A DNA stretch of 61,956 nt, counting the filler. It is 7 parts of 7 records of this genome, joined end to end, with 100 filler letters (N's around TTAATTAATTAA, not from the genome) between each part and the next. Parts side by side here need not be neighbours in the genome. Positions count along the whole stretch, not along the records: positions 45,141 to 61,956 come from SRR31156797_25633; 6 more parts are not named here. One strand, written 5' to 3'. Position numbers and translations under genes: made by a program. Each line of letters begins with the position of its first letter. Position 1 is the stretch's first letter. The notes under the pieces were generated by a model, which did not search any database, was not told the origin of the DNA, and saw only the letters and a program-made list of their open reading frames with translations. Positions 1-61,956 of this stretch are shown here, one piece after another.

Positions 1-328
<328 letters not shown>

Positions 329-426
329 ACATATTTTAGTATTTGGCCCCCTCATGTAATTAGTTATAAATGAGTGTCAAGGCATCGTAAAAACATTTTT
401 ATGCAATTAAATGTAGCATTGAGCAT

Positions 427-2586
427 ATGCAGCAGAATATATTATTGATTACTATATTAACTGTTTTTCTGATCGCTACCCCCGTGGCCACAGCAGAATA
501 CAATTATGAAGAGGTGAAAACTATAATCTACGAAGCCGGGGTAGAGATAGAACCCGGTTTCACTGAAGATCTTGTATGGTATGTCGGAGATGAAGACCAT
601 TCGGGAGCAGTAGGCTTCTGGGAAAATGGTCATCTGGAAGCTGATATGAAGATTGTGGATTACTGGGATGTTGATGATCCGGAGAACATGATAACAGGGG
701 AAATGACAGATCAGTTTGATATCACGACAAGTTATGTTTCATTCACGGCTCCAACTCCCGGAGGAGAACAGGTTTATGTAGACATTCAGGGCTATGACAT
801 TCCTTTGTCTGAGATCGAACCGGTAGCTAATAACATCTTTAGCAGACTTGTGGAAGAATCAGCAGCAAGTGGTGTTCTCTCAGACTCTGCAAACACAATA
901 TATACTGAATCAGAAATCTATAATGAAGTTATTGAAGCTATAAGAGATATCAGGCCCGGCTTCACTGATGACGGATACTGGTATGTCGGTGACGATGAAC
1001 ACGTAGGTCTTGTAGACTATTCCGAACTAGTCCTGGAACCTGAAATGACAGATCCGGATTACTGGGATATCAATGAAAGAATGATCATGTCTGAAGATCC
1101 AGACATAATAATAAGTAGTGATATTACATTCGATGCCCCTACACCTTATGGAACCAGAGTTTATGTTACTGTCGATGGCTATAATGTTCCTCTTTCTGAA
1201 ATACAGCCAGTAGCAGAGGTCATCTATAATACGCTTGTAGAAGCATCATTAGAAAGTGGTGCCATTGGTGACGGAGTAACAGAGGATACAGGCACACAGG
1301 AGGATTCTACAGGAACTTCGATAGGATATATAGAAAGCGATTCCCTGCAGGACACCGTTTCTGATGACATTTTGACAGTTACGGATGATAAAACAGAATC
1401 TGATGGAACTGAATCAACTGAATCGGAGGATGAGTTCACTGACGATGAATTTGAAGAAACACTTGCTGAGATCGATGAACTCTTCGCAAAGTATGATCAA
1501 CTCTTAGAAGAAGGTCTGATTGAATCTGAAGGAAAAATCGATGTCGAGGAAATCGGTAAACAGGATATTGAAGATATCCAGAACATACAGATGAACTACA
1601 TCCTTTCCGCAGAATTCGTTGAATTAATGCAGGAGCAGGCTGTGTTCATTGATATGCTAAGGGATGAGAGCTCCGAAGACACAGACAAACTTGATGAAAT
1701 TGACACAAGTGGAGAGCAGGAAGTCGAGGCTAATAAAGATATTATCAAAGATGTTTTTGGAGAAGATTTTAACTTTGAGGCAGGCAGTTCATCAGTAAGT
1801 GTCGGAGGCGGACCTAACTATGATGGCAAGGAAAAAGTCGCTGACAAACTCACTGATACGATATACCTCGATGCACTGGACAATACAAGAAAGGAAAGCA
1901 TGGAGAAACTGAAGACCGGACACGAAGCAGCTTCTTTCTTAACAGATACTTATGGAGACTCAAAGATAGCAAAGTACTTTGAGAAAGCAGACAAGATCAA
2001 CAGTTTCAAAGAAGAAGTGGACAAGTACGTTGGTGCCTACAAAGACACAAAGAAACTCAGTGAAATGAAAGGATCTTCAGGTACCACTGCAAAAGCTTTG
2101 TATGCAGTTGCAAAAGGTGGACAGGAGGTTGCCGATAAGATACCTGTAGTTGGTGAACTTGTTAAGAAAGGATTTGAAGTCACTGAAAAAATGGTCATGG
2201 TTGTACCCGAACTGGACAACGCTATAAAGAACAGCGGTGCAAGACAGGGAGTAATAACAAATGGCCCCATAGGAACTTCCACACCTAATGCATTCCTTGA
2301 TTCATACGGAAAAGTGACACAAACAGATGACGGACCATCTTATTCTTTGCCTTACACCGATGAGAACGGAAAAGAGCATGAAATCAGTCCGGACCAATGG
2401 GTAAAGGTCACAACAAAAACCGGAACTTATTACATACCCACAGATGAATGGGAGAATCCTATTGGAGATATTGCCCTAAAAGACTCAGGAAGCAGCTGGA
2501 AACCATGGAAATGGGACAACTGCCAGGTAGTCAAACGCAGCAATCCAAAAATAACCTACAATAACGGGGAGGAATACGACCTATGA
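427..2586 (+). CDS. Secreted acidic protein with two tandem ~125-aa N-terminal repeats, function unknown
   Basis: N-terminal signal peptide; duplicated unit PGFT(E/D)D..WYVGD...DYWD...APTP.G..VYV...GY..PLSEI.PVA; acidic linker; distinct Lys-richer C-terminal part. Confidence 0.8.
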   Translation: MQQNILLITILTVFLIATPVATAEYNYEEVKTIIYEAGVEIEPGFTEDLVWYVGDEDHSGAVGFWENGHLEADMKIVDYWDVDDPENMITGEMTDQFDITTSYVSFTAPTPGGEQVYVDIQGYDIPLSEIEPVANNIFSRLVEESAASGVLSDSANTIYTESEIYNEVIEAIRDIRPGFTDDGYWYVGDDEHVGLVDYSELVLEPEMTDPDYWDINERMIMSEDPDIIISSDITFDAPTPYGTRVYVTVDGYNVPLSEIQPVAEVIYNTLVEASLESGAIGDGVTEDTGTQEDSTGTSIGYIESDSLQDTVSDDILTVTDDKTESDGTESTESEDEFTDDEFEETLAEIDELFAKYDQLLEEGLIESEGKIDVEEIGKQDIEDIQNIQMNYILSAEFVELMQEQAVFIDMLRDESSEDTDKLDEIDTSGEQEVEANKDIIKDVFGEDFNFEAGSSSVSVGGGPNYDGKEKVADKLTDTIYLDALDNTRKESMEKLKTGHEAASFLTDTYGDSKIAKYFEKADKINSFKEEVDKYVGAYKDTKKLSEMKGSSGTTAKALYAVAKGGQEVADKIPVVGELVKKGFEVTEKMVMVVPELDNAIKNSGARQGVITNGPIGTSTPNAFLDSYGKVTQTDDGPSYSLPYTDENGKEHEISPDQWVKVTTKTGTYYIPTDEWENPIGDIALKDSGSSWKPWKWDNCQVVKRSNPKITYNNGEEYDL

Positions 2587-3038
2587 AGAAAAGAACAATT
2601 GCAATTATAGGAATAGTATTGTTGTTCCTCCTGTTCTCAGGAGGGGACGATGACAACTCTTCAGCAGATAGTGAATGGGACTCCATGATATCAGACAGCT
2701 ATGATGTTGACAGGGCTGCAAGTATGTCAATTTACGAATCTCTTACATTCCAGGGAATAGATGATGCCATTGTAGAAGTAACTGAAGAACATGTGCTTGT
2801 CAAATACGACCAGCCACCTGTGAAATCAGATACTGATGCACTCCTTATCTGGTTCTATATCATGGGAGTTGCAGCTGAAACCGCACCTGACGCTGATGAG
2901 GTTATCATCGAGATGTACGATGGAAGCGAAGAATTATATGAGCTTACTGTGCAGACATCCGATATCCAGGATTATCTGGATTCCTACACAACTCTTGATG
3001 AATTCAAGACAAAGGTGAGTGTCAGGGCAGTAATGTAA
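2583..3038 (+). CDS. Membrane-anchored/secreted hypothetical protein, translationally coupled to the upstream gene
   Basis: ATGA overlap with the upstream stop; MKKR plus hydrophobic stretch. Confidence 0.75.
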   Translation: MKKRTIAIIGIVLLFLLFSGGDDDNSSADSEWDSMISDSYDVDRAASMSIYESLTFQGIDDAIVEVTEEHVLVKYDQPPVKSDTDALLIWFYIMGVAAETAPDADEVIIEMYDGSEELYELTVQTSDIQDYLDSYTTLDEFKTKVSVRAVM

Positions 3039-3291
3039 GTATCACATATTTAAGGGAAATGATGAATAAGTTTTAGCTTATCCATTATTTCTGTTGAATT
3101 TTTATTCAGTTTTCTACAATCTATTTTTAAATATGAGACCTTTCACTTATCTAGAAGTTTAGTTTCACTTAATCAAGCAAAAATGTGCTTGAGCCGAATA
3201 GTATGAATTTTGTTGCGTGCATCTGAATACAGGCAGCTTCGAAAAAGAATAAATCCTGTCCCTTCCTTCTTTAAAGCGGAGAGATGGAACA

Positions 3292-3780
3292 ATGATAGGA
3301 ATTCTGGCTGATTCACACGACAATATGGAGGCAATAAATGCTGCTGTTGAGCTCTTCAATAAAAAGAAGGCAACCACTGTCCTGCATGCAGGAGATATTA
3401 TTTCACCTTTCACTGCAACCGCTTTCAAAGAACTTGAAGCAGACCTGTATTTTGTATTCGGGAATAATGACGGTGACAGAATACTTTTAAAACAGAAATT
3501 CGAGGAAATTGGAGCCGTATGTTGTGGTGACTTCGGTGATCTGGAAATTGACGGAAAAAGAATTGCACTTATCCATGGAATACATGAGCCACCTGTTATT
3601 GCCATGGCAGAATCAGGAGACTTTGACATCGTTGTCAGGGGACACACGCATCATGCAGGTGTCACAAAAATAAATGAGACTTTGTTGATAAATCCGGGTG
3701 AGACTGCCGGAGTGCTTACAGGCAAACGTACGGTTGCACTCCTTGATCCCGAACTTGGTGTAGAAATAGTAGAAATATAA
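3292..3780 (+). CDS. MJ0936/YfcE-family metallophosphoesterase
   Basis: Motifs DSH, HAGD, GNND, HG, GHTH, NPG. Confidence 0.9.
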   Translation: MIGILADSHDNMEAINAAVELFNKKKATTVLHAGDIISPFTATAFKELEADLYFVFGNNDGDRILLKQKFEEIGAVCCGDFGDLEIDGKRIALIHGIHEPPVIAMAESGDFDIVVRGHTHHAGVTKINETLLINPGETAGVLTGKRTVALLDPELGVEIVEI

Positions 3781-3795
3781 TCGAAATCAGTAGTC

Positions 3796-4170
3796 TCAGA
3801 GCATCTCCGAGACCTTTGAAAGGACATCTTTGACCTGCTGTGGGTCAAGATCAAGGTCCTTGTTCTTTTTGATATCCAGGTCTGTGAGAAGTATGTGCTT
3901 CCCTATGGGGATACCTGCTTCCTCCATTGTAGCTTTCGCACAGTTTACCGGGCAGCCATCAATAACGATAATGGAGCCACAGCCTTCTGCCGACCTGAGA
4001 AGACCCATCCTTTTGCCACCGATACCTACGGTACACATCATATTACCAATGCCCTGCTTGTGTAATTCCACTGCAATGGCATTGCTTAACTGACCAACAT
4101 TAGAAGCACCGGCGCATGGGAATATTCCCACAACTTCAGAGCCGCATGAGCACTTTACATTCTCAGACAT
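3796..4170 (-). CDS. DGC-domain putative zinc-binding protein
   Basis: CAGASNVGQ, MCTVGIGG, IDGCPVNCA. Confidence 0.85.
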   Translation of the reverse strand: MSENVKCSCGSEVVGIFPCAGASNVGQLSNAIAVELHKQGIGNMMCTVGIGGKRMGLLRSAEGCGSIIVIDGCPVNCAKATMEEAGIPIGKHILLTDLDIKKNKDLDLDPQQVKDVLSKVSEML

Positions 4171-4198
4171 GGATAGAACTCCTTAAAACCTCAATATC

Positions 4199-4432
4199 TT
4201 ATTGTGTAATCCATTCAATGACTTCGTCGACCTTAGGGACCCTGCCTACTATCTTAACGTCACCGTCAACGACAACAGCAGGAGTTATCAATACGCCATA
4301 TGAAAGAATAGAATCCATATCCTCTACCTTCACAACTTCAGCATCGACACCTGCCTGGGCAACTGCCTCTTCAACGAATTTCTTTGCCTTGTTGCACTTT
4401 GCGCAACCTGAACCTAAAATCTCTATTTTCAT
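4199..4432 (-). CDS. Small thioredoxin-like redox protein (MTH895 family)
   Basis: MKIEILGSGCAKC...YGVLITPAVVVDG; start moved to the ATG at 4432. Confidence 0.9.
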   Translation of the reverse strand: MKIEILGSGCAKCNKAKKFVEEAVAQAGVDAEVVKVEDMDSILSYGVLITPAVVVDGDVKIVGRVPKVDEVIEWITQ

Positions 4433-4472
4433 ATCGTTCATCTCTTTATCGATTAATATCAAACAAATATTT

Positions 4473-4655
4473 TTATGGGAACACCTTTATAGCACCGAGA
4501 TCACAGGATCTGACACAGGTCTGGCAATACTGACATGAATCCATCCTTGCAGGGAAGCATAGCCCATCTTTTAGCTCAAGTATGTCATTGGGACATGCAT
4601 CAACACATGAACCGCAACCTGTACAATTATTCTCATAGACTGCAACAAATACCAT
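4473..4655 (-). CDS. 2[4Fe-4S] ferredoxin
   Basis: CTGCGSCVDACP and CQYCQTCVRSC; AAGGAG RBS upstream. Confidence 0.9.
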   Translation of the reverse strand: MVFVAVYENNCTGCGSCVDACPNDILELKDGLCFPARMDSCQYCQTCVRSCDLGAIKVFP

Positions 4656-4699
4656 TTTGTGTATACTCCTTTATTTTAAACTAAGTTAACAGGAGGATA

Positions 4700-5389
4700 T
4701 CAGTACCCTCTCTTTAATATTGCTGTCAGTTCATCAGCATTGGGCATATTAGCCTCTATCTTCACGCATGTACGGTACATATCATACTCCAGGCGTATGA
4801 GTTCTGTCACCTTGCTGGAAGTATTGAACACAGCACAGCTTGCATGCCAGTTCCCATCCCGGGGCTGACCGGCCGAGCCTGGATTTATTACCATCATATC
4901 CCCATGTGTTCTTACAAAAGGAACATGTGAATGTCCTATGAACAGGACATCCGCATCAATTTCCGATACCATTTCCTCAAGTTCCTCATCTGGTGTTTCC
5001 GGTCTTATGTATTCATAATTGGAACGCGGACTTCCGTGAGTGAAATACAGTTTCAGTCCATCTATCTCTTTTTCGAGACTGAATGGAAGCTGACGAAGGA
5101 ACGCCATTTGTTCCTCTGTGGTATTCTCCCAGGTGTAATCCCTTGTGGATTGTGACAGGTGCTTATACTTGTAGCCGCAGCCGCAATCGATACCCGAGCC
5201 TACAGCAGCATCATGGTTACCAAGGACCGTCTCGATCCCCTGTTGTATAATGAGATCTATGCACTCAGAGGGAGAGGGGCCATAGTCCACAAGATCACCA
5301 AGACAGATGACCATGTCATGTGGAACTTGCAGCACTGCATCAAGTGCTTCCTTATTACCGTGAATATCGGATATCAGTAGTATTTTCAT
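4700..5389 (-). CDS. Metallophosphoesterase with CGCG motif
   Basis: SDIHGN, LGDLVDYGP, GNHD, HGSP, GHSH, NPGSAGQPRDG; start moved to MKILL. Confidence 0.88.
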   Translation of the reverse strand: MKILLISDIHGNKEALDAVLQVPHDMVICLGDLVDYGPSPSECIDLIIQQGIETVLGNHDAAVGSGIDCGCGYKYKHLSQSTRDYTWENTTEEQMAFLRQLPFSLEKEIDGLKLYFTHGSPRSNYEYIRPETPDEELEEMVSEIDADVLFIGHSHVPFVRTHGDMMVINPGSAGQPRDGNWHASCAVFNTSSKVTELIRLEYDMYRTCVKIEANMPNADELTAILKRGY

Positions 5390-5423
5390 GTTATCGTTGA
5401 ACCTTTTTTTATGTGATTTGTGA

Positions 5424-6461
5424 TCAGATAATATACATACCAAAGACGTATCCTGATATAGCAGATATCACAACTACCAGTGAGATATATGTCATGCCCT
5501 TCTGCACACCCATTATCCTGCTTATTACGATCATATTCGGCAGACTGAGTGCCGGACCTGCCAGAAGCATGGACAGTGCAGGACCTTTTCCCATACCAAG
5601 AAGGGTGAGTGCGCTAATGATCGGAACCTCTGTGAGTGTGGAAAAGTACATCAGGGCTGCTGCTACAGATGCAATCACGTAGGAACCAACATTGGCACCT
5701 CCTACATATTTCACGACATATTCTGCCGGAAGAAGCTCAACAATGATACCTGCAAAGAACACACCGATGATAAGCAGGGGTGTGATCTGCTTTACAAGGA
5801 ACCATGTCTCTCCCATCCAGCTCTCCAGTTCATCCCTGTTAAACCACTTGCGTGAAACATATATCGCGATAAGTATCAATGGTATCTCTATGAAGAGCAT
5901 GGGATTCCATGTGGGGAAGATCTCAGGTGTTACGAGGATTGCTAGAAGCAGAAGAAACAGCCATACTGTATGAGCGTGTTTCTCTTCGCCGAATGTTTTG
6001 AGCTTCTTCCTGTCAGCATCCTTCCTTTCATATATGGAGGCCATTACAAGACCGATGACAATTGAAAGGGTTATGGCGATCACTGCCCTTGCAACACCAA
6101 GGTCATAACCAAGTATCTTGGCGGTGTAGACTATGGCAAGTATGTTGATGGCCGGGGCCGAGAACAGAAACGTTGTTGCGGGACCAATACCGGCACCTCT
6201 TTTATATATTCCCGCAAAAAGAGGCAGTACTGTACAACTGCACACGGCCAGAAGACAGCCGGAGACGGCGGCAACCGTATAGGATACATATTTTGGTGCG
6301 TCAGCCCCAAAGAATTTCAGGACAGATTCTTTTGAGAAGAGCGATGCTATTGCACCTGCCAGGAAGAAGGCAGGTATCAGGCACAAGAGTACGTGAAGTG
6401 CAAGATACTCCTGAACTGATGCAATACCGATGTAAGCCAGATCAACAAGATAAGATGTCAT
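5424..6461 (-). CDS. ArsP/DUF318-family permease
   Basis: Multiple TM segments; LAVCSCTVLPLF, FLFSAPAIN, YFSTLTEVP, GPALSLP. Confidence 0.85.
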   Translation of the reverse strand: MTSYLVDLAYIGIASVQEYLALHVLLCLIPAFFLAGAIASLFSKESVLKFFGADAPKYVSYTVAAVSGCLLAVCSCTVLPLFAGIYKRGAGIGPATTFLFSAPAINILAIVYTAKILGYDLGVARAVIAITLSIVIGLVMASIYERKDADRKKLKTFGEEKHAHTVWLFLLLLAILVTPEIFPTWNPMLFIEIPLILIAIYVSRKWFNRDELESWMGETWFLVKQITPLLIIGVFFAGIIVELLPAEYVVKYVGGANVGSYVIASVAAALMYFSTLTEVPIISALTLLGMGKGPALSMLLAGPALSLPNMIVISRIMGVQKGMTYISLVVVISAISGYVFGMYII

Positions 6462-6520
6462 TATTTCAAAATATGTTGAAATACTATATATAAATTATGG
6501 TTTCAAATGATTTTGAAATA
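6462..6520 (-). promoter_or_regulatory. Archaeal TATA box flanked by two TTTCAA-N6-TTGAAA palindromes (putative repressor operators)
   Basis: TATTTCAA-AATATG-TTGAAATA at 6462-6483 and TTTCAA-ATGATT-TTGAAA at 6501-6518; TTTATATA on the minus strand at 6494-6487. Confidence 0.65.
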
Positions 6521-6594
6521 CCTTACTTCTTAAAATATCCACTTAAACAGCAGTAAACCAGTAAAGGTTTATCTAAAAAGTACAATTTCAGAGT

Positions 6595-7458
6595 ATGCCA
6601 TTCAAACCTATAGGAAATGTTACAAATTTTGCGGATAAAGAAACAATGCAACTCCTTGCACTCTGGAACGAGAGTGTAAGCATTGTCGAGTTGGAGAAAG
6701 CAAGCTCAGAGGAACTCATCTTTGAAGATTACTCACATTACATTGTTATCCACGATTCTCTTAATATGGAGTTTCCTGAAAAAAGGGATGAATGGAACAA
6801 AAGGTTTTGCGGGCATGCAGGAGTTTCAATTGCTGAACTTATAAAGATTGATAAAAACAAGATATATTTCAAAGGTCTTTTTACCGAGAACGGCTCTTCC
6901 GTTTATAGTATACTACCATACACATCATTTGACGCTCTTGAAGCCGACTTTCCTCCTGCAGGAATGAAAATTCTCAAGGAGCAGACCATGGAAGTCGCAC
7001 TTCCCCAGGCAACCGGCGAGACTATACTCGATGCGGGATGTGGAGTAGGCAGCCTGACACTACAAATGGCACGCATGAACCCGCAATCAACACTCACAGG
7101 TATCGACCTTCTGGAAGGTACTATGAGACAATGCCGCCTGAATGCAGTGGCTTACGGAATTGAGAATGCGACATTCAAGGCTGCAAGTATCTATGAACTG
7201 CCCTTCAAAGATGATAGCTATGATACAGTGACATGTTTCTTCATGCTGCACCACCTTGATGATATACCAAAGGCACTCTCAGAGGCAAGAAGAGTTGTCT
7301 CCTGCACAGGAAAGGTACTTGCAGTGGAACCACTCGACCACAATCACGGAATTGAAAGAGGTATAGAAGACTGGATCAAACACTTCGAAAATGCCGGATT
7401 CTCTGTTGAGACTCAGCAGATAAGCAGGGCAGTCTTCATAACAGCAAGACCTAACTGA
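6595..7458 (+). CDS. Class I SAM-dependent methyltransferase with N-terminal degenerate TrmO/TsaA-like domain
   Basis: C-terminus: ILDAGCGVG, GIDL, LPFKDDSYD, LHHL. N-terminus: FKPIG.V, YSHYIVI, GVSIAELIKI...KGL...GS.V..I.PY. Confidence 0.75.
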   Translation: MPFKPIGNVTNFADKETMQLLALWNESVSIVELEKASSEELIFEDYSHYIVIHDSLNMEFPEKRDEWNKRFCGHAGVSIAELIKIDKNKIYFKGLFTENGSSVYSILPYTSFDALEADFPPAGMKILKEQTMEVALPQATGETILDAGCGVGSLTLQMARMNPQSTLTGIDLLEGTMRQCRLNAVAYGIENATFKAASIYELPFKDDSYDTVTCFFMLHHLDDIPKALSEARRVVSCTGKVLAVEPLDHNHGIERGIEDWIKHFENAGFSVETQQISRAVFITARPN

Positions 7459-7478
7459 ATAACTAACATCAGAATAGT

Positions 7479-7578
7479 NNNNNNNNNNNNNNNNNNNNNN
7501 NNNNNNNNNNNNNNNNNNNNNNTTAATTAATTAANNNNNNNNNNNNNNNNNNNNNNNNNNNNNNNNNNNNNNNNNNNN
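7479..7578. other. Artificial contig spacer
   Basis: 44 N + TTAATTAATTAA + 44 N. Confidence 0.98.
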
Positions 7579-7608
7579 GATTGGTTTAAGATAATTTGCG
7601 AGTTTACA
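7579..7608 (-). mobile_element. Probable insertion-sequence terminal repeat interrupting deoC
   Basis: DeoC similarity stops just before the expected KAAGG motif; the minus strand then reads TGTAAACTCGCAAATTATCTTAAACCA up to the contig break. Confidence 0.45.
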
Positions 7609-8195
7609 ACTTCTATTTCGGCATCGGTGATTTTGCGCATCAGTTTCAAATGTGCTGCTGTCGCCCCTTTGTAACTGTACATGCCGTTATTCTGTTTTAC
7701 GAATCCATAGCCGGTACTTGTCTTTACAAATGCGACCTTCACTTCATTGCAGATAATACATAACCTGGAGATGATGTCCTCCGTGAGGAAGTCGTTTTCA
7801 AAGATCACCTTCAGAACAGCGCCATTTTCTGTGGCGGCCTTATTGACCAGTCGGATCTCGTCCTTAATAAAATCCCAATCTTTGCTTAAAGCTTTGCCTA
7901 TATTGATCACCATATCGATTTCCACGGCTCCGTCAGTACAGGCCTGTTTCGTTTCCTTGACTTTTATTTCAGTTGCACTGTTTCCGTGGGGAAATCCGAT
8001 CACAGAGCCAACCATAACATCTGTTCCAAGCAGATACTTCACAGCATCCCTGACCGCATAGGGTTTGATACAGACCGATGCAACATCGTACTCTTTAGCT
8101 ATTCGGCATTCTTTTTTTAAGACCTCGTCTGTCATAGTGGGGTGAAGAAGCGAATGGTCGATCATCTTAGCTAAGTCTTTTAAATCTATACTCAT
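7609..8195 (-). CDS. deoC: Deoxyribose-phosphate aldolase, 3'-truncated
   Basis: IDHSLLHP, VIGFPHG, EIDMVINIG, LKVIFE, FVKTSTGY. Confidence 0.9.
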
Positions 8196-8351
8196 ACATC
8201 TCTCCTATTGCATCATAGCTTTCCAGCTGATGACAAATTACATCAACATAATGAAAGTTGATATGATGTTCATATTAACTTTCATTATACTATTCGTGAT
8301 TGTAAAGGGACGCTGAAGGCTGTCAAATGGTGTCGTAGGCAGAATAGATAT

Positions 8352-9266
8352 CTAATTGGGCATTCTAATCCTTGTTTGGGTCTTATCATGTAAGATTTTT
8401 TTTCTGAAGTGACTGGGCGGGACACCGTAGACTTGTTTGAAGAGCCTGGAGAAATGGAAGGCATTTTCATAACCTAACTGATCACTGATTTCATTGATAG
8501 AAAGCTGAGAAGAGCTTAGTAGTGATGCTCCTTTGTTCAAAACATACTTTCTATACAGCCAGGCAGGAGAGTCGTTGAGGTATAATCGACAATAATTTGT
8601 CAGAGACCGTTTGGACATGCCTAATGCTTCGGCGATCATATCAACAGATATCAGACTCTTGTAGGATAATGAAAAAACTTTATACAGTTTCGCCTGAAAA
8701 CTCTGTCTCCTGGTGTGATGCTGAAAAGAGTCCGATAGATGCCTGGAAGGTATTTCCCGTACTAAGGACCAGAAAAATGTCTCCATATAGGCATCTTGTA
8801 AGAAGGAGCAGGCCAGGTCGGTCCTCTCCGATTCTGTTTCCATCAATCTAAAAAACGAATCTGCGAACTCTGGAACGGAAAGGAGGATCTGTTCTGATGG
8901 CGTAATGTCTTCCTTAAACAAAGAGGGGACGTCAAGTTCTTCAAAGAGGATGTTCTTTAATGAAAAGTGAAGGACGTAATGAAGCTGGCCTTCTACCAAG
9001 TGGTCTTGATGCTTATCGCCCGGTTTTATAATAAGGATTTGTTGATCGTATAGCTTAATGTCTTCTCCGTTTAGTGACGCCCGATACGGTCCTCTACTGA
9101 CCCAGATTACTTCATACTGATGATGGATATGAGAAGGGTATTCATAATCGCCTTGCATTGACAATCTGTGAAAATCCAGATAACGCGGACGGATTTGGAC
9201 AAGGTCGTCCCGGTTCTCATCTCTAATGTATTTGTCTTTTGTTAGAAAATTGTTCTTAGTCATCAC
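8352..9266 (-). CDS. AraC-family transcriptional regulator with cupin sensor domain
   Basis: HIHHQYE cupin motif; C-terminal ISDQLGYENAFHFSRLFKQVYGVPPSHFR. Confidence 0.92.
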   Translation of the reverse strand: MMTKNNFLTKDKYIRDENRDDLVQIRPRYLDFHRLSMQGDYEYPSHIHHQYEVIWVSRGPYRASLNGEDIKLYDQQILIIKPGDKHQDHLVEGQLHYVLHFSLKNILFEELDVPSLFKEDITPSEQILLSVPEFADSFFRLMETESERTDLACSFLQDAYMETFFWSLVREIPSRHLSDSFQHHTRRQSFQAKLYKVFSLSYKSLISVDMIAEALGMSKRSLTNYCRLYLNDSPAWLYRKYVLNKGASLLSSSQLSINEISDQLGYENAFHFSRLFKQVYGVPPSHFRKKILHDKTQTRIRMPN

Positions 9267-9560
9267 TGCCTCGTTATTTGATATGGAAACTGTTGAAGTC
9301 TCTAGTATATCACAATGCCTAAACAGATATTTTATTTACCCATCCGGTTATTCTTTTCTGAAAGAAACGGCCTTATCTTGAATATAAATCTAGCTGCTGC
9401 ACGAGATGTTCATCATTTTAATTGCAGTCGACAGAGGAACACAAGATTAACAGCCGAGGATCTCATCAGCCATATATGGTGGATGACCTGATAGCTATGA
9501 AGAGGGAAATGCCATCCCGATCTGGGAGTATATAAACGGTGAACCAGGAGGAGCTAATTG

Positions 9561-10709
9561 ATGCATAACAAACTTCAGTATGGAATGGTCGGTGGAGGCG
9601 CAGGCGCTTTTATCGGCGAAGTCCACAGAATAGGAGCAGTCTTCGATGATCTCAGTGTTCTAACTGCGGGGTGCTTTTCGAGAGATTTTGATAATACAAA
9701 GGAGACGGCTGTCCAGCTGGGTGTCGATGCAGAAAGAGCATACAAAGACTACCGGGAGATGGCGGAGAAGGAAAGCATCAGGGAAGACGGCATCGATTTC
9801 GTGGTGATCGTCACCCCGAATAACAGCCACTATCACATAGCCAAGGCGTTCTTGGAAAGCGGGATAGCCGTAGTTTGCGATAAGCCCCTCACTATAACGG
9901 TTGAGGAGGCAGTTGAGCTGGAGCGGATCACAAAAGAGCGGGATCTGTTATTTTGTGTGACTTATGCTAACCAGGGCTACTCTATGGTGAAACAAGCCAG
10001 GCAGATGATTAAAGACGGTGTTCTGGGGGATCTCCGCATGGTTATGGGGGAATATCCTCAGGAATGGTTGGCGACTCCCGTGGAAAAAGACGGGCTTAAG
10101 GTCGCTTGGAGGGTTGATCCTAAATTTACAGGGATATCATCATCAGTCGCGGATATAGGGAGTCATCTTGAGAATATCATTTCCTATGTGACCGGTATGG
10201 AAATCGCTCGTTTGTGTGCGAAGCTGGATGTCATTGGTGAAGGCCGTAGTCTGGATACGAACGGTAGCATCATCGTCGAATATGACAATGGTGTCAGCGG
10301 GATGTATTGGTGTTCTCAAATCGCCATCGGATCGGAAAACGCCCTCAAATTCAGAATCATCGGTTCAAAGGGAACGATCGAGTGGGCTCAGGAAAAACCT
10401 GACCACCTGATTTACACACCCCTGGGAGAGGCACGCCGAACGCTGTCTAAGGGTAACGGGTATCTGAACGAGTCCGGATTGGCATACAATCGCATCCCCC
10501 CCGGTCATCCCACCGGAACCTTCGAAGCTTTTGCCAATATCTACAAAAGCTTTTGCACCGCATTGATTAAAAAGAAATCCGGAGAACCACTTACGTCCGA
10601 AACCATAGATTATCCGGATATCTCAGAGGGCGTGAGGGGGATGAAATTCATTTATTCGTGTGTCGGCAGTTCAAAGGATGATTCAGCTTGGAAAAGTTTG
10701 GATAAATAA
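9561..10709 (+). CDS. Gfo/Idh/MocA-family NAD(P)-dependent sugar oxidoreductase
   Basis: GMVGGGAGAFIG, TPNNSH, CDKP, DIGSH, PPGHP. Confidence 0.9.
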   Translation: MHNKLQYGMVGGGAGAFIGEVHRIGAVFDDLSVLTAGCFSRDFDNTKETAVQLGVDAERAYKDYREMAEKESIREDGIDFVVIVTPNNSHYHIAKAFLESGIAVVCDKPLTITVEEAVELERITKERDLLFCVTYANQGYSMVKQARQMIKDGVLGDLRMVMGEYPQEWLATPVEKDGLKVAWRVDPKFTGISSSVADIGSHLENIISYVTGMEIARLCAKLDVIGEGRSLDTNGSIIVEYDNGVSGMYWCSQIAIGSENALKFRIIGSKGTIEWAQEKPDHLIYTPLGEARRTLSKGNGYLNESGLAYNRIPPGHPTGTFEAFANIYKSFCTALIKKKSGEPLTSETIDYPDISEGVRGMKFIYSCVGSSKDDSAWKSLDK

Positions 10710-10727
10710 TAAATTAAAGGAGTTTTT

Positions 10728-11765
10728 ATGAAAAAGAGTATGTTAATGCTTTGCCTGATTATGTATGTTTCTGGCTTTGCTCTGTTTGCTGAAGGCCAGG
10801 GGGAGAAAGGGGATGGTTATACAATAGGAATCAGCAATGCATGGGTCGGCAGCGAGTGGAGAACTCAGATGGTGGATGATGTAAGTGCTGCCGCCCAGCC
10901 CTATATCGATCAGGGAAAGATCAAAGAAATTATCGTTCAAAGCTTTGATGTGAGTACCGAGGGGCAGATAGATCAGATCAGGAACCTGGTTGCAAGAGGC
11001 GCTGACCTCATACTGGTGAATCCCGCTGACGCTACGGCTTTAACTCCTGTTATCGCCGAAGCGAAATCCCAGGGAGTGATCGTAATCGGAACAGATACGG
11101 AATTATCTTCTCCCGATGCCATCAATGTTGCTATCGATCAGAAAGAGTGGGCAGCGATTTCCGCACGCTGGCTTGTAGAAAAGCTAGGAGGGGAAGGCAA
11201 TGTCGTTTGCATCAACGGTTTCGCAGGACATCCCGCTAATACTGCGCGTGTGGAAGGCTATACGGCGGTATTTGATTCTTATCCCGGCATCAAGGTTTTG
11301 AATGAAGTAAATGCCGACTGGGATAATGCCAAAGGGCAGGCTGCCATGGCCGATATGCTGGCAACATATCCCGATATAAACGGCGTATGGGTACAGGACG
11401 GCATGGCTGCCGGAGCTTATCGTGCCATTCAGGCTGCCGGCCGGGGGGATATTTACTCAATTGGTGAGGCCCGGGTTGATTTTCTTAATATGTGGAAAAA
11501 GGAAAATCTGGATATGATCGGTGTAGCTAATCCTCCCGGTGTAATGACTTCGGCTTTCTTTATTGGTATGCAGATGCTCGAGGGCAAGGATTTCAAAGAT
11601 GGAATCTTTGAAGGCCCTTATGGGAATACTATTTACGTTCCTGTTCCTACGGTCATAACCAATATTAATTTTGATACAGTGTTCAATGCTTATAAGGATT
11701 ATCCTGATTACTATTCCGTTGATGGACATCTGACCGAAGTTCAGGCAGCCGTATATTTTAAATAA
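10728..11765 (+). CDS. Sugar ABC transporter substrate-binding protein (RbsB-like)
   Basis: Spirochaete-style signal peptide LFAEGQGE; periplasmic binding protein type I pattern. Confidence 0.9.
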   Translation: MKKSMLMLCLIMYVSGFALFAEGQGEKGDGYTIGISNAWVGSEWRTQMVDDVSAAAQPYIDQGKIKEIIVQSFDVSTEGQIDQIRNLVARGADLILVNPADATALTPVIAEAKSQGVIVIGTDTELSSPDAINVAIDQKEWAAISARWLVEKLGGEGNVVCINGFAGHPANTARVEGYTAVFDSYPGIKVLNEVNADWDNAKGQAAMADMLATYPDINGVWVQDGMAAGAYRAIQAAGRGDIYSIGEARVDFLNMWKKENLDMIGVANPPGVMTSAFFIGMQMLEGKDFKDGIFEGPYGNTIYVPVPTVITNINFDTVFNAYKDYPDYYSVDGHLTEVQAAVYFK

Positions 11766-11840
11766 TAAAACCTTAAAAAGAACTCATCCTGGAGAAGGGA
11801 GTCACTTTTCCGGGATGATAAACCATAGGATAGGAGTGTC

Positions 11841-13328
11841 ATGGTTCCACTGTTAGAACTTAGAAATATAACGAAAAGATTCGGAGGGGTGCAGGCGCTC
11901 AAGAAGGGCGATTTCCTTTTGAACAAAGGGGAAATCCATTTTCTAATAGGTGCCAACGGCTGTGGTAAAAGCACTCTCAGCAAGATTATTGTTTGCGCCC
12001 TAGAAAAGGACGGGGGCGAGATGTTTTTTAAAGGTGAGCTTGTCAATCTTATGAATCCTGGAGAAGCCCGTAAGGCGGGAATCGCTGTCGTTTTCCAGGA
12101 ATTGAGCCTTATTCCCGATTTGACTGTACAAGAAAATATGTTCCTGGGAAGCCCTAACCGGGGGGCTTTCGGATTTGTGGATTACGTTTCCCAGAGATAT
12201 ATTTGCGAGAAGGCTTTGTCCCGGTTCGAAGGGGCTTTATCGGATGATGTTGGACCCGAAACGCCGGTTACCCAGTTGTCCGCTGATGAGCGACAGATCA
12301 TCGAGATTCTTAAAGTTCTGATTCGTGAACCGGAGCTGATAATCCTCGATGAAGCGACTTCATCTCTCCATGGCCCCCAGGTGGAGATACTTTTTGATAT
12401 TGTTAGAGAGCTGAAGGGGAAGGGATGCTCTATCGTTATGATCTCCCATAAAATGAAAGAGCTTTTCGATATAGGAGACAAAGCTACAATAATAAGAAAC
12501 GGCGAAACCGTCGCCACGGTAGATTTAAAAACAGCTAATCATGATGAGATCGTCGCGTATATGGTGGGAGAATCTTTCTCTTCCACTCAGAGAGCAGATA
12601 GGGTAATAAGCGAGGACGCTCTTCTGGAAGTCCGCAGTCTGACCGGGGCGGGACTAACTGATGTCAGTTTCAAACTATGTAAGGGGGAAATCCTCGGATT
12701 GAGCGGACTTCAGGGGCAGGGACAATCCGAATTGCTGCTGGCTTTATTCGGTAATTATCATAATGTGAAGGGGGAAGTCCTATTGGATGGGCGACCTCTT
12801 ATTCTTAAGTCTCCCGGACACAGTGTTAAAGAAGGTATTGCTTATATTTCAGGGGACAGGAAAAAACATGGACTTTTTCACATTAGATCAATATTCGAGA
12901 ATGCCGTCCTTTCCCATATCAAAAAGTATGGATTCCATATGTACAGCAGGAACAGACTTAAACGATCCGTTCTGCCTGTTCTAGAAAAGCTCAGCCTCGT
13001 TTACGGCGGTCTTGATCAATCCATATCAAAACTCAGCGGAGGGAATCAGCAGAAGGTAATCATCGCACGCTGGCTTATGACCGAACCCGTAATCATCCTG
13101 ATGGATGATCCGACGAAGGGGGTGGACATCAAAGCCAAGGAAGAGCTGTACACGCTGATGAACGATCTATGCGAAAGCGGAGTTTCCATTATCTGGAATT
13201 CCTCGGAAGATCAGGAAATCTTGAGTAATGCTGACAGGGTTTTGGTTATGAATGAAGGACGTGTCGCTGATGAGCTCAAGGGAGATAGATTAAGTGAATA
13301 CGAACTCTATAAAGCTGCAATGGTTTAA
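11841..13328 (+). CDS. Sugar ABC transporter ATP-binding protein (RbsA-like, two NBDs)
   Basis: GANGCGKST, ILDEATSSL, LSGGNQQK, MDDPTKGVD. Confidence 0.95.
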   Translation: MVPLLELRNITKRFGGVQALKKGDFLLNKGEIHFLIGANGCGKSTLSKIIVCALEKDGGEMFFKGELVNLMNPGEARKAGIAVVFQELSLIPDLTVQENMFLGSPNRGAFGFVDYVSQRYICEKALSRFEGALSDDVGPETPVTQLSADERQIIEILKVLIREPELIILDEATSSLHGPQVEILFDIVRELKGKGCSIVMISHKMKELFDIGDKATIIRNGETVATVDLKTANHDEIVAYMVGESFSSTQRADRVISEDALLEVRSLTGAGLTDVSFKLCKGEILGLSGLQGQGQSELLLALFGNYHNVKGEVLLDGRPLILKSPGHSVKEGIAYISGDRKKHGLFHIRSIFENAVLSHIKKYGFHMYSRNRLKRSVLPVLEKLSLVYGGLDQSISKLSGGNQQKVIIARWLMTEPVIILMDDPTKGVDIKAKEELYTLMNDLCESGVSIIWNSSEDQEILSNADRVLVMNEGRVADELKGDRLSEYELYKAAMV

Positions 13329-14292
13329 AATAGACTGGAAGGAAAAATTTCGGAGAACTCCTTATTTACTGGGAGTTGTTATCGTAATCTTGCTAATGGT
13401 CCTCATCGGAATTAAAAGTCCGAAGTATCTGGGATTCGCATCTTTATCCGTTAAATTGAAATCATGGCTGCCATTGCTGTTTGCCGCTTTCGGGCAGACA
13501 TTTGTCATCCTGACGGGAGGAATCGATCTCTCGCAAGGGACTTTGATTGCGTTGGTGAATGTCATTGTCGTTCAACTGGTTATGTTTTTCGAAGGTTCGG
13601 CAACAGGTGTCGCCATTGCAGTTATCGTTGGACTTTTCGTCGGCACGGCCGCAGGTGTCGTAAACGGCCTGATTCTGACTAAACTCAGATTGCAGGCCTT
13701 AATTACGACATATGCGACTGGAGTTATCTGGAGAGGACTGGCTTTAGCTGTCATGGGAGAACCTGGCGGACAAGTGCCTATTGGTTTTTACCACTTTTTT
13801 TCAGGGAATTTTCTATTAGTGCCTACAGCCGGCTACCTTTTGACGTTTTCTTTGCTTCTGTATCTATTTCTTTTAAAAGAAGGAACCGTTACTGAACTGA
13901 AAGCCGTCGGCGGGTCTGCTATGGCCGCTTTCGAATCTGGGGTAAATGTCAGTACAAAAAAAGTCCTGGCATACGGGCTTTGCGGTTTATTCACTTCATT
14001 GGCTACTCTGGCCATTATCGGGGAAACTATATCCGGTAGTCCTCTTGCAGGTACAGGATATGAATTAGAAGCCATCAGTTCGGCTGCCATAGGCGGAGCA
14101 AGTCTTTCAGGAGGTTTCGGAAGTCCTATTGGCAGCCTCTTTGGCGGAATCATCACCCGTCTGATTAACGATGTCATTTTTTTTTATGGCATTGATGTGA
14201 AATATCAACAACTAATGCAGGGAGTCATCATAATTCTTGCCCTGTCGTTCGGATCATTGTTGGCCAGATCGTTAAGCAGGAGAGATAAATGA
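13294..14292 (+). CDS. Sugar ABC transporter permease
   Basis: GQTFVILTGGIDLS, AAFESGV, AAIGGASLSGG. Confidence 0.92.
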   Translation: MNTNSIKLQWFKIDWKEKFRRTPYLLGVVIVILLMVLIGIKSPKYLGFASLSVKLKSWLPLLFAAFGQTFVILTGGIDLSQGTLIALVNVIVVQLVMFFEGSATGVAIAVIVGLFVGTAAGVVNGLILTKLRLQALITTYATGVIWRGLALAVMGEPGGQVPIGFYHFFSGNFLLVPTAGYLLTFSLLLYLFLLKEGTVTELKAVGGSAMAAFESGVNVSTKKVLAYGLCGLFTSLATLAIIGETISGSPLAGTGYELEAISSAAIGGASLSGGFGSPIGSLFGGIITRLINDVIFFYGIDVKYQQLMQGVIIILALSFGSLLARSLSRRDK

Positions 14293-15254
14293 AGTCGATA
14301 CAATGGATTTTAGCTCGAATTAAAGAACCGACGGCTATTGCGGCTGGTATCGCTATTCTATTGCTGGCCGTGGGAGAGCTGAAGGCCCCAGGCTTTGCAG
14401 GTTTCCCTCAGATCGTAAATATGCTGACCGTGGCTTCGTTCCTTGGCATCGTCGCTGCAGGGCAGAATCTGGTCGTCCTTTCTGGAAGTGGTGGTATCGA
14501 TCTTTCTGTTGGAAAAATGGTCACTATGGGAGCTATTTTGGGCGGAGTCATAGCCAATGGTTCTGACTCTGGTGTCCTGTCTGCCTTCGTTATAGTAATG
14601 GCCGTCACATTTTCTATCGGCCTCTTAAACGGCCTCGGAATTACACTCATAGGGATCCCTCCTTTGATTATGACCTTAAGCATGGGAATCGTTGTTGAAT
14701 CAATTAGCCGTTTCTTAACTGGCAGTCTCCCTGTAAAAGGAGCTACGCCCTTTATGCTGACTGTTGTTACAGGACGTATGCTTGGAATACCGGGGATTAT
14801 ATTTATTTGGACTCTATTTACTGTCGCATTCATTCTGTTTCAGAATAATTCCCGATTCGGAATGAGTCTGTATACCATGGGCAGCAATAGCGAAGCGGCT
14901 CGTTTGTCCGGGCTGAATATCAGCTGGATAAGAATCCTTACTTATGGTTTGAGCTCAATGCTTGCCGGTTTTGCCGGATTTCTGTATCTGGGCTATCTTG
15001 GGTCTATCTATAATATTTCCCTTGGAAACAAGTACAACCTTTCATCCGTCGTAGCTGTCGTGGTCGGTGGCGTTTCCCTGGCAGGAGGCAAAGGGGGATA
15101 TCTAGGTGTGGCTGTGGGGTGTATTCTGCTGCAGTTCCTGGAGAGCTTTCTGACAGTTCAGAGCATCCCTCCCTGGGGTCGGGAGATAGTTATGGGTGTC
15201 ACCCTTCTTATTTTGCTGACGGCATATGGCAGGGAAACAAAGCTTAGGCAGTAG
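14289..15254 (+). CDS. Sugar ABC transporter permease
   Basis: GGIDLSVG, EAARLSG, VVVGGVSLAGGKG. Confidence 0.92.
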   Translation: MKSIQWILARIKEPTAIAAGIAILLLAVGELKAPGFAGFPQIVNMLTVASFLGIVAAGQNLVVLSGSGGIDLSVGKMVTMGAILGGVIANGSDSGVLSAFVIVMAVTFSIGLLNGLGITLIGIPPLIMTLSMGIVVESISRFLTGSLPVKGATPFMLTVVTGRMLGIPGIIFIWTLFTVAFILFQNNSRFGMSLYTMGSNSEAARLSGLNISWIRILTYGLSSMLAGFAGFLYLGYLGSIYNISLGNKYNLSSVVAVVVGGVSLAGGKGGYLGVAVGCILLQFLESFLTVQSIPPWGREIVMGVTLLILLTAYGRETKLRQ

Positions 15255-15397
15255 GGCCATAATGCTATTTCGCTCCCGCCTGATCCGGCCTAATATCGGC
15301 CTATGATAAGCGGAGATGTCTGCGTTTACATGCTATACCGCAAATACTTAGGAAAACAAACACAAACATCATTGGAAATTTCGAGGAGGAGAGATAA

Positions 15398-16312
15398 ATG
15401 AGACTAGGATTTGTTACTGCCATGTTTGCAGATCTGGATTTGGATACAGTGCTGGATATAGCCGCCACCGAAGGATATGAGAGCGTTGAGGTCATGTGCT
15501 GGCCCATCGGTAAAGCCGAGAGACGATATGCGGGAATTACACATATCGATGTGAGTAAGCTGGATAAGAGTAGGATCAAGGAGATTCATTCCAGACTGGA
15601 TTCGAAAAATGTCGGTATCTCTGGATTGGGATATTATCCTAATCTCCTTGATGGGGATAAAGAACAATCTGCTTTTTCCGGAGACCATTTGAAACGGGTT
15701 ATAGACGGTGCAAAGGCCTTAGGTGTTCCGGTGGTCAATACTTTCATCGGCAGAGATCACACGAAAAGCCTGGATTACAATAAAAGCAAGTTTAAAGAGC
15801 TATGGCCAGATATCATCAAATATGCGGAAGCAAATGAAATCAAGATCGGAATCGAGAATTGCCCGATGCTGTTCAGTATGGATGAATGGCCTGGTGGAAA
15901 AAACATGGCGGCCACTCCCGCAATCTGGAGATGGATGTTCTCGGAAATAGACTCAAATTTCTTCGGCTTGAACTATGATCCCTCTCACCTGGTGTGGCAG
16001 AAAATTGATCACATCAAACCTTTGGAGGAATTTAAAGACAAGTTATTTCATGTGCACTTAAAGGATGTGAAAGTTGATATTGACCGCTTGAATGACGTTG
16101 GGATTTTGGCCACGCCTTTGGAATTCCACACTCCCAAGCTCCCCGGTCTGGGGGATATTGATTGGGGAGACTTCTTTTCGAAACTGACATCCATAGGTTA
16201 TGACAAAGATGTGGTTCTGGAAGTAGAGGACCGCGCCTACGAAGGAACACTGGATTCCAGGATAGGGGCCCTGACCCAGGTCAGAACTTTCGTGAAGCAA
16301 TATATGCCGTAG
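15398..16312 (+). CDS. Sugar phosphate isomerase/epimerase (IolE/XylA-like TIM barrel)
   Basis: IENCPM, WPGG.N, NYDPSH, HVHLKD, PGLGDIDW, EVED. Confidence 0.9.
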   Translation: MRLGFVTAMFADLDLDTVLDIAATEGYESVEVMCWPIGKAERRYAGITHIDVSKLDKSRIKEIHSRLDSKNVGISGLGYYPNLLDGDKEQSAFSGDHLKRVIDGAKALGVPVVNTFIGRDHTKSLDYNKSKFKELWPDIIKYAEANEIKIGIENCPMLFSMDEWPGGKNMAATPAIWRWMFSEIDSNFFGLNYDPSHLVWQKIDHIKPLEEFKDKLFHVHLKDVKVDIDRLNDVGILATPLEFHTPKLPGLGDIDWGDFFSKLTSIGYDKDVVLEVEDRAYEGTLDSRIGALTQVRTFVKQYMP

Positions 16313-16458
16313 AGTTATTGAGAAACGAGAAGCTGACGGCTCTTCTTCTGGAGTGCTGGTTCAGCTTTTAATTCATGTCGATCTTAAAAATCTCATGCCG
16401 GAATTAAAGTATGGCGGTATTTCGCAGGAGCTATGGCGGCTGATTTTTAACTCGCGAA

Positions 16459-17322
16459 TTGAAGGAGCATTTTTTGAATTGCGAAAAGATATTTGATATC
16501 AGCGATAAAATCGCTGTCGTAACCGGAGCGGGAGGAGAATTGGCCGGGGCTATTTCAAGGGGATTGGCTTCCTGTGGAGCAAAAGTAGCCATTCTTGATC
16601 TGGATGGGGATAAGGCCAAATTTTGCGCTGAGGAGATCAAAAGCTCTGGGGGTACAGCTCATGCATTCGAATGTGATGTTCTGGATGAGAAACAGCTGCT
16701 TTCCTGTAATGATGAGATCTGCCGATTATGGGGATGTCCGGACTATTTACTGAACGGAGCCGGCGGAAACCACCCTAAGGCCAGTACGGAGAAGGAATTT
16801 CTGCAGCTTGCCGATCTGCAGGACCACAAAGGGCTGAATTTCTTTAATCTGGATATGGCTGGTATAGAATTCACATTCGCTTTGAATTTCTACGGAACAT
16901 TTTTGCCTTCGAGGATTTTTACGAAAGGCATGGTCCGCAAAGGAAGCGGCTCTGTCATTAACATATCATCGATGAACGCACTTACCCCACTGACGAAAAT
17001 TCCGGCATACTCCGCCGCTAAATCATCTATAAGCAACTTCACGAAATGGATGTCAGTCCATTTTTCAAAAGTCGGAATACGAGTGAACGCAATTGCACCG
17101 GGATTTTTCATGACCGAGCAGCTACGCTTCCTGCACATCGATCAGCGATCCGGCGAGTATACCCCCAGAGCTCAGAAAGTGCTTTCCAGCACACCGATGG
17201 AAAGGTATGGAGAGCCGAACGAATTGCTGGGAACCGCAGTATGGCTGTTCTCCGACGCTTCCAGTTTTGTCACAGGAACGGTTATTCCCGTAGATGGCGG
17301 CTTTTCATCTTATGCCATCTGA
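16459..17322 (+). CDS. SDR oxidoreductase, D-mannonate oxidoreductase/gluconate 5-dehydrogenase-like
   Basis: TGAGGELA, NGAGGNHP, PLTKIPAYSAAK, IPVDGGFS. Confidence 0.85.
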   Translation: MKEHFLNCEKIFDISDKIAVVTGAGGELAGAISRGLASCGAKVAILDLDGDKAKFCAEEIKSSGGTAHAFECDVLDEKQLLSCNDEICRLWGCPDYLLNGAGGNHPKASTEKEFLQLADLQDHKGLNFFNLDMAGIEFTFALNFYGTFLPSRIFTKGMVRKGSGSVINISSMNALTPLTKIPAYSAAKSSISNFTKWMSVHFSKVGIRVNAIAPGFFMTEQLRFLHIDQRSGEYTPRAQKVLSSTPMERYGEPNELLGTAVWLFSDASSFVTGTVIPVDGGFSSYAI

Positions 17323-17341
17323 GTTAAATAAGGAGAATAGA

Positions 17342-18193
17342 ATGCAGAAACCATATACGCTTCCAAACGGACTTCCTCCGGTGGGCAGACCCTCTGATCT
17401 TGAGGGGCAGATCGCTCTTGTCACGGGTGCAAGCAAAGGGCTGGGGCAATCTATTGCTATCGGCTTGGCTCAAGCCGGTTCGGATATTATGGTCAATTAT
17501 TTTTCCGATAAAGCGGGAGCTGAAGAAACCGCCCATGAAATTGAACGGATGGGAAAAAGAGCTGTTCTTGTAAGAGCAGATACCTCTGACGAATGTCAGG
17601 TCCAGAATATGTTTGAATCTTGTCTTTCTGAATTCGGCCGTCTGGATATCTGCGTGCCTAACTCCGGAATCCAAATGAACGCTCCTTTGACGGATATGAC
17701 TTTGGGCCAATGGCAGAGGGTCATTGACGTCAATCTAACGGGGCAGTTTCTCTGTGCCCGGGAATCTTCGAGAATCTTTCTGAAACAGGGGATTAAGGAA
17801 AGTATTTCGTATGCGGCGGGAAAAATCATCTTTATGAGTTCTGTTCACGATCTAATTCCCTGGGAGGGGCATGTCAATTATGCGGCTTCGAAGGGCGGTT
17901 TGCTTCTTCTAATGAAAAGTATCGCCCAGGAACTGGCGCATAAGAAAATCAGAGCCAATGCAGTTTCTCCGGGGGCTATTCGCACGCCCATGAATGTGGA
18001 GAAGATTACATCGTCTGAGATTTTTGAAAAAACTCTCTTGCACCTTATGCCTTACGGAAGAATAGGCGAACCTGAGGATGTGAGTAGAGCGGTTTGTTGG
18101 CTGGCATCGGATGATTCCGACTATATAAATGGAACGACCTTGTATATCGATGGTGGAATGACCTTATACCCGGGCTTCATTGATGCAGGATAG
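17342..18193 (+). CDS. SDR oxidoreductase, glucose 1-dehydrogenase-like
   Basis: TGASKGLG, SSVH..IPW..HVNYAASKGG, DGGMTLYP; AAGGAG RBS before the ATG at 17342. Confidence 0.88.
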   Translation: MQKPYTLPNGLPPVGRPSDLEGQIALVTGASKGLGQSIAIGLAQAGSDIMVNYFSDKAGAEETAHEIERMGKRAVLVRADTSDECQVQNMFESCLSEFGRLDICVPNSGIQMNAPLTDMTLGQWQRVIDVNLTGQFLCARESSRIFLKQGIKESISYAAGKIIFMSSVHDLIPWEGHVNYAASKGGLLLLMKSIAQELAHKKIRANAVSPGAIRTPMNVEKITSSEIFEKTLLHLMPYGRIGEPEDVSRAVCWLASDDSDYINGTTLYIDGGMTLYPGFIDAG

Positions 18194-18232
18194 AGAACTT
18201 GCACCAGTTTTTAATTAAGAAGGAAGGACTGA

Positions 18233-19303
18233 ATGAAGAGACATCTCTTTTCTATCGGTACATACACGGAAGCCCAGGACCATGTTTCGGGTGCTTGCGG
18301 GATGGGGATCATTATCGTAGCACTTGATAATGATTCAGGTGAATTAATCGTACTATCAGTAGAGCGTTCAATACGAAATCCGAGCTGGATACACTGGGAT
18401 CTGAATCGGATGAAGCTTTATGCGGTTACGGAAAATCCGGAGGATGATGGAGAAATCGTCTCATATTCATTGCGAAATGGATCAGTTCTAGAAGAATTGG
18501 GACGAACTGACGGTCCCGGGAGAGCCGGTTGCCATTTATTACCTCTTTCTTTATCTGAACGGTTATTTTCTGTGTCATATCTCGATGGAATAATAAAAGG
18601 TTTTGAGTTAAGCAATGGCATTCCGGACAATGAGATTTACACGAGGCGGTATAGTGGCAGGGGGATAAATATTCTGAGGCAGGAAAGCGCTCATGCCCAT
18701 CAGATCTGTACTGATCTGGCGGAGCGTTTTCTTTATGTTTGCGATTTGGGGAGCGATGTAATTTGGATGCATGACATTGGCAACTCGGTTCTGAAGGTTC
18801 GGCAGGCACTAAAAACAGCTGACGGATATGGCCCGAGACACATGGTATTCGATACTGACTCTCCGATTGCCTACATCTTATGTGAGTTATACCCTGTTGT
18901 CATTGTATCAGAGTTAAAACCAGATGGGACTCTGAGTATTCTGGAACAAGTATACACTGTAACAGAAAAAGACAGGGATCGGGCTGCTCCGTCAGCAATA
19001 AAAGTCCACCCGACCGGACAAACGCTTTGCGTATCAAACCGCTTTGTCGATACAGTTGCGATTTTTCATATCAACAAGAAAAACAGAACATCACGTTTAA
19101 GCAAAATTACTGAGTTCAGTACTAAGGGCAAGACTCCGCGTGATATTACTTTCAGCTCCTGTGGGAAATGGCTACTCATCGCTAACCAAGATTCCAATGA
19201 TATTCAGATCTGTCGGTTCGACAATATCACAGGTTACCCCTTGGACTTATGGGGCCCCTCCTGTGACATAGGATCCCCTTCTTGTATTGTACCTGTCGTG
19301 TGA
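18233..19303 (+). CDS. Beta-propeller lactonase (6-phosphogluconolactonase family)
   Basis: GTYT, NPSW, RQE.AHAH, CDLGSD, GPRH, SNR, TPRD, ANQDS. Confidence 0.9.
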   Translation: MKRHLFSIGTYTEAQDHVSGACGMGIIIVALDNDSGELIVLSVERSIRNPSWIHWDLNRMKLYAVTENPEDDGEIVSYSLRNGSVLEELGRTDGPGRAGCHLLPLSLSERLFSVSYLDGIIKGFELSNGIPDNEIYTRRYSGRGINILRQESAHAHQICTDLAERFLYVCDLGSDVIWMHDIGNSVLKVRQALKTADGYGPRHMVFDTDSPIAYILCELYPVVIVSELKPDGTLSILEQVYTVTEKDRDRAAPSAIKVHPTGQTLCVSNRFVDTVAIFHINKKNRTSRLSKITEFSTKGKTPRDITFSSCGKWLLIANQDSNDIQICRFDNITGYPLDLWGPSCDIGSPSCIVPVV

Positions 19304-19449
19304 TAATCTCACGTCTATCAATAATGTCATTCTTTTTCATCCAGAAACGCTTAGAGATGATCATGAATTATATACACCAATTTTTGAAACAGTCAAAGGA
19401 CGCAGGGAAAGTGTTACCCATGGTGAACCCTTTGTATTAATGGGCTTGT

Positions 19450-19480
19450 AAAAAATCCTGCAGACATGATGTCTGCAGGA
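19450..19480 (-). terminator. Intrinsic terminator of a minus-strand gene
   Basis: TCCTGCAGACAT/ATGTCTGCAGGA hairpin with a U tract on the minus strand. Confidence 0.65.
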
Positions 19481-19488
19481 ATTGTGCA

Positions 19489-19551
19489 TTAGAAGAAATC
19501 TGATAACTTATTTAAAGCGGTCTTGATATCCTTCTTCTCATCATCGGATAA
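19489..19551 (-). CDS. C-terminal fragment of an unknown gene cut by the contig end
   Basis: LSDDEKKDIKTALNKLSDFF* directly upstream of the terminator. Confidence 0.45.
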   Translation of the reverse strand, partial: LSDDEKKDIKTALNKLSDFF

Positions 19552-19651
19552 NNNNNNNNNNNNNNNNNNNNNNNNNNNNNNNNNNNNNNNNNNNNTTAAT
19601 TAATTAANNNNNNNNNNNNNNNNNNNNNNNNNNNNNNNNNNNNNNNNNNNN
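19552..19651. other. Artificial contig spacer
   Basis: 44 N + TTAATTAATTAA + 44 N. Confidence 0.98.
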
Positions 19652-19700
19652 GTATTAAAAAGAAACTAAAATTTATATAGTCTAATTATAGGGAGGTCAA

Positions 19701-20942
19701 ATGAAAGGATTTAATTCTAAATTAGTACACGGTGATAAAAAATTCAACGAACAAAACAAAGATCGTTTTGGAGCTTTGAGAACTCCTATATACGATTGTG
19801 CAGCATTTGAATATGATAGTTCAGAAGAGATTGCTGATGCCTTTGAGGGGAAAATAAGCGGACATGCTTATACCAGAATAACAAACCCTACACTATCAGA
19901 ATTAGAAAGCCGTATAACCTATTTCTCAAATGCTGAATCAGTACTATGCGTAAGTTCGGGAATGGCAGCTATTTCCAATACTATTATCTCTATATGCTCA
20001 GCAGGAGATAATATCATAACTTCTAAATATCTTTTTGGTAATACATATGCTCTTTTTAAGCATACTTTAGCAGAACTTGGGATCGAAGCCAGATTTGTTG
20101 ACCTTAGTAATAGTGAAGAAATCAAAAACAGCATAGATGAAAACACAAGAGGAATTTTCTTAGAAAATATAACTAATCCTAATTTAATAGTTTTTGATAT
20201 CGAAAAAATAGCGAATATTGCCAATGAAAAAGATGTTTTATTAATCATCGATAATACAATGATGACAAACTATATATTCGACTGCAAACAATTCCAAGTA
20301 GATATCGAAGTTATATCAAATACTAAGAGTATGTCCGGTGGAGGAACTTCAATCGGGGGCTCTATCATTATATATCAATCTGATAAATGGAAAAACGTTC
20401 CTAAACTAAAATCAAGTATTGTAGATGGTAAAGTCTCATTTGCAAAACATTTAAGAAAAAATATCTATAGAAATTTTGGGGCGTGCTTATCTCCTCAAAA
20501 CGCATATTATCAAATTCTGGGATTAGAGACTATGAGTCTTAGAATAGATAAGTGCTGTTCTAATGCTTTGGAACTAGCTAAATACCTTCAAACAAACGAT
20601 AAAATAAAATCTGTTAACTATCCGGGACTTGAAAACAATAAATTCAATACTTTAGTAAAAAAACAATTTAAGGGTAACGGTGGAGGATTATTAACTTTCG
20701 AATTAAGCAGTCAAGAGGAATGTTTTAAATTCATGAATGAACTTAAAATGATAAGAAGGTCTACAAATTTATGTGATAATAAAAGTTTAATTATTCATCC
20801 ATCATCTACGATTTTCTGTGAATATTCTGCCGAGAGAAAAGAAGAACTGGAAATTAGCGAAAATATGCTAAGATTATCAGTTGGAATAGAGGATGTCTCT
20901 GATATTATTGAAGACATAAATCAAGCCTTAGCAATATTATAG
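19701..20942 (+). CDS. O-acetylhomoserine aminocarboxypropyltransferase-like PLP enzyme (MetY/Cys-Met metabolism family)
   Basis: YTRITNPT, SSGMAAI, IDNT, SNTKSMSG (PLP lysine), LRLSVGIED. Confidence 0.88.
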   Translation: MKGFNSKLVHGDKKFNEQNKDRFGALRTPIYDCAAFEYDSSEEIADAFEGKISGHAYTRITNPTLSELESRITYFSNAESVLCVSSGMAAISNTIISICSAGDNIITSKYLFGNTYALFKHTLAELGIEARFVDLSNSEEIKNSIDENTRGIFLENITNPNLIVFDIEKIANIANEKDVLLIIDNTMMTNYIFDCKQFQVDIEVISNTKSMSGGGTSIGGSIIIYQSDKWKNVPKLKSSIVDGKVSFAKHLRKNIYRNFGACLSPQNAYYQILGLETMSLRIDKCCSNALELAKYLQTNDKIKSVNYPGLENNKFNTLVKKQFKGNGGGLLTFELSSQEECFKFMNELKMIRRSTNLCDNKSLIIHPSSTIFCEYSAERKEELEISENMLRLSVGIEDVSDIIEDINQALAIL

Positions 20943-20993
20943 ATCACAATATTTATGTTTCTATAATATAAAGTAATATTAATAACCAATTTT

Positions 20994-21036
20994 AAATAAT
21001 CAAGCAGGCAAATAAATGCTCGCTTGATTATTTTTG
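20994..21036 (+). terminator. Intrinsic terminator
   Basis: AAATAATCAAGC...GCTTGATTATTTTT. Confidence 0.7.
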
Positions 21037-21173
21037 TATTATAAAAATTTAAAAAAATTAAATTATTTTGCATGATATTGGAAAAATAATAGTATAGTTA
21101 AAGTATAAGAAAAAGTACGGAAGAATAAATAAATTATTTACGCATACATCCAAACAGCGGAAGGAGGGGCAAT

Positions 21174-23447
21174 ATGCCTGAAACTGAAGCATATATTAAA
21201 GTATTCTTTGAAGAAATAATAGAGATTTCAGAAGCTCTTGAAGAGAGTTTACTTAACTATGAAGAGAATAAAAATGAGGAAACTGATACTCAAATCAAAA
21301 GGCATTTTCACACTCTAAAAGGGGATTTTGCTACTTTTGATATTGAGAAGTTTTCTAAATTTTTCCATAATGCAGAAGATCGATGGATCATGGAGGAAGA
21401 TAAGTCAAAATTAATTCAAGATGTTCTGGATAAACTAAACGAAGCTAAAGAGTTTTGTAAAATTGCTGAAGAAAAAGGTTTTGATGCGGCTCTGGCTGCT
21501 GATCTATCAAACAGTTTCTTCGAAGAATCCTATGAGACATTATCACCCAGTACAGCTGCTCCTGAGAGTTCAGGATTTGATGTTGCTGAACTGGAAGTAT
21601 ATATGAAAGTTTTCTTTGAAGAAGTAAATGAAATATCAGAGGACCTGGAAACTGCTCTGCTTAACTATGAAAGTGAAAAAAGCGATGAACTTGATGCAAG
21701 TATAAAAAGAAATTTCCATACTTTAAAAGGAGATTTTGCTACTTTTAATATTACTTATTTTTCAAAGTTTTTTCATCATGCTGAAGACAGATGGAAAGTA
21801 GAGGAGAATAAAACAGAACTGATAGGTGATGTTCTTGAGAAATTATTGCAGGTTAATAAATTTATGTCTGACGCTGAAAAATTTGGAATGGAGAAAACAA
21901 TTAATGAATTTCAACCGGAAGAAAAAATCAGCGTAAAAGAAACAAAACCTCAAAATGATAATCCAATCAAAGAAGAAACTGATTCTTCAGAAAAAGAAAA
22001 TCATATTTTCAATTTAGAAGAAACAACTCAAATTCCCAAAATAAGTAATGGGGAAAACATAAATACTTTTAGACTAAAATTTTTCGAGGAAAAATCTATT
22101 AAACTAAAAGAGATTGAACAACTGTTTAATCTCTACGGGAAAATATTAGAAGTTAGAAAAGGGGCTAAAGGAGAGTATATTATTATTGTCGATATGCAAA
22201 ATGTCGAAGAAGTTCGTGGAATGCTTGAGGTTCTCTTAATAGGTGAAGGAGAGTTCACTATCACCAAAGGAAAACCTATTGAAAAAAAGAAAAAAATAAT
22301 GAGTAAAAACACCACTGAATTAAAATCTATTCAGGCAATTAGAGTAGAAACTAAAATATTAGATGATATTTTAAATACAATGAGTGAGCTTATTATCAAA
22401 CATTCATCTCTAGCTCTTTATAAGGAGTTTTTACCTTCTGAAATAGGTGAAAACTATGCTGAGCTCGTTGATAAAATAAACGAAACTACAAAACAATTCC
22501 AAAGAGATATATTTGCTATCAGATTGGTTGAAATCAAAGTACTATTTTTTCAGCTAAGAAGAATTGTTAGAGATATCTCTAGAGAATTAGATAAAAGTGT
22601 TGATTTTCAAATCGTTGGTGAAGATACGAAACTTGATAAATCAATTATTGAAAAAATCGCTCCTCCGCTGAAACATATGATTAAAAACTCAATGGACCAC
22701 GGAATAGAATCAAGGGGTGAAAGATTAAGAAAACAGAAAGCATCTGACGGGAAAATAAAAATAGAAGCATATCAGGAAAATGATGAAATTATTATTGAAA
22801 TATATGATGATGGCGGCGGACTTGATGCTAAAGAGATCTATAAAAAAGCTGTAGATAAAAAAGTAATTGATGCTAATAGCAACTTAACAGAAGAGGAGAT
22901 ATTCGGACTTATCTTTGCTCCCGGTTTCTCAACCTCTGATTATGTAACTGAGATATCCGGTAGAGGAATAGGAATGGATGTTGTTAAAAATACTATTGAT
23001 GAATTAAACGGAAAAATAGAGATTCAATCTGAAAAAGATAAATTTACTCTGTTTAAAATAAAAATTCCAGCTACAGTTTCAATTATCAATGCCTTTTTGA
23101 TAGAGGATAATAATGAAAAATATATTATCCCAGTATCAAATATAATAGAAATACTGGATAGTCATTCAAGAAGTGTAAAAATAGAGGATAAGCTTTATTA
23201 TAATGATGAAGAGTATTCTATCCTTAATCTGAAAAACAGCTCTGATATAAACCTTCAGAGAAAAATAGTTTTGTTAATTCAAACTGCTAACGGAATCAAA
23301 GCTCTTGGAGTTGATGACATCTTAGACAGTAAGGATTTCATTATCAGAGATATGAATATAAGCTCAGATACACTTAAAAGATATTCCGGAGTAACTGTTC
23401 TCGCTAATGGTGAAGTTGCCTTGGTACTAAACCCGAGAGCTTTATAG
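21174..23447 (+). CDS. cheA: Chemotaxis histidine kinase CheA with two Hpt domains
   Basis: FHTLKG occurs twice; IRVE dimerisation domain; HMIKNSMDHGIE; DDGGGLD; FAPGFST; SGRGIGMDVV; CheW-like C-terminus. Confidence 0.93.
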   Translation: MPETEAYIKVFFEEIIEISEALEESLLNYEENKNEETDTQIKRHFHTLKGDFATFDIEKFSKFFHNAEDRWIMEEDKSKLIQDVLDKLNEAKEFCKIAEEKGFDAALAADLSNSFFEESYETLSPSTAAPESSGFDVAELEVYMKVFFEEVNEISEDLETALLNYESEKSDELDASIKRNFHTLKGDFATFNITYFSKFFHHAEDRWKVEENKTELIGDVLEKLLQVNKFMSDAEKFGMEKTINEFQPEEKISVKETKPQNDNPIKEETDSSEKENHIFNLEETTQIPKISNGENINTFRLKFFEEKSIKLKEIEQLFNLYGKILEVRKGAKGEYIIIVDMQNVEEVRGMLEVLLIGEGEFTITKGKPIEKKKKIMSKNTTELKSIQAIRVETKILDDILNTMSELIIKHSSLALYKEFLPSEIGENYAELVDKINETTKQFQRDIFAIRLVEIKVLFFQLRRIVRDISRELDKSVDFQIVGEDTKLDKSIIEKIAPPLKHMIKNSMDHGIESRGERLRKQKASDGKIKIEAYQENDEIIIEIYDDGGGLDAKEIYKKAVDKKVIDANSNLTEEEIFGLIFAPGFSTSDYVTEISGRGIGMDVVKNTIDELNGKIEIQSEKDKFTLFKIKIPATVSIINAFLIEDNNEKYIIPVSNIIEILDSHSRSVKIEDKLYYNDEEYSILNLKNSSDINLQRKIVLLIQTANGIKALGVDDILDSKDFIIRDMNISSDTLKRYSGVTVLANGEVALVLNPRAL

Positions 23448-23500
23448 AATATAGAATTAATACTTTTAACATAAATCTCTTAATTTAAGGAGGATCAACA

Positions 23501-25030
23501 ATGAAAATTGCAACTAAGATAAGCTTGGGAATAATGACTTCTGTCATGTCCATAGCCATAATAATGTTCGTATTAATGAATATTGTTAGTAAGAAAATGA
23601 TAAACGATAATTATGCTGAAATGATGAAAAACTCGGTTCTCGGAAAAGGTATAAAAGTAGAGCAAACTCTCAGCCTTATGCAAAAATCAGTTAATATCGC
23701 CTCAGAAGTTATAGAATCCGAACTTAACTATGAAAATGCCAGAGATTCAAAATATATCGATAATTATCTTAAATCTATAGAGACTCTATTAAAAAGTACT
23801 GCTATTTCAAATGAAGCATTAGCAATTTCACTCTATATCAATCCTGATTTTTTTGAAGAAGTCAAAGGACTCAGATTCACCAACTTAACAGGAAGCAACA
23901 CATACATTCCTGCTAAACTGGTTGATATTAAAAGAGTAAGTAGTTCTCAATATGACATGCAGTGGTATTCTCAAGGGATTCTTCAAAACGAATACTGGAC
24001 TACTCCTTATTTTTGGAGACCGTGGAGCAGATCAATTATCTCACATACAAAAACTATTAAAGATAGTGAAGGGAAATTTTTAGCAATCTTAACAATAGAT
24101 ATAGGTTATGATAGAATCTCTTCGGCTTTAGCTAATATTGATTTTTATGAAACGGGATATTTTGGACTGGTTGACTCATCGTATAATATTATCTATCATC
24201 CCGATTCGACTTTAGTCGGTGAAAACATGCGAAAAGTTCCCGGTGCAGGTAAAATTGTAAAAGAATTTGAAAGTAATAAAAGAATTGGATTTGTCAGATA
24301 TGTTTATGAAAATCAAAAAAAAGCAATGGCATTTCATGCTCTTGATAATGAATGGATTGTTTTTGATACTATTCAAGATAAAGAGTTTCTGGGTGATATA
24401 ACATTACTTCGAAGAAATTTTCTTTATATAATAATAATTATTACTTTAATTGCCACATTAATTTCAAGATTTTTTGCCAAAACTTTCTCAAAGCCACTGC
24501 TTGAAGCTGTGGATAAAATCAAAACAGGTGCTGTTGGGGATCTTAGTGTAAGAATAGATTCTATGACAAATGATGAAATTAATGTACTTATCAACAGCTT
24601 TAATTTCTTCATGGATAAACTGGATCATCTGTTTGCAGGCATCAAACACGAGGCTCAAAGTGTAGAGTCGACAGCGGAAGAGATGAATCTGGCAAACGAA
24701 GAACTTGCTAAAAAAGCAAGTGAACAAGCTTCATCTCTTGAAGAAAATACCCAAACTATGAAGCAAATAAGTAAGCTGGTAACAACGAATACTGAAAGAA
24801 CAATGAAAGCAGACAAAATGGCGCAAAATGTTGTAGAAAATACGCATAATATAGAGGACGCCTCTGGAAAACTTAAAAATGCAATGATTGATATAACAGA
24901 GAGCTCTAGACAAATAGAAGATATAATAGAGATAATCGATGAAATTGCATTTCAAACAAATATATTATCTCTAAATGCTGCCGTTGAAGCAGCAAGAGCA
25001 GGAGAACAGGGAAGAGGATTTGCAGTAGTT
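23501..25030 (+). CDS. Methyl-accepting chemotaxis protein (Cache-HAMP), 3'-partial
   Basis: TM-Cache (WY...WTTPY)-[35 protein letters not shown]. Confidence 0.95.
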
Positions 25031-25130
25031 NNNNNNNNNNNNNNNNNNNNNNNNNNNNNNNNNNNNNNNNNNNNTTAATTAATTAANNNNNNNNNNNNNN
25101 NNNNNNNNNNNNNNNNNNNNNNNNNNNNNN
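25031..25130. other. Artificial contig spacer
   Basis: 44 N + TTAATTAATTAA + 44 N. Confidence 0.98.
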
Positions 25131-25236
25131 CTTATGGTCATGGTTCCCTGTTTTTGATTTAAGCTTGTTCACGGAGGTGAATTCCGAGGGGCTGGGAAAA
25201 GGACCCACATTAAACAAGAGCTTCAATGGCTTTTTT

Positions 25237-26106
25237 TTACCGGCAGGAGATCAGCCAGTCAATAAAAACCGAGGTATATTTCTGGGGGGGCAGGGGGGAT
25301 TCCAGATAATAATAGTCACCCGTTTTAATCCGGGGTATTTCGGGAATGGGGACCAGGCTGCCGTCTTTGAAATACCGCCCCAAAAACAGTTCCGGGACCA
25401 GCGCTAGTCCGAGGCCGTTTAATGCCGCCTGTATGGCAAGGATGGTGTTGTCAAAGATTCGCTGTACGTCAACACTGTTGATATTCATCCGCAGCTTTTT
25501 GAACAACTTTGGCCAGAGGTCCTGCCTTGACCGCGTCACAATGAGGGGAAAGGCCCATATCCTGAAATTCTGCCGGGCCCGGATCTCTGCCAGGATATCA
25601 GGGTTGCAGACAAGCTGGGAAAACTCAGGGAAAAATTGGTCTGCCGCTAATCCGGAGAACTGAATGGGGTCCCGCCGGATATATAAATCCGTATCCCTGT
25701 GAACCAGGATGGAATCGGAACTTGTGGTAATGCGCAGATCGATTTTGGGATATGCCTTCTGAAATTCGGCCATCCGGGGAATGAGCCAGTGCATGGCAAA
25801 GGTCTGGGGGGTCTCAACATTCAGGACATCCCTGTAATCCGTGGACTGAATTTCCTGGGTGGCCTTGTGAAGGATGTCAATGGGGGCCCCAACCCTGGAA
25901 AAATATATTCGCCCTGCCTTGGTCAGCTCGACTTTTCTGGATCTGCGCCTGAACAGTTTTTTGCCGATATGCTCTTCCAGCCGTTTGATCTGACGGCTTA
26001 CGGCACCGGGGGTGACGCATAATTCCCGGGCCGCCTTCTGAAAACTGCCCAACCGTGCGGAGACTTCAAAGACATTGATGGCATTGAGTGGGGAATCCTT
26101 TGTCAT
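25237..26106 (-). CDS. LysR-family regulator (GcvA-like), PalR-like by context
   Basis: SFQKAARELCVTPGAVSRQIKRLEE HTH; divergent from the pal operon. Confidence 0.9.
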   Translation of the reverse strand: MTKDSPLNAINVFEVSARLGSFQKAARELCVTPGAVSRQIKRLEEHIGKKLFRRRSRKVELTKAGRIYFSRVGAPIDILHKATQEIQSTDYRDVLNVETPQTFAMHWLIPRMAEFQKAYPKIDLRITTSSDSILVHRDTDLYIRRDPIQFSGLAADQFFPEFSQLVCNPDILAEIRARQNFRIWAFPLIVTRSRQDLWPKLFKKLRMNINSVDVQRIFDNTILAIQAALNGLGLALVPELFLGRYFKDGSLVPIPEIPRIKTGDYYYLESPLPPQKYTSVFIDWLISCR

Positions 26107-26351
26107 AATCGTTCCTCCTTTTGTTTAGGCTTCCGATCAGAATAAAACCGTCCATATGGCTTGCCTTTTTAACCGTCTTCTTTGTTGCGTCACTGGCCAC
26201 ATATATCAAAGCCCGGCAACCGGCCTTGAATACGATTAAAAATGCTAAGCCATATTTGGGACGATTTCCATTCGACCGTGATCCTTACATATTTAAGTTG
26301 ATAAATACTCACACCACAGGATGTGACAGGCCTGGATACTATCAAGAAACC

Positions 26352-26380
26352 GTTAGATCATGGTTAGATTCGGGTTAGAT
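26352..26380. promoter_or_regulatory. Three GTTAGAT direct repeats at 11-bp period (OmpR/PhoB-type site geometry)
   Basis: GTTAGAT at 26352, 26363 and 26374. Confidence 0.55.
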
Positions 26381-26412
26381 CTTCAAAATATACAAATCAT
26401 TAAATTCATTTA

Positions 26413-26451
26413 TATCAAGCACTTAGGTGCTTCGATTGAAAAAAACTCAAT
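26413..26451. promoter_or_regulatory. IHF consensus site and LysR box
   Basis: TATCAA-GCAC-TTA (WATCAA-N4-TTR) at 26413-26425; ATTGA-N7-TCAAT (T-N11-A core) at 26435-26451. Confidence 0.55.
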
Positions 26452-26554
26452 TCATAAAATTCATTTTAATCGTTTGAAAGCCAAATGGCAAACATGTTTT
26501 TAATGGGCTGTACCAGTGAATATTACCCAAGAAAATAAGTGAGTGACCCCCATT

Positions 26555-27632
26555 ATGTCAGCTATTTATTGCAAATAATATAACGGTTACATACGGATCG
26601 GAACCCGTTATTGACGGAATGAATCTTGAAATTGAAGATAATAGTTTTTTTGTCCTGCTGGGCCCCAGCGGATGCGGAAAAACAACGCTGCTGAGAACCA
26701 TTGCCGGTTTTATCCCCCCCGCATCCGGCTCCGTACTGTTCGGCGCCTCGGACGTCACCCGGGTGCCGGCCCACAAGCGTAACATCGGTTTTGTATTCCA
26801 GGATCATGCCCTGTTTCCCAACCTGACGGTTTCCGACAATATTGCATACGGCCTCAACGCCCGGAACACCGCCGGAAAAAAAATCATAAAAAAAGTGCAG
26901 GAAGTGGCGGACATGGTGGGACTTACCCCGTTTCTGGGGCGGTATCCGTCCGAACTCAGCGGGGGCCAGCGTCAGCGGGTGGCACTGGCCCGGGCCCTTG
27001 TACTCCGGCCTGCCGTTCTTTTAATGGACGAGCCCCTCTCCAGCCTGGATACCAAGCTGAGAATCCGGATGCGCACCGTGCTCTCAAAAATTCACGACGA
27101 ACTGGGAATCACAACGGTGTGGGTCACCCACGACCAGGAAGAGGCCCTGGACCTTGCCAGCCGCATTGCAGTGTTCAACAACGGCCGCATCGAACAATCA
27201 GGGACACCCCGGGACATCTATACAAAACCCCGGACCGCCTTTGTGGCGGATTTCATCGGGGCTGCCAACCTGATCGAGGTGCAGTCGGTTCATCCCAGGG
27301 ACTCAACCAGGGCCTGCTGCCGCCTTCCCTCGGGCCAGACCATTGAGGCGGTCTGCTGTCCGGGTGTGGATCCCGGTAAAAACGGCGGGACCCTGGTGGC
27401 CCGGCCCGAAGAGCTGCGCATCACCAAAACGATTCGGAATGCGGGCAACCAACTGCCCGGAAGCATTGTGCGCAAGCAATACCTGGGATACAAGACCTCT
27501 TATCTGGTAAAGGTTTCCGACAGACAGCATCTGGTGGTTGATGAGATGGTGTCTTCGCCTGAAAACGGCGTCAACGCGGGCGATACCGTTCTGGTGACGA
27601 TTCCCGAAACCTCACGCATTGTCAGGAGCTGA
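26555..27632 (+). CDS. ABC transporter ATP-binding protein (Fe3+/polyamine type); +1 frameshift near the 5' end
   Basis: GPSGCGKTT, LSGGQRQR, LMDEP, VTHDQEEA. The natural N-terminus MSAIIANNITVTYG is restored by removing one T at 26565-26567. Confidence 0.85.
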
Positions 27633-27635
27633 GCC

Positions 27636-29273
27636 ATGAAACGGATCGGTCTCTGGGAATGGCTCACCCTTGCGTCCCTTGTCTGCTTGGCCGGCTTCGT
27701 CCTGTTGCCGGTGCTGAATGTGATCGCCTCAAGCTTTCAGAATGGTGACGGCAGCCTTTCGCTTCAGGGGTTCCGGCAGCTTTTTTCCGACGGCACCTAC
27801 CTTGAAGGCCTTTGGAATTCAATCATTCTGGCATTTACGGTGACCGGATGCACACTTCTTCTGGGCGTCCCTCTGGCCTATGCAACGGTGCGCTACGACC
27901 TGCCCCTGAAATTTTTGCTGGCTATCCTGCCCGTCACCGTCATTATCATACCGGAACTGATCACGACCCAGGCCTGGATCTTTGTTTTCGGATACAACGG
28001 CTTTGTGACAAAATTCCTGGCCGGCTTCGGCATTGAAATGCCCCGGTTTTACGGATGGTTCGGCCTTGTCTTTGTTATGACGATGACCTATTACGTCCAT
28101 GTGTATCTGGGTACCCTTGCCGCACTGAGAAGCTTTGACACCCGGTTGGAGGAGGCCGCCCAAAGCCTGGGAGACCCGCCCCTGACCGCCCGGTTGAAAA
28201 CCATGCTTCCCCTGGTGGCACCGGGAATCCTGTCCACCGCCCTGGTGGTCTTCACGCTGGTGCTGGGGAATTTTTCCGTGGCCGTCATTCTCGGGCAGGG
28301 CGTCCCCCTGCTTTCCGTCCTCACCTATAACGCCTTTGTCAGTGAAATCGGTGTGAATCCCCGGATGCAGAGTACCCTTGCCACCATCTCCCTCATGATC
28401 GTGGGGACCGTGCTCCTGGTCCAGAAAAGGCTGCTCGCGAACAAAAATTATGAGATGACCCAGGGACGGGTCATAACCGCTGTCCCCGCCGGGGGATGGG
28501 CCGGTGGTGCCGTTGTGGCCGCCGTTCTGGTTCTGACCGGGGCCACATTGCTCCCCCTGGCCCTGGTGGCCGTCGCCTCCGTAACAGAGTCGATGGGACC
28601 CGTGATGCACTGGGGCCGGTTCACCCTGGACCACTTTATCCGCGTGTACCGTTACGGCGGAGACGTTGTGGCCAATTCCCTGGCCTATGCCTTTTTTGCC
28701 ACCTGCATCGGTGTGGTGTTCGGTGCCGTCGTCTCTTTTCTGACCATCAAAAAGAAGAATCCCTTCACAGGCGGCCTTGATCTGATCGTGATGCTGCCCC
28801 TGGCGATTTCCGGCACCGTATTGGGTATTGCACTGTCCCAGACGTTTAACTCCGGCCCCCTGGCCCTGGCGGGCACCCCCGTCATGATGGTCATGGCCCT
28901 GACCATACGGCGCATACCCTTTTCCGTCCGGCATGCATCCGCCAATCTTTACAATATACCGGATGCCATTGAAGAGGCGTCCGTAAGCCTCGGCGTGCCG
29001 CCGCTCAGGGGATTTTTCAAGGTAATCGTGCCCCTGATGATCCCGGGCATCACCTCGGCAGCCGTGTTGATGTGGGCCCTGACCATGGCAGAGCTGAATT
29101 CCACCCTCATCGTATACCAGGCAGGTCAGCAGACCCTGCCCATACAGATTTTCAGACTGATAGACAGCGATCTCATGGGCCAGGCCTCGGCATATGGCGT
29201 CACCATGATCGGCATCATCCTGGTGCCGATTTTCATCGCAGTAAAATTGTTTAACGTCAAATTGTTCAATTGA
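27636..29273 (+). CDS. ABC transporter permease (FbpB-type, duplicated)
   Basis: Two EAA motifs (LEEAAQSLG, IEEASVSLG). Confidence 0.92.
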   Translation: MKRIGLWEWLTLASLVCLAGFVLLPVLNVIASSFQNGDGSLSLQGFRQLFSDGTYLEGLWNSIILAFTVTGCTLLLGVPLAYATVRYDLPLKFLLAILPVTVIIIPELITTQAWIFVFGYNGFVTKFLAGFGIEMPRFYGWFGLVFVMTMTYYVHVYLGTLAALRSFDTRLEEAAQSLGDPPLTARLKTMLPLVAPGILSTALVVFTLVLGNFSVAVILGQGVPLLSVLTYNAFVSEIGVNPRMQSTLATISLMIVGTVLLVQKRLLANKNYEMTQGRVITAVPAGGWAGGAVVAAVLVLTGATLLPLALVAVASVTESMGPVMHWGRFTLDHFIRVYRYGGDVVANSLAYAFFATCIGVVFGAVVSFLTIKKKNPFTGGLDLIVMLPLAISGTVLGIALSQTFNSGPLALAGTPVMMVMALTIRRIPFSVRHASANLYNIPDAIEEASVSLGVPPLRGFFKVIVPLMIPGITSAAVLMWALTMAELNSTLIVYQAGQQTLPIQIFRLIDSDLMGQASAYGVTMIGIILVPIFIAVKLFNVKLFN

Positions 29274-29293
29274 ACACCCAAAAGGAGAAAACC

Positions 29294-30268
29294 ATGAAAA
29301 AGATGATGATCCGCCTTGCCGTCTGCATATGCCTTGTATCTGCAGGCCGGCTCCATGCCCAGGAGGTAAACCTTTACGCTGCCAACAGCGAAGATTCCAT
29401 CCAGATCGTTCTGGATGCCGTGCGGGAACAGGCACCCGATATGAAGGTCAACGTCATACGGGCAAAAACCGGCGCCCTGCTTCAGCGGATTGTTGCGGAA
29501 AAGTCAAACCCGGCCGGCGACGTTTTCTGGAGCAGCGGCTTCGGCACCCTTGCCGCGTATACGGACGTGGCCGAATCCTATGCATCCCCCCGGGAGAAGG
29601 CGGTGCCCGTGTCTCTGCACGGCCCGGATCACAAGTGGCTGGGAAGCAATGTCCATGTGGTGGTGTTGATGGTCAACACCAGACAGCTGAAGGGGAGCCT
29701 GCCCGGCGGATGGGAGGACATCCTGGACGGAGCCCCTGAATACCGTGTCGCCTTTGCCGACCCTTCGGCGTCCAGCTCCGCCTATCTCCAGCTTTTCGGA
29801 ATCTATAAAAAATACGGTGAAAAAGGCGTTGAGAAACTCGCCCGGAGGGTAATTGTAACCGGCGGTTCGAGCAGTGTGTACAAAGGCGTCTCCCAGGGGG
29901 AATATCCCGTGGGCATCACCATTGAATATGCGGCCTACCGCTATGTGGCAGGTGGCCAGGAGTCCATCCGGCTGGTCTATCCCCGGGAGGGCACCTTTTT
30001 GTCCCCGGAGGGCATGTTTGTGGTGAAAAATGCCCCCAATGCGGACAATGCAAGGCAGCTTTTCGACATCATCATGTCAAGGAAAGCCCAGGAAAAAATC
30101 TTTGAAAAAAGTTTCAGAAGGCCCACCCGGACGGATGTGGCCGTATCTGAAAAATCAAGACTGCCGGATTTCAGCGATATCCGCATTTTCGAAGTGGATC
30201 AGAAAGAGGCCGGTGCGGAAAAAGACAGGATCCTCGCCCTCTGGAAACAAGCGCTGGCTGCCAGGTAA
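29294..30268 (+). CDS. ABC transporter substrate-binding protein (FbpA/AfuA-type), probable phosphonoalanine binding
   Basis: AAGGAG RBS; signal peptide; AEKSNPAGDVFW, DPSASSSA, YPREG. Confidence 0.88.
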   Translation: MKKMMIRLAVCICLVSAGRLHAQEVNLYAANSEDSIQIVLDAVREQAPDMKVNVIRAKTGALLQRIVAEKSNPAGDVFWSSGFGTLAAYTDVAESYASPREKAVPVSLHGPDHKWLGSNVHVVVLMVNTRQLKGSLPGGWEDILDGAPEYRVAFADPSASSSAYLQLFGIYKKYGEKGVEKLARRVIVTGGSSSVYKGVSQGEYPVGITIEYAAYRYVAGGQESIRLVYPREGTFLSPEGMFVVKNAPNADNARQLFDIIMSRKAQEKIFEKSFRRPTRTDVAVSEKSRLPDFSDIRIFEVDQKEAGAEKDRILALWKQALAAR

Positions 30269-30354
30269 ACCCCGCAACTCCTCTGGATGAGGCGATTGGG
30301 TAACTCTCCCGGTCGGCCTCATCCCCTTTTCATATAAAAACTAAGGAAGCACCG

Positions 30355-31557
30355 ATGACGAAGATCGCAGAGAAATTAAAACAAATCAAACCGTCCCAGA
30401 CCAAGGCCATTGCCCAGGTCGCCGCCGACCTCAGGACCATGGGCAGGGAAATCATCCCCCTGAGCCTGGGCGAACCCGATTTCGACACACCAGCCAATAT
30501 CATTGACGCAGGGGTGCGGGCCATGCGCGACGGCCACACCCGCTACACCCCGGTTCCGGGCATGCTTCCCCTGCGCGAGGCCATCTGCGGCAAGCTGGAA
30601 AAAGACAACGGCCTGCATTACACCCCGGAGCAGATCACGGTGGGCGCCGGCGCAAAACAGGTTCTCTACAACGCCATGGCCGCCACCCTGGATGCGGGCG
30701 ATGAGGTGATCATCACCACACCCTGCTGGGTTTCCTACCCCGACATCGTTTCCCTGGCCGGCGGAATACCGGTGCTTGTGGCATGCAGGCGGGAAAACGA
30801 CTATATACTCGACCCGGGAGCGCTTGAGGCCCGTATCACGCCCAGAACAAAATGGCTGATGCTCAACTCCCCCTGCAACCCCACCGGGGCGGTGCTTGAG
30901 GCCGGAAATCTCCGGGCCCTGGCCGAAGTTCTGCGCCGCCACCCCCATGTATCCGTACTGTCGGATGATATTTATGAAAAAATCGTCTTCCCGGGAACAC
31001 ACTTCTGCACCATGGCGACTGCGGCCCCGGACCTCCACGGCCGCTGCCTGGTGGTGAACGGCCTTTCCAAAGCCCATTGCATGACGGGCTGGCGCGTGGG
31101 GTACGGGGCCGGCCCCGCCCCCCTGATCAAGGCCATGAACCTTATCCAGTCCCAGACGACCTCCCATGCAACGTCCATCTCCCAAGTCGCCGCAGTCGAG
31201 GCGCTCCGAGGTCCCCAGGAGTATCTGAACGGATTTCTGAAGGCATATCACCACCGGATTCGGTTCGCCGTCAAGGCCCTCAACGGAATTCCGGGAATCC
31301 GCTGCCGGATGCCCCGGGGCACCTTTTATGTCTTTGCCGAATGCACGGCGCTCATCGGCCGTCCCACCCCCAAGGGCCGCCCCTTGGCCACGGACATCGA
31401 CCTGGGCAGATACCTGATGGAAGAGGCTGGCGTCGCCGTGGTTCCGGGGACGGCCTTTTTGTCTGAAAATCATTTCCGCATATCCTGCGCCACCTCCATG
31501 GAAAATTTGAAAACAGCAATGAAACATATTGAAGGGGCCTGTGCCCAACTAGGATAA
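30355..31557 (+). CDS. palB: Class I aminotransferase, probable phosphonoalanine aminotransferase
   Basis: GEPDF, NSPCNPTG, SDDIY, NGLSKAHCMTGWRVG; immediately upstream of phosphonopyruvate hydrolase. Confidence 0.75.
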   Translation: MTKIAEKLKQIKPSQTKAIAQVAADLRTMGREIIPLSLGEPDFDTPANIIDAGVRAMRDGHTRYTPVPGMLPLREAICGKLEKDNGLHYTPEQITVGAGAKQVLYNAMAATLDAGDEVIITTPCWVSYPDIVSLAGGIPVLVACRRENDYILDPGALEARITPRTKWLMLNSPCNPTGAVLEAGNLRALAEVLRRHPHVSVLSDDIYEKIVFPGTHFCTMATAAPDLHGRCLVVNGLSKAHCMTGWRVGYGAGPAPLIKAMNLIQSQTTSHATSISQVAAVEALRGPQEYLNGFLKAYHHRIRFAVKALNGIPGIRCRMPRGTFYVFAECTALIGRPTPKGRPLATDIDLGRYLMEEAGVAVVPGTAFLSENHFRISCATSMENLKTAMKHIEGACAQLG

Positions 31558-31564
31558 AGAACAA

Positions 31565-32437
31565 ATGCATACAGAAAACAGCATACAGAACATCATAAAA
31601 AAAAACGGAATCTTCCACGCCATGGCAGCACACAATCCCCTGTCGGCGAAGCTGGCCGAGGAAGCGGGATTCAACGGCATCTGGGCCAGCGGGTTCGAGC
31701 TTTCCGCTTCATACGGGATTCCGGATGCCAGCCTGCTGTCCATGACGCAGCATCTTGACAACACACGCGCCATTGTGTCCCGGGTGTCCGTTCCGGTGAT
31801 CGCCGACATTGACACGGGCTACGGAAATGCCATCAATGTCATGCATGTCACAGAGGCCTATGAAAGGGCCGGTGCTGCGGCCATCGTCATGGAGGACAAA
31901 AAATTCCCCAAGGACACCAGCCTGCTTGAGGGGGGACGCCAGGACCTGGTGTCCGTCGGTGAATTCCAGGGGAAAATCCGAGCGGCCGTTGCCGCAAGGC
32001 GGTCCGAAAATTTCACCGTCATTGCAAGGACCGAAGCCCTGATCGCGGGGCTGGGGTGCGGGGAGGCCCTGAACCGGGCCCGGGCCTATGTCGACGCAGG
32101 GGCCCGGATGATTCTCGTCCACTCCAAGTCAAAGGACCCGGGCGAAATTCTCTCGTTCCTCGACAAATGGGAAGAAAAGGTTCCCATTGTGCTGGTTCCC
32201 ACCAGCTATCCGGAACTTACGGAGAAAAAGATGAAAGAGACCGGCAAGGTCGGTGTCGTCATCTACGGCAACCATGCCGTCCGGGCGGCGGTGACAGCCA
32301 TGCAGCAGATTTTCAGAGCCATCCGTGAAGACGGCGGGATTCACAATGCCGATAAACGCATTGTTCCGGTGAAAGAAATATTCAGACTCCAGGGGGTTGC
32401 CGCCATGAAAGCCGATGAGGCATTGTTTATCCCATAA
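31565..32437 (+). CDS. palA: Phosphonopyruvate hydrolase
   Basis: PEP mutase/ICL fold with hydrolase-type features AMAAHNPL, SGFELSASY, DIDTGYGN, EDKKFPKDTSL (PEP mutase usually has PK.NS), and YGNHA.RAAV. Confidence 0.88.
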   Translation: MHTENSIQNIIKKNGIFHAMAAHNPLSAKLAEEAGFNGIWASGFELSASYGIPDASLLSMTQHLDNTRAIVSRVSVPVIADIDTGYGNAINVMHVTEAYERAGAAAIVMEDKKFPKDTSLLEGGRQDLVSVGEFQGKIRAAVAARRSENFTVIARTEALIAGLGCGEALNRARAYVDAGARMILVHSKSKDPGEILSFLDKWEEKVPIVLVPTSYPELTEKKMKETGKVGVVIYGNHAVRAAVTAMQQIFRAIREDGGIHNADKRIVPVKEIFRLQGVAAMKADEALFIP

Positions 32438-32649
32438 CCTGGGCATACGTAGAACCAAGGCGAAGCAGATCCCCACAAAAGAATAAACAGGTTGGGAGAC
32501 TACTTATTTGGAAAAGGTTCTTGGAGGGTGATCTGTTGAAGGGCAAAACTCATGGGGACTTCATAAAAGCCACATGCGGTGACCCTGCATCAAACCCTTG
32601 AATTTATAAATGTTCCTGGTATACTGACCGGACAAAATGATTTTTTCAC

Positions 32650-32749
32650 NNNNNNNNNNNNNNNNNNNNNNNNNNNNNNNNNNNNNNNNNNNNTTAATTA
32701 ATTAANNNNNNNNNNNNNNNNNNNNNNNNNNNNNNNNNNNNNNNNNNNN
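32650..32749. other. Artificial contig spacer
   Basis: 44 N + TTAATTAATTAA + 44 N. Confidence 0.98.
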
Positions 32750-32802
32750 TAAAAACACAGTTCGGTTACCACCTGCTGGAAATCACAAGCCGCGAAGACT
32801 AA
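32750..32802 (+). CDS. ppiC: C-terminal fragment of parvulin-type peptidyl-prolyl isomerase
   Basis: KTQFGYHLLEITSRED*, the parvulin C-terminal motif. Confidence 0.75.
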
Positions 32803-32826
32803 ACATCGCTTTCTGTTTGTGTAATG

Positions 32827-32861
32827 AAGGCCCCGCACAGAATTCTGTGCGGGGCTTTTTT
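32827..32861 (+). terminator. Intrinsic terminator
   Basis: GCCCCGCACAG-AATT-CTGTGCGGGGC-TTTTTT. Confidence 0.85.
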
Positions 32862-32982
32862 GTTTGATCTGGAGGCCTTAAAATTTTTGGATTTCAGATA
32901 GACAGATTATCAGCCCTTCTAGGATGTCCAGCATGGGCATACTCCAGATGGACTTGACATGTAAGATGGTGGTCAATTTGAC

Positions 32983-34023
32983 ATGTTCAATAAAAAGGCA
33001 GAATTAATTCTGATGAAGACAGAAACAATAAAACTTCCTACCAAGCTAATCGTTACGACTATCTGCCCATTTGTTAGGTCCATGTATGAGTTGCAAGAAG
33101 CGGACAAATACGTTTTCGACTTTAGTGGATTGAAATGGTGTGAACCCTTTGGGATGTTATATTTGTCTAATCAATTGAAAGCATATCGGAAATCAAAGCC
33201 AGATAAGAGATTTGTCGCCAAGAATTACGGCCATTTAACGTATCCCGGCCATATGGGTTTTTTTCAATCATTCGGGCTGGATTTTGGAAAGAACGCAGGA
33301 GAGGCCCCCGGCAACAGCCACTATCTACCTATAAGAACCATGCACCTAGATCCGATTGAACAAGCAGCAAAAGCAAAAGCTGAATATCTTGGAACTGAGA
33401 TTGAGCGAATATCTCAGGAATTGGCTATGGTGTTGTCACAACGATCCAAGGGGATTGTTGTGGATGTTCTTAGATATGCATTTCGTGAAATAATCCGTAA
33501 TGTGTTCGAGCATAGCGAAGCAAACGAATTTGATTACTGCGCACAGTATTGGAATACAGGAAGAGTTGAAATGTCTGTGTTGGACACCGGTATTGGTATC
33601 AAGAGGGCTTTATCAGCAAACCCCCATCTTCACCTGCCAGACCATGAAGCCGCATTGAAATGTTCCGTCCTGCCGGGAATATCAGGAAAGATGTACAAAG
33701 GGGTCAAGCCGCAACCGGGTAATCCTTGGGAGAACTCCGGTTTCGGATTGTACATGGCGAATAGGCTTTGTAGTCATGGGGGAAGCTTTCTTATGTGCAG
33801 TGGAGACCGTGGTATGATTTGGCAGGGAAGCACAAGGCGCGAGATTCCACTTATAATGAACGGAACTACCCTTCGTCTCACCTTAAACATCAACGCTTTG
33901 CAATCTGTTGAAGATTTGATTGATAGGTTCGTAAAAGAAGGTGAGGAGATCGCAACATGGTGCCAAGATGGCAATCCTGTAACGGCTTCTAAGGCATCCA
34001 AAATGCTCGGTATGGCTGAGTAG
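32983..34023 (+). CDS. Histidine-kinase-like ATPase (GHKL) with STAS-like N-terminus
   Basis: N box EIIRNVFEHS, G1 box DTGIGI, G2 box NSGFGLY; no H box or TM segment. Confidence 0.7.
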   Translation: MFNKKAELILMKTETIKLPTKLIVTTICPFVRSMYELQEADKYVFDFSGLKWCEPFGMLYLSNQLKAYRKSKPDKRFVAKNYGHLTYPGHMGFFQSFGLDFGKNAGEAPGNSHYLPIRTMHLDPIEQAAKAKAEYLGTEIERISQELAMVLSQRSKGIVVDVLRYAFREIIRNVFEHSEANEFDYCAQYWNTGRVEMSVLDTGIGIKRALSANPHLHLPDHEAALKCSVLPGISGKMYKGVKPQPGNPWENSGFGLYMANRLCSHGGSFLMCSGDRGMIWQGSTRREIPLIMNGTTLRLTLNINALQSVEDLIDRFVKEGEEIATWCQDGNPVTASKASKMLGMAE

Positions 34024-34408
34024 CCCAATACCCAAGATTCAATTGTTTTAAAAAATGGGACTCAAGTAGGGCATATTTTATCATCCACCTCCGCTCCCGG
34101 TGCGAATGAGATGTTTCAATTTTGCCTACGATAGCAAAGCATTGACATCCTCGAAGCTCCCGAGGGAGGTGTCCTCATCACGAGTATCCCACCTTCTCAG
34201 CCGTTACGTTGAAATCATTGGCGAATTTTCAGGTTCGTTTGAGGCAGAGAATTTTATACTCATCCGTTCTTAAAAAATCCCAACCTTCACATCAAGTCCA
34301 TCACCCTGTAGGGGGGGGATGGGGTATACACTTTTATCATCCCTCAAGCATTTGACGTGGACCACGCCCCGTCCACAAAAATAAAGCCCCAAATTTGGGG
34401 CTTTTTTT

Positions 34409-34906
34409 CTAGGCAGTGTGTTTGCCGACTTCCTGTTTCCATTCCGAGACAAGCTCTTTTACTTGTTCGGCTTGAGGGGAATCCGTTTTGTAGTGTTCCG
34501 CAAAGACATGTAAATCCGTGGCACCTCGGGGGGCAAAGAGTCCTTTGACCCGGCACCAGAGAGGATCGAGAACTTCCACGAAGTCGTCGAGCATCTTGTT
34601 GGTCAATGTTTCCATGAAGGATTGATGGTTGCGGTAGGCAAACATATAGAGCTTGAAACTCTTTGATTCGACAATTTTCTGGTCCGGGATATATTCCATG
34701 ACAATGGTTCCGAAATCGGGCTGGCCTGTCATGGGGCAAAGCGATGTATATTCCGGGAATGAAATGGACACCACGTATGGTCGGCCGGGATAATTGTTCG
34801 GAAAGGCTTCGAGAATCCCGGGATTGGGCGAATCCATCTGGTATTTGGTTTGTCCACCCTCACCGAGGGTTTGCAGGTGGCTGGTTTTATCTTGACTTTT
34901 TGACAT
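34409..34906 (-). CDS. queF: NADPH-dependent 7-cyano-7-deazaguanine (preQ0) reductase
   Basis: EYTSLCPMTGQPDF and VESKSFKLY. Confidence 0.95.
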   Translation of the reverse strand: MSKSQDKTSHLQTLGEGGQTKYQMDSPNPGILEAFPNNYPGRPYVVSISFPEYTSLCPMTGQPDFGTIVMEYIPDQKIVESKSFKLYMFAYRNHQSFMETLTNKMLDDFVEVLDPLWCRVKGLFAPRGATDLHVFAEHYKTDSPQAEQVKELVSEWKQEVGKHTA

Positions 34907-35066
34907 GATTTTCTCCTTTATCCGTCGAGGCTCTTGGCGGATATTTTGACTTTTACCGGACCCAATGGCAAGTGCTGCGTAACAGAGGCGCCGCCGGGGA
35001 CAGTTTTTCCCCCAAGCGGCAGGTTCGTACCAATACTTTTGGACAGTTCAATCCAAGGAAGAAAAA

Positions 35067-35696
35067 ATGAAAATCTTCGAACGCAAGGCGTATGTCTTGC
35101 TCATTAGCCTGTTTATCGGCGGGCTGGTTGTCGCTGCGATCATCTCCAGCAAAATCATCACTATTTTTGGCCTTGCCGTACCCGCCGGAGTGCTGGCGTA
35201 TTCCATCACCTTTGCCGTTTCCGATGTCATCAGCGAAGTGTGGGGCGAGGAACTGGCAAACGAAGCCGTGACCTGCGGATTCATTACCCTCATCTTCATC
35301 ACGGGAATCGCATGGCTGGCCGTCTACTGGCCCGCAGCACCTTTCTGGCAGAATCAGGAAGCGTTCGCCGGGGTTATCGGCAACACGCCACGTATCGTTA
35401 TGGCTTCGCTCTTGGCATATGTCGTGAGCCAAAAGCATGACATCTGGCTCTTCCATCTGCTGAAACGCCGCATGAACGGCCGCTCCCTGTGGCTTCGCAA
35501 CAATCTCTCCACCATGGCCTCCCAGCTCATAGATTCGACCATCTTTGTCACCGTCGCCTTTTACGGCATCCTTCCTCTGGGAGAAGTCATTATCGGACAA
35601 TGGCTGGTAAAACTGCTGATTGCGGCACTCGATACCCCCGTGGTCTACATGCTCGTCGCGCTTATCCGAGGAAAAGTCCGGCCCGTCACCGCCTAG
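35067..35696 (+). CDS. yhhQ: Queuosine precursor transporter (VUT family)
   Basis: SDVISEVWG, RIVMASLLAY, WLRNNLST..SQLIDS..F, DTP; divergent from queF. Confidence 0.9.
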   Translation: MKIFERKAYVLLISLFIGGLVVAAIISSKIITIFGLAVPAGVLAYSITFAVSDVISEVWGEELANEAVTCGFITLIFITGIAWLAVYWPAAPFWQNQEAFAGVIGNTPRIVMASLLAYVVSQKHDIWLFHLLKRRMNGRSLWLRNNLSTMASQLIDSTIFVTVAFYGILPLGEVIIGQWLVKLLIAALDTPVVYMLVALIRGKVRPVTA

Positions 35697-35821
35697 TACC
35701 AACTTCCCTCGCGGCGAAACGATTCTACGCGCGAACCCGTTCACTTCTCATACAAATAATGAGCCCCCAACAGCATACACTGTTGGGGGTTCATCGTTTC
35801 AGCATTGAAAATCTACTTCGA

Positions 35822-36454
35822 TTACTTGCATATCTTTTCCGCTTTGAGAGCGTCCAGCCATGGGCCGGGGCCGTAGCCGACAAGAACCGTGCTCCCGGCG
35901 ATAAGAATCGGCGTGCCGGGCAGGTCCACCACCTTGGCAAGATCAGTGGTCAGCATGGTGTGCGGCTCGTGCTCCTTTTGCAGACGGACAGCCAATTCCG
36001 GCAGCGTCGTATCTTTCAGCATATCCGGGAAGGCTTCGGTGAACTGCATGAGCATAAGCATACGCGCCTGCATCAGATCATCCGTCTTGACCATCTTGAG
36101 GTCGGAGTATGCAAAGTCCACATATTCCTTGAGGTGGTCCGTTCCGACAGCATCCTCCAAAATCCAGGCAGCCATATCGGAACCGGGGAAACTCAAACGC
36201 GGGAAAAAGGACAGCCGCAAAGTGCGATATTGATCGGGATATTCACCAAGAAGCTTGTGGCCCAGACGGCAATGCCAGCACAAAGGATCGGTCACGACCA
36301 CGATGTCCAGCTCACCCGTACCCGTGAGTTCGACCACGCTGTTATCATACAAGGCCCGATATCCGGGCTCACATCCATTCCGCTCTTCACCAGAGGCAAG
36401 GGCAGGAACAGAAAGGACCAAAACCAGAAGAAGTATCGGTATATATCGCTGCAT
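35822..36454 (-). CDS. Exported thioredoxin-fold (DsbA/DsbC-like) protein
   Basis: Signal peptide; TDPLCWHC; GTP cis-Pro loop. Confidence 0.75.
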   Translation of the reverse strand: MQRYIPILLLVLVLSVPALASGEERNGCEPGYRALYDNSVVELTGTGELDIVVVTDPLCWHCRLGHKLLGEYPDQYRTLRLSFFPRLSFPGSDMAAWILEDAVGTDHLKEYVDFAYSDLKMVKTDDLMQARMLMLMQFTEAFPDMLKDTTLPELAVRLQKEHEPHTMLTTDLAKVVDLPGTPILIAGSTVLVGYGPGPWLDALKAEKICK

Positions 36455-36509
36455 GGCCGGACTTTATACGGTTCTCCGCCCGATGCCAACCGCGAATTAT
36501 TCTCCGTGG

Positions 36510-38348
36510 TCAGGCCGCCGCATTGGTGTCGCGAAGAGACAAAACGCCCGCGCCCGTATTGGCTGCCAGAAATTGCTGCACACCCTCTTTCCCCATGAAT
36601 CGGCCCAGCACTTTGGGGTCGGATTTCATGAGGTCCACCAGAATCAACCCGTCCAGACAGTCGCCGAAATCAGGGTCAACATTGAAGCCGATAATCTTCC
36701 CGCCCAGCTTGAGGTATTGCTTGAGCAAAACCGGAATGGATCGCCCGTCTTCCACATCACGCACGCAATCCGCAACGTCGGCTGGATCGTCGAACATATT
36801 ATCCGGCAACGTGAAATCCACCTTCTTGAGTTTCCTGACCTTGGGTGGCCGCTTGGGTAACGCCATTTGCGCCAGCTCCGGCAAGGATGAATGACGCTCC
36901 ATAAACCCCATGATCAACTCACGGGACACGCCGGAGTATTCACTGGATATGGACACACAGCCGAACAGTCGGGTGTACTTCGGATTCCGCACAACAAACT
37001 CGGCGACGCCCTTCCACAACAGCAGCAACGGCTGGTAGCTTTTCTGATATTTCGGCGTGATGAATGACCGGCCCATTTCAAGCGCGGGACCAAGCTCGTG
37101 CAGAAAACTCTCCCGGTATTTAAACAGGGTTGAGGTATACAGCCCTTTGCCGCCCTGCTGTTTGAGAATCTCATCAGTCAGGCCGAATCGATACGCACCG
37201 GCAACTTCTCGATCAGTGCGATTCCACAACACGAGATGACGATATGTATCGTCAAACTCGTCGATATCCATGGCCCTGCCCGTGCCCTCACCCACCTGAC
37301 GAAAAGTCTCTTCGCGCCGGATACCAATCTCGCGGAGAATCCGGGGAATCTGTTCGGCGTTGGCATGGAACACCACAAATTCCGAATTCTCTATCAGGAT
37401 ATTCTCGTCCGGCAGACTGGCGACCTCACTGGCCAAAATATGCTTGCCCCGCGAATTGGCGATGGGGTCCAACTTCCGGCTGACTTCACGCGGCTTGAAA
37501 TTGAAACGCGGCTTCTTGTCCTTACGCAACAAGTAGGTGCGGAACCGTAGGTAATCCACCAACTCCTGATCACTATCGAACTCACGCATCTTCTCGCTGG
37601 CAATGGTCGAGCCAAGCCCCATACGGATGACATCCTTCGAAGCATGACGCAGGTTCTCATGCGGCAAGAGCATGGTTCGCAAACGAGGATGAATCAAACC
37701 AAGCGTCTGAAACAGCCCGGAATTGCGGCCATCAAAAAAGACCGGCAGCGCATTGGCTCCGGTCTTGCGAATAATCCTGCCGATCATGGGATTCCATTTT
37801 GGATCGGCCACCATCCCTTTCTTGACCTTGAGACTCGACACCTCACCCGCCGGAAAGACCACGAGCATACCGCCGCCCTTGAGCCAGCGCATACACGCCT
37901 TGAGTCCGGCTATATTCTTCTTGGTAGAGCCGAGGTTCCCGAACGGATCGACCTCGATAATCAAGTCGTCCATCTCGGGAATCATGCCGAGCATGAAATT
38001 CGCCATGATCTTGATGTCCGACCGAACCTCCCGCAAAACCCGGACGAGCAGCAGCCCCTCCAGTACGCCAAATGGATGGTTACACACCGCGACCAGCGGC
38101 CCGGTCTTTGGCACACGGCCTACAGGTTGGCCGTCCACGGAAAACTTCACGCCGAGCATATCCAATGTCTGCTCCACAAACGAAGCATCGCCGCCCTTTT
38201 CCTGAAGCGTCGAATACATGGAATTCAACGTATCAAGCCGAAGAACCTTGGCAAGCGGCTTCTTGAGCATGGAAAACAGGGTGTGACGAACAGGGTCGGC
38301 AAAAGGCGAATCAAGATTGAAAATCGGACCGGCTATGCGATCTTCCAT
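36510..38348 (-). CDS. Lysophospholipid acyltransferase-GNAT fusion (OlsF-like ornithine lipid synthase)
   Basis: N-terminal NHPFG and FPAGEVS; C-terminal REETFR.VGEGTG...D.DEFD and LEMGRSF. Confidence 0.8.
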   Translation of the reverse strand: MEDRIAGPIFNLDSPFADPVRHTLFSMLKKPLAKVLRLDTLNSMYSTLQEKGGDASFVEQTLDMLGVKFSVDGQPVGRVPKTGPLVAVCNHPFGVLEGLLLVRVLREVRSDIKIMANFMLGMIPEMDDLIIEVDPFGNLGSTKKNIAGLKACMRWLKGGGMLVVFPAGEVSSLKVKKGMVADPKWNPMIGRIIRKTGANALPVFFDGRNSGLFQTLGLIHPRLRTMLLPHENLRHASKDVIRMGLGSTIASEKMREFDSDQELVDYLRFRTYLLRKDKKPRFNFKPREVSRKLDPIANSRGKHILASEVASLPDENILIENSEFVVFHANAEQIPRILREIGIRREETFRQVGEGTGRAMDIDEFDDTYRHLVLWNRTDREVAGAYRFGLTDEILKQQGGKGLYTSTLFKYRESFLHELGPALEMGRSFITPKYQKSYQPLLLLWKGVAEFVVRNPKYTRLFGCVSISSEYSGVSRELIMGFMERHSSLPELAQMALPKRPPKVRKLKKVDFTLPDNMFDDPADVADCVRDVEDGRSIPVLLKQYLKLGGKIIGFNVDPDFGDCLDGLILVDLMKSDPKVLGRFMGKEGVQQFLAANTGAGVLSLRDTNAAA

Positions 38349-38539
38349 TCATTCCTCCTAGGGTGACTGGTTGCCGAACCCTATGATGAATCCCTGCCGA
38401 ATTCGCGCCGCCTTCATGACAAAACACCACACTTTGGTGACGCTCTTTCGGCGGTTCTGTGACAGCACTCTCATCCAAAAGAAAAACCCGGATACCGACA
38501 TATCCGGGGTCAAAGTATCTTCTATTTATCAATTATCTC

Positions 38540-38884
38540 TCACTGGAGCGAACCGACAAGGTCACGCCGCACCGACCAATGTTTGCGCGGAATGGGGAGG
38601 CACACACTCTTCTCCGCCACATCGGTACACATAATCAGACCGCCGGAAAGCTCCTCCCAGAACAACTTATCCACAAACAACGCCACGGCCTGCGCCTGCG
38701 TTAATCTATCGGAATCCATACCCGGCATATACTGACGCATAACGGCTCGCGCCCCAAGCTGCACCAGACGCGCCCCTTCACGAGTCAGGGCTACATCCTC
38801 ATAATCAATGGCGTGAAGCACCGGCTCCATACCGTGATCTTCATAAAATGACGCCAAATAACCGGAACGATCTGCATTGGACAT
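38540..38884 (-). CDS. Hypothetical protein
   Basis: GGAGG RBS before the ATG at 38884; terminator-like hairpin downstream. Confidence 0.65.
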   Translation of the reverse strand: MSNADRSGYLASFYEDHGMEPVLHAIDYEDVALTREGARLVQLGARAVMRQYMPGMDSDRLTQAQAVALFVDKLFWEELSGGLIMCTDVAEKSVCLPIPRKHWSVRRDLVGSLQ

Positions 38885-38920
38885 ACTCACGACCTCCGTT
38901 TGCGGTACATTGAAAAAGTA

Positions 38921-38936
38921 TGCAATCACTAGACCT
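38921..38936 (-). promoter_or_regulatory. Possible sigma54 promoter
   Basis: AGG-TCTAGTGATT-GCA (GG-N10-GC), with an IHF-like AATCAG-TGGG-TTA nearby. Confidence 0.4.
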
Positions 38937-39066
38937 AAAAAGAGCAGTAACTATTGCTAACTACAATATCCACATAAAATCAGTGGGTTAAACAAAACGT
39001 CTCAAATAATGGGATATGAACCTTTTTTCCACTCTCAACGGACTGGATTTTTTTTGCCTCTCCAGC

Positions 39067-39094
39067 TTGACACTCTGAACGCGGTGTTTATCTT
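39067..39094 (+). promoter_or_regulatory. Putative sigma70-type promoter of groESL
   Basis: TTGACA-N16-TATCTT. Confidence 0.5.
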
Positions 39095-39173
39095 TCACGC
39101 AGCATAATGGGCCGTCTGGTAGCACATGCCGACCCACAAAAAATCAAATTATTCCCTTTGGAGGTAATAAAGG

Positions 39174-39461
39174 ATGGAACTGAAACCGCTGAACGACCGC
39201 GTCTTGGTCAAGCGTCTGGAAATGGAAGAGAAAACCGCGGGTGGCATCTACATCCCGGATTCTGCCAAGGAAAAGCCCATGAAGGGTGAAATCGTCGCTG
39301 CCGGTCCCGGCAAGCCGAACGACGCTGGCGACCGCGTTGCCCTGACCGTCAAGGTCGGCGATTCCGTGCTGTTTGCCAAATACGCCGGAATGGAAATCAA
39401 CATCGAAGGCGTGGAACATCTGGTCATGCGTGAGGAAGACATCCTCGCTATCGTCGACTAG
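39174..39461 (+). CDS. groES: Co-chaperonin GroES
   Basis: [25 protein letters not shown]. Confidence 0.98.
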
Positions 39462-39502
39462 TCGTTACATTCACCGAATTCATACACAAACATTTCTTCT
39501 AA

Positions 39503-39715
<213 letters not shown>

Positions 39716-39815
39716 NNNNNNNNNNNNNNNNNNNNNNNNNNNNNNNNNNNNNNNNNNNNTTAATTAATTAANNNNNNNNNNNNNNNNNNNNNNNNNNNNN
39801 NNNNNNNNNNNNNNN
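39716..39815. other. Artificial contig spacer
   Basis: 44 N + TTAATTAATTAA + 44 N. Confidence 0.98.
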
Positions 39816-40066
39816 AAGCATTCCAGGTAGCGGTGGGAATCCCAGTCCATTACCGCCACCGTATCCCCGGGTTTTACACCGAGTTTTTCAAGCATGGACG
39901 CCAGCTGCTTTACCCTAGTGCCGAAGGTTTTATAATCGTAGCGCATAAGATCCCGGTAGACGATTTCCTGATCCGGGGAATAGATCAACGGGGTGTCTAA
40001 AAGATTTTTAATGAGCAATGGATAATTGTAGGCATCCGGGGTGGGGGTGATGAGTCTGGTGTCCAT
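39816..40066 (-). CDS. Medium/long-chain fatty acid-CoA ligase, 3'-partial
   Basis: YPLLIK...PDQEIVYRD...GDTVAVMDWDSHRYLE. Confidence 0.85.
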
Positions 40067-40189
40067 GGAACCTCCTTTGAATTTTGGGTTTCTATACCTT
40101 TATGCCATGGAGGAAAAGAAGAAAATAGGTGGGCGTCCCGAATGGGGGTATGGAAAATCCCGAAATTCCTGTAGGTTAAATCCCTACAC

Positions 40190-40870
40190 TCACGGACTTG
40201 GGTCTCCCTTGTACACACCGGTCTCCACCCAGATCACGGCAAACCGGACCAGTTCGCCGCCGGTGTCCAGACAGAGTTTTTCCTTGAGCCGCTCCCGGTA
40301 GGTGCCCACGGTTTTGATGCTGATGTTGAGCTGATTGGCGATCTGTTTGGAGGTCCGGCCCCGGCCGATGAGGCGGAAGATTTCCAACTCCCGGTCCGAG
40401 ATCCGTTCAAGGGGAGAGCTATGGCCTGGGTCCGGCTGTTTTCTCAGGATATTGAGCAGCCGGCTCATGATATCGGGGCTGACATGGACATGGCCGTCCA
40501 TGATCTCCCGGATGGCCGTGACCACGGATTCCGAGGCTTCCTGCTTCATGATATACCCTTTGGCCCCGGCCATGAGGCAGCGTTCCGCATGGAGGGCTTC
40601 GTCATGCATGGACAGGACCAGGCTGGCGCAATAGCCGTAATGCTCGTGGATTTCCTTGACCAGGTCCATGCCGCTGCTGGCCTTGAGGGAAAGATCCACC
40701 ACCGCCAGGTGGGGCCGGCAGGACTGAATCAGGTCCAGGGCCGTTTCCACATCCTCGGCTTCTCCGCAGACCGCCATATCAGGTTCATGGTCGATCATTT
40801 CCTTGAGCCCCATCCTGAAAATGGGGTGGTCTTCTACAATGAGAATTTTAAAACAATCACTGGCCGTCAT
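40190..40870 (-). CDS. NarL/FixJ-family response regulator
   Basis: VEDHPIFR, VDLSL, VLSMHDE, SDRELEIF LuxR-type HTH. Confidence 0.95.
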   Translation of the reverse strand: MTASDCFKILIVEDHPIFRMGLKEMIDHEPDMAVCGEAEDVETALDLIQSCRPHLAVVDLSLKASSGMDLVKEIHEHYGYCASLVLSMHDEALHAERCLMAGAKGYIMKQEASESVVTAIREIMDGHVHVSPDIMSRLLNILRKQPDPGHSSPLERISDRELEIFRLIGRGRTSKQIANQLNISIKTVGTYRERLKEKLCLDTGGELVRFAVIWVETGVYKGDPSP

Positions 40871-43086
40871 TTCACCTCCAGGGTATCGGGCAGTTCCAGG
40901 GTGACCCGGGTGCCGGTGCCGGGCCGTCGGGATAAGTTCAGTTTTCCGTTTATACGGCCGGCCCTGTAGTACATGATCCTGACACCCATGCCGGCATGGC
41001 CCAAAGGTGGATCATACCCGGTTCCATTGTCCGTGACAATCAGTTTTATCACCCCCGGCTCCCGGGCCACGGTGATCCGGATGCGGCTGCATCCGGCATG
41101 CTTCACCGCATTGTGAACCGCTTCATGGACAATATAATAGGCATGGGTGGCGGTGTTATTGTCTGAAAACGGCTGGCCGCGGCTCTCCCCGGAATCCATT
41201 AGGCAGTCAATGTTAAACACCTGTTTTACGTACAGGGCCAGGGCGTCCAGGGACTGGTCAAACCGCCGGTCTTCAAGGTTTACCGGACTCAGTCCCTTGG
41301 ACAGGGTCCGGGTTTTTTCAATGGCATCCCGGATAAGGGATCTTATTTCACCGGTCCGGCCTGCTTCCTGGGCCGGATTGCTGCCCTCCCGGGCCAGGCG
41401 GCGGCTGAGCATTTTGGTCATGACTTCAATGCCTATGAGCTGGGGGCAGAGGTCATCGTGGAGGGCCATGGCAATTTTCTGCCGTTCATTCTGGCTGATG
41501 TCCAGAATTTCCCGCTCCAGCCGGCGGGATTCGGTAATGTCGGACATGGCGCCCAGGATGCAGGCCTCCCCCCAGAGATCCACCTTTTCTCCTGAAACCA
41601 GCCCCAGCCGTTTTTGTTTTTCAGTGGTGAGAAATTTTATTTCACGGTTGTGAACGGCCCGCCGGGACCTGATATCCCGGAACAACGCCCTTCCCGCTTC
41701 CCGGTTTTCAAAAAAAGAAAGGGCCAATAGTTCCCGGCCGATGAGGTCCAGAAGGTTGAACCCGGTGATGGAGAGGAAGCTGTCGTTTACATTGATGATC
41801 TTCCCGCTGTCCAGACTGGTGATGAACATGCCCGACGGACTGGACCTGAAGGCTTTGGAAAACATTTCTTCGGAGAGGCGGAGGGCCTGTTCATTCTGCT
41901 GCCGCTGGGCAATTTCCTTTCTCAGTTTTTTCGCATTGATTTCCAGCCGGTCCATGAACCGGTTGAAATACCCGGCCAGTTGTCCGATTTCATCGTTGGA
42001 GCGGACGGGCATCCTTACATTGAAATTTCCCGAAGCGCCTTGGTCAAACCGGGTCATCAGCGCCCTGAGGGGCCGGACCACCGAGGCATTGATCCAGAGG
42101 GAAAAGCCGAATACCAGCAGGGAAATGAGGATGACAATGATGATGATAACGGATTTCACCGTATCCAGGGGGGCGTATATCTCATCCAGATAGGTGGCCG
42201 AGGCAATGATCCAGTCGTATTCCGGCAGATAGTTGAAGATTACCAGTTTTTCCCGGGCAAGGGTTTCCTTGGGGTTTTTCCATGTATAGACAGCCTTGCC
42301 GGTTTTCATTTTGCAGATATTCCGGACAAAATAATTACCGTCCTCATCCCGGGCATCGTAAAAATTGCCCGACATAAACGGATGGACAATGAGGTTGCCC
42401 CGGCTGTCGTTGATATAGGCATACCCGCTTTTACCGAAGCGAAGGCTGAGAATGCTGGATTTGAAATCCTCTATTTTGACCAATTGCCGGAATTCTTCCC
42501 TATAGGAGGAGGCGGCGATAATCCAGTCCCAGGGTTCAAAATAGGCCATATACATGGCCTTTGGCCGGTAGGAGCTGTCTTCGGGGTTTCTCCAGTCGTA
42601 TTCCAGGTACCCGGTTTTTTTGCTGATCATCTGGTGGACAAAGACCCTGTCCATGAATTGTTTTCCGGCCACCCCCGGGTTGGGATGTTCAACGGCAATC
42701 CCCTTTGTATTTCCGCAGAAGATATACCCGGTTTTGCCCACGGTCTGGCTGAACATGATTTTCCGGCACAGGGCCTTGGCCGCCTCTTCACTGATCTCCT
42801 TGTTTTGGAAATCCGCATACACTCCCCGGACAATTTCCAGGTTTTTTTCCGCTATGGCCCTGAGATGGTTCTGGATGGAGGTGTCGGCCGCGGTTTTGAC
42901 CATGTTGAGAATGGTGGCCGTGGTATTGGTCAATTCGCTTTCAATATGGGTTTCGATTGTGGCCTCCACCCTCAGGACAATAATACCCCCCCCGATGAGC
43001 AGGGCGGATAAAAAGGCCAGGGTGTATCCGCCCAGGAGTTTGGACCGGATCCTCAGATCCATGAAAAATTGGAAAAACCGGTTCAT
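40867..43086 (-). CDS. Sensor histidine kinase (Cache-HAMP-PAS-HisKA_3)
   Basis: TM-Cache-TM-HAMP-PAS; ERQKIAMALHDDLCPQL, EAVHNAVKHA, DNGTG, GMG. Confidence 0.93.
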   Translation of the reverse strand: MNRFFQFFMDLRIRSKLLGGYTLAFLSALLIGGGIIVLRVEATIETHIESELTNTTATILNMVKTAADTSIQNHLRAIAEKNLEIVRGVYADFQNKEISEEAAKALCRKIMFSQTVGKTGYIFCGNTKGIAVEHPNPGVAGKQFMDRVFVHQMISKKTGYLEYDWRNPEDSSYRPKAMYMAYFEPWDWIIAASSYREEFRQLVKIEDFKSSILSLRFGKSGYAYINDSRGNLIVHPFMSGNFYDARDEDGNYFVRNICKMKTGKAVYTWKNPKETLAREKLVIFNYLPEYDWIIASATYLDEIYAPLDTVKSVIIIIVILISLLVFGFSLWINASVVRPLRALMTRFDQGASGNFNVRMPVRSNDEIGQLAGYFNRFMDRLEINAKKLRKEIAQRQQNEQALRLSEEMFSKAFRSSPSGMFITSLDSGKIINVNDSFLSITGFNLLDLIGRELLALSFFENREAGRALFRDIRSRRAVHNREIKFLTTEKQKRLGLVSGEKVDLWGEACILGAMSDITESRRLEREILDISQNERQKIAMALHDDLCPQLIGIEVMTKMLSRRLAREGSNPAQEAGRTGEIRSLIRDAIEKTRTLSKGLSPVNLEDRRFDQSLDALALYVKQVFNIDCLMDSGESRGQPFSDNNTATHAYYIVHEAVHNAVKHAGCSRIRITVAREPGVIKLIVTDNGTGYDPPLGHAGMGVRIMYYRAGRINGKLNLSRRPGTGTRVTLELPDTLEVK

Positions 43087-43237
43087 GCTTTAGTTGTATA
43101 CGCCATGGCCCTGTACAAGATCAACCGGTTTTTAGGCCCGGCCGGGTCCGGACAAAGGGCCTTTGATGATAAGGGTGTCAATGCCGGTTCGATGGGCCGG
43201 CGATTTCCTTCCGGGTGGTATGCCGGCCATGGGCTTT

Positions 43238-43726
43238 TTATCGGTCCGGCTCATCCTTAATCTCCGGGTACAATTCTTTCATACAATCAGGACAGATGCT
43301 ATGGCTGAAATCTGCGTCCGTATGTCTGGCAACATAAGACTCGACCTGATGCCAGAATCCCTCATCGTCTCTGATTTTTTTACATGTCGAGCAAATGGGT
43401 ATAATGCCCCTTAGCTGCTTTATTTCAGACAATGCGGTTTTGAGTTCTTTGTTTTTGCGATTCAGGATCGTCAGTGCTTTGGTTAATTCATAGGACCGTT
43501 TTATGAAGAAAAACAGAAACCAGAACATTAAAAAAAAGGATACCGTTAAAAATTCATCTATTTCATAGGCTTCATACCGCTGTGAAAATTCAACAATTTT
43601 TTCTAAAATGTCATATTTTCCGGCGATGAAATAGACGAAAACGGAAAAGATAAAAATGCAAAGCACTTCTATCCTCAGTTTTTGTTTTAATTTTTTAGGG
43701 GGACTTTCAGTCTCATTGTTCGTCAT
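43238..43726 (-). CDS. Two-TM protein with C-terminal IPIC..CKKIRD...SHSICP.C domain
   Basis: Two hydrophobic helices, a coiled coil and a four-Cys putative metal-binding module. Confidence 0.75.
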   Translation of the reverse strand: MTNNETESPPKKLKQKLRIEVLCIFIFSVFVYFIAGKYDILEKIVEFSQRYEAYEIDEFLTVSFFLMFWFLFFFIKRSYELTKALTILNRKNKELKTALSEIKQLRGIIPICSTCKKIRDDEGFWHQVESYVARHTDADFSHSICPDCMKELYPEIKDEPDR

Positions 43727-43852
43727 CCCAATGTCCCTTTGAAAAATGGGGTTAAACGGCCAAAAATCTGAAACGCAATTATAGGGAAGATATAGTCGAT
43801 TTTCACCGGTGTTTACAAGGTCTGTTTTGAAAAAAGAACCTCAATCCCCGGC

Positions 43853-44509
43853 TCAGAATGTATAGGCCATCCCAAAGGAATAGTTCATACCGCTTCCCAT
43901 GGAGTCCACCGACAGGTGAAGACCGTCAATATCCCTGAAATGCTGCCAGCGATACATTGCCCCTGCTGTCAGAAACCATTTTTGATCAAGATAATATGAA
44001 AATCCCAGCCCGCCGTTGACCGTATAGCCTGTGAAGGTGGAGTCCGTCCATGTGAGGCCGTTGTCATCGCTTCTGACGTTCTCAACATTCAACCAGGGCA
44101 CCCCTAAACCGACCAGGGCATAGGGTCTGAAACGTCCCTGGGGAAAGACATCGATCTTCACGTTAAAATCAATGACATTGTAATCGCTGTCCTGACCCCC
44201 TGTCAGCACATTAAAGGTGTCGTGCCCGACCCTCTGGTAAGAGAGTTCCCAGGCCCATCCCTCCAGCCGGTATCCCACAAAAACACCAAATCCCATGTCG
44301 CTGTCCACTGAGGGGACAACCGCGGCCTGGTTGCCTTCAGCATAATAATAGCCCGTATTCCCGTCAAAATCTTCACCAATACTATTGTGCACCAGGGATA
44401 TGCCGATATAAACCCCTTCCTTGATGGTAAAGTCTGATTCTTCAGCCCAAGCACCGGACACCGGGATTGAGATCATAAAAATACAGAATACAATTTTTTT
44501 TAACAGCAT
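43853..44509 (-). CDS. OmpA-like outer membrane beta-barrel protein
   Basis: Signal peptide, amphipathic strands, RPYALVGLG, terminal Phe. Confidence 0.85.
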   Translation of the reverse strand: MLLKKIVFCIFMISIPVSGAWAEESDFTIKEGVYIGISLVHNSIGEDFDGNTGYYYAEGNQAAVVPSVDSDMGFGVFVGYRLEGWAWELSYQRVGHDTFNVLTGGQDSDYNVIDFNVKIDVFPQGRFRPYALVGLGVPWLNVENVRSDDNGLTWTDSTFTGYTVNGGLGFSYYLDQKWFLTAGAMYRWQHFRDIDGLHLSVDSMGSGMNYSFGMAYTF

Positions 44510-44713
44510 GAGCCTTTCTCCTTATCGGAAATTTTATTAACCATCTGCGAATCAGTCTATATCCCCTGGTATTGAAAAAATCAATCGGGGTTTCCCTGGT
44601 TTTTATGGAAAAAATGAAATATTTTAAAAAATTATTGATTTCAGGATTACTTGGTTTTCGCAATATCCTGAAGTCCGGAAAACCTCAATGAGATGGTCGG
44701 GCGATTTAATATC

Positions 44714-44753
44714 AGGGTCCTGGTGAATAAAATATTCACCAGGACCCTTTTTT
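44714..44753. terminator. Strong 16-bp hairpin downstream of thiolase
   Basis: AGGGTCCTGGTGAATA/TATTCACCAGGACCCT; the T tract is on the + strand. Confidence 0.6.
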
Positions 44754-44799
44754 GCTTGGAAATGGCTGTTCAGCCGGCCGGGTGTTTGGCGAGCCGTGA

Positions 44800-45040
44800 T
44801 CAGATCATCTCAATGGCGCAGGCCATGGCGACCCCGCCGCCGCCGCAGAGGGTGGCAAGGCCCAGGGAGTCCCCGCGTTTTTTCATGGCATAGATCAGGG
44901 TGGTCATGATCCGGGCGCCGGTGGAGCCCACGGGGTGGCCCAGGCCGATGCCGGACCCGTTGACGTTGGTGATTTCCCGGTTGAGTCCCAACTCCTTTTC
45001 GCAGCCGATATACTGGGCGGCAAAGGCTTCGTTGACTTCC
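44800..45040 (-). CDS. Acetyl-CoA acetyltransferase (thiolase), 5'-partial
   Basis: NEAFAAQ, GHPVGSTG, LCGGGG. Confidence 0.93.
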
Positions 45041-45140
45041 NNNNNNNNNNNNNNNNNNNNNNNNNNNNNNNNNNNNNNNNNNNNTTAATTAATTAANNNN
45101 NNNNNNNNNNNNNNNNNNNNNNNNNNNNNNNNNNNNNNNN
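45041..45140. other. Artificial contig spacer
   Basis: 44 N + TTAATTAATTAA + 44 N. Confidence 0.98.
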
Positions 45141-46283
45141 CCATTCGCCGTCTTCCTTGACCTTGATCCAGGCAAGGCCTTTGGAGCCATAAATTTCAAC
45201 AAACTTGGTGTACTGATCGATCTCCTTGCGGGACAGGGTCGCACCGCCGGGAACGAGCATGACCTTGACCAGTTCGGAAGAAGCGAAAACCTTGAAGCCG
45301 GAGTTCTTGAACACGTCGGTGATGTCGATGTGCTTCAACTCGAAACGAAGGTCAGGCTTATCTACACCATAATAATTCATGGCGTCAGCAAAACTCATGC
45401 GAGGGAACTCGGCGGGCAGTTCCACGTCGATAGTTTCCTTGAACAGGGTCTTGACCATACCTTCGGCCATATCCTGAATCAGGGCTTCGTCGGTGAAGGA
45501 CATTTCGATATCGATCTGAGTGAACTCGGGCTGACGGTCAGCGCGCAGGTCCTCGTCGCGAAAGCATTTGACGATCTGGAAATACCGGTCCATGCCGGAA
45601 ACCATAAGCATCTGCTTGAACAACTGAGGGGACTGGGGCAAAGCGTAGAACTCGCCCTGATTGACGCGACTGGGCACCAAAAAGTCACGCGCCCCTTCAG
45701 GGGTGGACTTAGTCAGGACCGGAGTCTCGACTTCAAGGAAGCCGAGGGCGTCCAGATAGCGACGCACAGACTGGGCAGCCTTGTTGCGGATAATAAAATT
45801 CTTTGCCAACGAAGGCCGACGCAAATCGAGGAAGCGATACTTGAGGCGCAGGTTCTCGCCCACTTCCACACGATCTTCGATGGGGAACGGCGGTGTATCG
45901 GAGGTGTTAAGCAATTTGTACTCAAAAACCTCAATCTCCACTTCACCGGTGACCATATTCGGATTGGCCATACCTTCGGGACGAGGCCGGACCTTGCCCT
46001 TGATTGCCACCACATACTCGGGGCGGATGGCGTGGGCGCGTTCGTGTACCTCTGCATTTTCCTCAGGATTAAAGACCACCTGAGTCAAACCTTCACGGTC
46101 ACGCAGATCGAGGAAAATCAATCCCCCATGGTCACGTCGGAACTGGACCCAACCCATGAGGCAGACTTCTTCGTCCATATTGGCCGCGGTCAGCTGGTTA
46201 TTGTGATGCGTACGGCGCCAACCGGCAAGGTCTTCAATGACGCGAAACTCTTCGTAGTCCCGTTCTTCCTGATGTTCAGACAT
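45141..46283 (-). CDS. aspS: Aspartate-tRNA ligase (likely non-discriminating), 3'-partial
   Basis: [38 protein letters not shown]. Confidence 0.97.
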
Positions 46284-46343
46284 TATTTCTCCAATCTCTC
46301 AAATGATGTCGGTCCGAGCTTTGCCGAACCGCAATAGTCATAT

Positions 46344-47585
46344 TTATAATTTCGCCAAGTATTCTGAACGGCTCAGGGTTTCCTGATCACGCTCTTCTTC
46401 CATGTACTTGACGGTGATAGTCTCGTTTGCCAACTCATCGCCACCCATTATCAGGCAGACTTTTGCGCCGGATTTGTTGGCCGCACGCATGCGGGACTTC
46501 ATGGACCCGCCGGAAAAACTCGTTTCGCCCTTAAAACCTTTGTCGCGAAGCTGCTGGGCAAAGAGCATTGCGGCGTTGGCCGCGCCCTTGTCCACTACTG
46601 CGAGATAAAAGTCAGGTTTGTCCAACTCCACCTGATCCAACAACAGAGCCAAACGCTCCATGCCGCAGGCAAAACCCGTGGCAGGACAGTCTGCGCCACC
46701 GAGATTCTTGATCAGGCCGTCATAGCGGCCACCACCGGCAACGGCGGTCTGGGAACCGATGTCATAGGACGCCACCTCAAAACAGGTGCGCACATAATAA
46801 TCCAATCCGCGCACCAATCGGGGATTCAATTCGTAGGCAACACCGGCGCCATCCAAAATGGTCTTCACATCTGTAAAATGTGTTTCACATTCCTCGCACA
46901 GATGATCGGTTATGCTTGGGGCATCCGCCACTAAGTCCTTGCAGGCGGGCACCTTGCAATCAAGGACGCGCAACGGATTGGTTTCCATACGACGCTGGCA
47001 GTCTTCGCAAAACTGCTCCTTATCCTTGGACAAATAATAATCCACCAAAGCCTGCTTGTAGGTGGGACGACACTCGTGGCAGCCCAACGAATTCAACTCG
47101 ATAGTCAGCTTGGTCAGTCCGAGGCTGTTCAGAAAAGAGCGGAGCATGAGAATCAGCTCAGCATCAGCCTGTGCTTCGGGAGCACCAAAAATTTCGGCAT
47201 TGATCTGGTGGAACTGACGCTGACGGCCTTTTTGAGGACGCTCATAGCGAAACATCGGACCGAACGTGAAATATTTTGAAACCTTGCCGGGCTGATGTGT
47301 TTTTGATTCGATGAATGCACGGACAACACCTGCCGTGGCCTCAGGGCGCATGGTCAAGAAACGATTCTTGCGGTCAGGAAAAGTGAACATTTCCTTGCCC
47401 ACCACGTCTGTATCTTCACCGATGGATTTCTGGAACAACTCCGTCTTTTCCAAAATGGGTGTGCGCAATTCGCCAAACCCGTATCGCGTGAAGGCCTCAC
47501 GGGCCTGAGACTCCATAAATGAGAATTTGGCGGCCTCTTCTGGGAAAAGGTCCACGAATCCTTTGATTTTTTGTACTTTCGCCAT
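46344..47585 (-). CDS. hisS: Histidine-tRNA ligase
   Basis: RPEATA, FRYERPQKGR, RGLDYY, GGGRYD; start moved to MAKVQ. Confidence 0.97.
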   Translation of the reverse strand: MAKVQKIKGFVDLFPEEAAKFSFMESQAREAFTRYGFGELRTPILEKTELFQKSIGEDTDVVGKEMFTFPDRKNRFLTMRPEATAGVVRAFIESKTHQPGKVSKYFTFGPMFRYERPQKGRQRQFHQINAEIFGAPEAQADAELILMLRSFLNSLGLTKLTIELNSLGCHECRPTYKQALVDYYLSKDKEQFCEDCQRRMETNPLRVLDCKVPACKDLVADAPSITDHLCEECETHFTDVKTILDGAGVAYELNPRLVRGLDYYVRTCFEVASYDIGSQTAVAGGGRYDGLIKNLGGADCPATGFACGMERLALLLDQVELDKPDFYLAVVDKGAANAAMLFAQQLRDKGFKGETSFSGGSMKSRMRAANKSGAKVCLIMGGDELANETITVKYMEEERDQETLSRSEYLAKL

Positions 47586-47920
47586 GTCGCGTTCAATATC
47601 CTTAATAAGTGTCAGGTCGCTGGAACCGAATTTGGTTAGACCATTCGACGCCAATTGTCAAAAAATGACTATTGAACGCTCCTTTTTTTCGTCATTTTTC
47701 ACAACTCGCGCACAAACGATAAATCAATTTCAACTCAATGAACATATGAGTAGGCATTGACATCATTAAATCACGGGAGTATTTCCCAAAAAGTTTGTTG
47801 CAGAAATCAAATACGGATTTAGACGGCGAACAGAGCAGGCAAAGGGCCTGATTATTTTTTCAGCAACACTTGGCATTTTTGCCAAGCATTACCTCTTGAC
47901 CAATGATAAAGGAGTTACTG

Positions 47921-48295
47921 ATGGACGAGTTCAATGACATCTTGGAAGAAATGGACTTTCAATTCTTTGGAGCTGGCGAACATGGCATGAGCGTTGAAGA
48001 TATGCGCCACGCAATCGGCAACGATCACTTCCTTTTTCTGGATGTCCGCACCAACGAAGAAGTTGCCCACGTAGCCTTCCCGTTTGCCAAACACATTCCG
48101 CTCGACGAATTGCCGAAACGTCTGGATGAACTTCCCCGCGATAAATTCATTGTGACCTTCTGCGCGGCAGTATTCCGTGGTGCCATCGCTTTTGCCTACC
48201 TGCGAGCCAACGGCTTTGATGAAGTCAAAGGACTGACCGCATCGCTGGAAGACATGGTCATGCCATTCAAACCCGGCCCGCTGGCTAAAATCTAG
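47921..48295 (+). CDS. Single-domain rhodanese
   Basis: FLDVRT..E, HIPL..L, active-site FCAAVFRG; AAGGAG RBS. Confidence 0.88.
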   Translation: MDEFNDILEEMDFQFFGAGEHGMSVEDMRHAIGNDHFLFLDVRTNEEVAHVAFPFAKHIPLDELPKRLDELPRDKFIVTFCAAVFRGAIAFAYLRANGFDEVKGLTASLEDMVMPFKPGPLAKI

Positions 48296-48362
48296 CGTTT
48301 ATGCCGCGTCGTAGCAGACTTTCTGACACGACGCGGCTTATTTTTTATACGAGAATTATGGT

Positions 48363-49115
48363 ATGTCCACCCTTGAATTCATCATCGCGATCCTCTCATT
48401 CAGTCTGAGTTTTATTTTTGCCTTGGGTGGTGTCGGTTCGGCTCTCGTCCTCATTCCGACCCTGACATGGATGGGGGTCCCCTTGAGCATGGCACGACCA
48501 ACCGGCCTGTTTGTCAATGCCGTCTCCATGCTCGGTGCGACCTATTCCAATATCAAAGAAAAGCGTCTCGACTTTCGCCTTGGTGTACCCATCATCGTGG
48601 CCTCTATCCTTCTGGCACCGGCAGGAGCCTGGGTGGGACATCTTATGCCGACCCGCATGGTGCTCATAGTTTTCATCGGCTTTCTCATTTTCGCAGGAAG
48701 CATGATGATCTTTTTCAAGAGTTCAAAATATGCCGATCAATACCGAAAGGACAGACCTGTCTTCGGCCCGCTGCTGGTGGGGGTCGTCGCCGGTTTCTTC
48801 TCCGGTCTGCTCGGCGTAGGCGGTGGCGGACTTATTTCTCCACTCATGATCCTGCAAGGATTCAATCCTAAAAAAGTAGCCGCAGTGACGGCTCTCGCCG
48901 TTCCATTCTCTTCACTTTCGGCCTTTGCCGCTTACGCTGCCATGGGGTCCGTCTCTTGGCGACTGCTTATCTTCGCTGGCCTTGCTGCATGGGGCGGAGG
49001 GTACCTTGGCACCAAGGTCATGCAACGAAAAATGCGTCCCGGCACAGTCAAAAAATTCCTCGGTGGTGTCCTGCTCGCTCTCGCGATGAAACTCCTCTGG
49101 CAAACCCTTTCTTAG
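48363..49115 (+). CDS. TauE/SafE (TSUP) family sulfur-compound transporter
   Basis: GGVGS and SGLLGVGGG motifs; multiple TM segments. Confidence 0.9.
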   Translation: MSTLEFIIAILSFSLSFIFALGGVGSALVLIPTLTWMGVPLSMARPTGLFVNAVSMLGATYSNIKEKRLDFRLGVPIIVASILLAPAGAWVGHLMPTRMVLIVFIGFLIFAGSMMIFFKSSKYADQYRKDRPVFGPLLVGVVAGFFSGLLGVGGGGLISPLMILQGFNPKKVAAVTALAVPFSSLSAFAAYAAMGSVSWRLLIFAGLAAWGGGYLGTKVMQRKMRPGTVKKFLGGVLLALAMKLLWQTLS

Positions 49116-49229
49116 ATCCATCACAAACTGCAGATGCTTGTTCCCTGATAAAAACAAACACGCTATCGCACTCGATATGCATTTGACCTAAGAAGAAAAC
49201 TCCTCCAAACTTATGGCTGGAGGACGATC

Positions 49230-51128
49230 ATGACTATAACCACGGCCTGCACCATGGACTGCGGGGACGCCTGTTCCCTTCTTGTCGACACAGACAAAAA
49301 ATCCATCAAAGGCAATCCCAAGCACCCGTTTACCAAAGGCTTCTGCTGCAAAAAAGGCAGCCGGTATTTCGAACGTCTTGACGCCGAGGACCGCATTGTC
49401 ACGCCTCTCATCAGGGAAAACGGTAAATTTCAAGAAGCTTCATGGGATGAAGCCATGGATTTGGTGGTAAAAAAACTGGATACAGCACGAGCTGTGCCTG
49501 AATCCATTCTGCACATTCACGGACACGGCTACCGTGGAATACTCGGCAAAGCGAGTGACATTCTCTTCAACAAGCTTGGGTCCTCCACCACATATGGCGC
49601 GGTCTGCGACGACACAGGTATCACCGCGTCCATCCGAGATTTTGGTGTCCTCAACCACAACGCTCCTGAAGATATCCTGAACGCCAGCCGCGTTATCAAC
49701 TGGGGACGCGACCTGACACGATGTTCCATCCACCAGCTCGCGCTCATCCACAAGGCTCGTAAAAACGGCACCGAGGTGCTGACCATCTCCCCCGGCGGAG
49801 ACGGCACCGCAGAATTTTCCGATGTCAACGTCGTTATCCGTCCCGGCACAGACCGATTCCTGGCTGCCGCTGTCCTCAAACTCTATCTGGAAGCCGGCGA
49901 CCTCAATCCGTGGGTTCTGAATCGTACGTTCAACTGGCCCGCCCTTCGAGGTCTTATCGACGGCATGAGTTTCAATGAGTTGTGCTCGGCTTGCGAAGTA
50001 TCATCTTCGGATGTCGAGATGATTTACGACTGGTATGCCGACACAGGCAACGTTGCCACGATCATCAGCTGGGGTGTCCAACGCCATGTTTTTGGCGGCG
50101 AAAACGTCCGCTTCATCAATGCGTTGGCAATGATTTCCGGCAACATCGGCGTTCCCGGGGGAGGGGCATATTTCAATGTTTCCTCAGGCCGTGATCTCGG
50201 TACTTGGGAGCATCTGGTCACAGGAGGCAACTCGGCTAAACGCCGTGAACTTCTCATCCAAAACATTGGTGCTGAAATACAAAAAGCGACCCCACCCATC
50301 GAGTTCATCTGGGTGGACGGGCACAACATCGTCAATCAGGTCCCGGATTGCCTTTCGATAGTCGAGGCCTTTGCCAAACCCTTTGTGGTCGTAGTGGACG
50401 GATTCATGAACGACACAGCCATGCAAGCTGATGTCATCCTCCCGCCCGCCTTCATGTTTGAACGTGAAGATGTGCTCGGCTCATTTGTCCACAATTACGT
50501 GAACCACTGTGCAGCAGTCGTCAAACCACGCGGTCAATGCCGATGCGACTTCGACATATACAGCGACTTAGGCTCACGCCTGACCGACCCCATCACTTTC
50601 CCGGACAGCGAGACCTGTATTAGGGAAGGACTGAAGCAGGCCGACATCTCTTATGATGAACTCATGGAAAACGGATTCGTTAAAGTACACCACCCTTCCG
50701 TGGCCTTTGAAAACATGCAGTTCGGCCATCTGGACGGGTTATATCGTTTCCCGGAAGAGCTTCACCCAGAGCCACAACGCGACCCGGATTACCCCTTGCA
50801 ACTCCTCTCTTTAGTGAGTGGCAAATATCTTCACTCCCAAATCCCGGAAAAAGATCAAGCTGGAGCTCCGGTGGTTTTTGTGTCTAAACAAAATCCGGCA
50901 TGGGGCGCACTCAATCCAGCCATGGACACCTACCTCGTCACACCGGAAGGCGCGATGCAGGTCAAGGTTGATACCGTAGAGGACCTGCACCCCCGTGCGG
51001 TTATCATCCGTCGTGGCGGGTGGATGAAATATGGACAAAATGCTAATGTCATCATCAAGCCCATGATGACGGACATGGGTGATGGGACAGCGTATTACAG
51101 CCAAAGCTGTCGATTGGAAAACAGATAA
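49230..51128 (+). CDS. Cytoplasmic molybdopterin-dependent oxidoreductase
   Basis: CTMDCGDAC, HPFTKGFCC, SWDEA, RPGTD, ADVILP; no Tat signal. Confidence 0.9.
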   Translation: MTITTACTMDCGDACSLLVDTDKKSIKGNPKHPFTKGFCCKKGSRYFERLDAEDRIVTPLIRENGKFQEASWDEAMDLVVKKLDTARAVPESILHIHGHGYRGILGKASDILFNKLGSSTTYGAVCDDTGITASIRDFGVLNHNAPEDILNASRVINWGRDLTRCSIHQLALIHKARKNGTEVLTISPGGDGTAEFSDVNVVIRPGTDRFLAAAVLKLYLEAGDLNPWVLNRTFNWPALRGLIDGMSFNELCSACEVSSSDVEMIYDWYADTGNVATIISWGVQRHVFGGENVRFINALAMISGNIGVPGGGAYFNVSSGRDLGTWEHLVTGGNSAKRRELLIQNIGAEIQKATPPIEFIWVDGHNIVNQVPDCLSIVEAFAKPFVVVVDGFMNDTAMQADVILPPAFMFEREDVLGSFVHNYVNHCAAVVKPRGQCRCDFDIYSDLGSRLTDPITFPDSETCIREGLKQADISYDELMENGFVKVHHPSVAFENMQFGHLDGLYRFPEELHPEPQRDPDYPLQLLSLVSGKYLHSQIPEKDQAGAPVVFVSKQNPAWGALNPAMDTYLVTPEGAMQVKVDTVEDLHPRAVIIRRGGWMKYGQNANVIIKPMMTDMGDGTAYYSQSCRLENR

Positions 51129-51144
51129 AACATTGAGGGAAGTT

Positions 51145-51303
51145 ATGAAAACATGGAAAAAATTTATTCTGGTTGCCTGTGTGCTCACCATGCTCATTCC
51201 TGCATTCGGATGCAGTGAAGAAGGTCCCATGGAAAAAGCGGGTAAACAACTCGACCAAGCTGCTGACGATGCTGCTGACGCAGCCAAAAAAGTATTCGAA
51301 TAG
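51145..51303 (+). CDS. Small lipoprotein
   Basis: MKTWKK...AFGC lipobox followed by EGPMEKAGKQLDQAA. Confidence 0.75.
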   Translation: MKTWKKFILVACVLTMLIPAFGCSEEGPMEKAGKQLDQAADDAADAAKKVFE

Positions 51304-51445
51304 ACCTGCACACGCCTTACCACGTAAAATAGCCTCTTCACATTGATGCTTCTTTAAAGGAATCATGAGAGTGGAGAGGCTTTTTCCATATCTAAAGGCA
51401 ACATGCAGCTTGCACAATGACCACTTTGAGAGTAATGATTCCTGA

Positions 51446-52720
51446 ATGCAAGCACGTTCAATAAAGCCCCTTCCTCCGGCGAGGCAGGTGGCGCTCGAAG
51501 CACTTTTCCGTTGCCTCATGAATAAGCAGGACATTCAGGCTGCTCTTGATGTAGCGCTCTCCTCCGGCGAAATTGACCCCCGCGATGCGGGCCTCGCCAC
51601 TGAACTCTCTTACGGGTATCTCCGTTATAAAAAACGAATAGAATATGTATTGTCGCGGTTCCTCAAGGATCCCAGCAAACTGACACCAAAAATGCGTCTG
51701 GCCATAGGTGTCGCGGCTTACGAAATCCTCTTTCTCGATAAAGTTCCCGCGTACGCTTCCGTGGACTGGGCCGTAGAATTTTCCAAATCCAAACCGGGCG
51801 CACGACTTGCCGGTCTGTTCAATGCCGTTCTCCGGCGAGTATCCGAACTGGGCGACACTGCTCACGACCCGGATTTTTTCCGTAAGGACGCATCGTTGCC
51901 CGAATTTCTGAGTCGCTGGTACTCCTGCCCGCAATGGCTGGTTGACCTGTGGTGGCGGGAATACGGAGAAAAAGACGCCACCCAGTATCTTGAAGCACAA
52001 CTCAAAGCACCAGCCCTCGGCTTTAATCTGTATGGTCATCCCGAAGCAGAAGAACTGTACGGAGAGATTGCTGGCTGGCCGGAAATTATCGATATCGAAG
52101 GTATGAGCTTTGCCCTGCCTGCAGGGACCTCTTTTGAAGGAGAACCCGATCCGCCCATGTCCCGACAATCCTTTGCGGCACGTCAGGCTGTGGAGGCACT
52201 TGATCCTGAGAAATGGAACAGCCCAATCTGGGACGCATGCGCCGGACGTGGCGGCAAGACTCGGATATTGCTCGAAAAAAACATGCCCGTCTTTGCCTCA
52301 GATCCACACAAAGGTCGACTGGCCGCACTTCAACGGGAACTTCCTGACGTAGAAACCTTTGTGGCCAATGCGGCTACGGATTCTCCGCCGAAAAAGCCCG
52401 GTTCCATCCTGCTCGATCTTCCCTGCTCCGGACTGGGAGTCCTGTCTCGCAGGCCTGACACAAAATGGAAGCGCAAACCCCACGATCTGGCCGACCTGAC
52501 GCGCCTCCAGACCGAGATTCTGCAAAACGCCTACGACCATCTCCTTCCGGGGGGGGAAATCGCCATCATCACCTGCACTTTAAACCCAGAAGAAAACGAA
52601 GGGTTGATCGAAAAATTCGTCAGTGCCCACCCCAAGGTTTCGGTAAAAAAAGAATGGACCACACCACCGAATTCCCCGCTCAATGAATTCTTTTATGCAA
52701 CATTGCTCAAAGTGAATTAA
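51446..52720 (+). CDS. rsmB: NusB-domain/RsmB-type RNA m5C methyltransferase
   Basis: N-terminal NusB-like FNAVLR; WDACAGRGGKT, DLPCSGLG, TCTLNPEEN. Confidence 0.85.
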   Translation: MQARSIKPLPPARQVALEALFRCLMNKQDIQAALDVALSSGEIDPRDAGLATELSYGYLRYKKRIEYVLSRFLKDPSKLTPKMRLAIGVAAYEILFLDKVPAYASVDWAVEFSKSKPGARLAGLFNAVLRRVSELGDTAHDPDFFRKDASLPEFLSRWYSCPQWLVDLWWREYGEKDATQYLEAQLKAPALGFNLYGHPEAEELYGEIAGWPEIIDIEGMSFALPAGTSFEGEPDPPMSRQSFAARQAVEALDPEKWNSPIWDACAGRGGKTRILLEKNMPVFASDPHKGRLAALQRELPDVETFVANAATDSPPKKPGSILLDLPCSGLGVLSRRPDTKWKRKPHDLADLTRLQTEILQNAYDHLLPGGEIAIITCTLNPEENEGLIEKFVSAHPKVSVKKEWTTPPNSPLNEFFYATLLKVN

Positions 52721-52734
52721 CACAGAGATGTCCT

Positions 52735-52772
52735 AAAAAAAGGCCCTGCCATTCACCAATGGCAGGGCCTTT
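52735..52772. terminator. Bidirectional intrinsic terminator
   Basis: A7-GGCCCTGCCATT...AATGGCAGGGCC-TTT between convergent genes. Confidence 0.85.
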
Positions 52773-52788
52773 ATCATAACCGTATTCT

Positions 52789-53373
52789 CTACCGTGCACC
52801 CAATTTCGCTCCCAGCCAATTTTTCGGAGTGACTGACTCCGGCACACCTTCTCGTGCGTCCACACCCCGCGCTTCGCGCAATTTATCTTGATAAACCTTC
52901 CAATAGGACTGAGCCAACGTGGTGGAACCTGAAAGCGGGTATGCCAAAGTTGCAGCCATACGCGCCGAAAGTGTTTCGGCCAGCAGGGAATCATACTTCT
53001 TTGGATCAGCCTCACAACGGACATAGGAGATAAATAGCGGGGCTTCCTCGTCACACAAAATGATATTGGATTGAATTTCCCAATCACGGACTTCTTCCCC
53101 GTTGGCACCGACTACTTGAATTATACGCAAAAAATCCACAGGCAGGTTGTACTTGTATTCCCACCGCCACAAGGGGGCCACTGTCCCGGCGGCCAGCTCG
53201 GCCTGAGCCATGGCGCAATTCCAAGGGTGAGACCGCAAGACGGCATCACGCACGGCAGGCCAACGATGATTACACAACCCCGCAGCCTTTGAATTGTCCC
53301 CAAGGGACATGATAACGTCCTCACCCAAATCAAGCAGTGCATTGTTACAAATCTCAATCACACTCGTTGCCAT
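52789..53373 (-). CDS. Phage tail tubular protein A / head-tail adaptor-like protein (T7 gp11-like podoviral family), solitary
   Basis: S..EICN.AL..LGE..I.SL...S..A..C, RDAVLRSHPWNCA, W.Y.Y.LP.DFLR, LA..LAYPL, L.EAR..DA.EG; GAGAGG RBS 8 nt before the ATG at 53373. Confidence 0.75.
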   Translation of the reverse strand: MATSVIEICNNALLDLGEDVIMSLGDNSKAAGLCNHRWPAVRDAVLRSHPWNCAMAQAELAAGTVAPLWRWEYKYNLPVDFLRIIQVVGANGEEVRDWEIQSNIILCDEEAPLFISYVRCEADPKKYDSLLAETLSARMAATLAYPLSGSTTLAQSYWKVYQDKLREARGVDAREGVPESVTPKNWLGAKLGAR

Positions 53374-53615
53374 AGTCATTACCTCTCTTTTCACTCGTTC
53401 ATTGAGTGCATCCCGGCGGCACGGCACTATGACCGCACCCAAAAAAGATAGCACGGATTTCGAACAACCCGACAAATGTTAACGAATGTCATAAAAAAGC
53501 AGACGATCGGCATATAAAAGCGCCTTGACATACTTCTCAATCAAGTCACCCTACGGACAACAAAAAAAGCGCCCTCCCAAATCGGAAAGGCGCCTATGAA
53601 AAATCACTTCAAGGA

Positions 53616-54611
53616 TTACACTTCGTCGAACAATCTCCGAATTTCATCCATGTCCGAGGTAAGCCCAAGGGCGCACATCAACCGAATTCGCGCCTTAGGA
53701 CCACCCAACCTTCCGCAGAGGATAACCCCCTTGCTCTCAAGGTCTGCGCCGCCGCCGGGATATCCATACACCGGCCAAACCCCGCCTTCGATACACCGGG
53801 TTGCCAACACTACAGGAATACCATCTTTCATACACTCTTCAAGGCCGGGCACGGCTTCCGGCGGGATATTGCCTGCGCCAAACCCTTCAACGACAACACC
53901 TTTGATTCCAAGACTTTTAGCATTATCGATAAATGACCGGTCCATTCCCGTATACGCGGTAATAAGGGCTACATTCTCATCAATGGATTCCGGACTGATT
54001 TTCCGCCTCCGATTGGGGGTAGAATGTCGCCTCGCCAGAACGACGGACTCCCCAGCAACGTATCCAACCACCCCAGCCTCCCGAGACTCGAATGCATCCA
54101 CATTCAGAGAATTCACCTTGACGGCTTCACGGGCAGAAAAAATACGATCGGTCATCAAAATACAGGCGCCGACACCTGAAGGCAACGGGAGCAGACAGGC
54201 ACGAATACCATTAGTCAAATTACGAATGCCGTCATACCCGGATTCTGAATAGTAGCGCATAGACCCGGTCAAAATAATCGGTTTGTCCGAATCAATGACA
54301 AGATCACACATGTAGGCTGTTTCGACCAAGGTGTCGGTGCCATGCAAAATAATAGCTCCGATGACACCCTCTTCACTCAAAGCTGCTTCAACGTCCCTGG
54401 CAAGTTGAAACATGTCCTTCGGCGTCATGTGAGGACTCGGTTTGTCCGACCACAAAACAGGCCGCAAGGATACATCTTCACCTTGGGGAACAAGCTGTTT
54501 AAGCAGTTGGTCGAAGTTACCGCCGGGAGCGACTCCTGGCACACCTTCAACCGGAGACATTCCAATAGTTCCACCTGTAAAAAACACTGCTATTTCAGTC
54601 TTTTTTGCCAT
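53616..54611 (-). CDS. L-asparaginase (cytoplasmic)
   Basis: TGGTIGM, HGTDT, TGSMR, EGFGAGN. Confidence 0.93.
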   Translation of the reverse strand: MAKKTEIAVFFTGGTIGMSPVEGVPGVAPGGNFDQLLKQLVPQGEDVSLRPVLWSDKPSPHMTPKDMFQLARDVEAALSEEGVIGAIILHGTDTLVETAYMCDLVIDSDKPIILTGSMRYYSESGYDGIRNLTNGIRACLLPLPSGVGACILMTDRIFSAREAVKVNSLNVDAFESREAGVVGYVAGESVVLARRHSTPNRRRKISPESIDENVALITAYTGMDRSFIDNAKSLGIKGVVVEGFGAGNIPPEAVPGLEECMKDGIPVVLATRCIEGGVWPVYGYPGGGADLESKGVILCGRLGGPKARIRLMCALGLTSDMDEIRRLFDEV

Positions 54612-54640
54612 ACTTCATCCATTGTTGCGGTTCGTTGCAG

Positions 54641-55267
54641 TTATTTGTTTTTCAAAGAGTTTACCTGACAAGCAACGGCCTCTTGCAGAGCCTTGCGGAA
54701 GACATTCTCATGCACAGCTCCCGTAATGGGAGGCACGTTCTCGACAATAAACGTCGGCAATGCGGTCACGCCAGCGGCACGCGCTGCTTCAGACCCTGCG
54801 GCGACGAGCTCAGCATATTCGTGTTCTTCAAGGGCCGCTTGAAGCCCTGCCCGACCAAGACCACAGGATTCACCCACATCCAACAGTACTTCCATGTCAC
54901 CGATGTTCTTTCCATCCGTAAAACCGGCTTTGAAGACCGCGAGATGAAATGCGTGATAAGCTCCATGCTCGCGAGCATACTCTGCAGCTTCAAGAGAAAG
55001 TCGGGTGTTGCTCAACAAGGCCATATCGCCAAAGGCAATTCCATACGGCTTACCTCGTTGGTTACATGTAATGACGGCCTGATCAATATCAAACTGGTTG
55101 AAGCGCTCAGTCATTGGTTGCCCCTGCACCGGAGTTTCCGGGTGCAGTTCGTGCGGAACCCATGTGTCCTCAATATCAAATTCATTTTTTAGGTGGTCGA
55201 CAATCCCCGTGCCGACATAGCAAAATGGTCAACCAAAATCAGAAAAGACTCGTATCTTGATGGGCAT
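54641..55267 (-). CDS. DsbA/FrnE-family selenoprotein (UxxC), 208 aa
   Basis: MPIKIRVFSDFG-U(TGA at 55231-55229)-PFCYVG...ELHPETP continues in frame into the 54641..55129 ORF; GVTALPTF. Confidence 0.85.
55196..55216 (-). promoter_or_regulatory. Bacterial SECIS hairpin
   Basis: GUCGGCA-CGGGGAU-UGUCGAC, starting 13 nt 3' of the UGA, with a G-rich apical loop. Confidence 0.7.
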
Positions 55268-55404
55268 AATGTTTCCTTGTTTTTCCAAATCTAAGTTTCA
55301 GGCGGGAAAAGTAAAGGAACATTTTTGGATGGTAGCGTTCAAAAAGTAAGGGGAAAACAAGTACTAGACGGCATCAATCTCACTTATAAAAGTTGCTAAA
55401 GCTC

Positions 55405-55578
55405 AAACAAAAGAAATCGGTCGGGAGCCTTTCCTCTCTCCCGACCGATGAGTCAGTCATGCAGAGATAACTGACACGTGCCGGGTAGGCACAGGGACTC
55501 TCAAACCTCGCATATACCCGGCTGTCTTGGTTCGATGGTATATCGAACCTAAAACAAAATTCACAATTCATATCCTTC
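55405..55578 (-). ncRNA. Candidate sigma54-dependent structured small RNA (~175 nt)
   Basis: Four consecutive hairpins, the last a 12-bp terminator with a U-rich tail; G-U wobbles favour the minus strand; sigma54 promoter directly upstream. Confidence 0.6.
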
Positions 55579-55588
55579 TTTCAACTCA

Positions 55589-55604
55589 TGCAAAATGAAG
55601 GCCA
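55589..55604 (-). promoter_or_regulatory. Sigma54 (-24/-12) promoter
   Basis: TGGCCTTCATTTTGCA, with GG-N10-GC spacing. Confidence 0.65.
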
Positions 55605-55853
55605 TAAAAACCAGCCCTATTTGGCCGCTTTTTCTTTGAAACAGCGGCTTTTCTTTACATTTTTAGCAAAATCTCAAAACGGAATTGCCCTTTTTGGCAA
55701 ATTTACTCATTTTAAATTTTCACCAAACAGCAGGGCCTTCTCGATTCCTTTATTCTATTTTTCAATTACCCATTTGACCTGTTTCCCTGACAGTTATATA
55801 TTATAGATAATAAGAACAGCAATCTGGGAGCACGCCGAACGAGGGAGGTTCCC

Positions 55854-56306
55854 ATGCACATGAAGACAAAAAGCGCACTGGCCGTATTTACGGGCCTCCT
55901 TGTGGCCTTTGCCACGGTCTTTCTCTTTGACTACACCGACAATTACATGGAGGACCGTTTTGTCCGAGCCATCGAAAAACAAAAAACCTATGTAGGGGAT
56001 ACTTTTTCATTGGATGCACTCATGGAATACTACGACTGGGACGTCGTTTGTATCCTCCTGCCGGGCGAAGAACATTCCCTCAAAAACAGACTGGGACGCC
56101 CATATAAAGGAAAGAAGATAGGCCCGAATTCATGGAGCTTAATTTTCGTCAAAGGCAAGAGCGTTCTTGCGGAAATCCCCATAAAACGAACTTTCCTTCG
56201 CCCACCACCCCAACTTAAAGAGGAATGTTTCGAAAGATGGGCTGCCATCTTCAGTGTCAACTATGATCAAAACGGCGACTTGCGACTTTTCGTTGTCGAC
56301 CAATGA
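55854..56306 (+). CDS. Membrane-anchored hypothetical protein
   Basis: GGAGG RBS; N-terminal TM helix; 6 nt upstream of the sirtuin gene. Confidence 0.7.
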   Translation: MHMKTKSALAVFTGLLVAFATVFLFDYTDNYMEDRFVRAIEKQKTYVGDTFSLDALMEYYDWDVVCILLPGEEHSLKNRLGRPYKGKKIGPNSWSLIFVKGKSVLAEIPIKRTFLRPPPQLKEECFERWAAIFSVNYDQNGDLRLFVVDQ

Positions 56307-56312
56307 GGCACC

Positions 56313-57056
56313 ATGTCCAATCACGCCCTTGAGAATGCAGCTCAGGCACTCAAAAACGCACGCTGCGCCATGGCCTTTACCGGCGCGGGAATTTCCGTAG
56401 AATCTGGCATACCGCCTTTTCGCGGCCCCGGAGGAGTCTGGTCTAAATATGATCCGGACAAATTTGAAAAAGGATACTTCAAACGGCACCCAGATGAAGT
56501 CTGGCCGCTCCTGAAGGAAATATTCTTTGACATGCTGGGGAAAGCCAAACCCAACCCGGCGCATATTGCGTTAGCCCAATTGGAAAGCCAAGGGAAACTG
56601 GCTGGAATCGTCACGCAAAACATTGACTCATTGCATCAGGCTGCGGGCAGCTCAGTGGTCCACGAATATCACGGCTCCACCCGGCGTATGCAATGCATGA
56701 CTTGCCGCACATTTTTCGATTCTCATTCCATTTCTCTGGATAAGCTTCCCCCGGCCTGTCCAGCCTGTGGAGGATTGCTCAAGCCGGATTTCATTTTCTT
56801 TGGTGAAGGCATTCCCACTGAAGTACACCATGCGGCAACAGACCTCGCCAAGCAATCGGACGTCTGCCTGATCGTGGGCACAGGAGGACAAGTCATGCCT
56901 GCCGGACGCATTCCGTATATCGTGAAAAATCGTGGCGGGACAATCATTGAAATCAATCTCTATGATACGGACTACAGCTACACGACCAGTGACTATTTCC
57001 TCCAAGGAAAAGCCGGAGAAATGACGCCGAAATTGGCACGGTTGGCGATGGCGTAA
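56313..57056 (+). CDS. cobB: NAD-dependent protein deacylase (sirtuin)
   Basis: GAGISVESGIPPFRG, TQNID.LH, HG, zinc-binding CxxC pairs. Confidence 0.93.
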   Translation: MSNHALENAAQALKNARCAMAFTGAGISVESGIPPFRGPGGVWSKYDPDKFEKGYFKRHPDEVWPLLKEIFFDMLGKAKPNPAHIALAQLESQGKLAGIVTQNIDSLHQAAGSSVVHEYHGSTRRMQCMTCRTFFDSHSISLDKLPPACPACGGLLKPDFIFFGEGIPTEVHHAATDLAKQSDVCLIVGTGGQVMPAGRIPYIVKNRGGTIIEINLYDTDYSYTTSDYFLQGKAGEMTPKLARLAMA

Positions 57057-57138
57057 TGATTATCCGTACTTCATTCAAACAAAAAGCCTCTCATCCATGA
57101 AATGGACAAGGGGCTTCGCCTTTCCTTTGTAAAAAAAC

Positions 57139-58116
57139 TTATGCAAGGTCTTTCTGGTGCCAATCCCAAGCGGTTTGCACGATGTCTCGAACATCGCCGA
57201 ACTGCGGTTTCCATCCCAGCACTTCACGCGCGGCTTTGGCTGAACTGACAAGAGCCGGGGAATCTCCGGGACGGCGGCCAGATTCTGTCACCGGGATATC
57301 CTTACCCGAAACTTCCCGCGCTACATCAATAATTTCACGTACCGAGAAGCCATTGCCATTGCCAAGGTTGAAGGCTCGCGATGCTCCACCTGACTCAAGG
57401 AACTCCAACGCCTTCACATGCGCATTCGCCAAGTCGGTAACATGAATATAATCACGCAGGCAGGTACCATCTGGAGTGGGATAATCCGTTCCAAAGATGG
57501 TAATATTATCGCGCAAACCAAGCGCGGCATGTAAAATAAGCGGGATAAGATGCGTTTCCGGCTGATGCCGTTCGCCGATTTCACCATCGGGGTCTGCGCC
57601 TGCAGCATTGAAATATCGCAAACATATGTGCTTGAGGCCATAGGCATGATCATAATCAGCCAACATCTGCTCAATCATCCGCTTAGACCATGCATAGGGA
57701 GACAACGGAGAAAGAGGGTGATCTTCAGCGATAACATCAGTTACCGGCTCTCCGTACACTGCCGCCGTTGATGAAAAAACCAGTCGCTTCACATCGGCTT
57801 CCAGCATGGCATCCAACAAATTCAAAGTATTGCGAACGTTATTTCCGTAATATATGTCAGGTTTTGCCACGGATTCTCCCACGGCAATAAACGCGGCAAA
57901 ATGCAGGACCTCACCAATATCATGTCGGGAAAAAACGCCTTTCAAAAACGCAGGATCGGCCAGATCACCCTGCTCAAACTCGCCCCATTTGAGGAAATCA
58001 CGGTGGCCGGCAACCAAAGAATCCAAAACCACGACCTCACGCCCCAAAGAAGCCAAGGCTTTGGCCGCATGGGAACCAATATATCCGGCACCGCCGGTGA
58101 TAAGTGTCTTTTTCAT
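57139..58116 (-). CDS. galE: UDP-glucose 4-epimerase
   Basis: TGGAGYIGSH, FSSTAAVYG, YAWSK, LRYFNAAGA, RDYIHV. Confidence 0.95.
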   Translation of the reverse strand: MKKTLITGGAGYIGSHAAKALASLGREVVVLDSLVAGHRDFLKWGEFEQGDLADPAFLKGVFSRHDIGEVLHFAAFIAVGESVAKPDIYYGNNVRNTLNLLDAMLEADVKRLVFSSTAAVYGEPVTDVIAEDHPLSPLSPYAWSKRMIEQMLADYDHAYGLKHICLRYFNAAGADPDGEIGERHQPETHLIPLILHAALGLRDNITIFGTDYPTPDGTCLRDYIHVTDLANAHVKALEFLESGGASRAFNLGNGNGFSVREIIDVAREVSGKDIPVTESGRRPGDSPALVSSAKAAREVLGWKPQFGDVRDIVQTAWDWHQKDLA

Positions 58117-58163
58117 GAGGTCGTCATACTCCACTGATCAACGAAAGAGAAGTGGACTTTGTG

Positions 58164-59798
58164 CTATGACTGCATACGTCCGATCAATTCCTTGAGAGAT
58201 CCGGCCAGGGTGGATAAATCATTTAACGCGGCCCGGGACTCGCCCATGGCGTGAGCTGTTTCACTTGAAATGGTATTGATCTCATCTGTAGCCCGATTGA
58301 CCTGCTCACTCGTCGCAGACTGTTCTTCCGCTGCCGTGGCAATGGAGCGAACCTGATCCGCAGCTGTATCCACACTTTCCCGAATGCGCTGCATGGATTC
58401 ACCGGCCTTGGAAACCAGTTCCGTGGACTGTTGAATTGAAGCAACCGCATTCTCCGTGGCCGCAACATTTTCCTGTGTACCCGTACGGATGGACTGGATA
58501 GCCCCATGCACTTCCTTGGTCGCGTCCATGGTCTTCTCTGCCAGCTTGCGCACTTCATCCGCAACCACGGCAAATCCACGCCCGGCCTCACCGGCACGGG
58601 CTGCTTCGATAGCCGCATTTAACGCTAACAAGTTGGTCTGGTCGGCTATATCATCAATGACCTGCATGATAGCCCCGATGTCTTCAGTCTGCCTATCCAG
58701 TCCGGCCATGGACTCCTTGAGTTGTGCCGACTGTGTACCAACACCTTGAATCGCACCGACCACCTGATGCACCAACTCAGCCCCTTCTTCAGCGATACTG
58801 CGCATCCCCTCCGCATTACTGGAGGCGTCAGCTGCATTTCGAGCGACTTCGAGAACCGTGGCATTCATCTGTTCCATAGCCGTAGCGGTTTCACTGGCCC
58901 GATCCCGTTGAATGTCCGAACCATGGCTCGCCTCGTCCACCTGCTGCGTCAACATCGAAGACGCGGCGTCGAGCTGATCTGCGATGGAATCGGCTTCCTT
59001 GGCTGTTTCCATGAGCAATTCATGTTGATGTTTAGCCTCTTGCTCACTTTGCTTGATTTCGGTTGTCTCGGTCAGGATAGTAAAAGCACCAACAATCTTC
59101 CCATCCAAATCCTTAATCGGTGAAATATCCACGAGCAGATGATATGGACGGCCCTTGCGCCCTTCGCCAGCGGTGGCCTGACCGATGATGACTTTGTCTT
59201 CGCGCATGCACTGACCAAGCATGGTGGATCGATTGGCATCACCATAAACGAATTCAGCCATGGGCATACCAATAAAAGTTTCCGGAGGTTCATCAATCTG
59301 AAGTAAATCAAGTTCAGGCTGATTCAAAAAAGTGATAACCTCATCCTGATCAACAACCACACAAGGTTGGGTCATGTTGGTCAACAACCCTTGCGACATA
59401 CCCAGCTTGGTCTTGAGTTCCGCTGTCATGTCCTGCACGGCACCAATGGTTTCACTGATGATGTCCTTGGCTTCGTAATGAATGGTGGCGTTGTAATTGC
59501 CCTTGGCCACCTCATGCGTAAACTCGGAAAGATTGGAAAGGGGCTTGATCAAGGTCTTGACCAAAATGGCGCCGCCAAGGAAAGAGACCAGTATTCCGCA
59601 CGTGACTATAATAGCACTGATTAACAAGACGCCATTGATAATGTCGTCTCGACTGGCTTGATCAAGATTCAATCCATCCAGGACGGAATTGACCTGAAAA
59701 ATGATACCACAGGCAAGAATGATGGCCGTAACTGCCACCATAAAGACAACACCGCTGACGAGCTTGAAACGAAAAGGAACTTTCTTCGGATTGAACAT
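58164..59798 (-). CDS. Methyl-accepting chemotaxis protein (TM-HAMP-PAS-MA)
   Basis: [40 protein letters not shown]. Confidence 0.95.
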
Positions 59799-59978
59799 GT
59801 GCACCCACCCTGATTGGTTGCCGGAATCGACCGTCCACATCCGCACGGGACAGTCAATACTCTAAATATTCTTTAGACCACTACGAGGCCCAAAGAAATC
59901 TGTCAACCAGGGAGGCTGAAATCAAGGGACAAACACACCTGCAATCGCGACTATTTTCATGCCTACAACACGAGAAAA

Positions 59979-60518
59979 TTACTCGTCGCTACTCCACATG
60001 CCGCTATGGACCCAGCCAAGATATTTCCGTGCGAGAAACCCAGCGACTTCCTTGGCGTCATCAAGACCGAACTTGGGCACATCCGCATCCACGCCCCGAT
60101 CTGTCACCATGGCGATGATATTCCTGTCATCCTGATTCTGTCTGGTGCATAAAGGATTCTGATGCACGTCCCCACGATGCACTTCAACTTTGGGGCTGTC
60201 GGAATTGAAATAACCCTCGGTCAAAATCATGTGTTTTCCCGGGAACAGGCTTTCCGCCAATTCAGGCAAGGTATGTTCATGGTCCACACTCTTGATCATG
60301 GCAATTCTGTCAGGCGAAGAGATGACCACGGTCTCAGCTCCGGCCTGTTTCAACCGCCAGGAATCCTTGCCCTCATGATCAATTTCAAAAGAATGAGCGT
60401 CGTGCTTGATAGCCCCCACGGACACCCCAAGGGCTTTCAACTCTGGCAGCAATTTTTCAATGAAAGTTGTTTTGCCGGACTTTTTCTTTCCGACAATGCA
60501 TATAATCTGTGGTTGCAT
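59979..60518 (-). CDS. mobB: Molybdopterin-guanine dinucleotide biosynthesis protein B
   Basis: GKKKSGKTT, IKHDAH.FEID..GKDSW, EG. Confidence 0.93.
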   Translation of the reverse strand: MQPQIICIVGKKKSGKTTFIEKLLPELKALGVSVGAIKHDAHSFEIDHEGKDSWRLKQAGAETVVISSPDRIAMIKSVDHEHTLPELAESLFPGKHMILTEGYFNSDSPKVEVHRGDVHQNPLCTRQNQDDRNIIAMVTDRGVDADVPKFGLDDAKEVAGFLARKYLGWVHSGMWSSDE

Positions 60519-60664
60519 ATATCCCCCTCATTTTCGTCAAATTTTGGTCCTTTTGGCAGGAAAAATGACTATACGCAAGCGCAAAGAAAAAATCGACGAC
60601 TCTTTACATCAATCCGTACCGGTGCCACTCTATTTCATCCATACTTTCGACGACAAGGACGGTT

Positions 60665-61876
60665 ATGAACAGTATTATCCCCCGCCAACGCGCTCTTCGC
60701 ACCCTGTTAAGCCAGACATCACCCATACCGCCCACAGTAGTGCCGCCCTTTGAAGGTGTCGGCAATGCCACCGCCGAGGCTGTGAATGCTGCTTGTCAGG
60801 TCCCGGAAAACGCATGCTCTGTCAGGGATGGATATGCTTTACGCGCGGTCGATATTGAACGGGCAACTGTTTTGAACCCGGTCCGCCTGGAGGTCAAACA
60901 AGCCATACACGCGGAATCCCGAGACCCGAAACATCTCGGCCACGGAGAAGCGGCCAGAGTGCTCACTGGTGGACCTGTACCAGACGGAGCCGATTCCGTA
61001 CTGGCCGAAGAAGACATTGAAATCGACGGATCAACCATCATTGTTCGTGAGCCTGTTCGCAAGGGCTGGTTTGTCCGCCCTGCCGGTGGTGAGATCGATG
61101 CAGATACGCTCATTGCCCCACAAGGACAGATCATATCGCCACAGGCCGCAGCCGTCATGACCCGCACACGAACCGGGTTGATCAAAATTCACCCCACCCC
61201 CACGGCACGGCTTATTGCGCTTGGCAGCGAGTTGATAGACCCGACCATCCATGATGATCCCACCCGTTTCCCGGCAGACAATCTTGTTCTACAACGCGGC
61301 CTCTTTGAATCAAGTGGCGTTGCTGTTATCGACGCAACAGTCGTCCCCGACAACAAAGACACACTTATTTCAATGCTCAATGGCCCGATACTTCCCGAGC
61401 TGATCGTCACGACCGGCGGCACAGGCCGAAGTGAACGGGATTTCGCACAAACAGGGGCTCTCGAAAGCGGATTCACCATGCTTTTCGAAGGAGTGGACAT
61501 ACGACCGGGGCGCCACGTCTTTGCCGCTGTCCGTGACAACACTCTGCTTTTCGGCCTGCCCGGACCGCCCGCCGCAGGCCATGCCTGTTTTCACGCGCTC
61601 ATCCTGCCCGTCATCCGCCGTTTGCGTGGATTACCTGACCAATCCGAACCGCTCATGGCCCGATTCACTCAAGGTATCAGCGCACGTCCCGGCAGCGAGT
61701 GGCTCGTTCAATGCGCTCTGTCGCTGCAAGGTTCACAGCTTACGGCGACACCTTTGGCAGGGAAAGATGTCCCTCCCATGGTTGGCCTCTCCCAAGCCAA
61801 TGGAGTAGCCATTCTCAAAGGTGGAGAAGCCATTCTCCCCGGCGAAGAGGCCGAAATTGTGACTACTTTATTTTAA
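60665..61876 (+). CDS. moeA: Molybdopterin molybdenumtransferase
   Basis: SVRDGYA, TGGPVP.GAD.V..ED, TTGGTG, RPG, GLPG.P. Confidence 0.9.
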   Translation: MNSIIPRQRALRTLLSQTSPIPPTVVPPFEGVGNATAEAVNAACQVPENACSVRDGYALRAVDIERATVLNPVRLEVKQAIHAESRDPKHLGHGEAARVLTGGPVPDGADSVLAEEDIEIDGSTIIVREPVRKGWFVRPAGGEIDADTLIAPQGQIISPQAAAVMTRTRTGLIKIHPTPTARLIALGSELIDPTIHDDPTRFPADNLVLQRGLFESSGVAVIDATVVPDNKDTLISMLNGPILPELIVTTGGTGRSERDFAQTGALESGFTMLFEGVDIRPGRHVFAAVRDNTLLFGLPGPPAAGHACFHALILPVIRRLRGLPDQSEPLMARFTQGISARPGSEWLVQCALSLQGSQLTATPLAGKDVPPMVGLSQANGVAILKGGEAILPGEEAEIVTTLF

Positions 61877-61956
61877 AAATACCTCCGGCGGCCGAGGGAG
61901 GGAAACCCCTTTGAAAAGGGTTCTTCCCTCCCCTTCCCCCAGACCCCCATCCTCTC
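61877..61956 (+). repeat. Probable palindromic interspersed repeat (REP-like) at the window end
   Basis: CCTCCGGCGGCC...GGGAGGGAAACCCCTTTGAAAAGGGTTCTTCCCTCCC hairpin followed by CCCCCAGACCCCC. Confidence 0.5.

What the first reader, a model, noticed from the sequence alone, without database searches (positions are those of the whole stretch)
52789..53490. Solitary podovirus tail/adaptor gene in a housekeeping region: candidate piece of a dispersed gene transfer agent
Seen: an intact 194-aa ORF with the motif pattern of T7-like tail tubular protein A (EICNNAL..LGE..I.SL, RDAVLRSHPWNCA, Y.LP.DFLR) sits between rsmB and asparaginase. No integrase, att repeats or other phage genes lie anywhere in this 17-kb contig. 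It appears monocistronic: own RBS, extended -10-like TGCTATCTT, an imperfect palindrome GACAAATGTTAACGAATGTC (53471-53490) upstream, and terminator-like hairpins on both sides. Known: Desulfovibrio desulfuricans releases the short-tailed, podovirus-like transducing particle Dd1, whose genes to my knowledge were never experimentally assigned. Inference: this is a domesticated virion gene of a GTA-like system whose genes are scattered over the chromosome and co-regulated in trans.
Basis: partly seen in the sequence, partly recalled or inferred. Interest (0 to 1): 0.78.

Follow-up and report, generated by a model that had tools for sequence, protein, structure and literature searches.

The report
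Scattered domesticated podovirus genes, shared promoter
This lone phage tail-adaptor gene is one piece of a full set of short-tailed-phage particle genes that Pseudodesulfovibrio-type sulfate reducers have long kept, scattered around the chromosome behind copies of one promoter element, which makes it a strong candidate for an undescribed gene transfer agent.

Summary
Window 52789-53373(-) encodes an intact 194-aa T7 gp11-like head-to-tail adaptor (PHROG 394, E 2.8e-52). It is monocistronic, lies between rsmB and asparaginase, and has terminators on both sides. Orthologues (57-97% identical) occur in 44 of 301 Desulfovibrionaceae genomes sampled. In nine relatives' genomes searched, terminase, portal, capsid, adaptor and nozzle genes each occur once (portal untested in one, capsid split in one). 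They are spread over 276-529 kb in four complete chromosomes, among cellular genes. Against the closest genome (fully syntenic), the adaptor has dN 0.028, like hisS and rsmB, with synonymous sites saturated. An 82-83-nt promoter-like element (window 53449-53530) recurs before the modules: 37 pattern hits in five genomes against 4 for a reversed control. The same element also precedes multicopy mini-Rhs genes.

Open points: no particle, DNA packaging or expression is shown, and the window's own genome is not held. The terminase was not found in 23 of the 44 genomes. The capsid gene is split by a prophage in the closest genome. The link to Dd1 is untested. I found no published description.

The parts
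52789..53373 (-). 194-aa gene for a T7 gp11-like head-to-tail adaptor ('tail tubular protein A'); the stop codon is included
   Evidence: ORF; PHROG 394, E 2.8e-52; podovirus adaptor structures; dN 0.028 against the closest genome
53382..53387 (-). Shine-Dalgarno-like GAGAGG, 8 nt before the ATG at 53373
   Evidence: Read directly from the sequence
53449..53530 (-). 82-nt promoter-like element: TGTCAAG, then about 65 nt, then GAAATCCGTGCTA. It runs into a -10-like TATCTT (53445-53450) with TG at 53452-53453.
   Evidence: local scan; 37 hits in 5 genomes against 4 in the reversed control; 40 distinct copies and consensus; no RNA structure, z +0.5
52732..52772 (-). Intrinsic terminator after the adaptor gene: 15-bp stem, 4-nt loop, U7. 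It lies between the convergent rsmB and adaptor genes.
   Evidence: -30.4 kcal/mol, z -6.17, 0 of 200 shuffles as stable
53567..53595 (-). Intrinsic terminator of the upstream asparaginase gene. It isolates the adaptor gene from read-through.
   Evidence: -21.8 kcal/mol, z -4.15
51446..52720 (+). rsmB, a cellular neighbour that is convergent with the adaptor gene. It is not part of the system and marks the conserved chromosomal site.
   Evidence: 94.6% identical to the closest genome's rsmB, in the same order
53616..54611 (-). Asparaginase gene, the cellular neighbour upstream. It is not part of the system.

Best explanation
The ORF encodes the dodecameric adaptor that, in T7-like podoviruses, joins the portal to the tail nozzle. 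Here it is not part of a prophage. It is one locus of a phage-derived particle system (a viriform, GTA-like) that is inherited vertically with the chromosome in Pseudodesulfovibrio and related Desulfovibrionaceae.

In the window's clade the system is split into at least five transcription units among cellular genes:
- a unit of a 134-147-aa membrane protein, a protein of about 300 aa, and the large terminase;
- a 92-aa protein, the portal, a small protein and the scaffold;
- the major capsid protein and an 84-aa protein;
- the adaptor alone (this gene);
- the nozzle (gp12-like), an internal virion protein, a tail fibre with a gp17-like N-terminus, and a fibre chaperone.

Each unit is preceded by a copy of an 82-83-nt element that ends in a sigma-70-type -10 box. 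I infer that one trans-acting, host-encoded activator turns all units on together. The products would then assemble into a short-tailed head. Because the genes span hundreds of kb, no head could carry them all, so the terminase would fill heads with host DNA as in a gene transfer agent.

Shown: protein identity, dispersal, single copy, co-inheritance, strong purifying selection, and the shared element. Inferred: co-expression, particle assembly, DNA packaging and transfer. The confidence of 0.7 is for a domesticated, co-regulated particle system; that it actually transfers DNA I put at about 0.5.
For: Identity: PHROG 394 E 2.8e-52. Foldseek's top hits are podovirus adaptors, 4 of them at E <= 0.001. 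The closest isolated phages are Pelagibacter podophages, 'tail tubular A', 42.6% identity, E 7e-42.

Ancestral arrangement: the 38.6-kb contig L026 carries terL, portal, scaffold, MCP, adaptor, gp12 and internal virion proteins in one block.

Dispersal: in G001-G005, terL, portal, MCP, adaptor and gp12 were each found in 5 of 5 genomes. In G177, G290, G226 and G300, all genes searched were found. Spans are about 352 kb (G001), 433 kb (G002), 529 kb (G177) and 276 kb (G226), against 18 kb in G005.

Cellular genes between and beside the modules: 10 of 10 intervening genes tested have cellular Pfam domains. Six flanking genes in G001 do as well.

Vertical inheritance: the rsmB-adaptor-ansA site is shared with 3 of 39 loci, plus G177. 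Adaptor identity tracks that of rsmB and hisS. Pairwise identities of the five genes across 7 genomes correlate at r 0.89-0.98.

Selection: window against G177 shows 9 of 194 residues changed while 99 of 194 third positions are changed. dN is 0.028, against 0.030 for hisS, 0.030 for rsmB and 0.059 for ansA.

Shared element: 37 hits in 5 genomes against 4 for the reversed pattern. 18 stand before structural modules (read). There are 40 distinct copies. gp12 and the G001 terL operon carry a variant 5' box. There were no hits in 400 kb of unrelated G177 DNA and none at the compact second cluster of G001.

Window's likely source: run X1 holds a contig that covers the whole capsid gene plus the 84-aa gene without a break, with the element's 3' box upstream.
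Against: No experiment or transcript supports expression; no RNA run was listed. The window's own genome is not held, so the presence of the other loci in this organism rests on relatives and on one contig of a run that may be its source.

The terminase of this type was found at >= 64% identity in only 21 of the 44 genomes with an orthologous adaptor: 14 of 14 in the window's clade and 7 of 30 outside it. It was not found at E <= 1e-5 in 5 of 5 such genomes that still have the capsid gene. DNA packaging may therefore not be the conserved function everywhere.

In G177, the closest genome, the capsid gene is split by a 42-kb prophage. Large ejection proteins like the 449-aa and 1369-aa proteins of L026 were not seen in the regions fetched. 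The regulator is unknown.

Across 34 adaptor sequences, NG86 gave a median dN/dS of 0.34 (range 0.09-0.81) for the 379 of 561 pairs that were not saturated. Those dS values are near saturation, so this figure is a poor guide.

The structural model is only moderate (pLDDT 71.7, pTM 0.35), and TM-scores to adaptors are 0.26-0.31.
Confidence: 0.7

Rival explanations
1. The genes do build a phage-derived particle, but its selected role is not gene transfer. It could be a weapon or delivery device that works with the co-regulated mini-Rhs polymorphic proteins, or an empty or protein-loaded particle.
For: The same 82-83-nt element stands directly before 14 mini-Rhs genes in 5 genomes. These have a YD-shell C-terminal part, an invariant DPxGL and then unrelated C-termini. 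The terminase was not found in 23 of 44 genomes that keep the adaptor, although the capsid gene was found in 5 of 5 of those tested.
Against: In the window's clade the terminase is present in 14 of 14 genomes and well conserved, at 79-90% identity to G001's. That is hard to explain without DNA packaging. The mini-Rhs proteins have no recognisable virion-targeting or secretion domain. A gp17-like fibre and a chaperone are already present, so the mini-Rhs proteins are not needed as fibres. A shared promoter shows co-regulation only, not physical association.
Confidence: 0.15
2. The ORF is inert debris of an old prophage that happens still to be open, and the other genes in relatives are unrelated prophage remnants.
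For: Solitary phage genes are common in bacterial genomes. PMC6006170 (passages read) counted 75 'degenerate' prophage elements in Desulfovibrio genomes.
Against: dN equals that of hisS and rsmB while synonymous sites are saturated. The frame is intact in 43 of 44 genomes, with one internal TAA in G131. The gene sits at the same chromosomal site in four other genomes. Five genes share their history. A conserved promoter element stands before each unit.
Confidence: 0.03
3. The adaptor alone has been taken over for a cellular task unrelated to any particle, such as a structural or envelope role, and its conservation has nothing to do with the other phage-derived genes.
For: In the window and in 10 of 37 related loci, no other structural gene lies within the DNA fetched. 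The gene has its own promoter and terminator.
Against: Its promoter element is the one used by the capsid, portal, terminase and nozzle units. Its divergence tracks theirs (r 0.92-0.94). In other lineages it still lies beside the portal, capsid or nozzle gene.
Confidence: 0.05
4. The scattered genes belong to a still-infectious or inducible temperate phage, or are an assembly or binning artefact of one.
For: A compact relative exists (L026). G001 also carries a compact second set at 2.13-2.14 Mb.
Against: In complete chromosomes the units are 10-380 kb apart, with cellular genes between them. No integrase or replication gene lies on the window's contig. The compact set in G001 is a different, divergent copy (adaptor 36-37% identical) and lacks the element.
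Confidence: 0.01

Closest known systems
RcGTA of Rhodobacter capsulatus and RcGTA-like elements of Alphaproteobacteria
   Same: Phage-derived particle genes are inherited vertically with the host and held under purifying selection. They are split over several loci and switched on by host factors acting in trans. The gene set is too scattered to be packaged. (General knowledge; abstracts of PMC5026251 and PMC10883770 seen in the listings.)
   Different: RcGTA is siphovirus-like, with one main cluster of about 15 kb plus a few ectopic loci. Here the ancestor is a T7/HTVC019P-like podovirus. In Pseudodesulfovibrio there is no main cluster: at least five units are spread over 276-529 kb. Each unit carries a copy of an 82-83-nt element. 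No homology to RcGTA genes was seen or sought beyond the PHROG annotations.
Dd1, the transducing particle of Desulfovibrio desulfuricans
   Same: The host family is the same. From recall, Dd1 is a short-tailed particle carrying about 13.6 kb of host DNA. [quoted passage not shown]
   Different: Dd1's genes have not been assigned by experiment. Only a TerS, Ddes_0720, has been predicted (PMC6854486, passages read). I could not search the D. desulfuricans genome by name, so whether it carries this system is untested. The original paper and the 2012 review were not held.
FpGTA of Faecalibacterium prausnitzii
   Same: A GTA-like element, probably podovirus-like, encoded at more than one locus (PMC12946183, passages read).
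   Different: It has two operons in a Firmicute. [quoted passage not shown] Any relation to this system was not examined.
Tail tubular protein A / adaptor gp11 of T7-like podoviruses (T7 gp11, KP32 TTPA, Carin-1 connector, Pelagibacter phages HTVC100P and HTVC024P)
   Same: Same protein family and length, 185-222 aa. In compact relatives the gene lies between the capsid and gp12 genes.
   Different: In the phages it sits inside a contiguous virion module. Here it stands alone between rsmB and asparaginase, with its own promoter and terminator.
Compact cluster on contig L026 (38.6 kb, MAG record) and the compact second set in G001
   Same: These are the closest sequence relatives in phage-like order. 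The L026 adaptor is 56% identical and its terL 64-66% identical to the scattered genes.
   Different: They are contiguous, with small early-type ORFs upstream, and the element's pattern is absent.

Membership tests
T7 gp11-like head-to-tail adaptor (tail tubular protein A; PHROG 394) | Full-length match to the family profile | tested here: met
   PHROG 394 E 2.8e-52, residues 3-190 on profile positions 2-188 of 190. Pfam has no model that matches.
T7 gp11-like head-to-tail adaptor (tail tubular protein A; PHROG 394) | Adaptor fold: helical bundle plus beta-sandwich, as in solved podovirus tails | tested here: inconclusive
   All four Foldseek hits at E <= 0.001 are podovirus adaptors. T7 gp11 and KP32 TTPA follow at E 4e-3 to 9e-3. 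But TM-scores are only 0.26-0.31 with rmsd about 25 A, and the model is moderate (pLDDT 71.7, pTM 0.35).
T7 gp11-like head-to-tail adaptor (tail tubular protein A; PHROG 394) | The gene lies next to the portal/capsid and gp12-like nozzle genes | tested here: met
   Not met in the window itself. Met in relatives: L026, L033-L036, L021, L037 and others.
T7 gp11-like head-to-tail adaptor (tail tubular protein A; PHROG 394) | Forms a 12-mer ring between the portal and the nozzle | not testable with these tools
   No complex prediction was run, and a pass would largely reflect likeness to solved T7 tails.
Gene transfer agent / viriform | The genes cannot all be carried in one particle because they are scattered beyond head capacity | tested here: met
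   The units span 276-529 kb in four complete chromosomes of relatives. The compact relative is 38.6 kb. This was not tested in the window's own genome.
Gene transfer agent / viriform | Vertical inheritance with the host and purifying selection | tested here: met
Gene transfer agent / viriform | Expression under host control, co-ordinated in trans | tested here: inconclusive
   A shared 82-83-nt element with a sigma-70-type -10 box stands before every unit. No T7-type RNA polymerase was found in 5 genomes, but that search had no positive control. The regulator is unknown and no transcript data exist.
Gene transfer agent / viriform | Particles are made, hold more or less random host DNA, and deliver it to recipients | not testable with these tools
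   This needs culture work.
Intact or recently decayed prophage | A contiguous block with integrase, attachment repeats, and regulatory and replication genes | tested here: not met
   13 of 14 neighbouring ORFs are cellular and none is phage-like. No other structural gene is in the window. The units are scattered in complete genomes.
Dd1 of D. desulfuricans | Encoded by D. desulfuricans ATCC 27774; a short-tailed particle with about 13.6 kb of DNA (recalled) | not tested
Rhs/YD polymorphic toxins (for the co-regulated mini-Rhs genes of relatives) | YD repeats, the core-end motif DPxGL, and a variable C-terminal domain | tested here: met
   TEN_YD-shell E about 1e-17 on profile positions 601-866 of 909. 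In 8 sequences the core end DDPVN..DP.GL is invariant, followed by unrelated tails.
Rhs/YD polymorphic toxins (for the co-regulated mini-Rhs genes of relatives) | A full shell of more than 1000 aa, an N-terminal delivery domain, and an adjacent immunity gene | tested here: not met
   The proteins are 374-496 aa and start directly in the YD repeats. Immunity genes were not examined.

The most novel reading that the evidence does not exclude
Pseudodesulfovibrio and related sulfate reducers run a chromosome-wide regulon in which one 82-83-nt promoter element drives two things together. The first is a complete, scattered podovirus-derived head-and-tail machine. The second is a family of multicopy mini-Rhs proteins with swappable C-termini. 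The particle would then be more than a gene transfer agent. It would be a capsid-based kin-discrimination device that is released together with, or loaded with, polymorphic toxins. The lineages that lost the terminase would keep it for that second role.
Probability: 0.12. Interest if true: 0.92.

Novelty: new variant of a known kind. Interest (0 to 1): 0.8.

Why it matters
Gene transfer agents outside the Alphaproteobacteria are barely characterised at the gene level. The agent of sulfate reducers, reported in 1987, still has no experimentally assigned genes. This work gives a concrete, testable parts list in cultured, genetically tractable, non-pathogenic isolates: at least five units, a defined promoter element, a fibre with its chaperone, and candidate lysis and regulon members. 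It also shows an unusually advanced stage of domestication. Related genomes range from a compact phage-like block to single genes hundreds of kb apart, while the units stay tied together by copies of one regulatory element that evolve in concert within each genome. That makes the question of how a host takes control of a phage directly approachable. It also means such systems escape prophage finders, which look for clusters.

Tried and rejected
- Whole genome of the window: none is held, so relatives were used.
- Pfam on the adaptor: no family.
- First ORF caller (longest ORF): it gave many shadow ORFs in GC-rich loci and was replaced by a codon-usage caller.
- Rfam on 52600-53750: three matches, all far below gathering scores. 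The element does not fold as RNA (z +0.5), so an RNA-element reading was dropped.
- The sigma-70 consensus scan found no promoter at the element. The -35 region is poor, so an activator-dependent promoter is assumed.
- T7-type single-subunit RNA polymerase (PF00940): 0 of 5 genomes, but the search had no positive control. This is weak evidence for host-polymerase promoters.
- RNA evidence: no RNA holder was listed.
- NG86 dN/dS over 34 adaptor genes: 182 of 561 pairs were saturated, including all 33 pairs with the window. The single close comparison was used instead.
- Careful maximum-likelihood tree: not finished within the time limit, so only the quick tree is reported. It does not settle whether L026 lies inside or outside the Desulfovibrionaceae group.
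- Earlier findings of this scan: three look-ups, nothing relevant.
- Papers not held: Rapp & Wall 1987 and Lang et al. 2012. Details of Dd1 are recalled.
- Supplementary tables are closed. The prophage lists of PMC6006170 might already list some of these genes as 'degenerate prophages', and I could not see them.
- No complex prediction was run, because a pass would mostly reflect solved T7 tails.
- The mini-Rhs proteins as tail fibres: set aside once a gp17-like fibre N-terminus and a fibre chaperone were found.
Full report
**The observation.** The window is seven contigs joined by N spacers, and the finding lies on the last one, 45141-61956. On the minus strand, 52789-53373 is an open 194-codon frame starting MATSV, with GAGAGG 8 nt before the ATG. 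A longer 228-codon TTG frame also exists, but it runs through the promoter element described below, and all orthologues start at MATSV.

Thirteen of the 14 other large ORFs on this contig have ordinary cellular Pfam domains: aspS, hisS, rhodanese, TauE, a molybdopterin oxidoreductase, rsmB, asparaginase, DsbA-like, Sir2, an epimerase, a chemotaxis receptor, MobB and MoeA. None is phage-like. Two tblastn rounds, with 31 and 16 structural or associated proteins from relatives, found only this gene in the whole window.

A 15-bp hairpin with U7 follows the gene (-30.4 kcal/mol, z -6.2). A 12-bp hairpin with U7 ends the upstream asparaginase gene.

**What the protein is.** Pfam has no match. PHROG 394 ('tail protein') matches end to end at E 2.8e-52, and a 'tail tubular protein' family matches at E 2.1e-13. 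The PDB sequence search finds the connector protein of phage Carin-1 at E 1.1e-10.

An AlphaFold2 model built from 26 aligned relatives is moderate (pLDDT 71.7, pTM 0.35). All four Foldseek matches at E <= 0.001 are podovirus adaptors: Carin-1, LME-1, HRP29 and PhiM1. They are followed by Kp7, T7 gp11 and KP32 tail tubular protein A. TM-scores are only 0.26-0.31, so the fold test on its own is not conclusive. The closest isolated phages are Pelagibacter podophages of about 35 kb, at up to 42.6% identity (E 7e-42), annotated 'tail tubular A'.

**Same site, same pace as housekeeping genes.** The closest genome I reached (G177; adaptor 95% identical) has the same gene order: aspS, hisS, rhodanese, TauE, oxidoreductase, rsmB, adaptor, asparaginase, DsbA, then the 150-aa protein, Sir2, epimerase and chemoreceptor.

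Between the two genomes the adaptor differs at 9 of 194 residues but at 99 of 194 third codon positions. Its dN is 0.028. That compares with 0.030 for hisS, 0.030 for rsmB, 0.059 for asparaginase and 0.187 for the DsbA-like gene, while synonymous sites are saturated (pS 0.76). Three more genomes (L002, L003, L008) share the rsmB-adaptor-asparaginase site, with an HD-GYP gene inserted. In them, adaptor identity to the window (78-83%) equals that of rsmB (79-81%).

A broader NG86 run was uninformative. 182 of 561 pairs were saturated, and the rest gave a median of 0.34 on near-saturated dS.

**Distribution.** A protein search returned 247 relatives at E <= 0.001. The best 120 are 60-97% identical and mostly 192-195 aa, from Pseudodesulfovibrio, Salidesulfovibrio, Paucidesulfovibrio and unnamed Desulfovibrionaceae. 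One is already called 'tail tubular protein A' by UniRef.

In a sample of 301 genomes of the family, 179 have a match at E <= 1e-5. The matches are bimodal: 44 genomes have a copy at 57-95% identity, mostly single, and then there is a gap down to 43% and below. A quick tree groups the window with G177 (support 98) inside a Pseudodesulfovibrio clade that follows taxonomy. It does not resolve the deeper branches.

**The other virion genes.** A 38.6-kb contig (L026; adaptor 56% identical) shows the phage-like order in one block: terminase, portal, small protein, scaffold/protease-like protein, major capsid protein, 84-aa protein, adaptor, gp12-like nozzle, internal virion proteins and large proteins.

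In Desulfovibrionaceae the same genes are present but broken apart:
- In G001-G005, portal, capsid, nozzle, adaptor and terminase were each found in 5 of 5 genomes.
- In G177, G290, G226 and G300, every gene searched was found. The portal was not searched in G300 by profile but appeared.

Positions in four complete chromosomes give these spans: about 352 kb in G001 (record CP195092.1), 433 kb in G002, 529 kb in G177 and 276 kb in G226. In G005 the span is 18 kb, already interrupted by cellular genes.

The genes between and beside the units are cellular:
- Rhodanese, cytochrome c, cyclase, cupin, TraB/GumN, SlyX, Dus, EamA and ZIP (10 of 10 tested).
- In G001: EamA, CBS, metallo-beta-lactamase fold, Dus, glycosyltransferase and MBOAT.

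Across 37 related loci the adaptor's surroundings vary:
- beside the capsid gene in L016, L018 and L024;
- beside the portal in L023, L025, L028, L029 and L031;
- divergent from a portal-to-fibre block in L037;
- about 6 kb from the nozzle unit in L006, L007, L010 and L012;
- alone in 10 loci.

This is a fragmentation series. Pairwise identities of the five genes across seven genomes correlate at r 0.89-0.98, which fits one shared history, although relatedness inflates such numbers. G001 also holds a compact, divergent second set at 2.13-2.14 Mb (adaptor 36-37% identical). That set shows what a prophage-like copy looks like.

**Composition of the units in the window's clade**:
1. A 134-147-aa membrane protein (phrog_2524), a protein of about 300 aa with no match, and the terminase.
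2. A 92-aa protein, the portal, a small protein and the scaffold.
3. The capsid protein and an 84-aa protein.
4. The adaptor alone.
5. The nozzle, an internal virion protein, and a fibre whose N-terminus matches tail-fibre PHROGs at profile positions 1-128. In G001 a 759-aa DUF7483 protein follows. A tail-fibre assembly chaperone (Pfam Phage_tail_APC) completes the unit.

**The shared promoter element.** Upstream of the adaptor, orthologous loci share TGTCAAG and, exactly 82-83 nt later, GAAAACC(C/G)G(T/G)GnTA running into TAnnnT. The same architecture stands before the capsid, portal, terminase-operon and nozzle units. The nozzle unit and the G001 terminase operon use (C/A)GTCAAG as the 5' box.

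A scan with TGTCAAN{62,70}AAAN{2,5}GKGNTA found 37 sites in five genomes (5-12 per genome), against 4 for the reversed pattern. Read together, the sites divide as follows:
- 18 precede structural units;
- 14 precede mini-Rhs genes;
- 2 precede a unit of two unknown proteins (193 or 228 aa, then 146 or 171 aa);
- 1 is unassigned;
- 2 are longer (86-87 nt) and look like chance.

There were no sites in 400 kb of unrelated G177 DNA and none at the compact set in G001. Forty distinct copies give the consensus.

Copies within a genome resemble each other more than copies between genomes. For example, ACATTC..ACATT occurs in G001, G177 and the window; CGCCCGTTTT occurs twice in G300; and TACCCGTTT occurs in G002. 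That is the pattern expected of sites that co-evolve with one binding protein.

The window's copy is 53449-53530. The element does not fold as RNA. The adaptor and capsid units have GTGnTA (a TGn extended -10), while the others have GGGnTA.

**Complications.**
- A terminase of this type at >= 64% identity was found in 21 of the 44 genomes with an orthologous adaptor. That is 14 of 14 in the window's clade (adaptor >= 75%) but only 7 of 30 outside it.
- In five of the genomes without it, no terminase match appeared even at E <= 1e-5, yet the capsid gene was found in all five. These include incomplete assemblies.
- In G177 the capsid gene is split at about residue 230 by roughly 42 kb. The insert carries a large serine recombinase next to the junction, a gpA-type terminase, a D5-type primase and a J-type tail fibre, so it is a siphovirus-like prophage.
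- In run X1, which may be the source of the window's DNA, one 6,645-bp contig covers the 84-aa gene and the whole capsid gene without that break. It is about 86% identical to G001, and a loose end reads as the element's 3' box, GAAAAACCCGTGCTAG. The interruption therefore need not apply to the window's organism.
- No RNA run was listed.

**Mechanism proposed.** The adaptor is made from its own promoter when an unknown activator binds the element. All other units fire at the same time. Capsid, scaffold and portal build a prohead. The terminase fills it. Adaptor, nozzle and fibres close it into a short-tailed particle. The membrane protein in the terminase unit and a transglycosylase may help release.

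Since the genes are spread over hundreds of kb, the particle cannot carry its own genome. If the terminase works, the cargo must be host DNA. Identity, scattering, co-inheritance, selection and the shared element are shown. Expression, assembly, packaging and transfer are inferred.

**Comparison with the literature.**
- A search for Dd1, Desulfovibrio and gene transfer agent found four papers. In the passages read, reviews say such GTAs had only cursory characterization (PMC11841831). One paper predicts a small terminase, Ddes_0720 (PMC6854486).
- 'Pseudodesulfovibrio' with 'gene transfer agent' found 0 papers. A broader search gave nothing relevant among the 15 listed.
[quoted passage not shown] Its supplementary lists could not be seen.
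- FpGTA is described as the first podovirus-like GTA-like element (PMC12946183).

I therefore rate this as a new variant of a known kind: a T7/HTVC019P-like, fully scattered, promoter-tagged viriform. The link to Dd1 stays open.

Noticed in passing
Relatives only: L130:1637-2944, L140:302-1447(-), L131:16-1446(-), L132:268-1485(-), L143:1639-2898, L157:271-1479(-), L144:1596-3083: Multicopy 'mini-Rhs' genes of 374-496 aa start 15-55 nt after a copy of the same 82-83-nt element (211 nt at one, L137). The first 300 aa or so are YD-shell repeats that end in an invariant DDPVN..DP.GL, and then the C-termini are unrelated. G001 has three near-identical N-terminal parts with different tails. The family has up to 7 or more matches per genome and occurs in 67 of 301 family genomes at E <= 1e-40. 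Why they share the virion genes' promoter is unexplained.
   Followed up: partly
G177 2431510-2473490 (L115-L117): In the genome closest to the window, the system's capsid gene is interrupted by a prophage of about 42 kb that carries a large serine recombinase at the junction. It might excise and restore the gene, as some serine-integrase elements do, or it may simply have inactivated the system.
   Followed up: partly
G001 2130544-2140342 (L122): A compact, divergent second set (nozzle, adaptor, 84-aa protein, capsid, scaffold, portal, terminase) in the same chromosome as the scattered set. The adaptor is 36-37% identical and the element is absent. It is probably a prophage of the same phage group.
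   Followed up: partly
G178 3616319-3619002 and 3491865-3493352 (L128, L129): Maridesulfovibrio species share their own adaptor family: 197 aa, 70-100% identical among named species, and only 35% identical to the window's. The adaptor and nozzle genes are adjacent, but the portal is 124 kb away. No capsid or terminase was found with the queries used. This may be a second, separately scattered system.
   Followed up: partly
Family-wide: 23 of 44 genomes with an orthologous adaptor showed no terminase of this type at E <= 1e-100. Five of them showed none at E <= 1e-5 while keeping an intact capsid gene. The cause could be loss, replacement or incomplete assemblies.
   Followed up: partly
L033-L036 (Inquilinaceae, Alphaproteobacteria): Compact clusters with an adaptor 45-48% identical, plus scaffold, capsid and nozzle, and two or three tandem paralogues of about 195 aa downstream. 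Whether they are prophages or domesticated was not examined.
   Followed up: no
L145:1639-2638 (G001 3923013) and L156 (G226 2219642): The element also precedes a two-gene unit: 193 or 228 aa, then a 146- or 171-aa protein with an N-terminal hydrophobic segment. Neither has a Pfam or PHROG match. They are candidates for lysis, regulatory or virion proteins.
   Followed up: partly
L008:7903-9258(-), also L002 and L003: An HD-GYP-type (HD_5) signalling gene lies between the asparaginase gene and the adaptor's promoter in several relatives. It is missing in the window and in G177, where only about 240 bp separate the two genes.
   Followed up: no
window 7479-45140: The window is a chain of seven contigs separated by paired runs of 44 N, so distances across these points are meaningless.
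   Followed up: yes
Element copies: There are two classes of the -10-proximal box. The adaptor, capsid and two-gene units have GTGnTA (extended -10). The portal, terminase, nozzle and mini-Rhs units have GGGnTA. This may set different expression levels.
   Followed up: no
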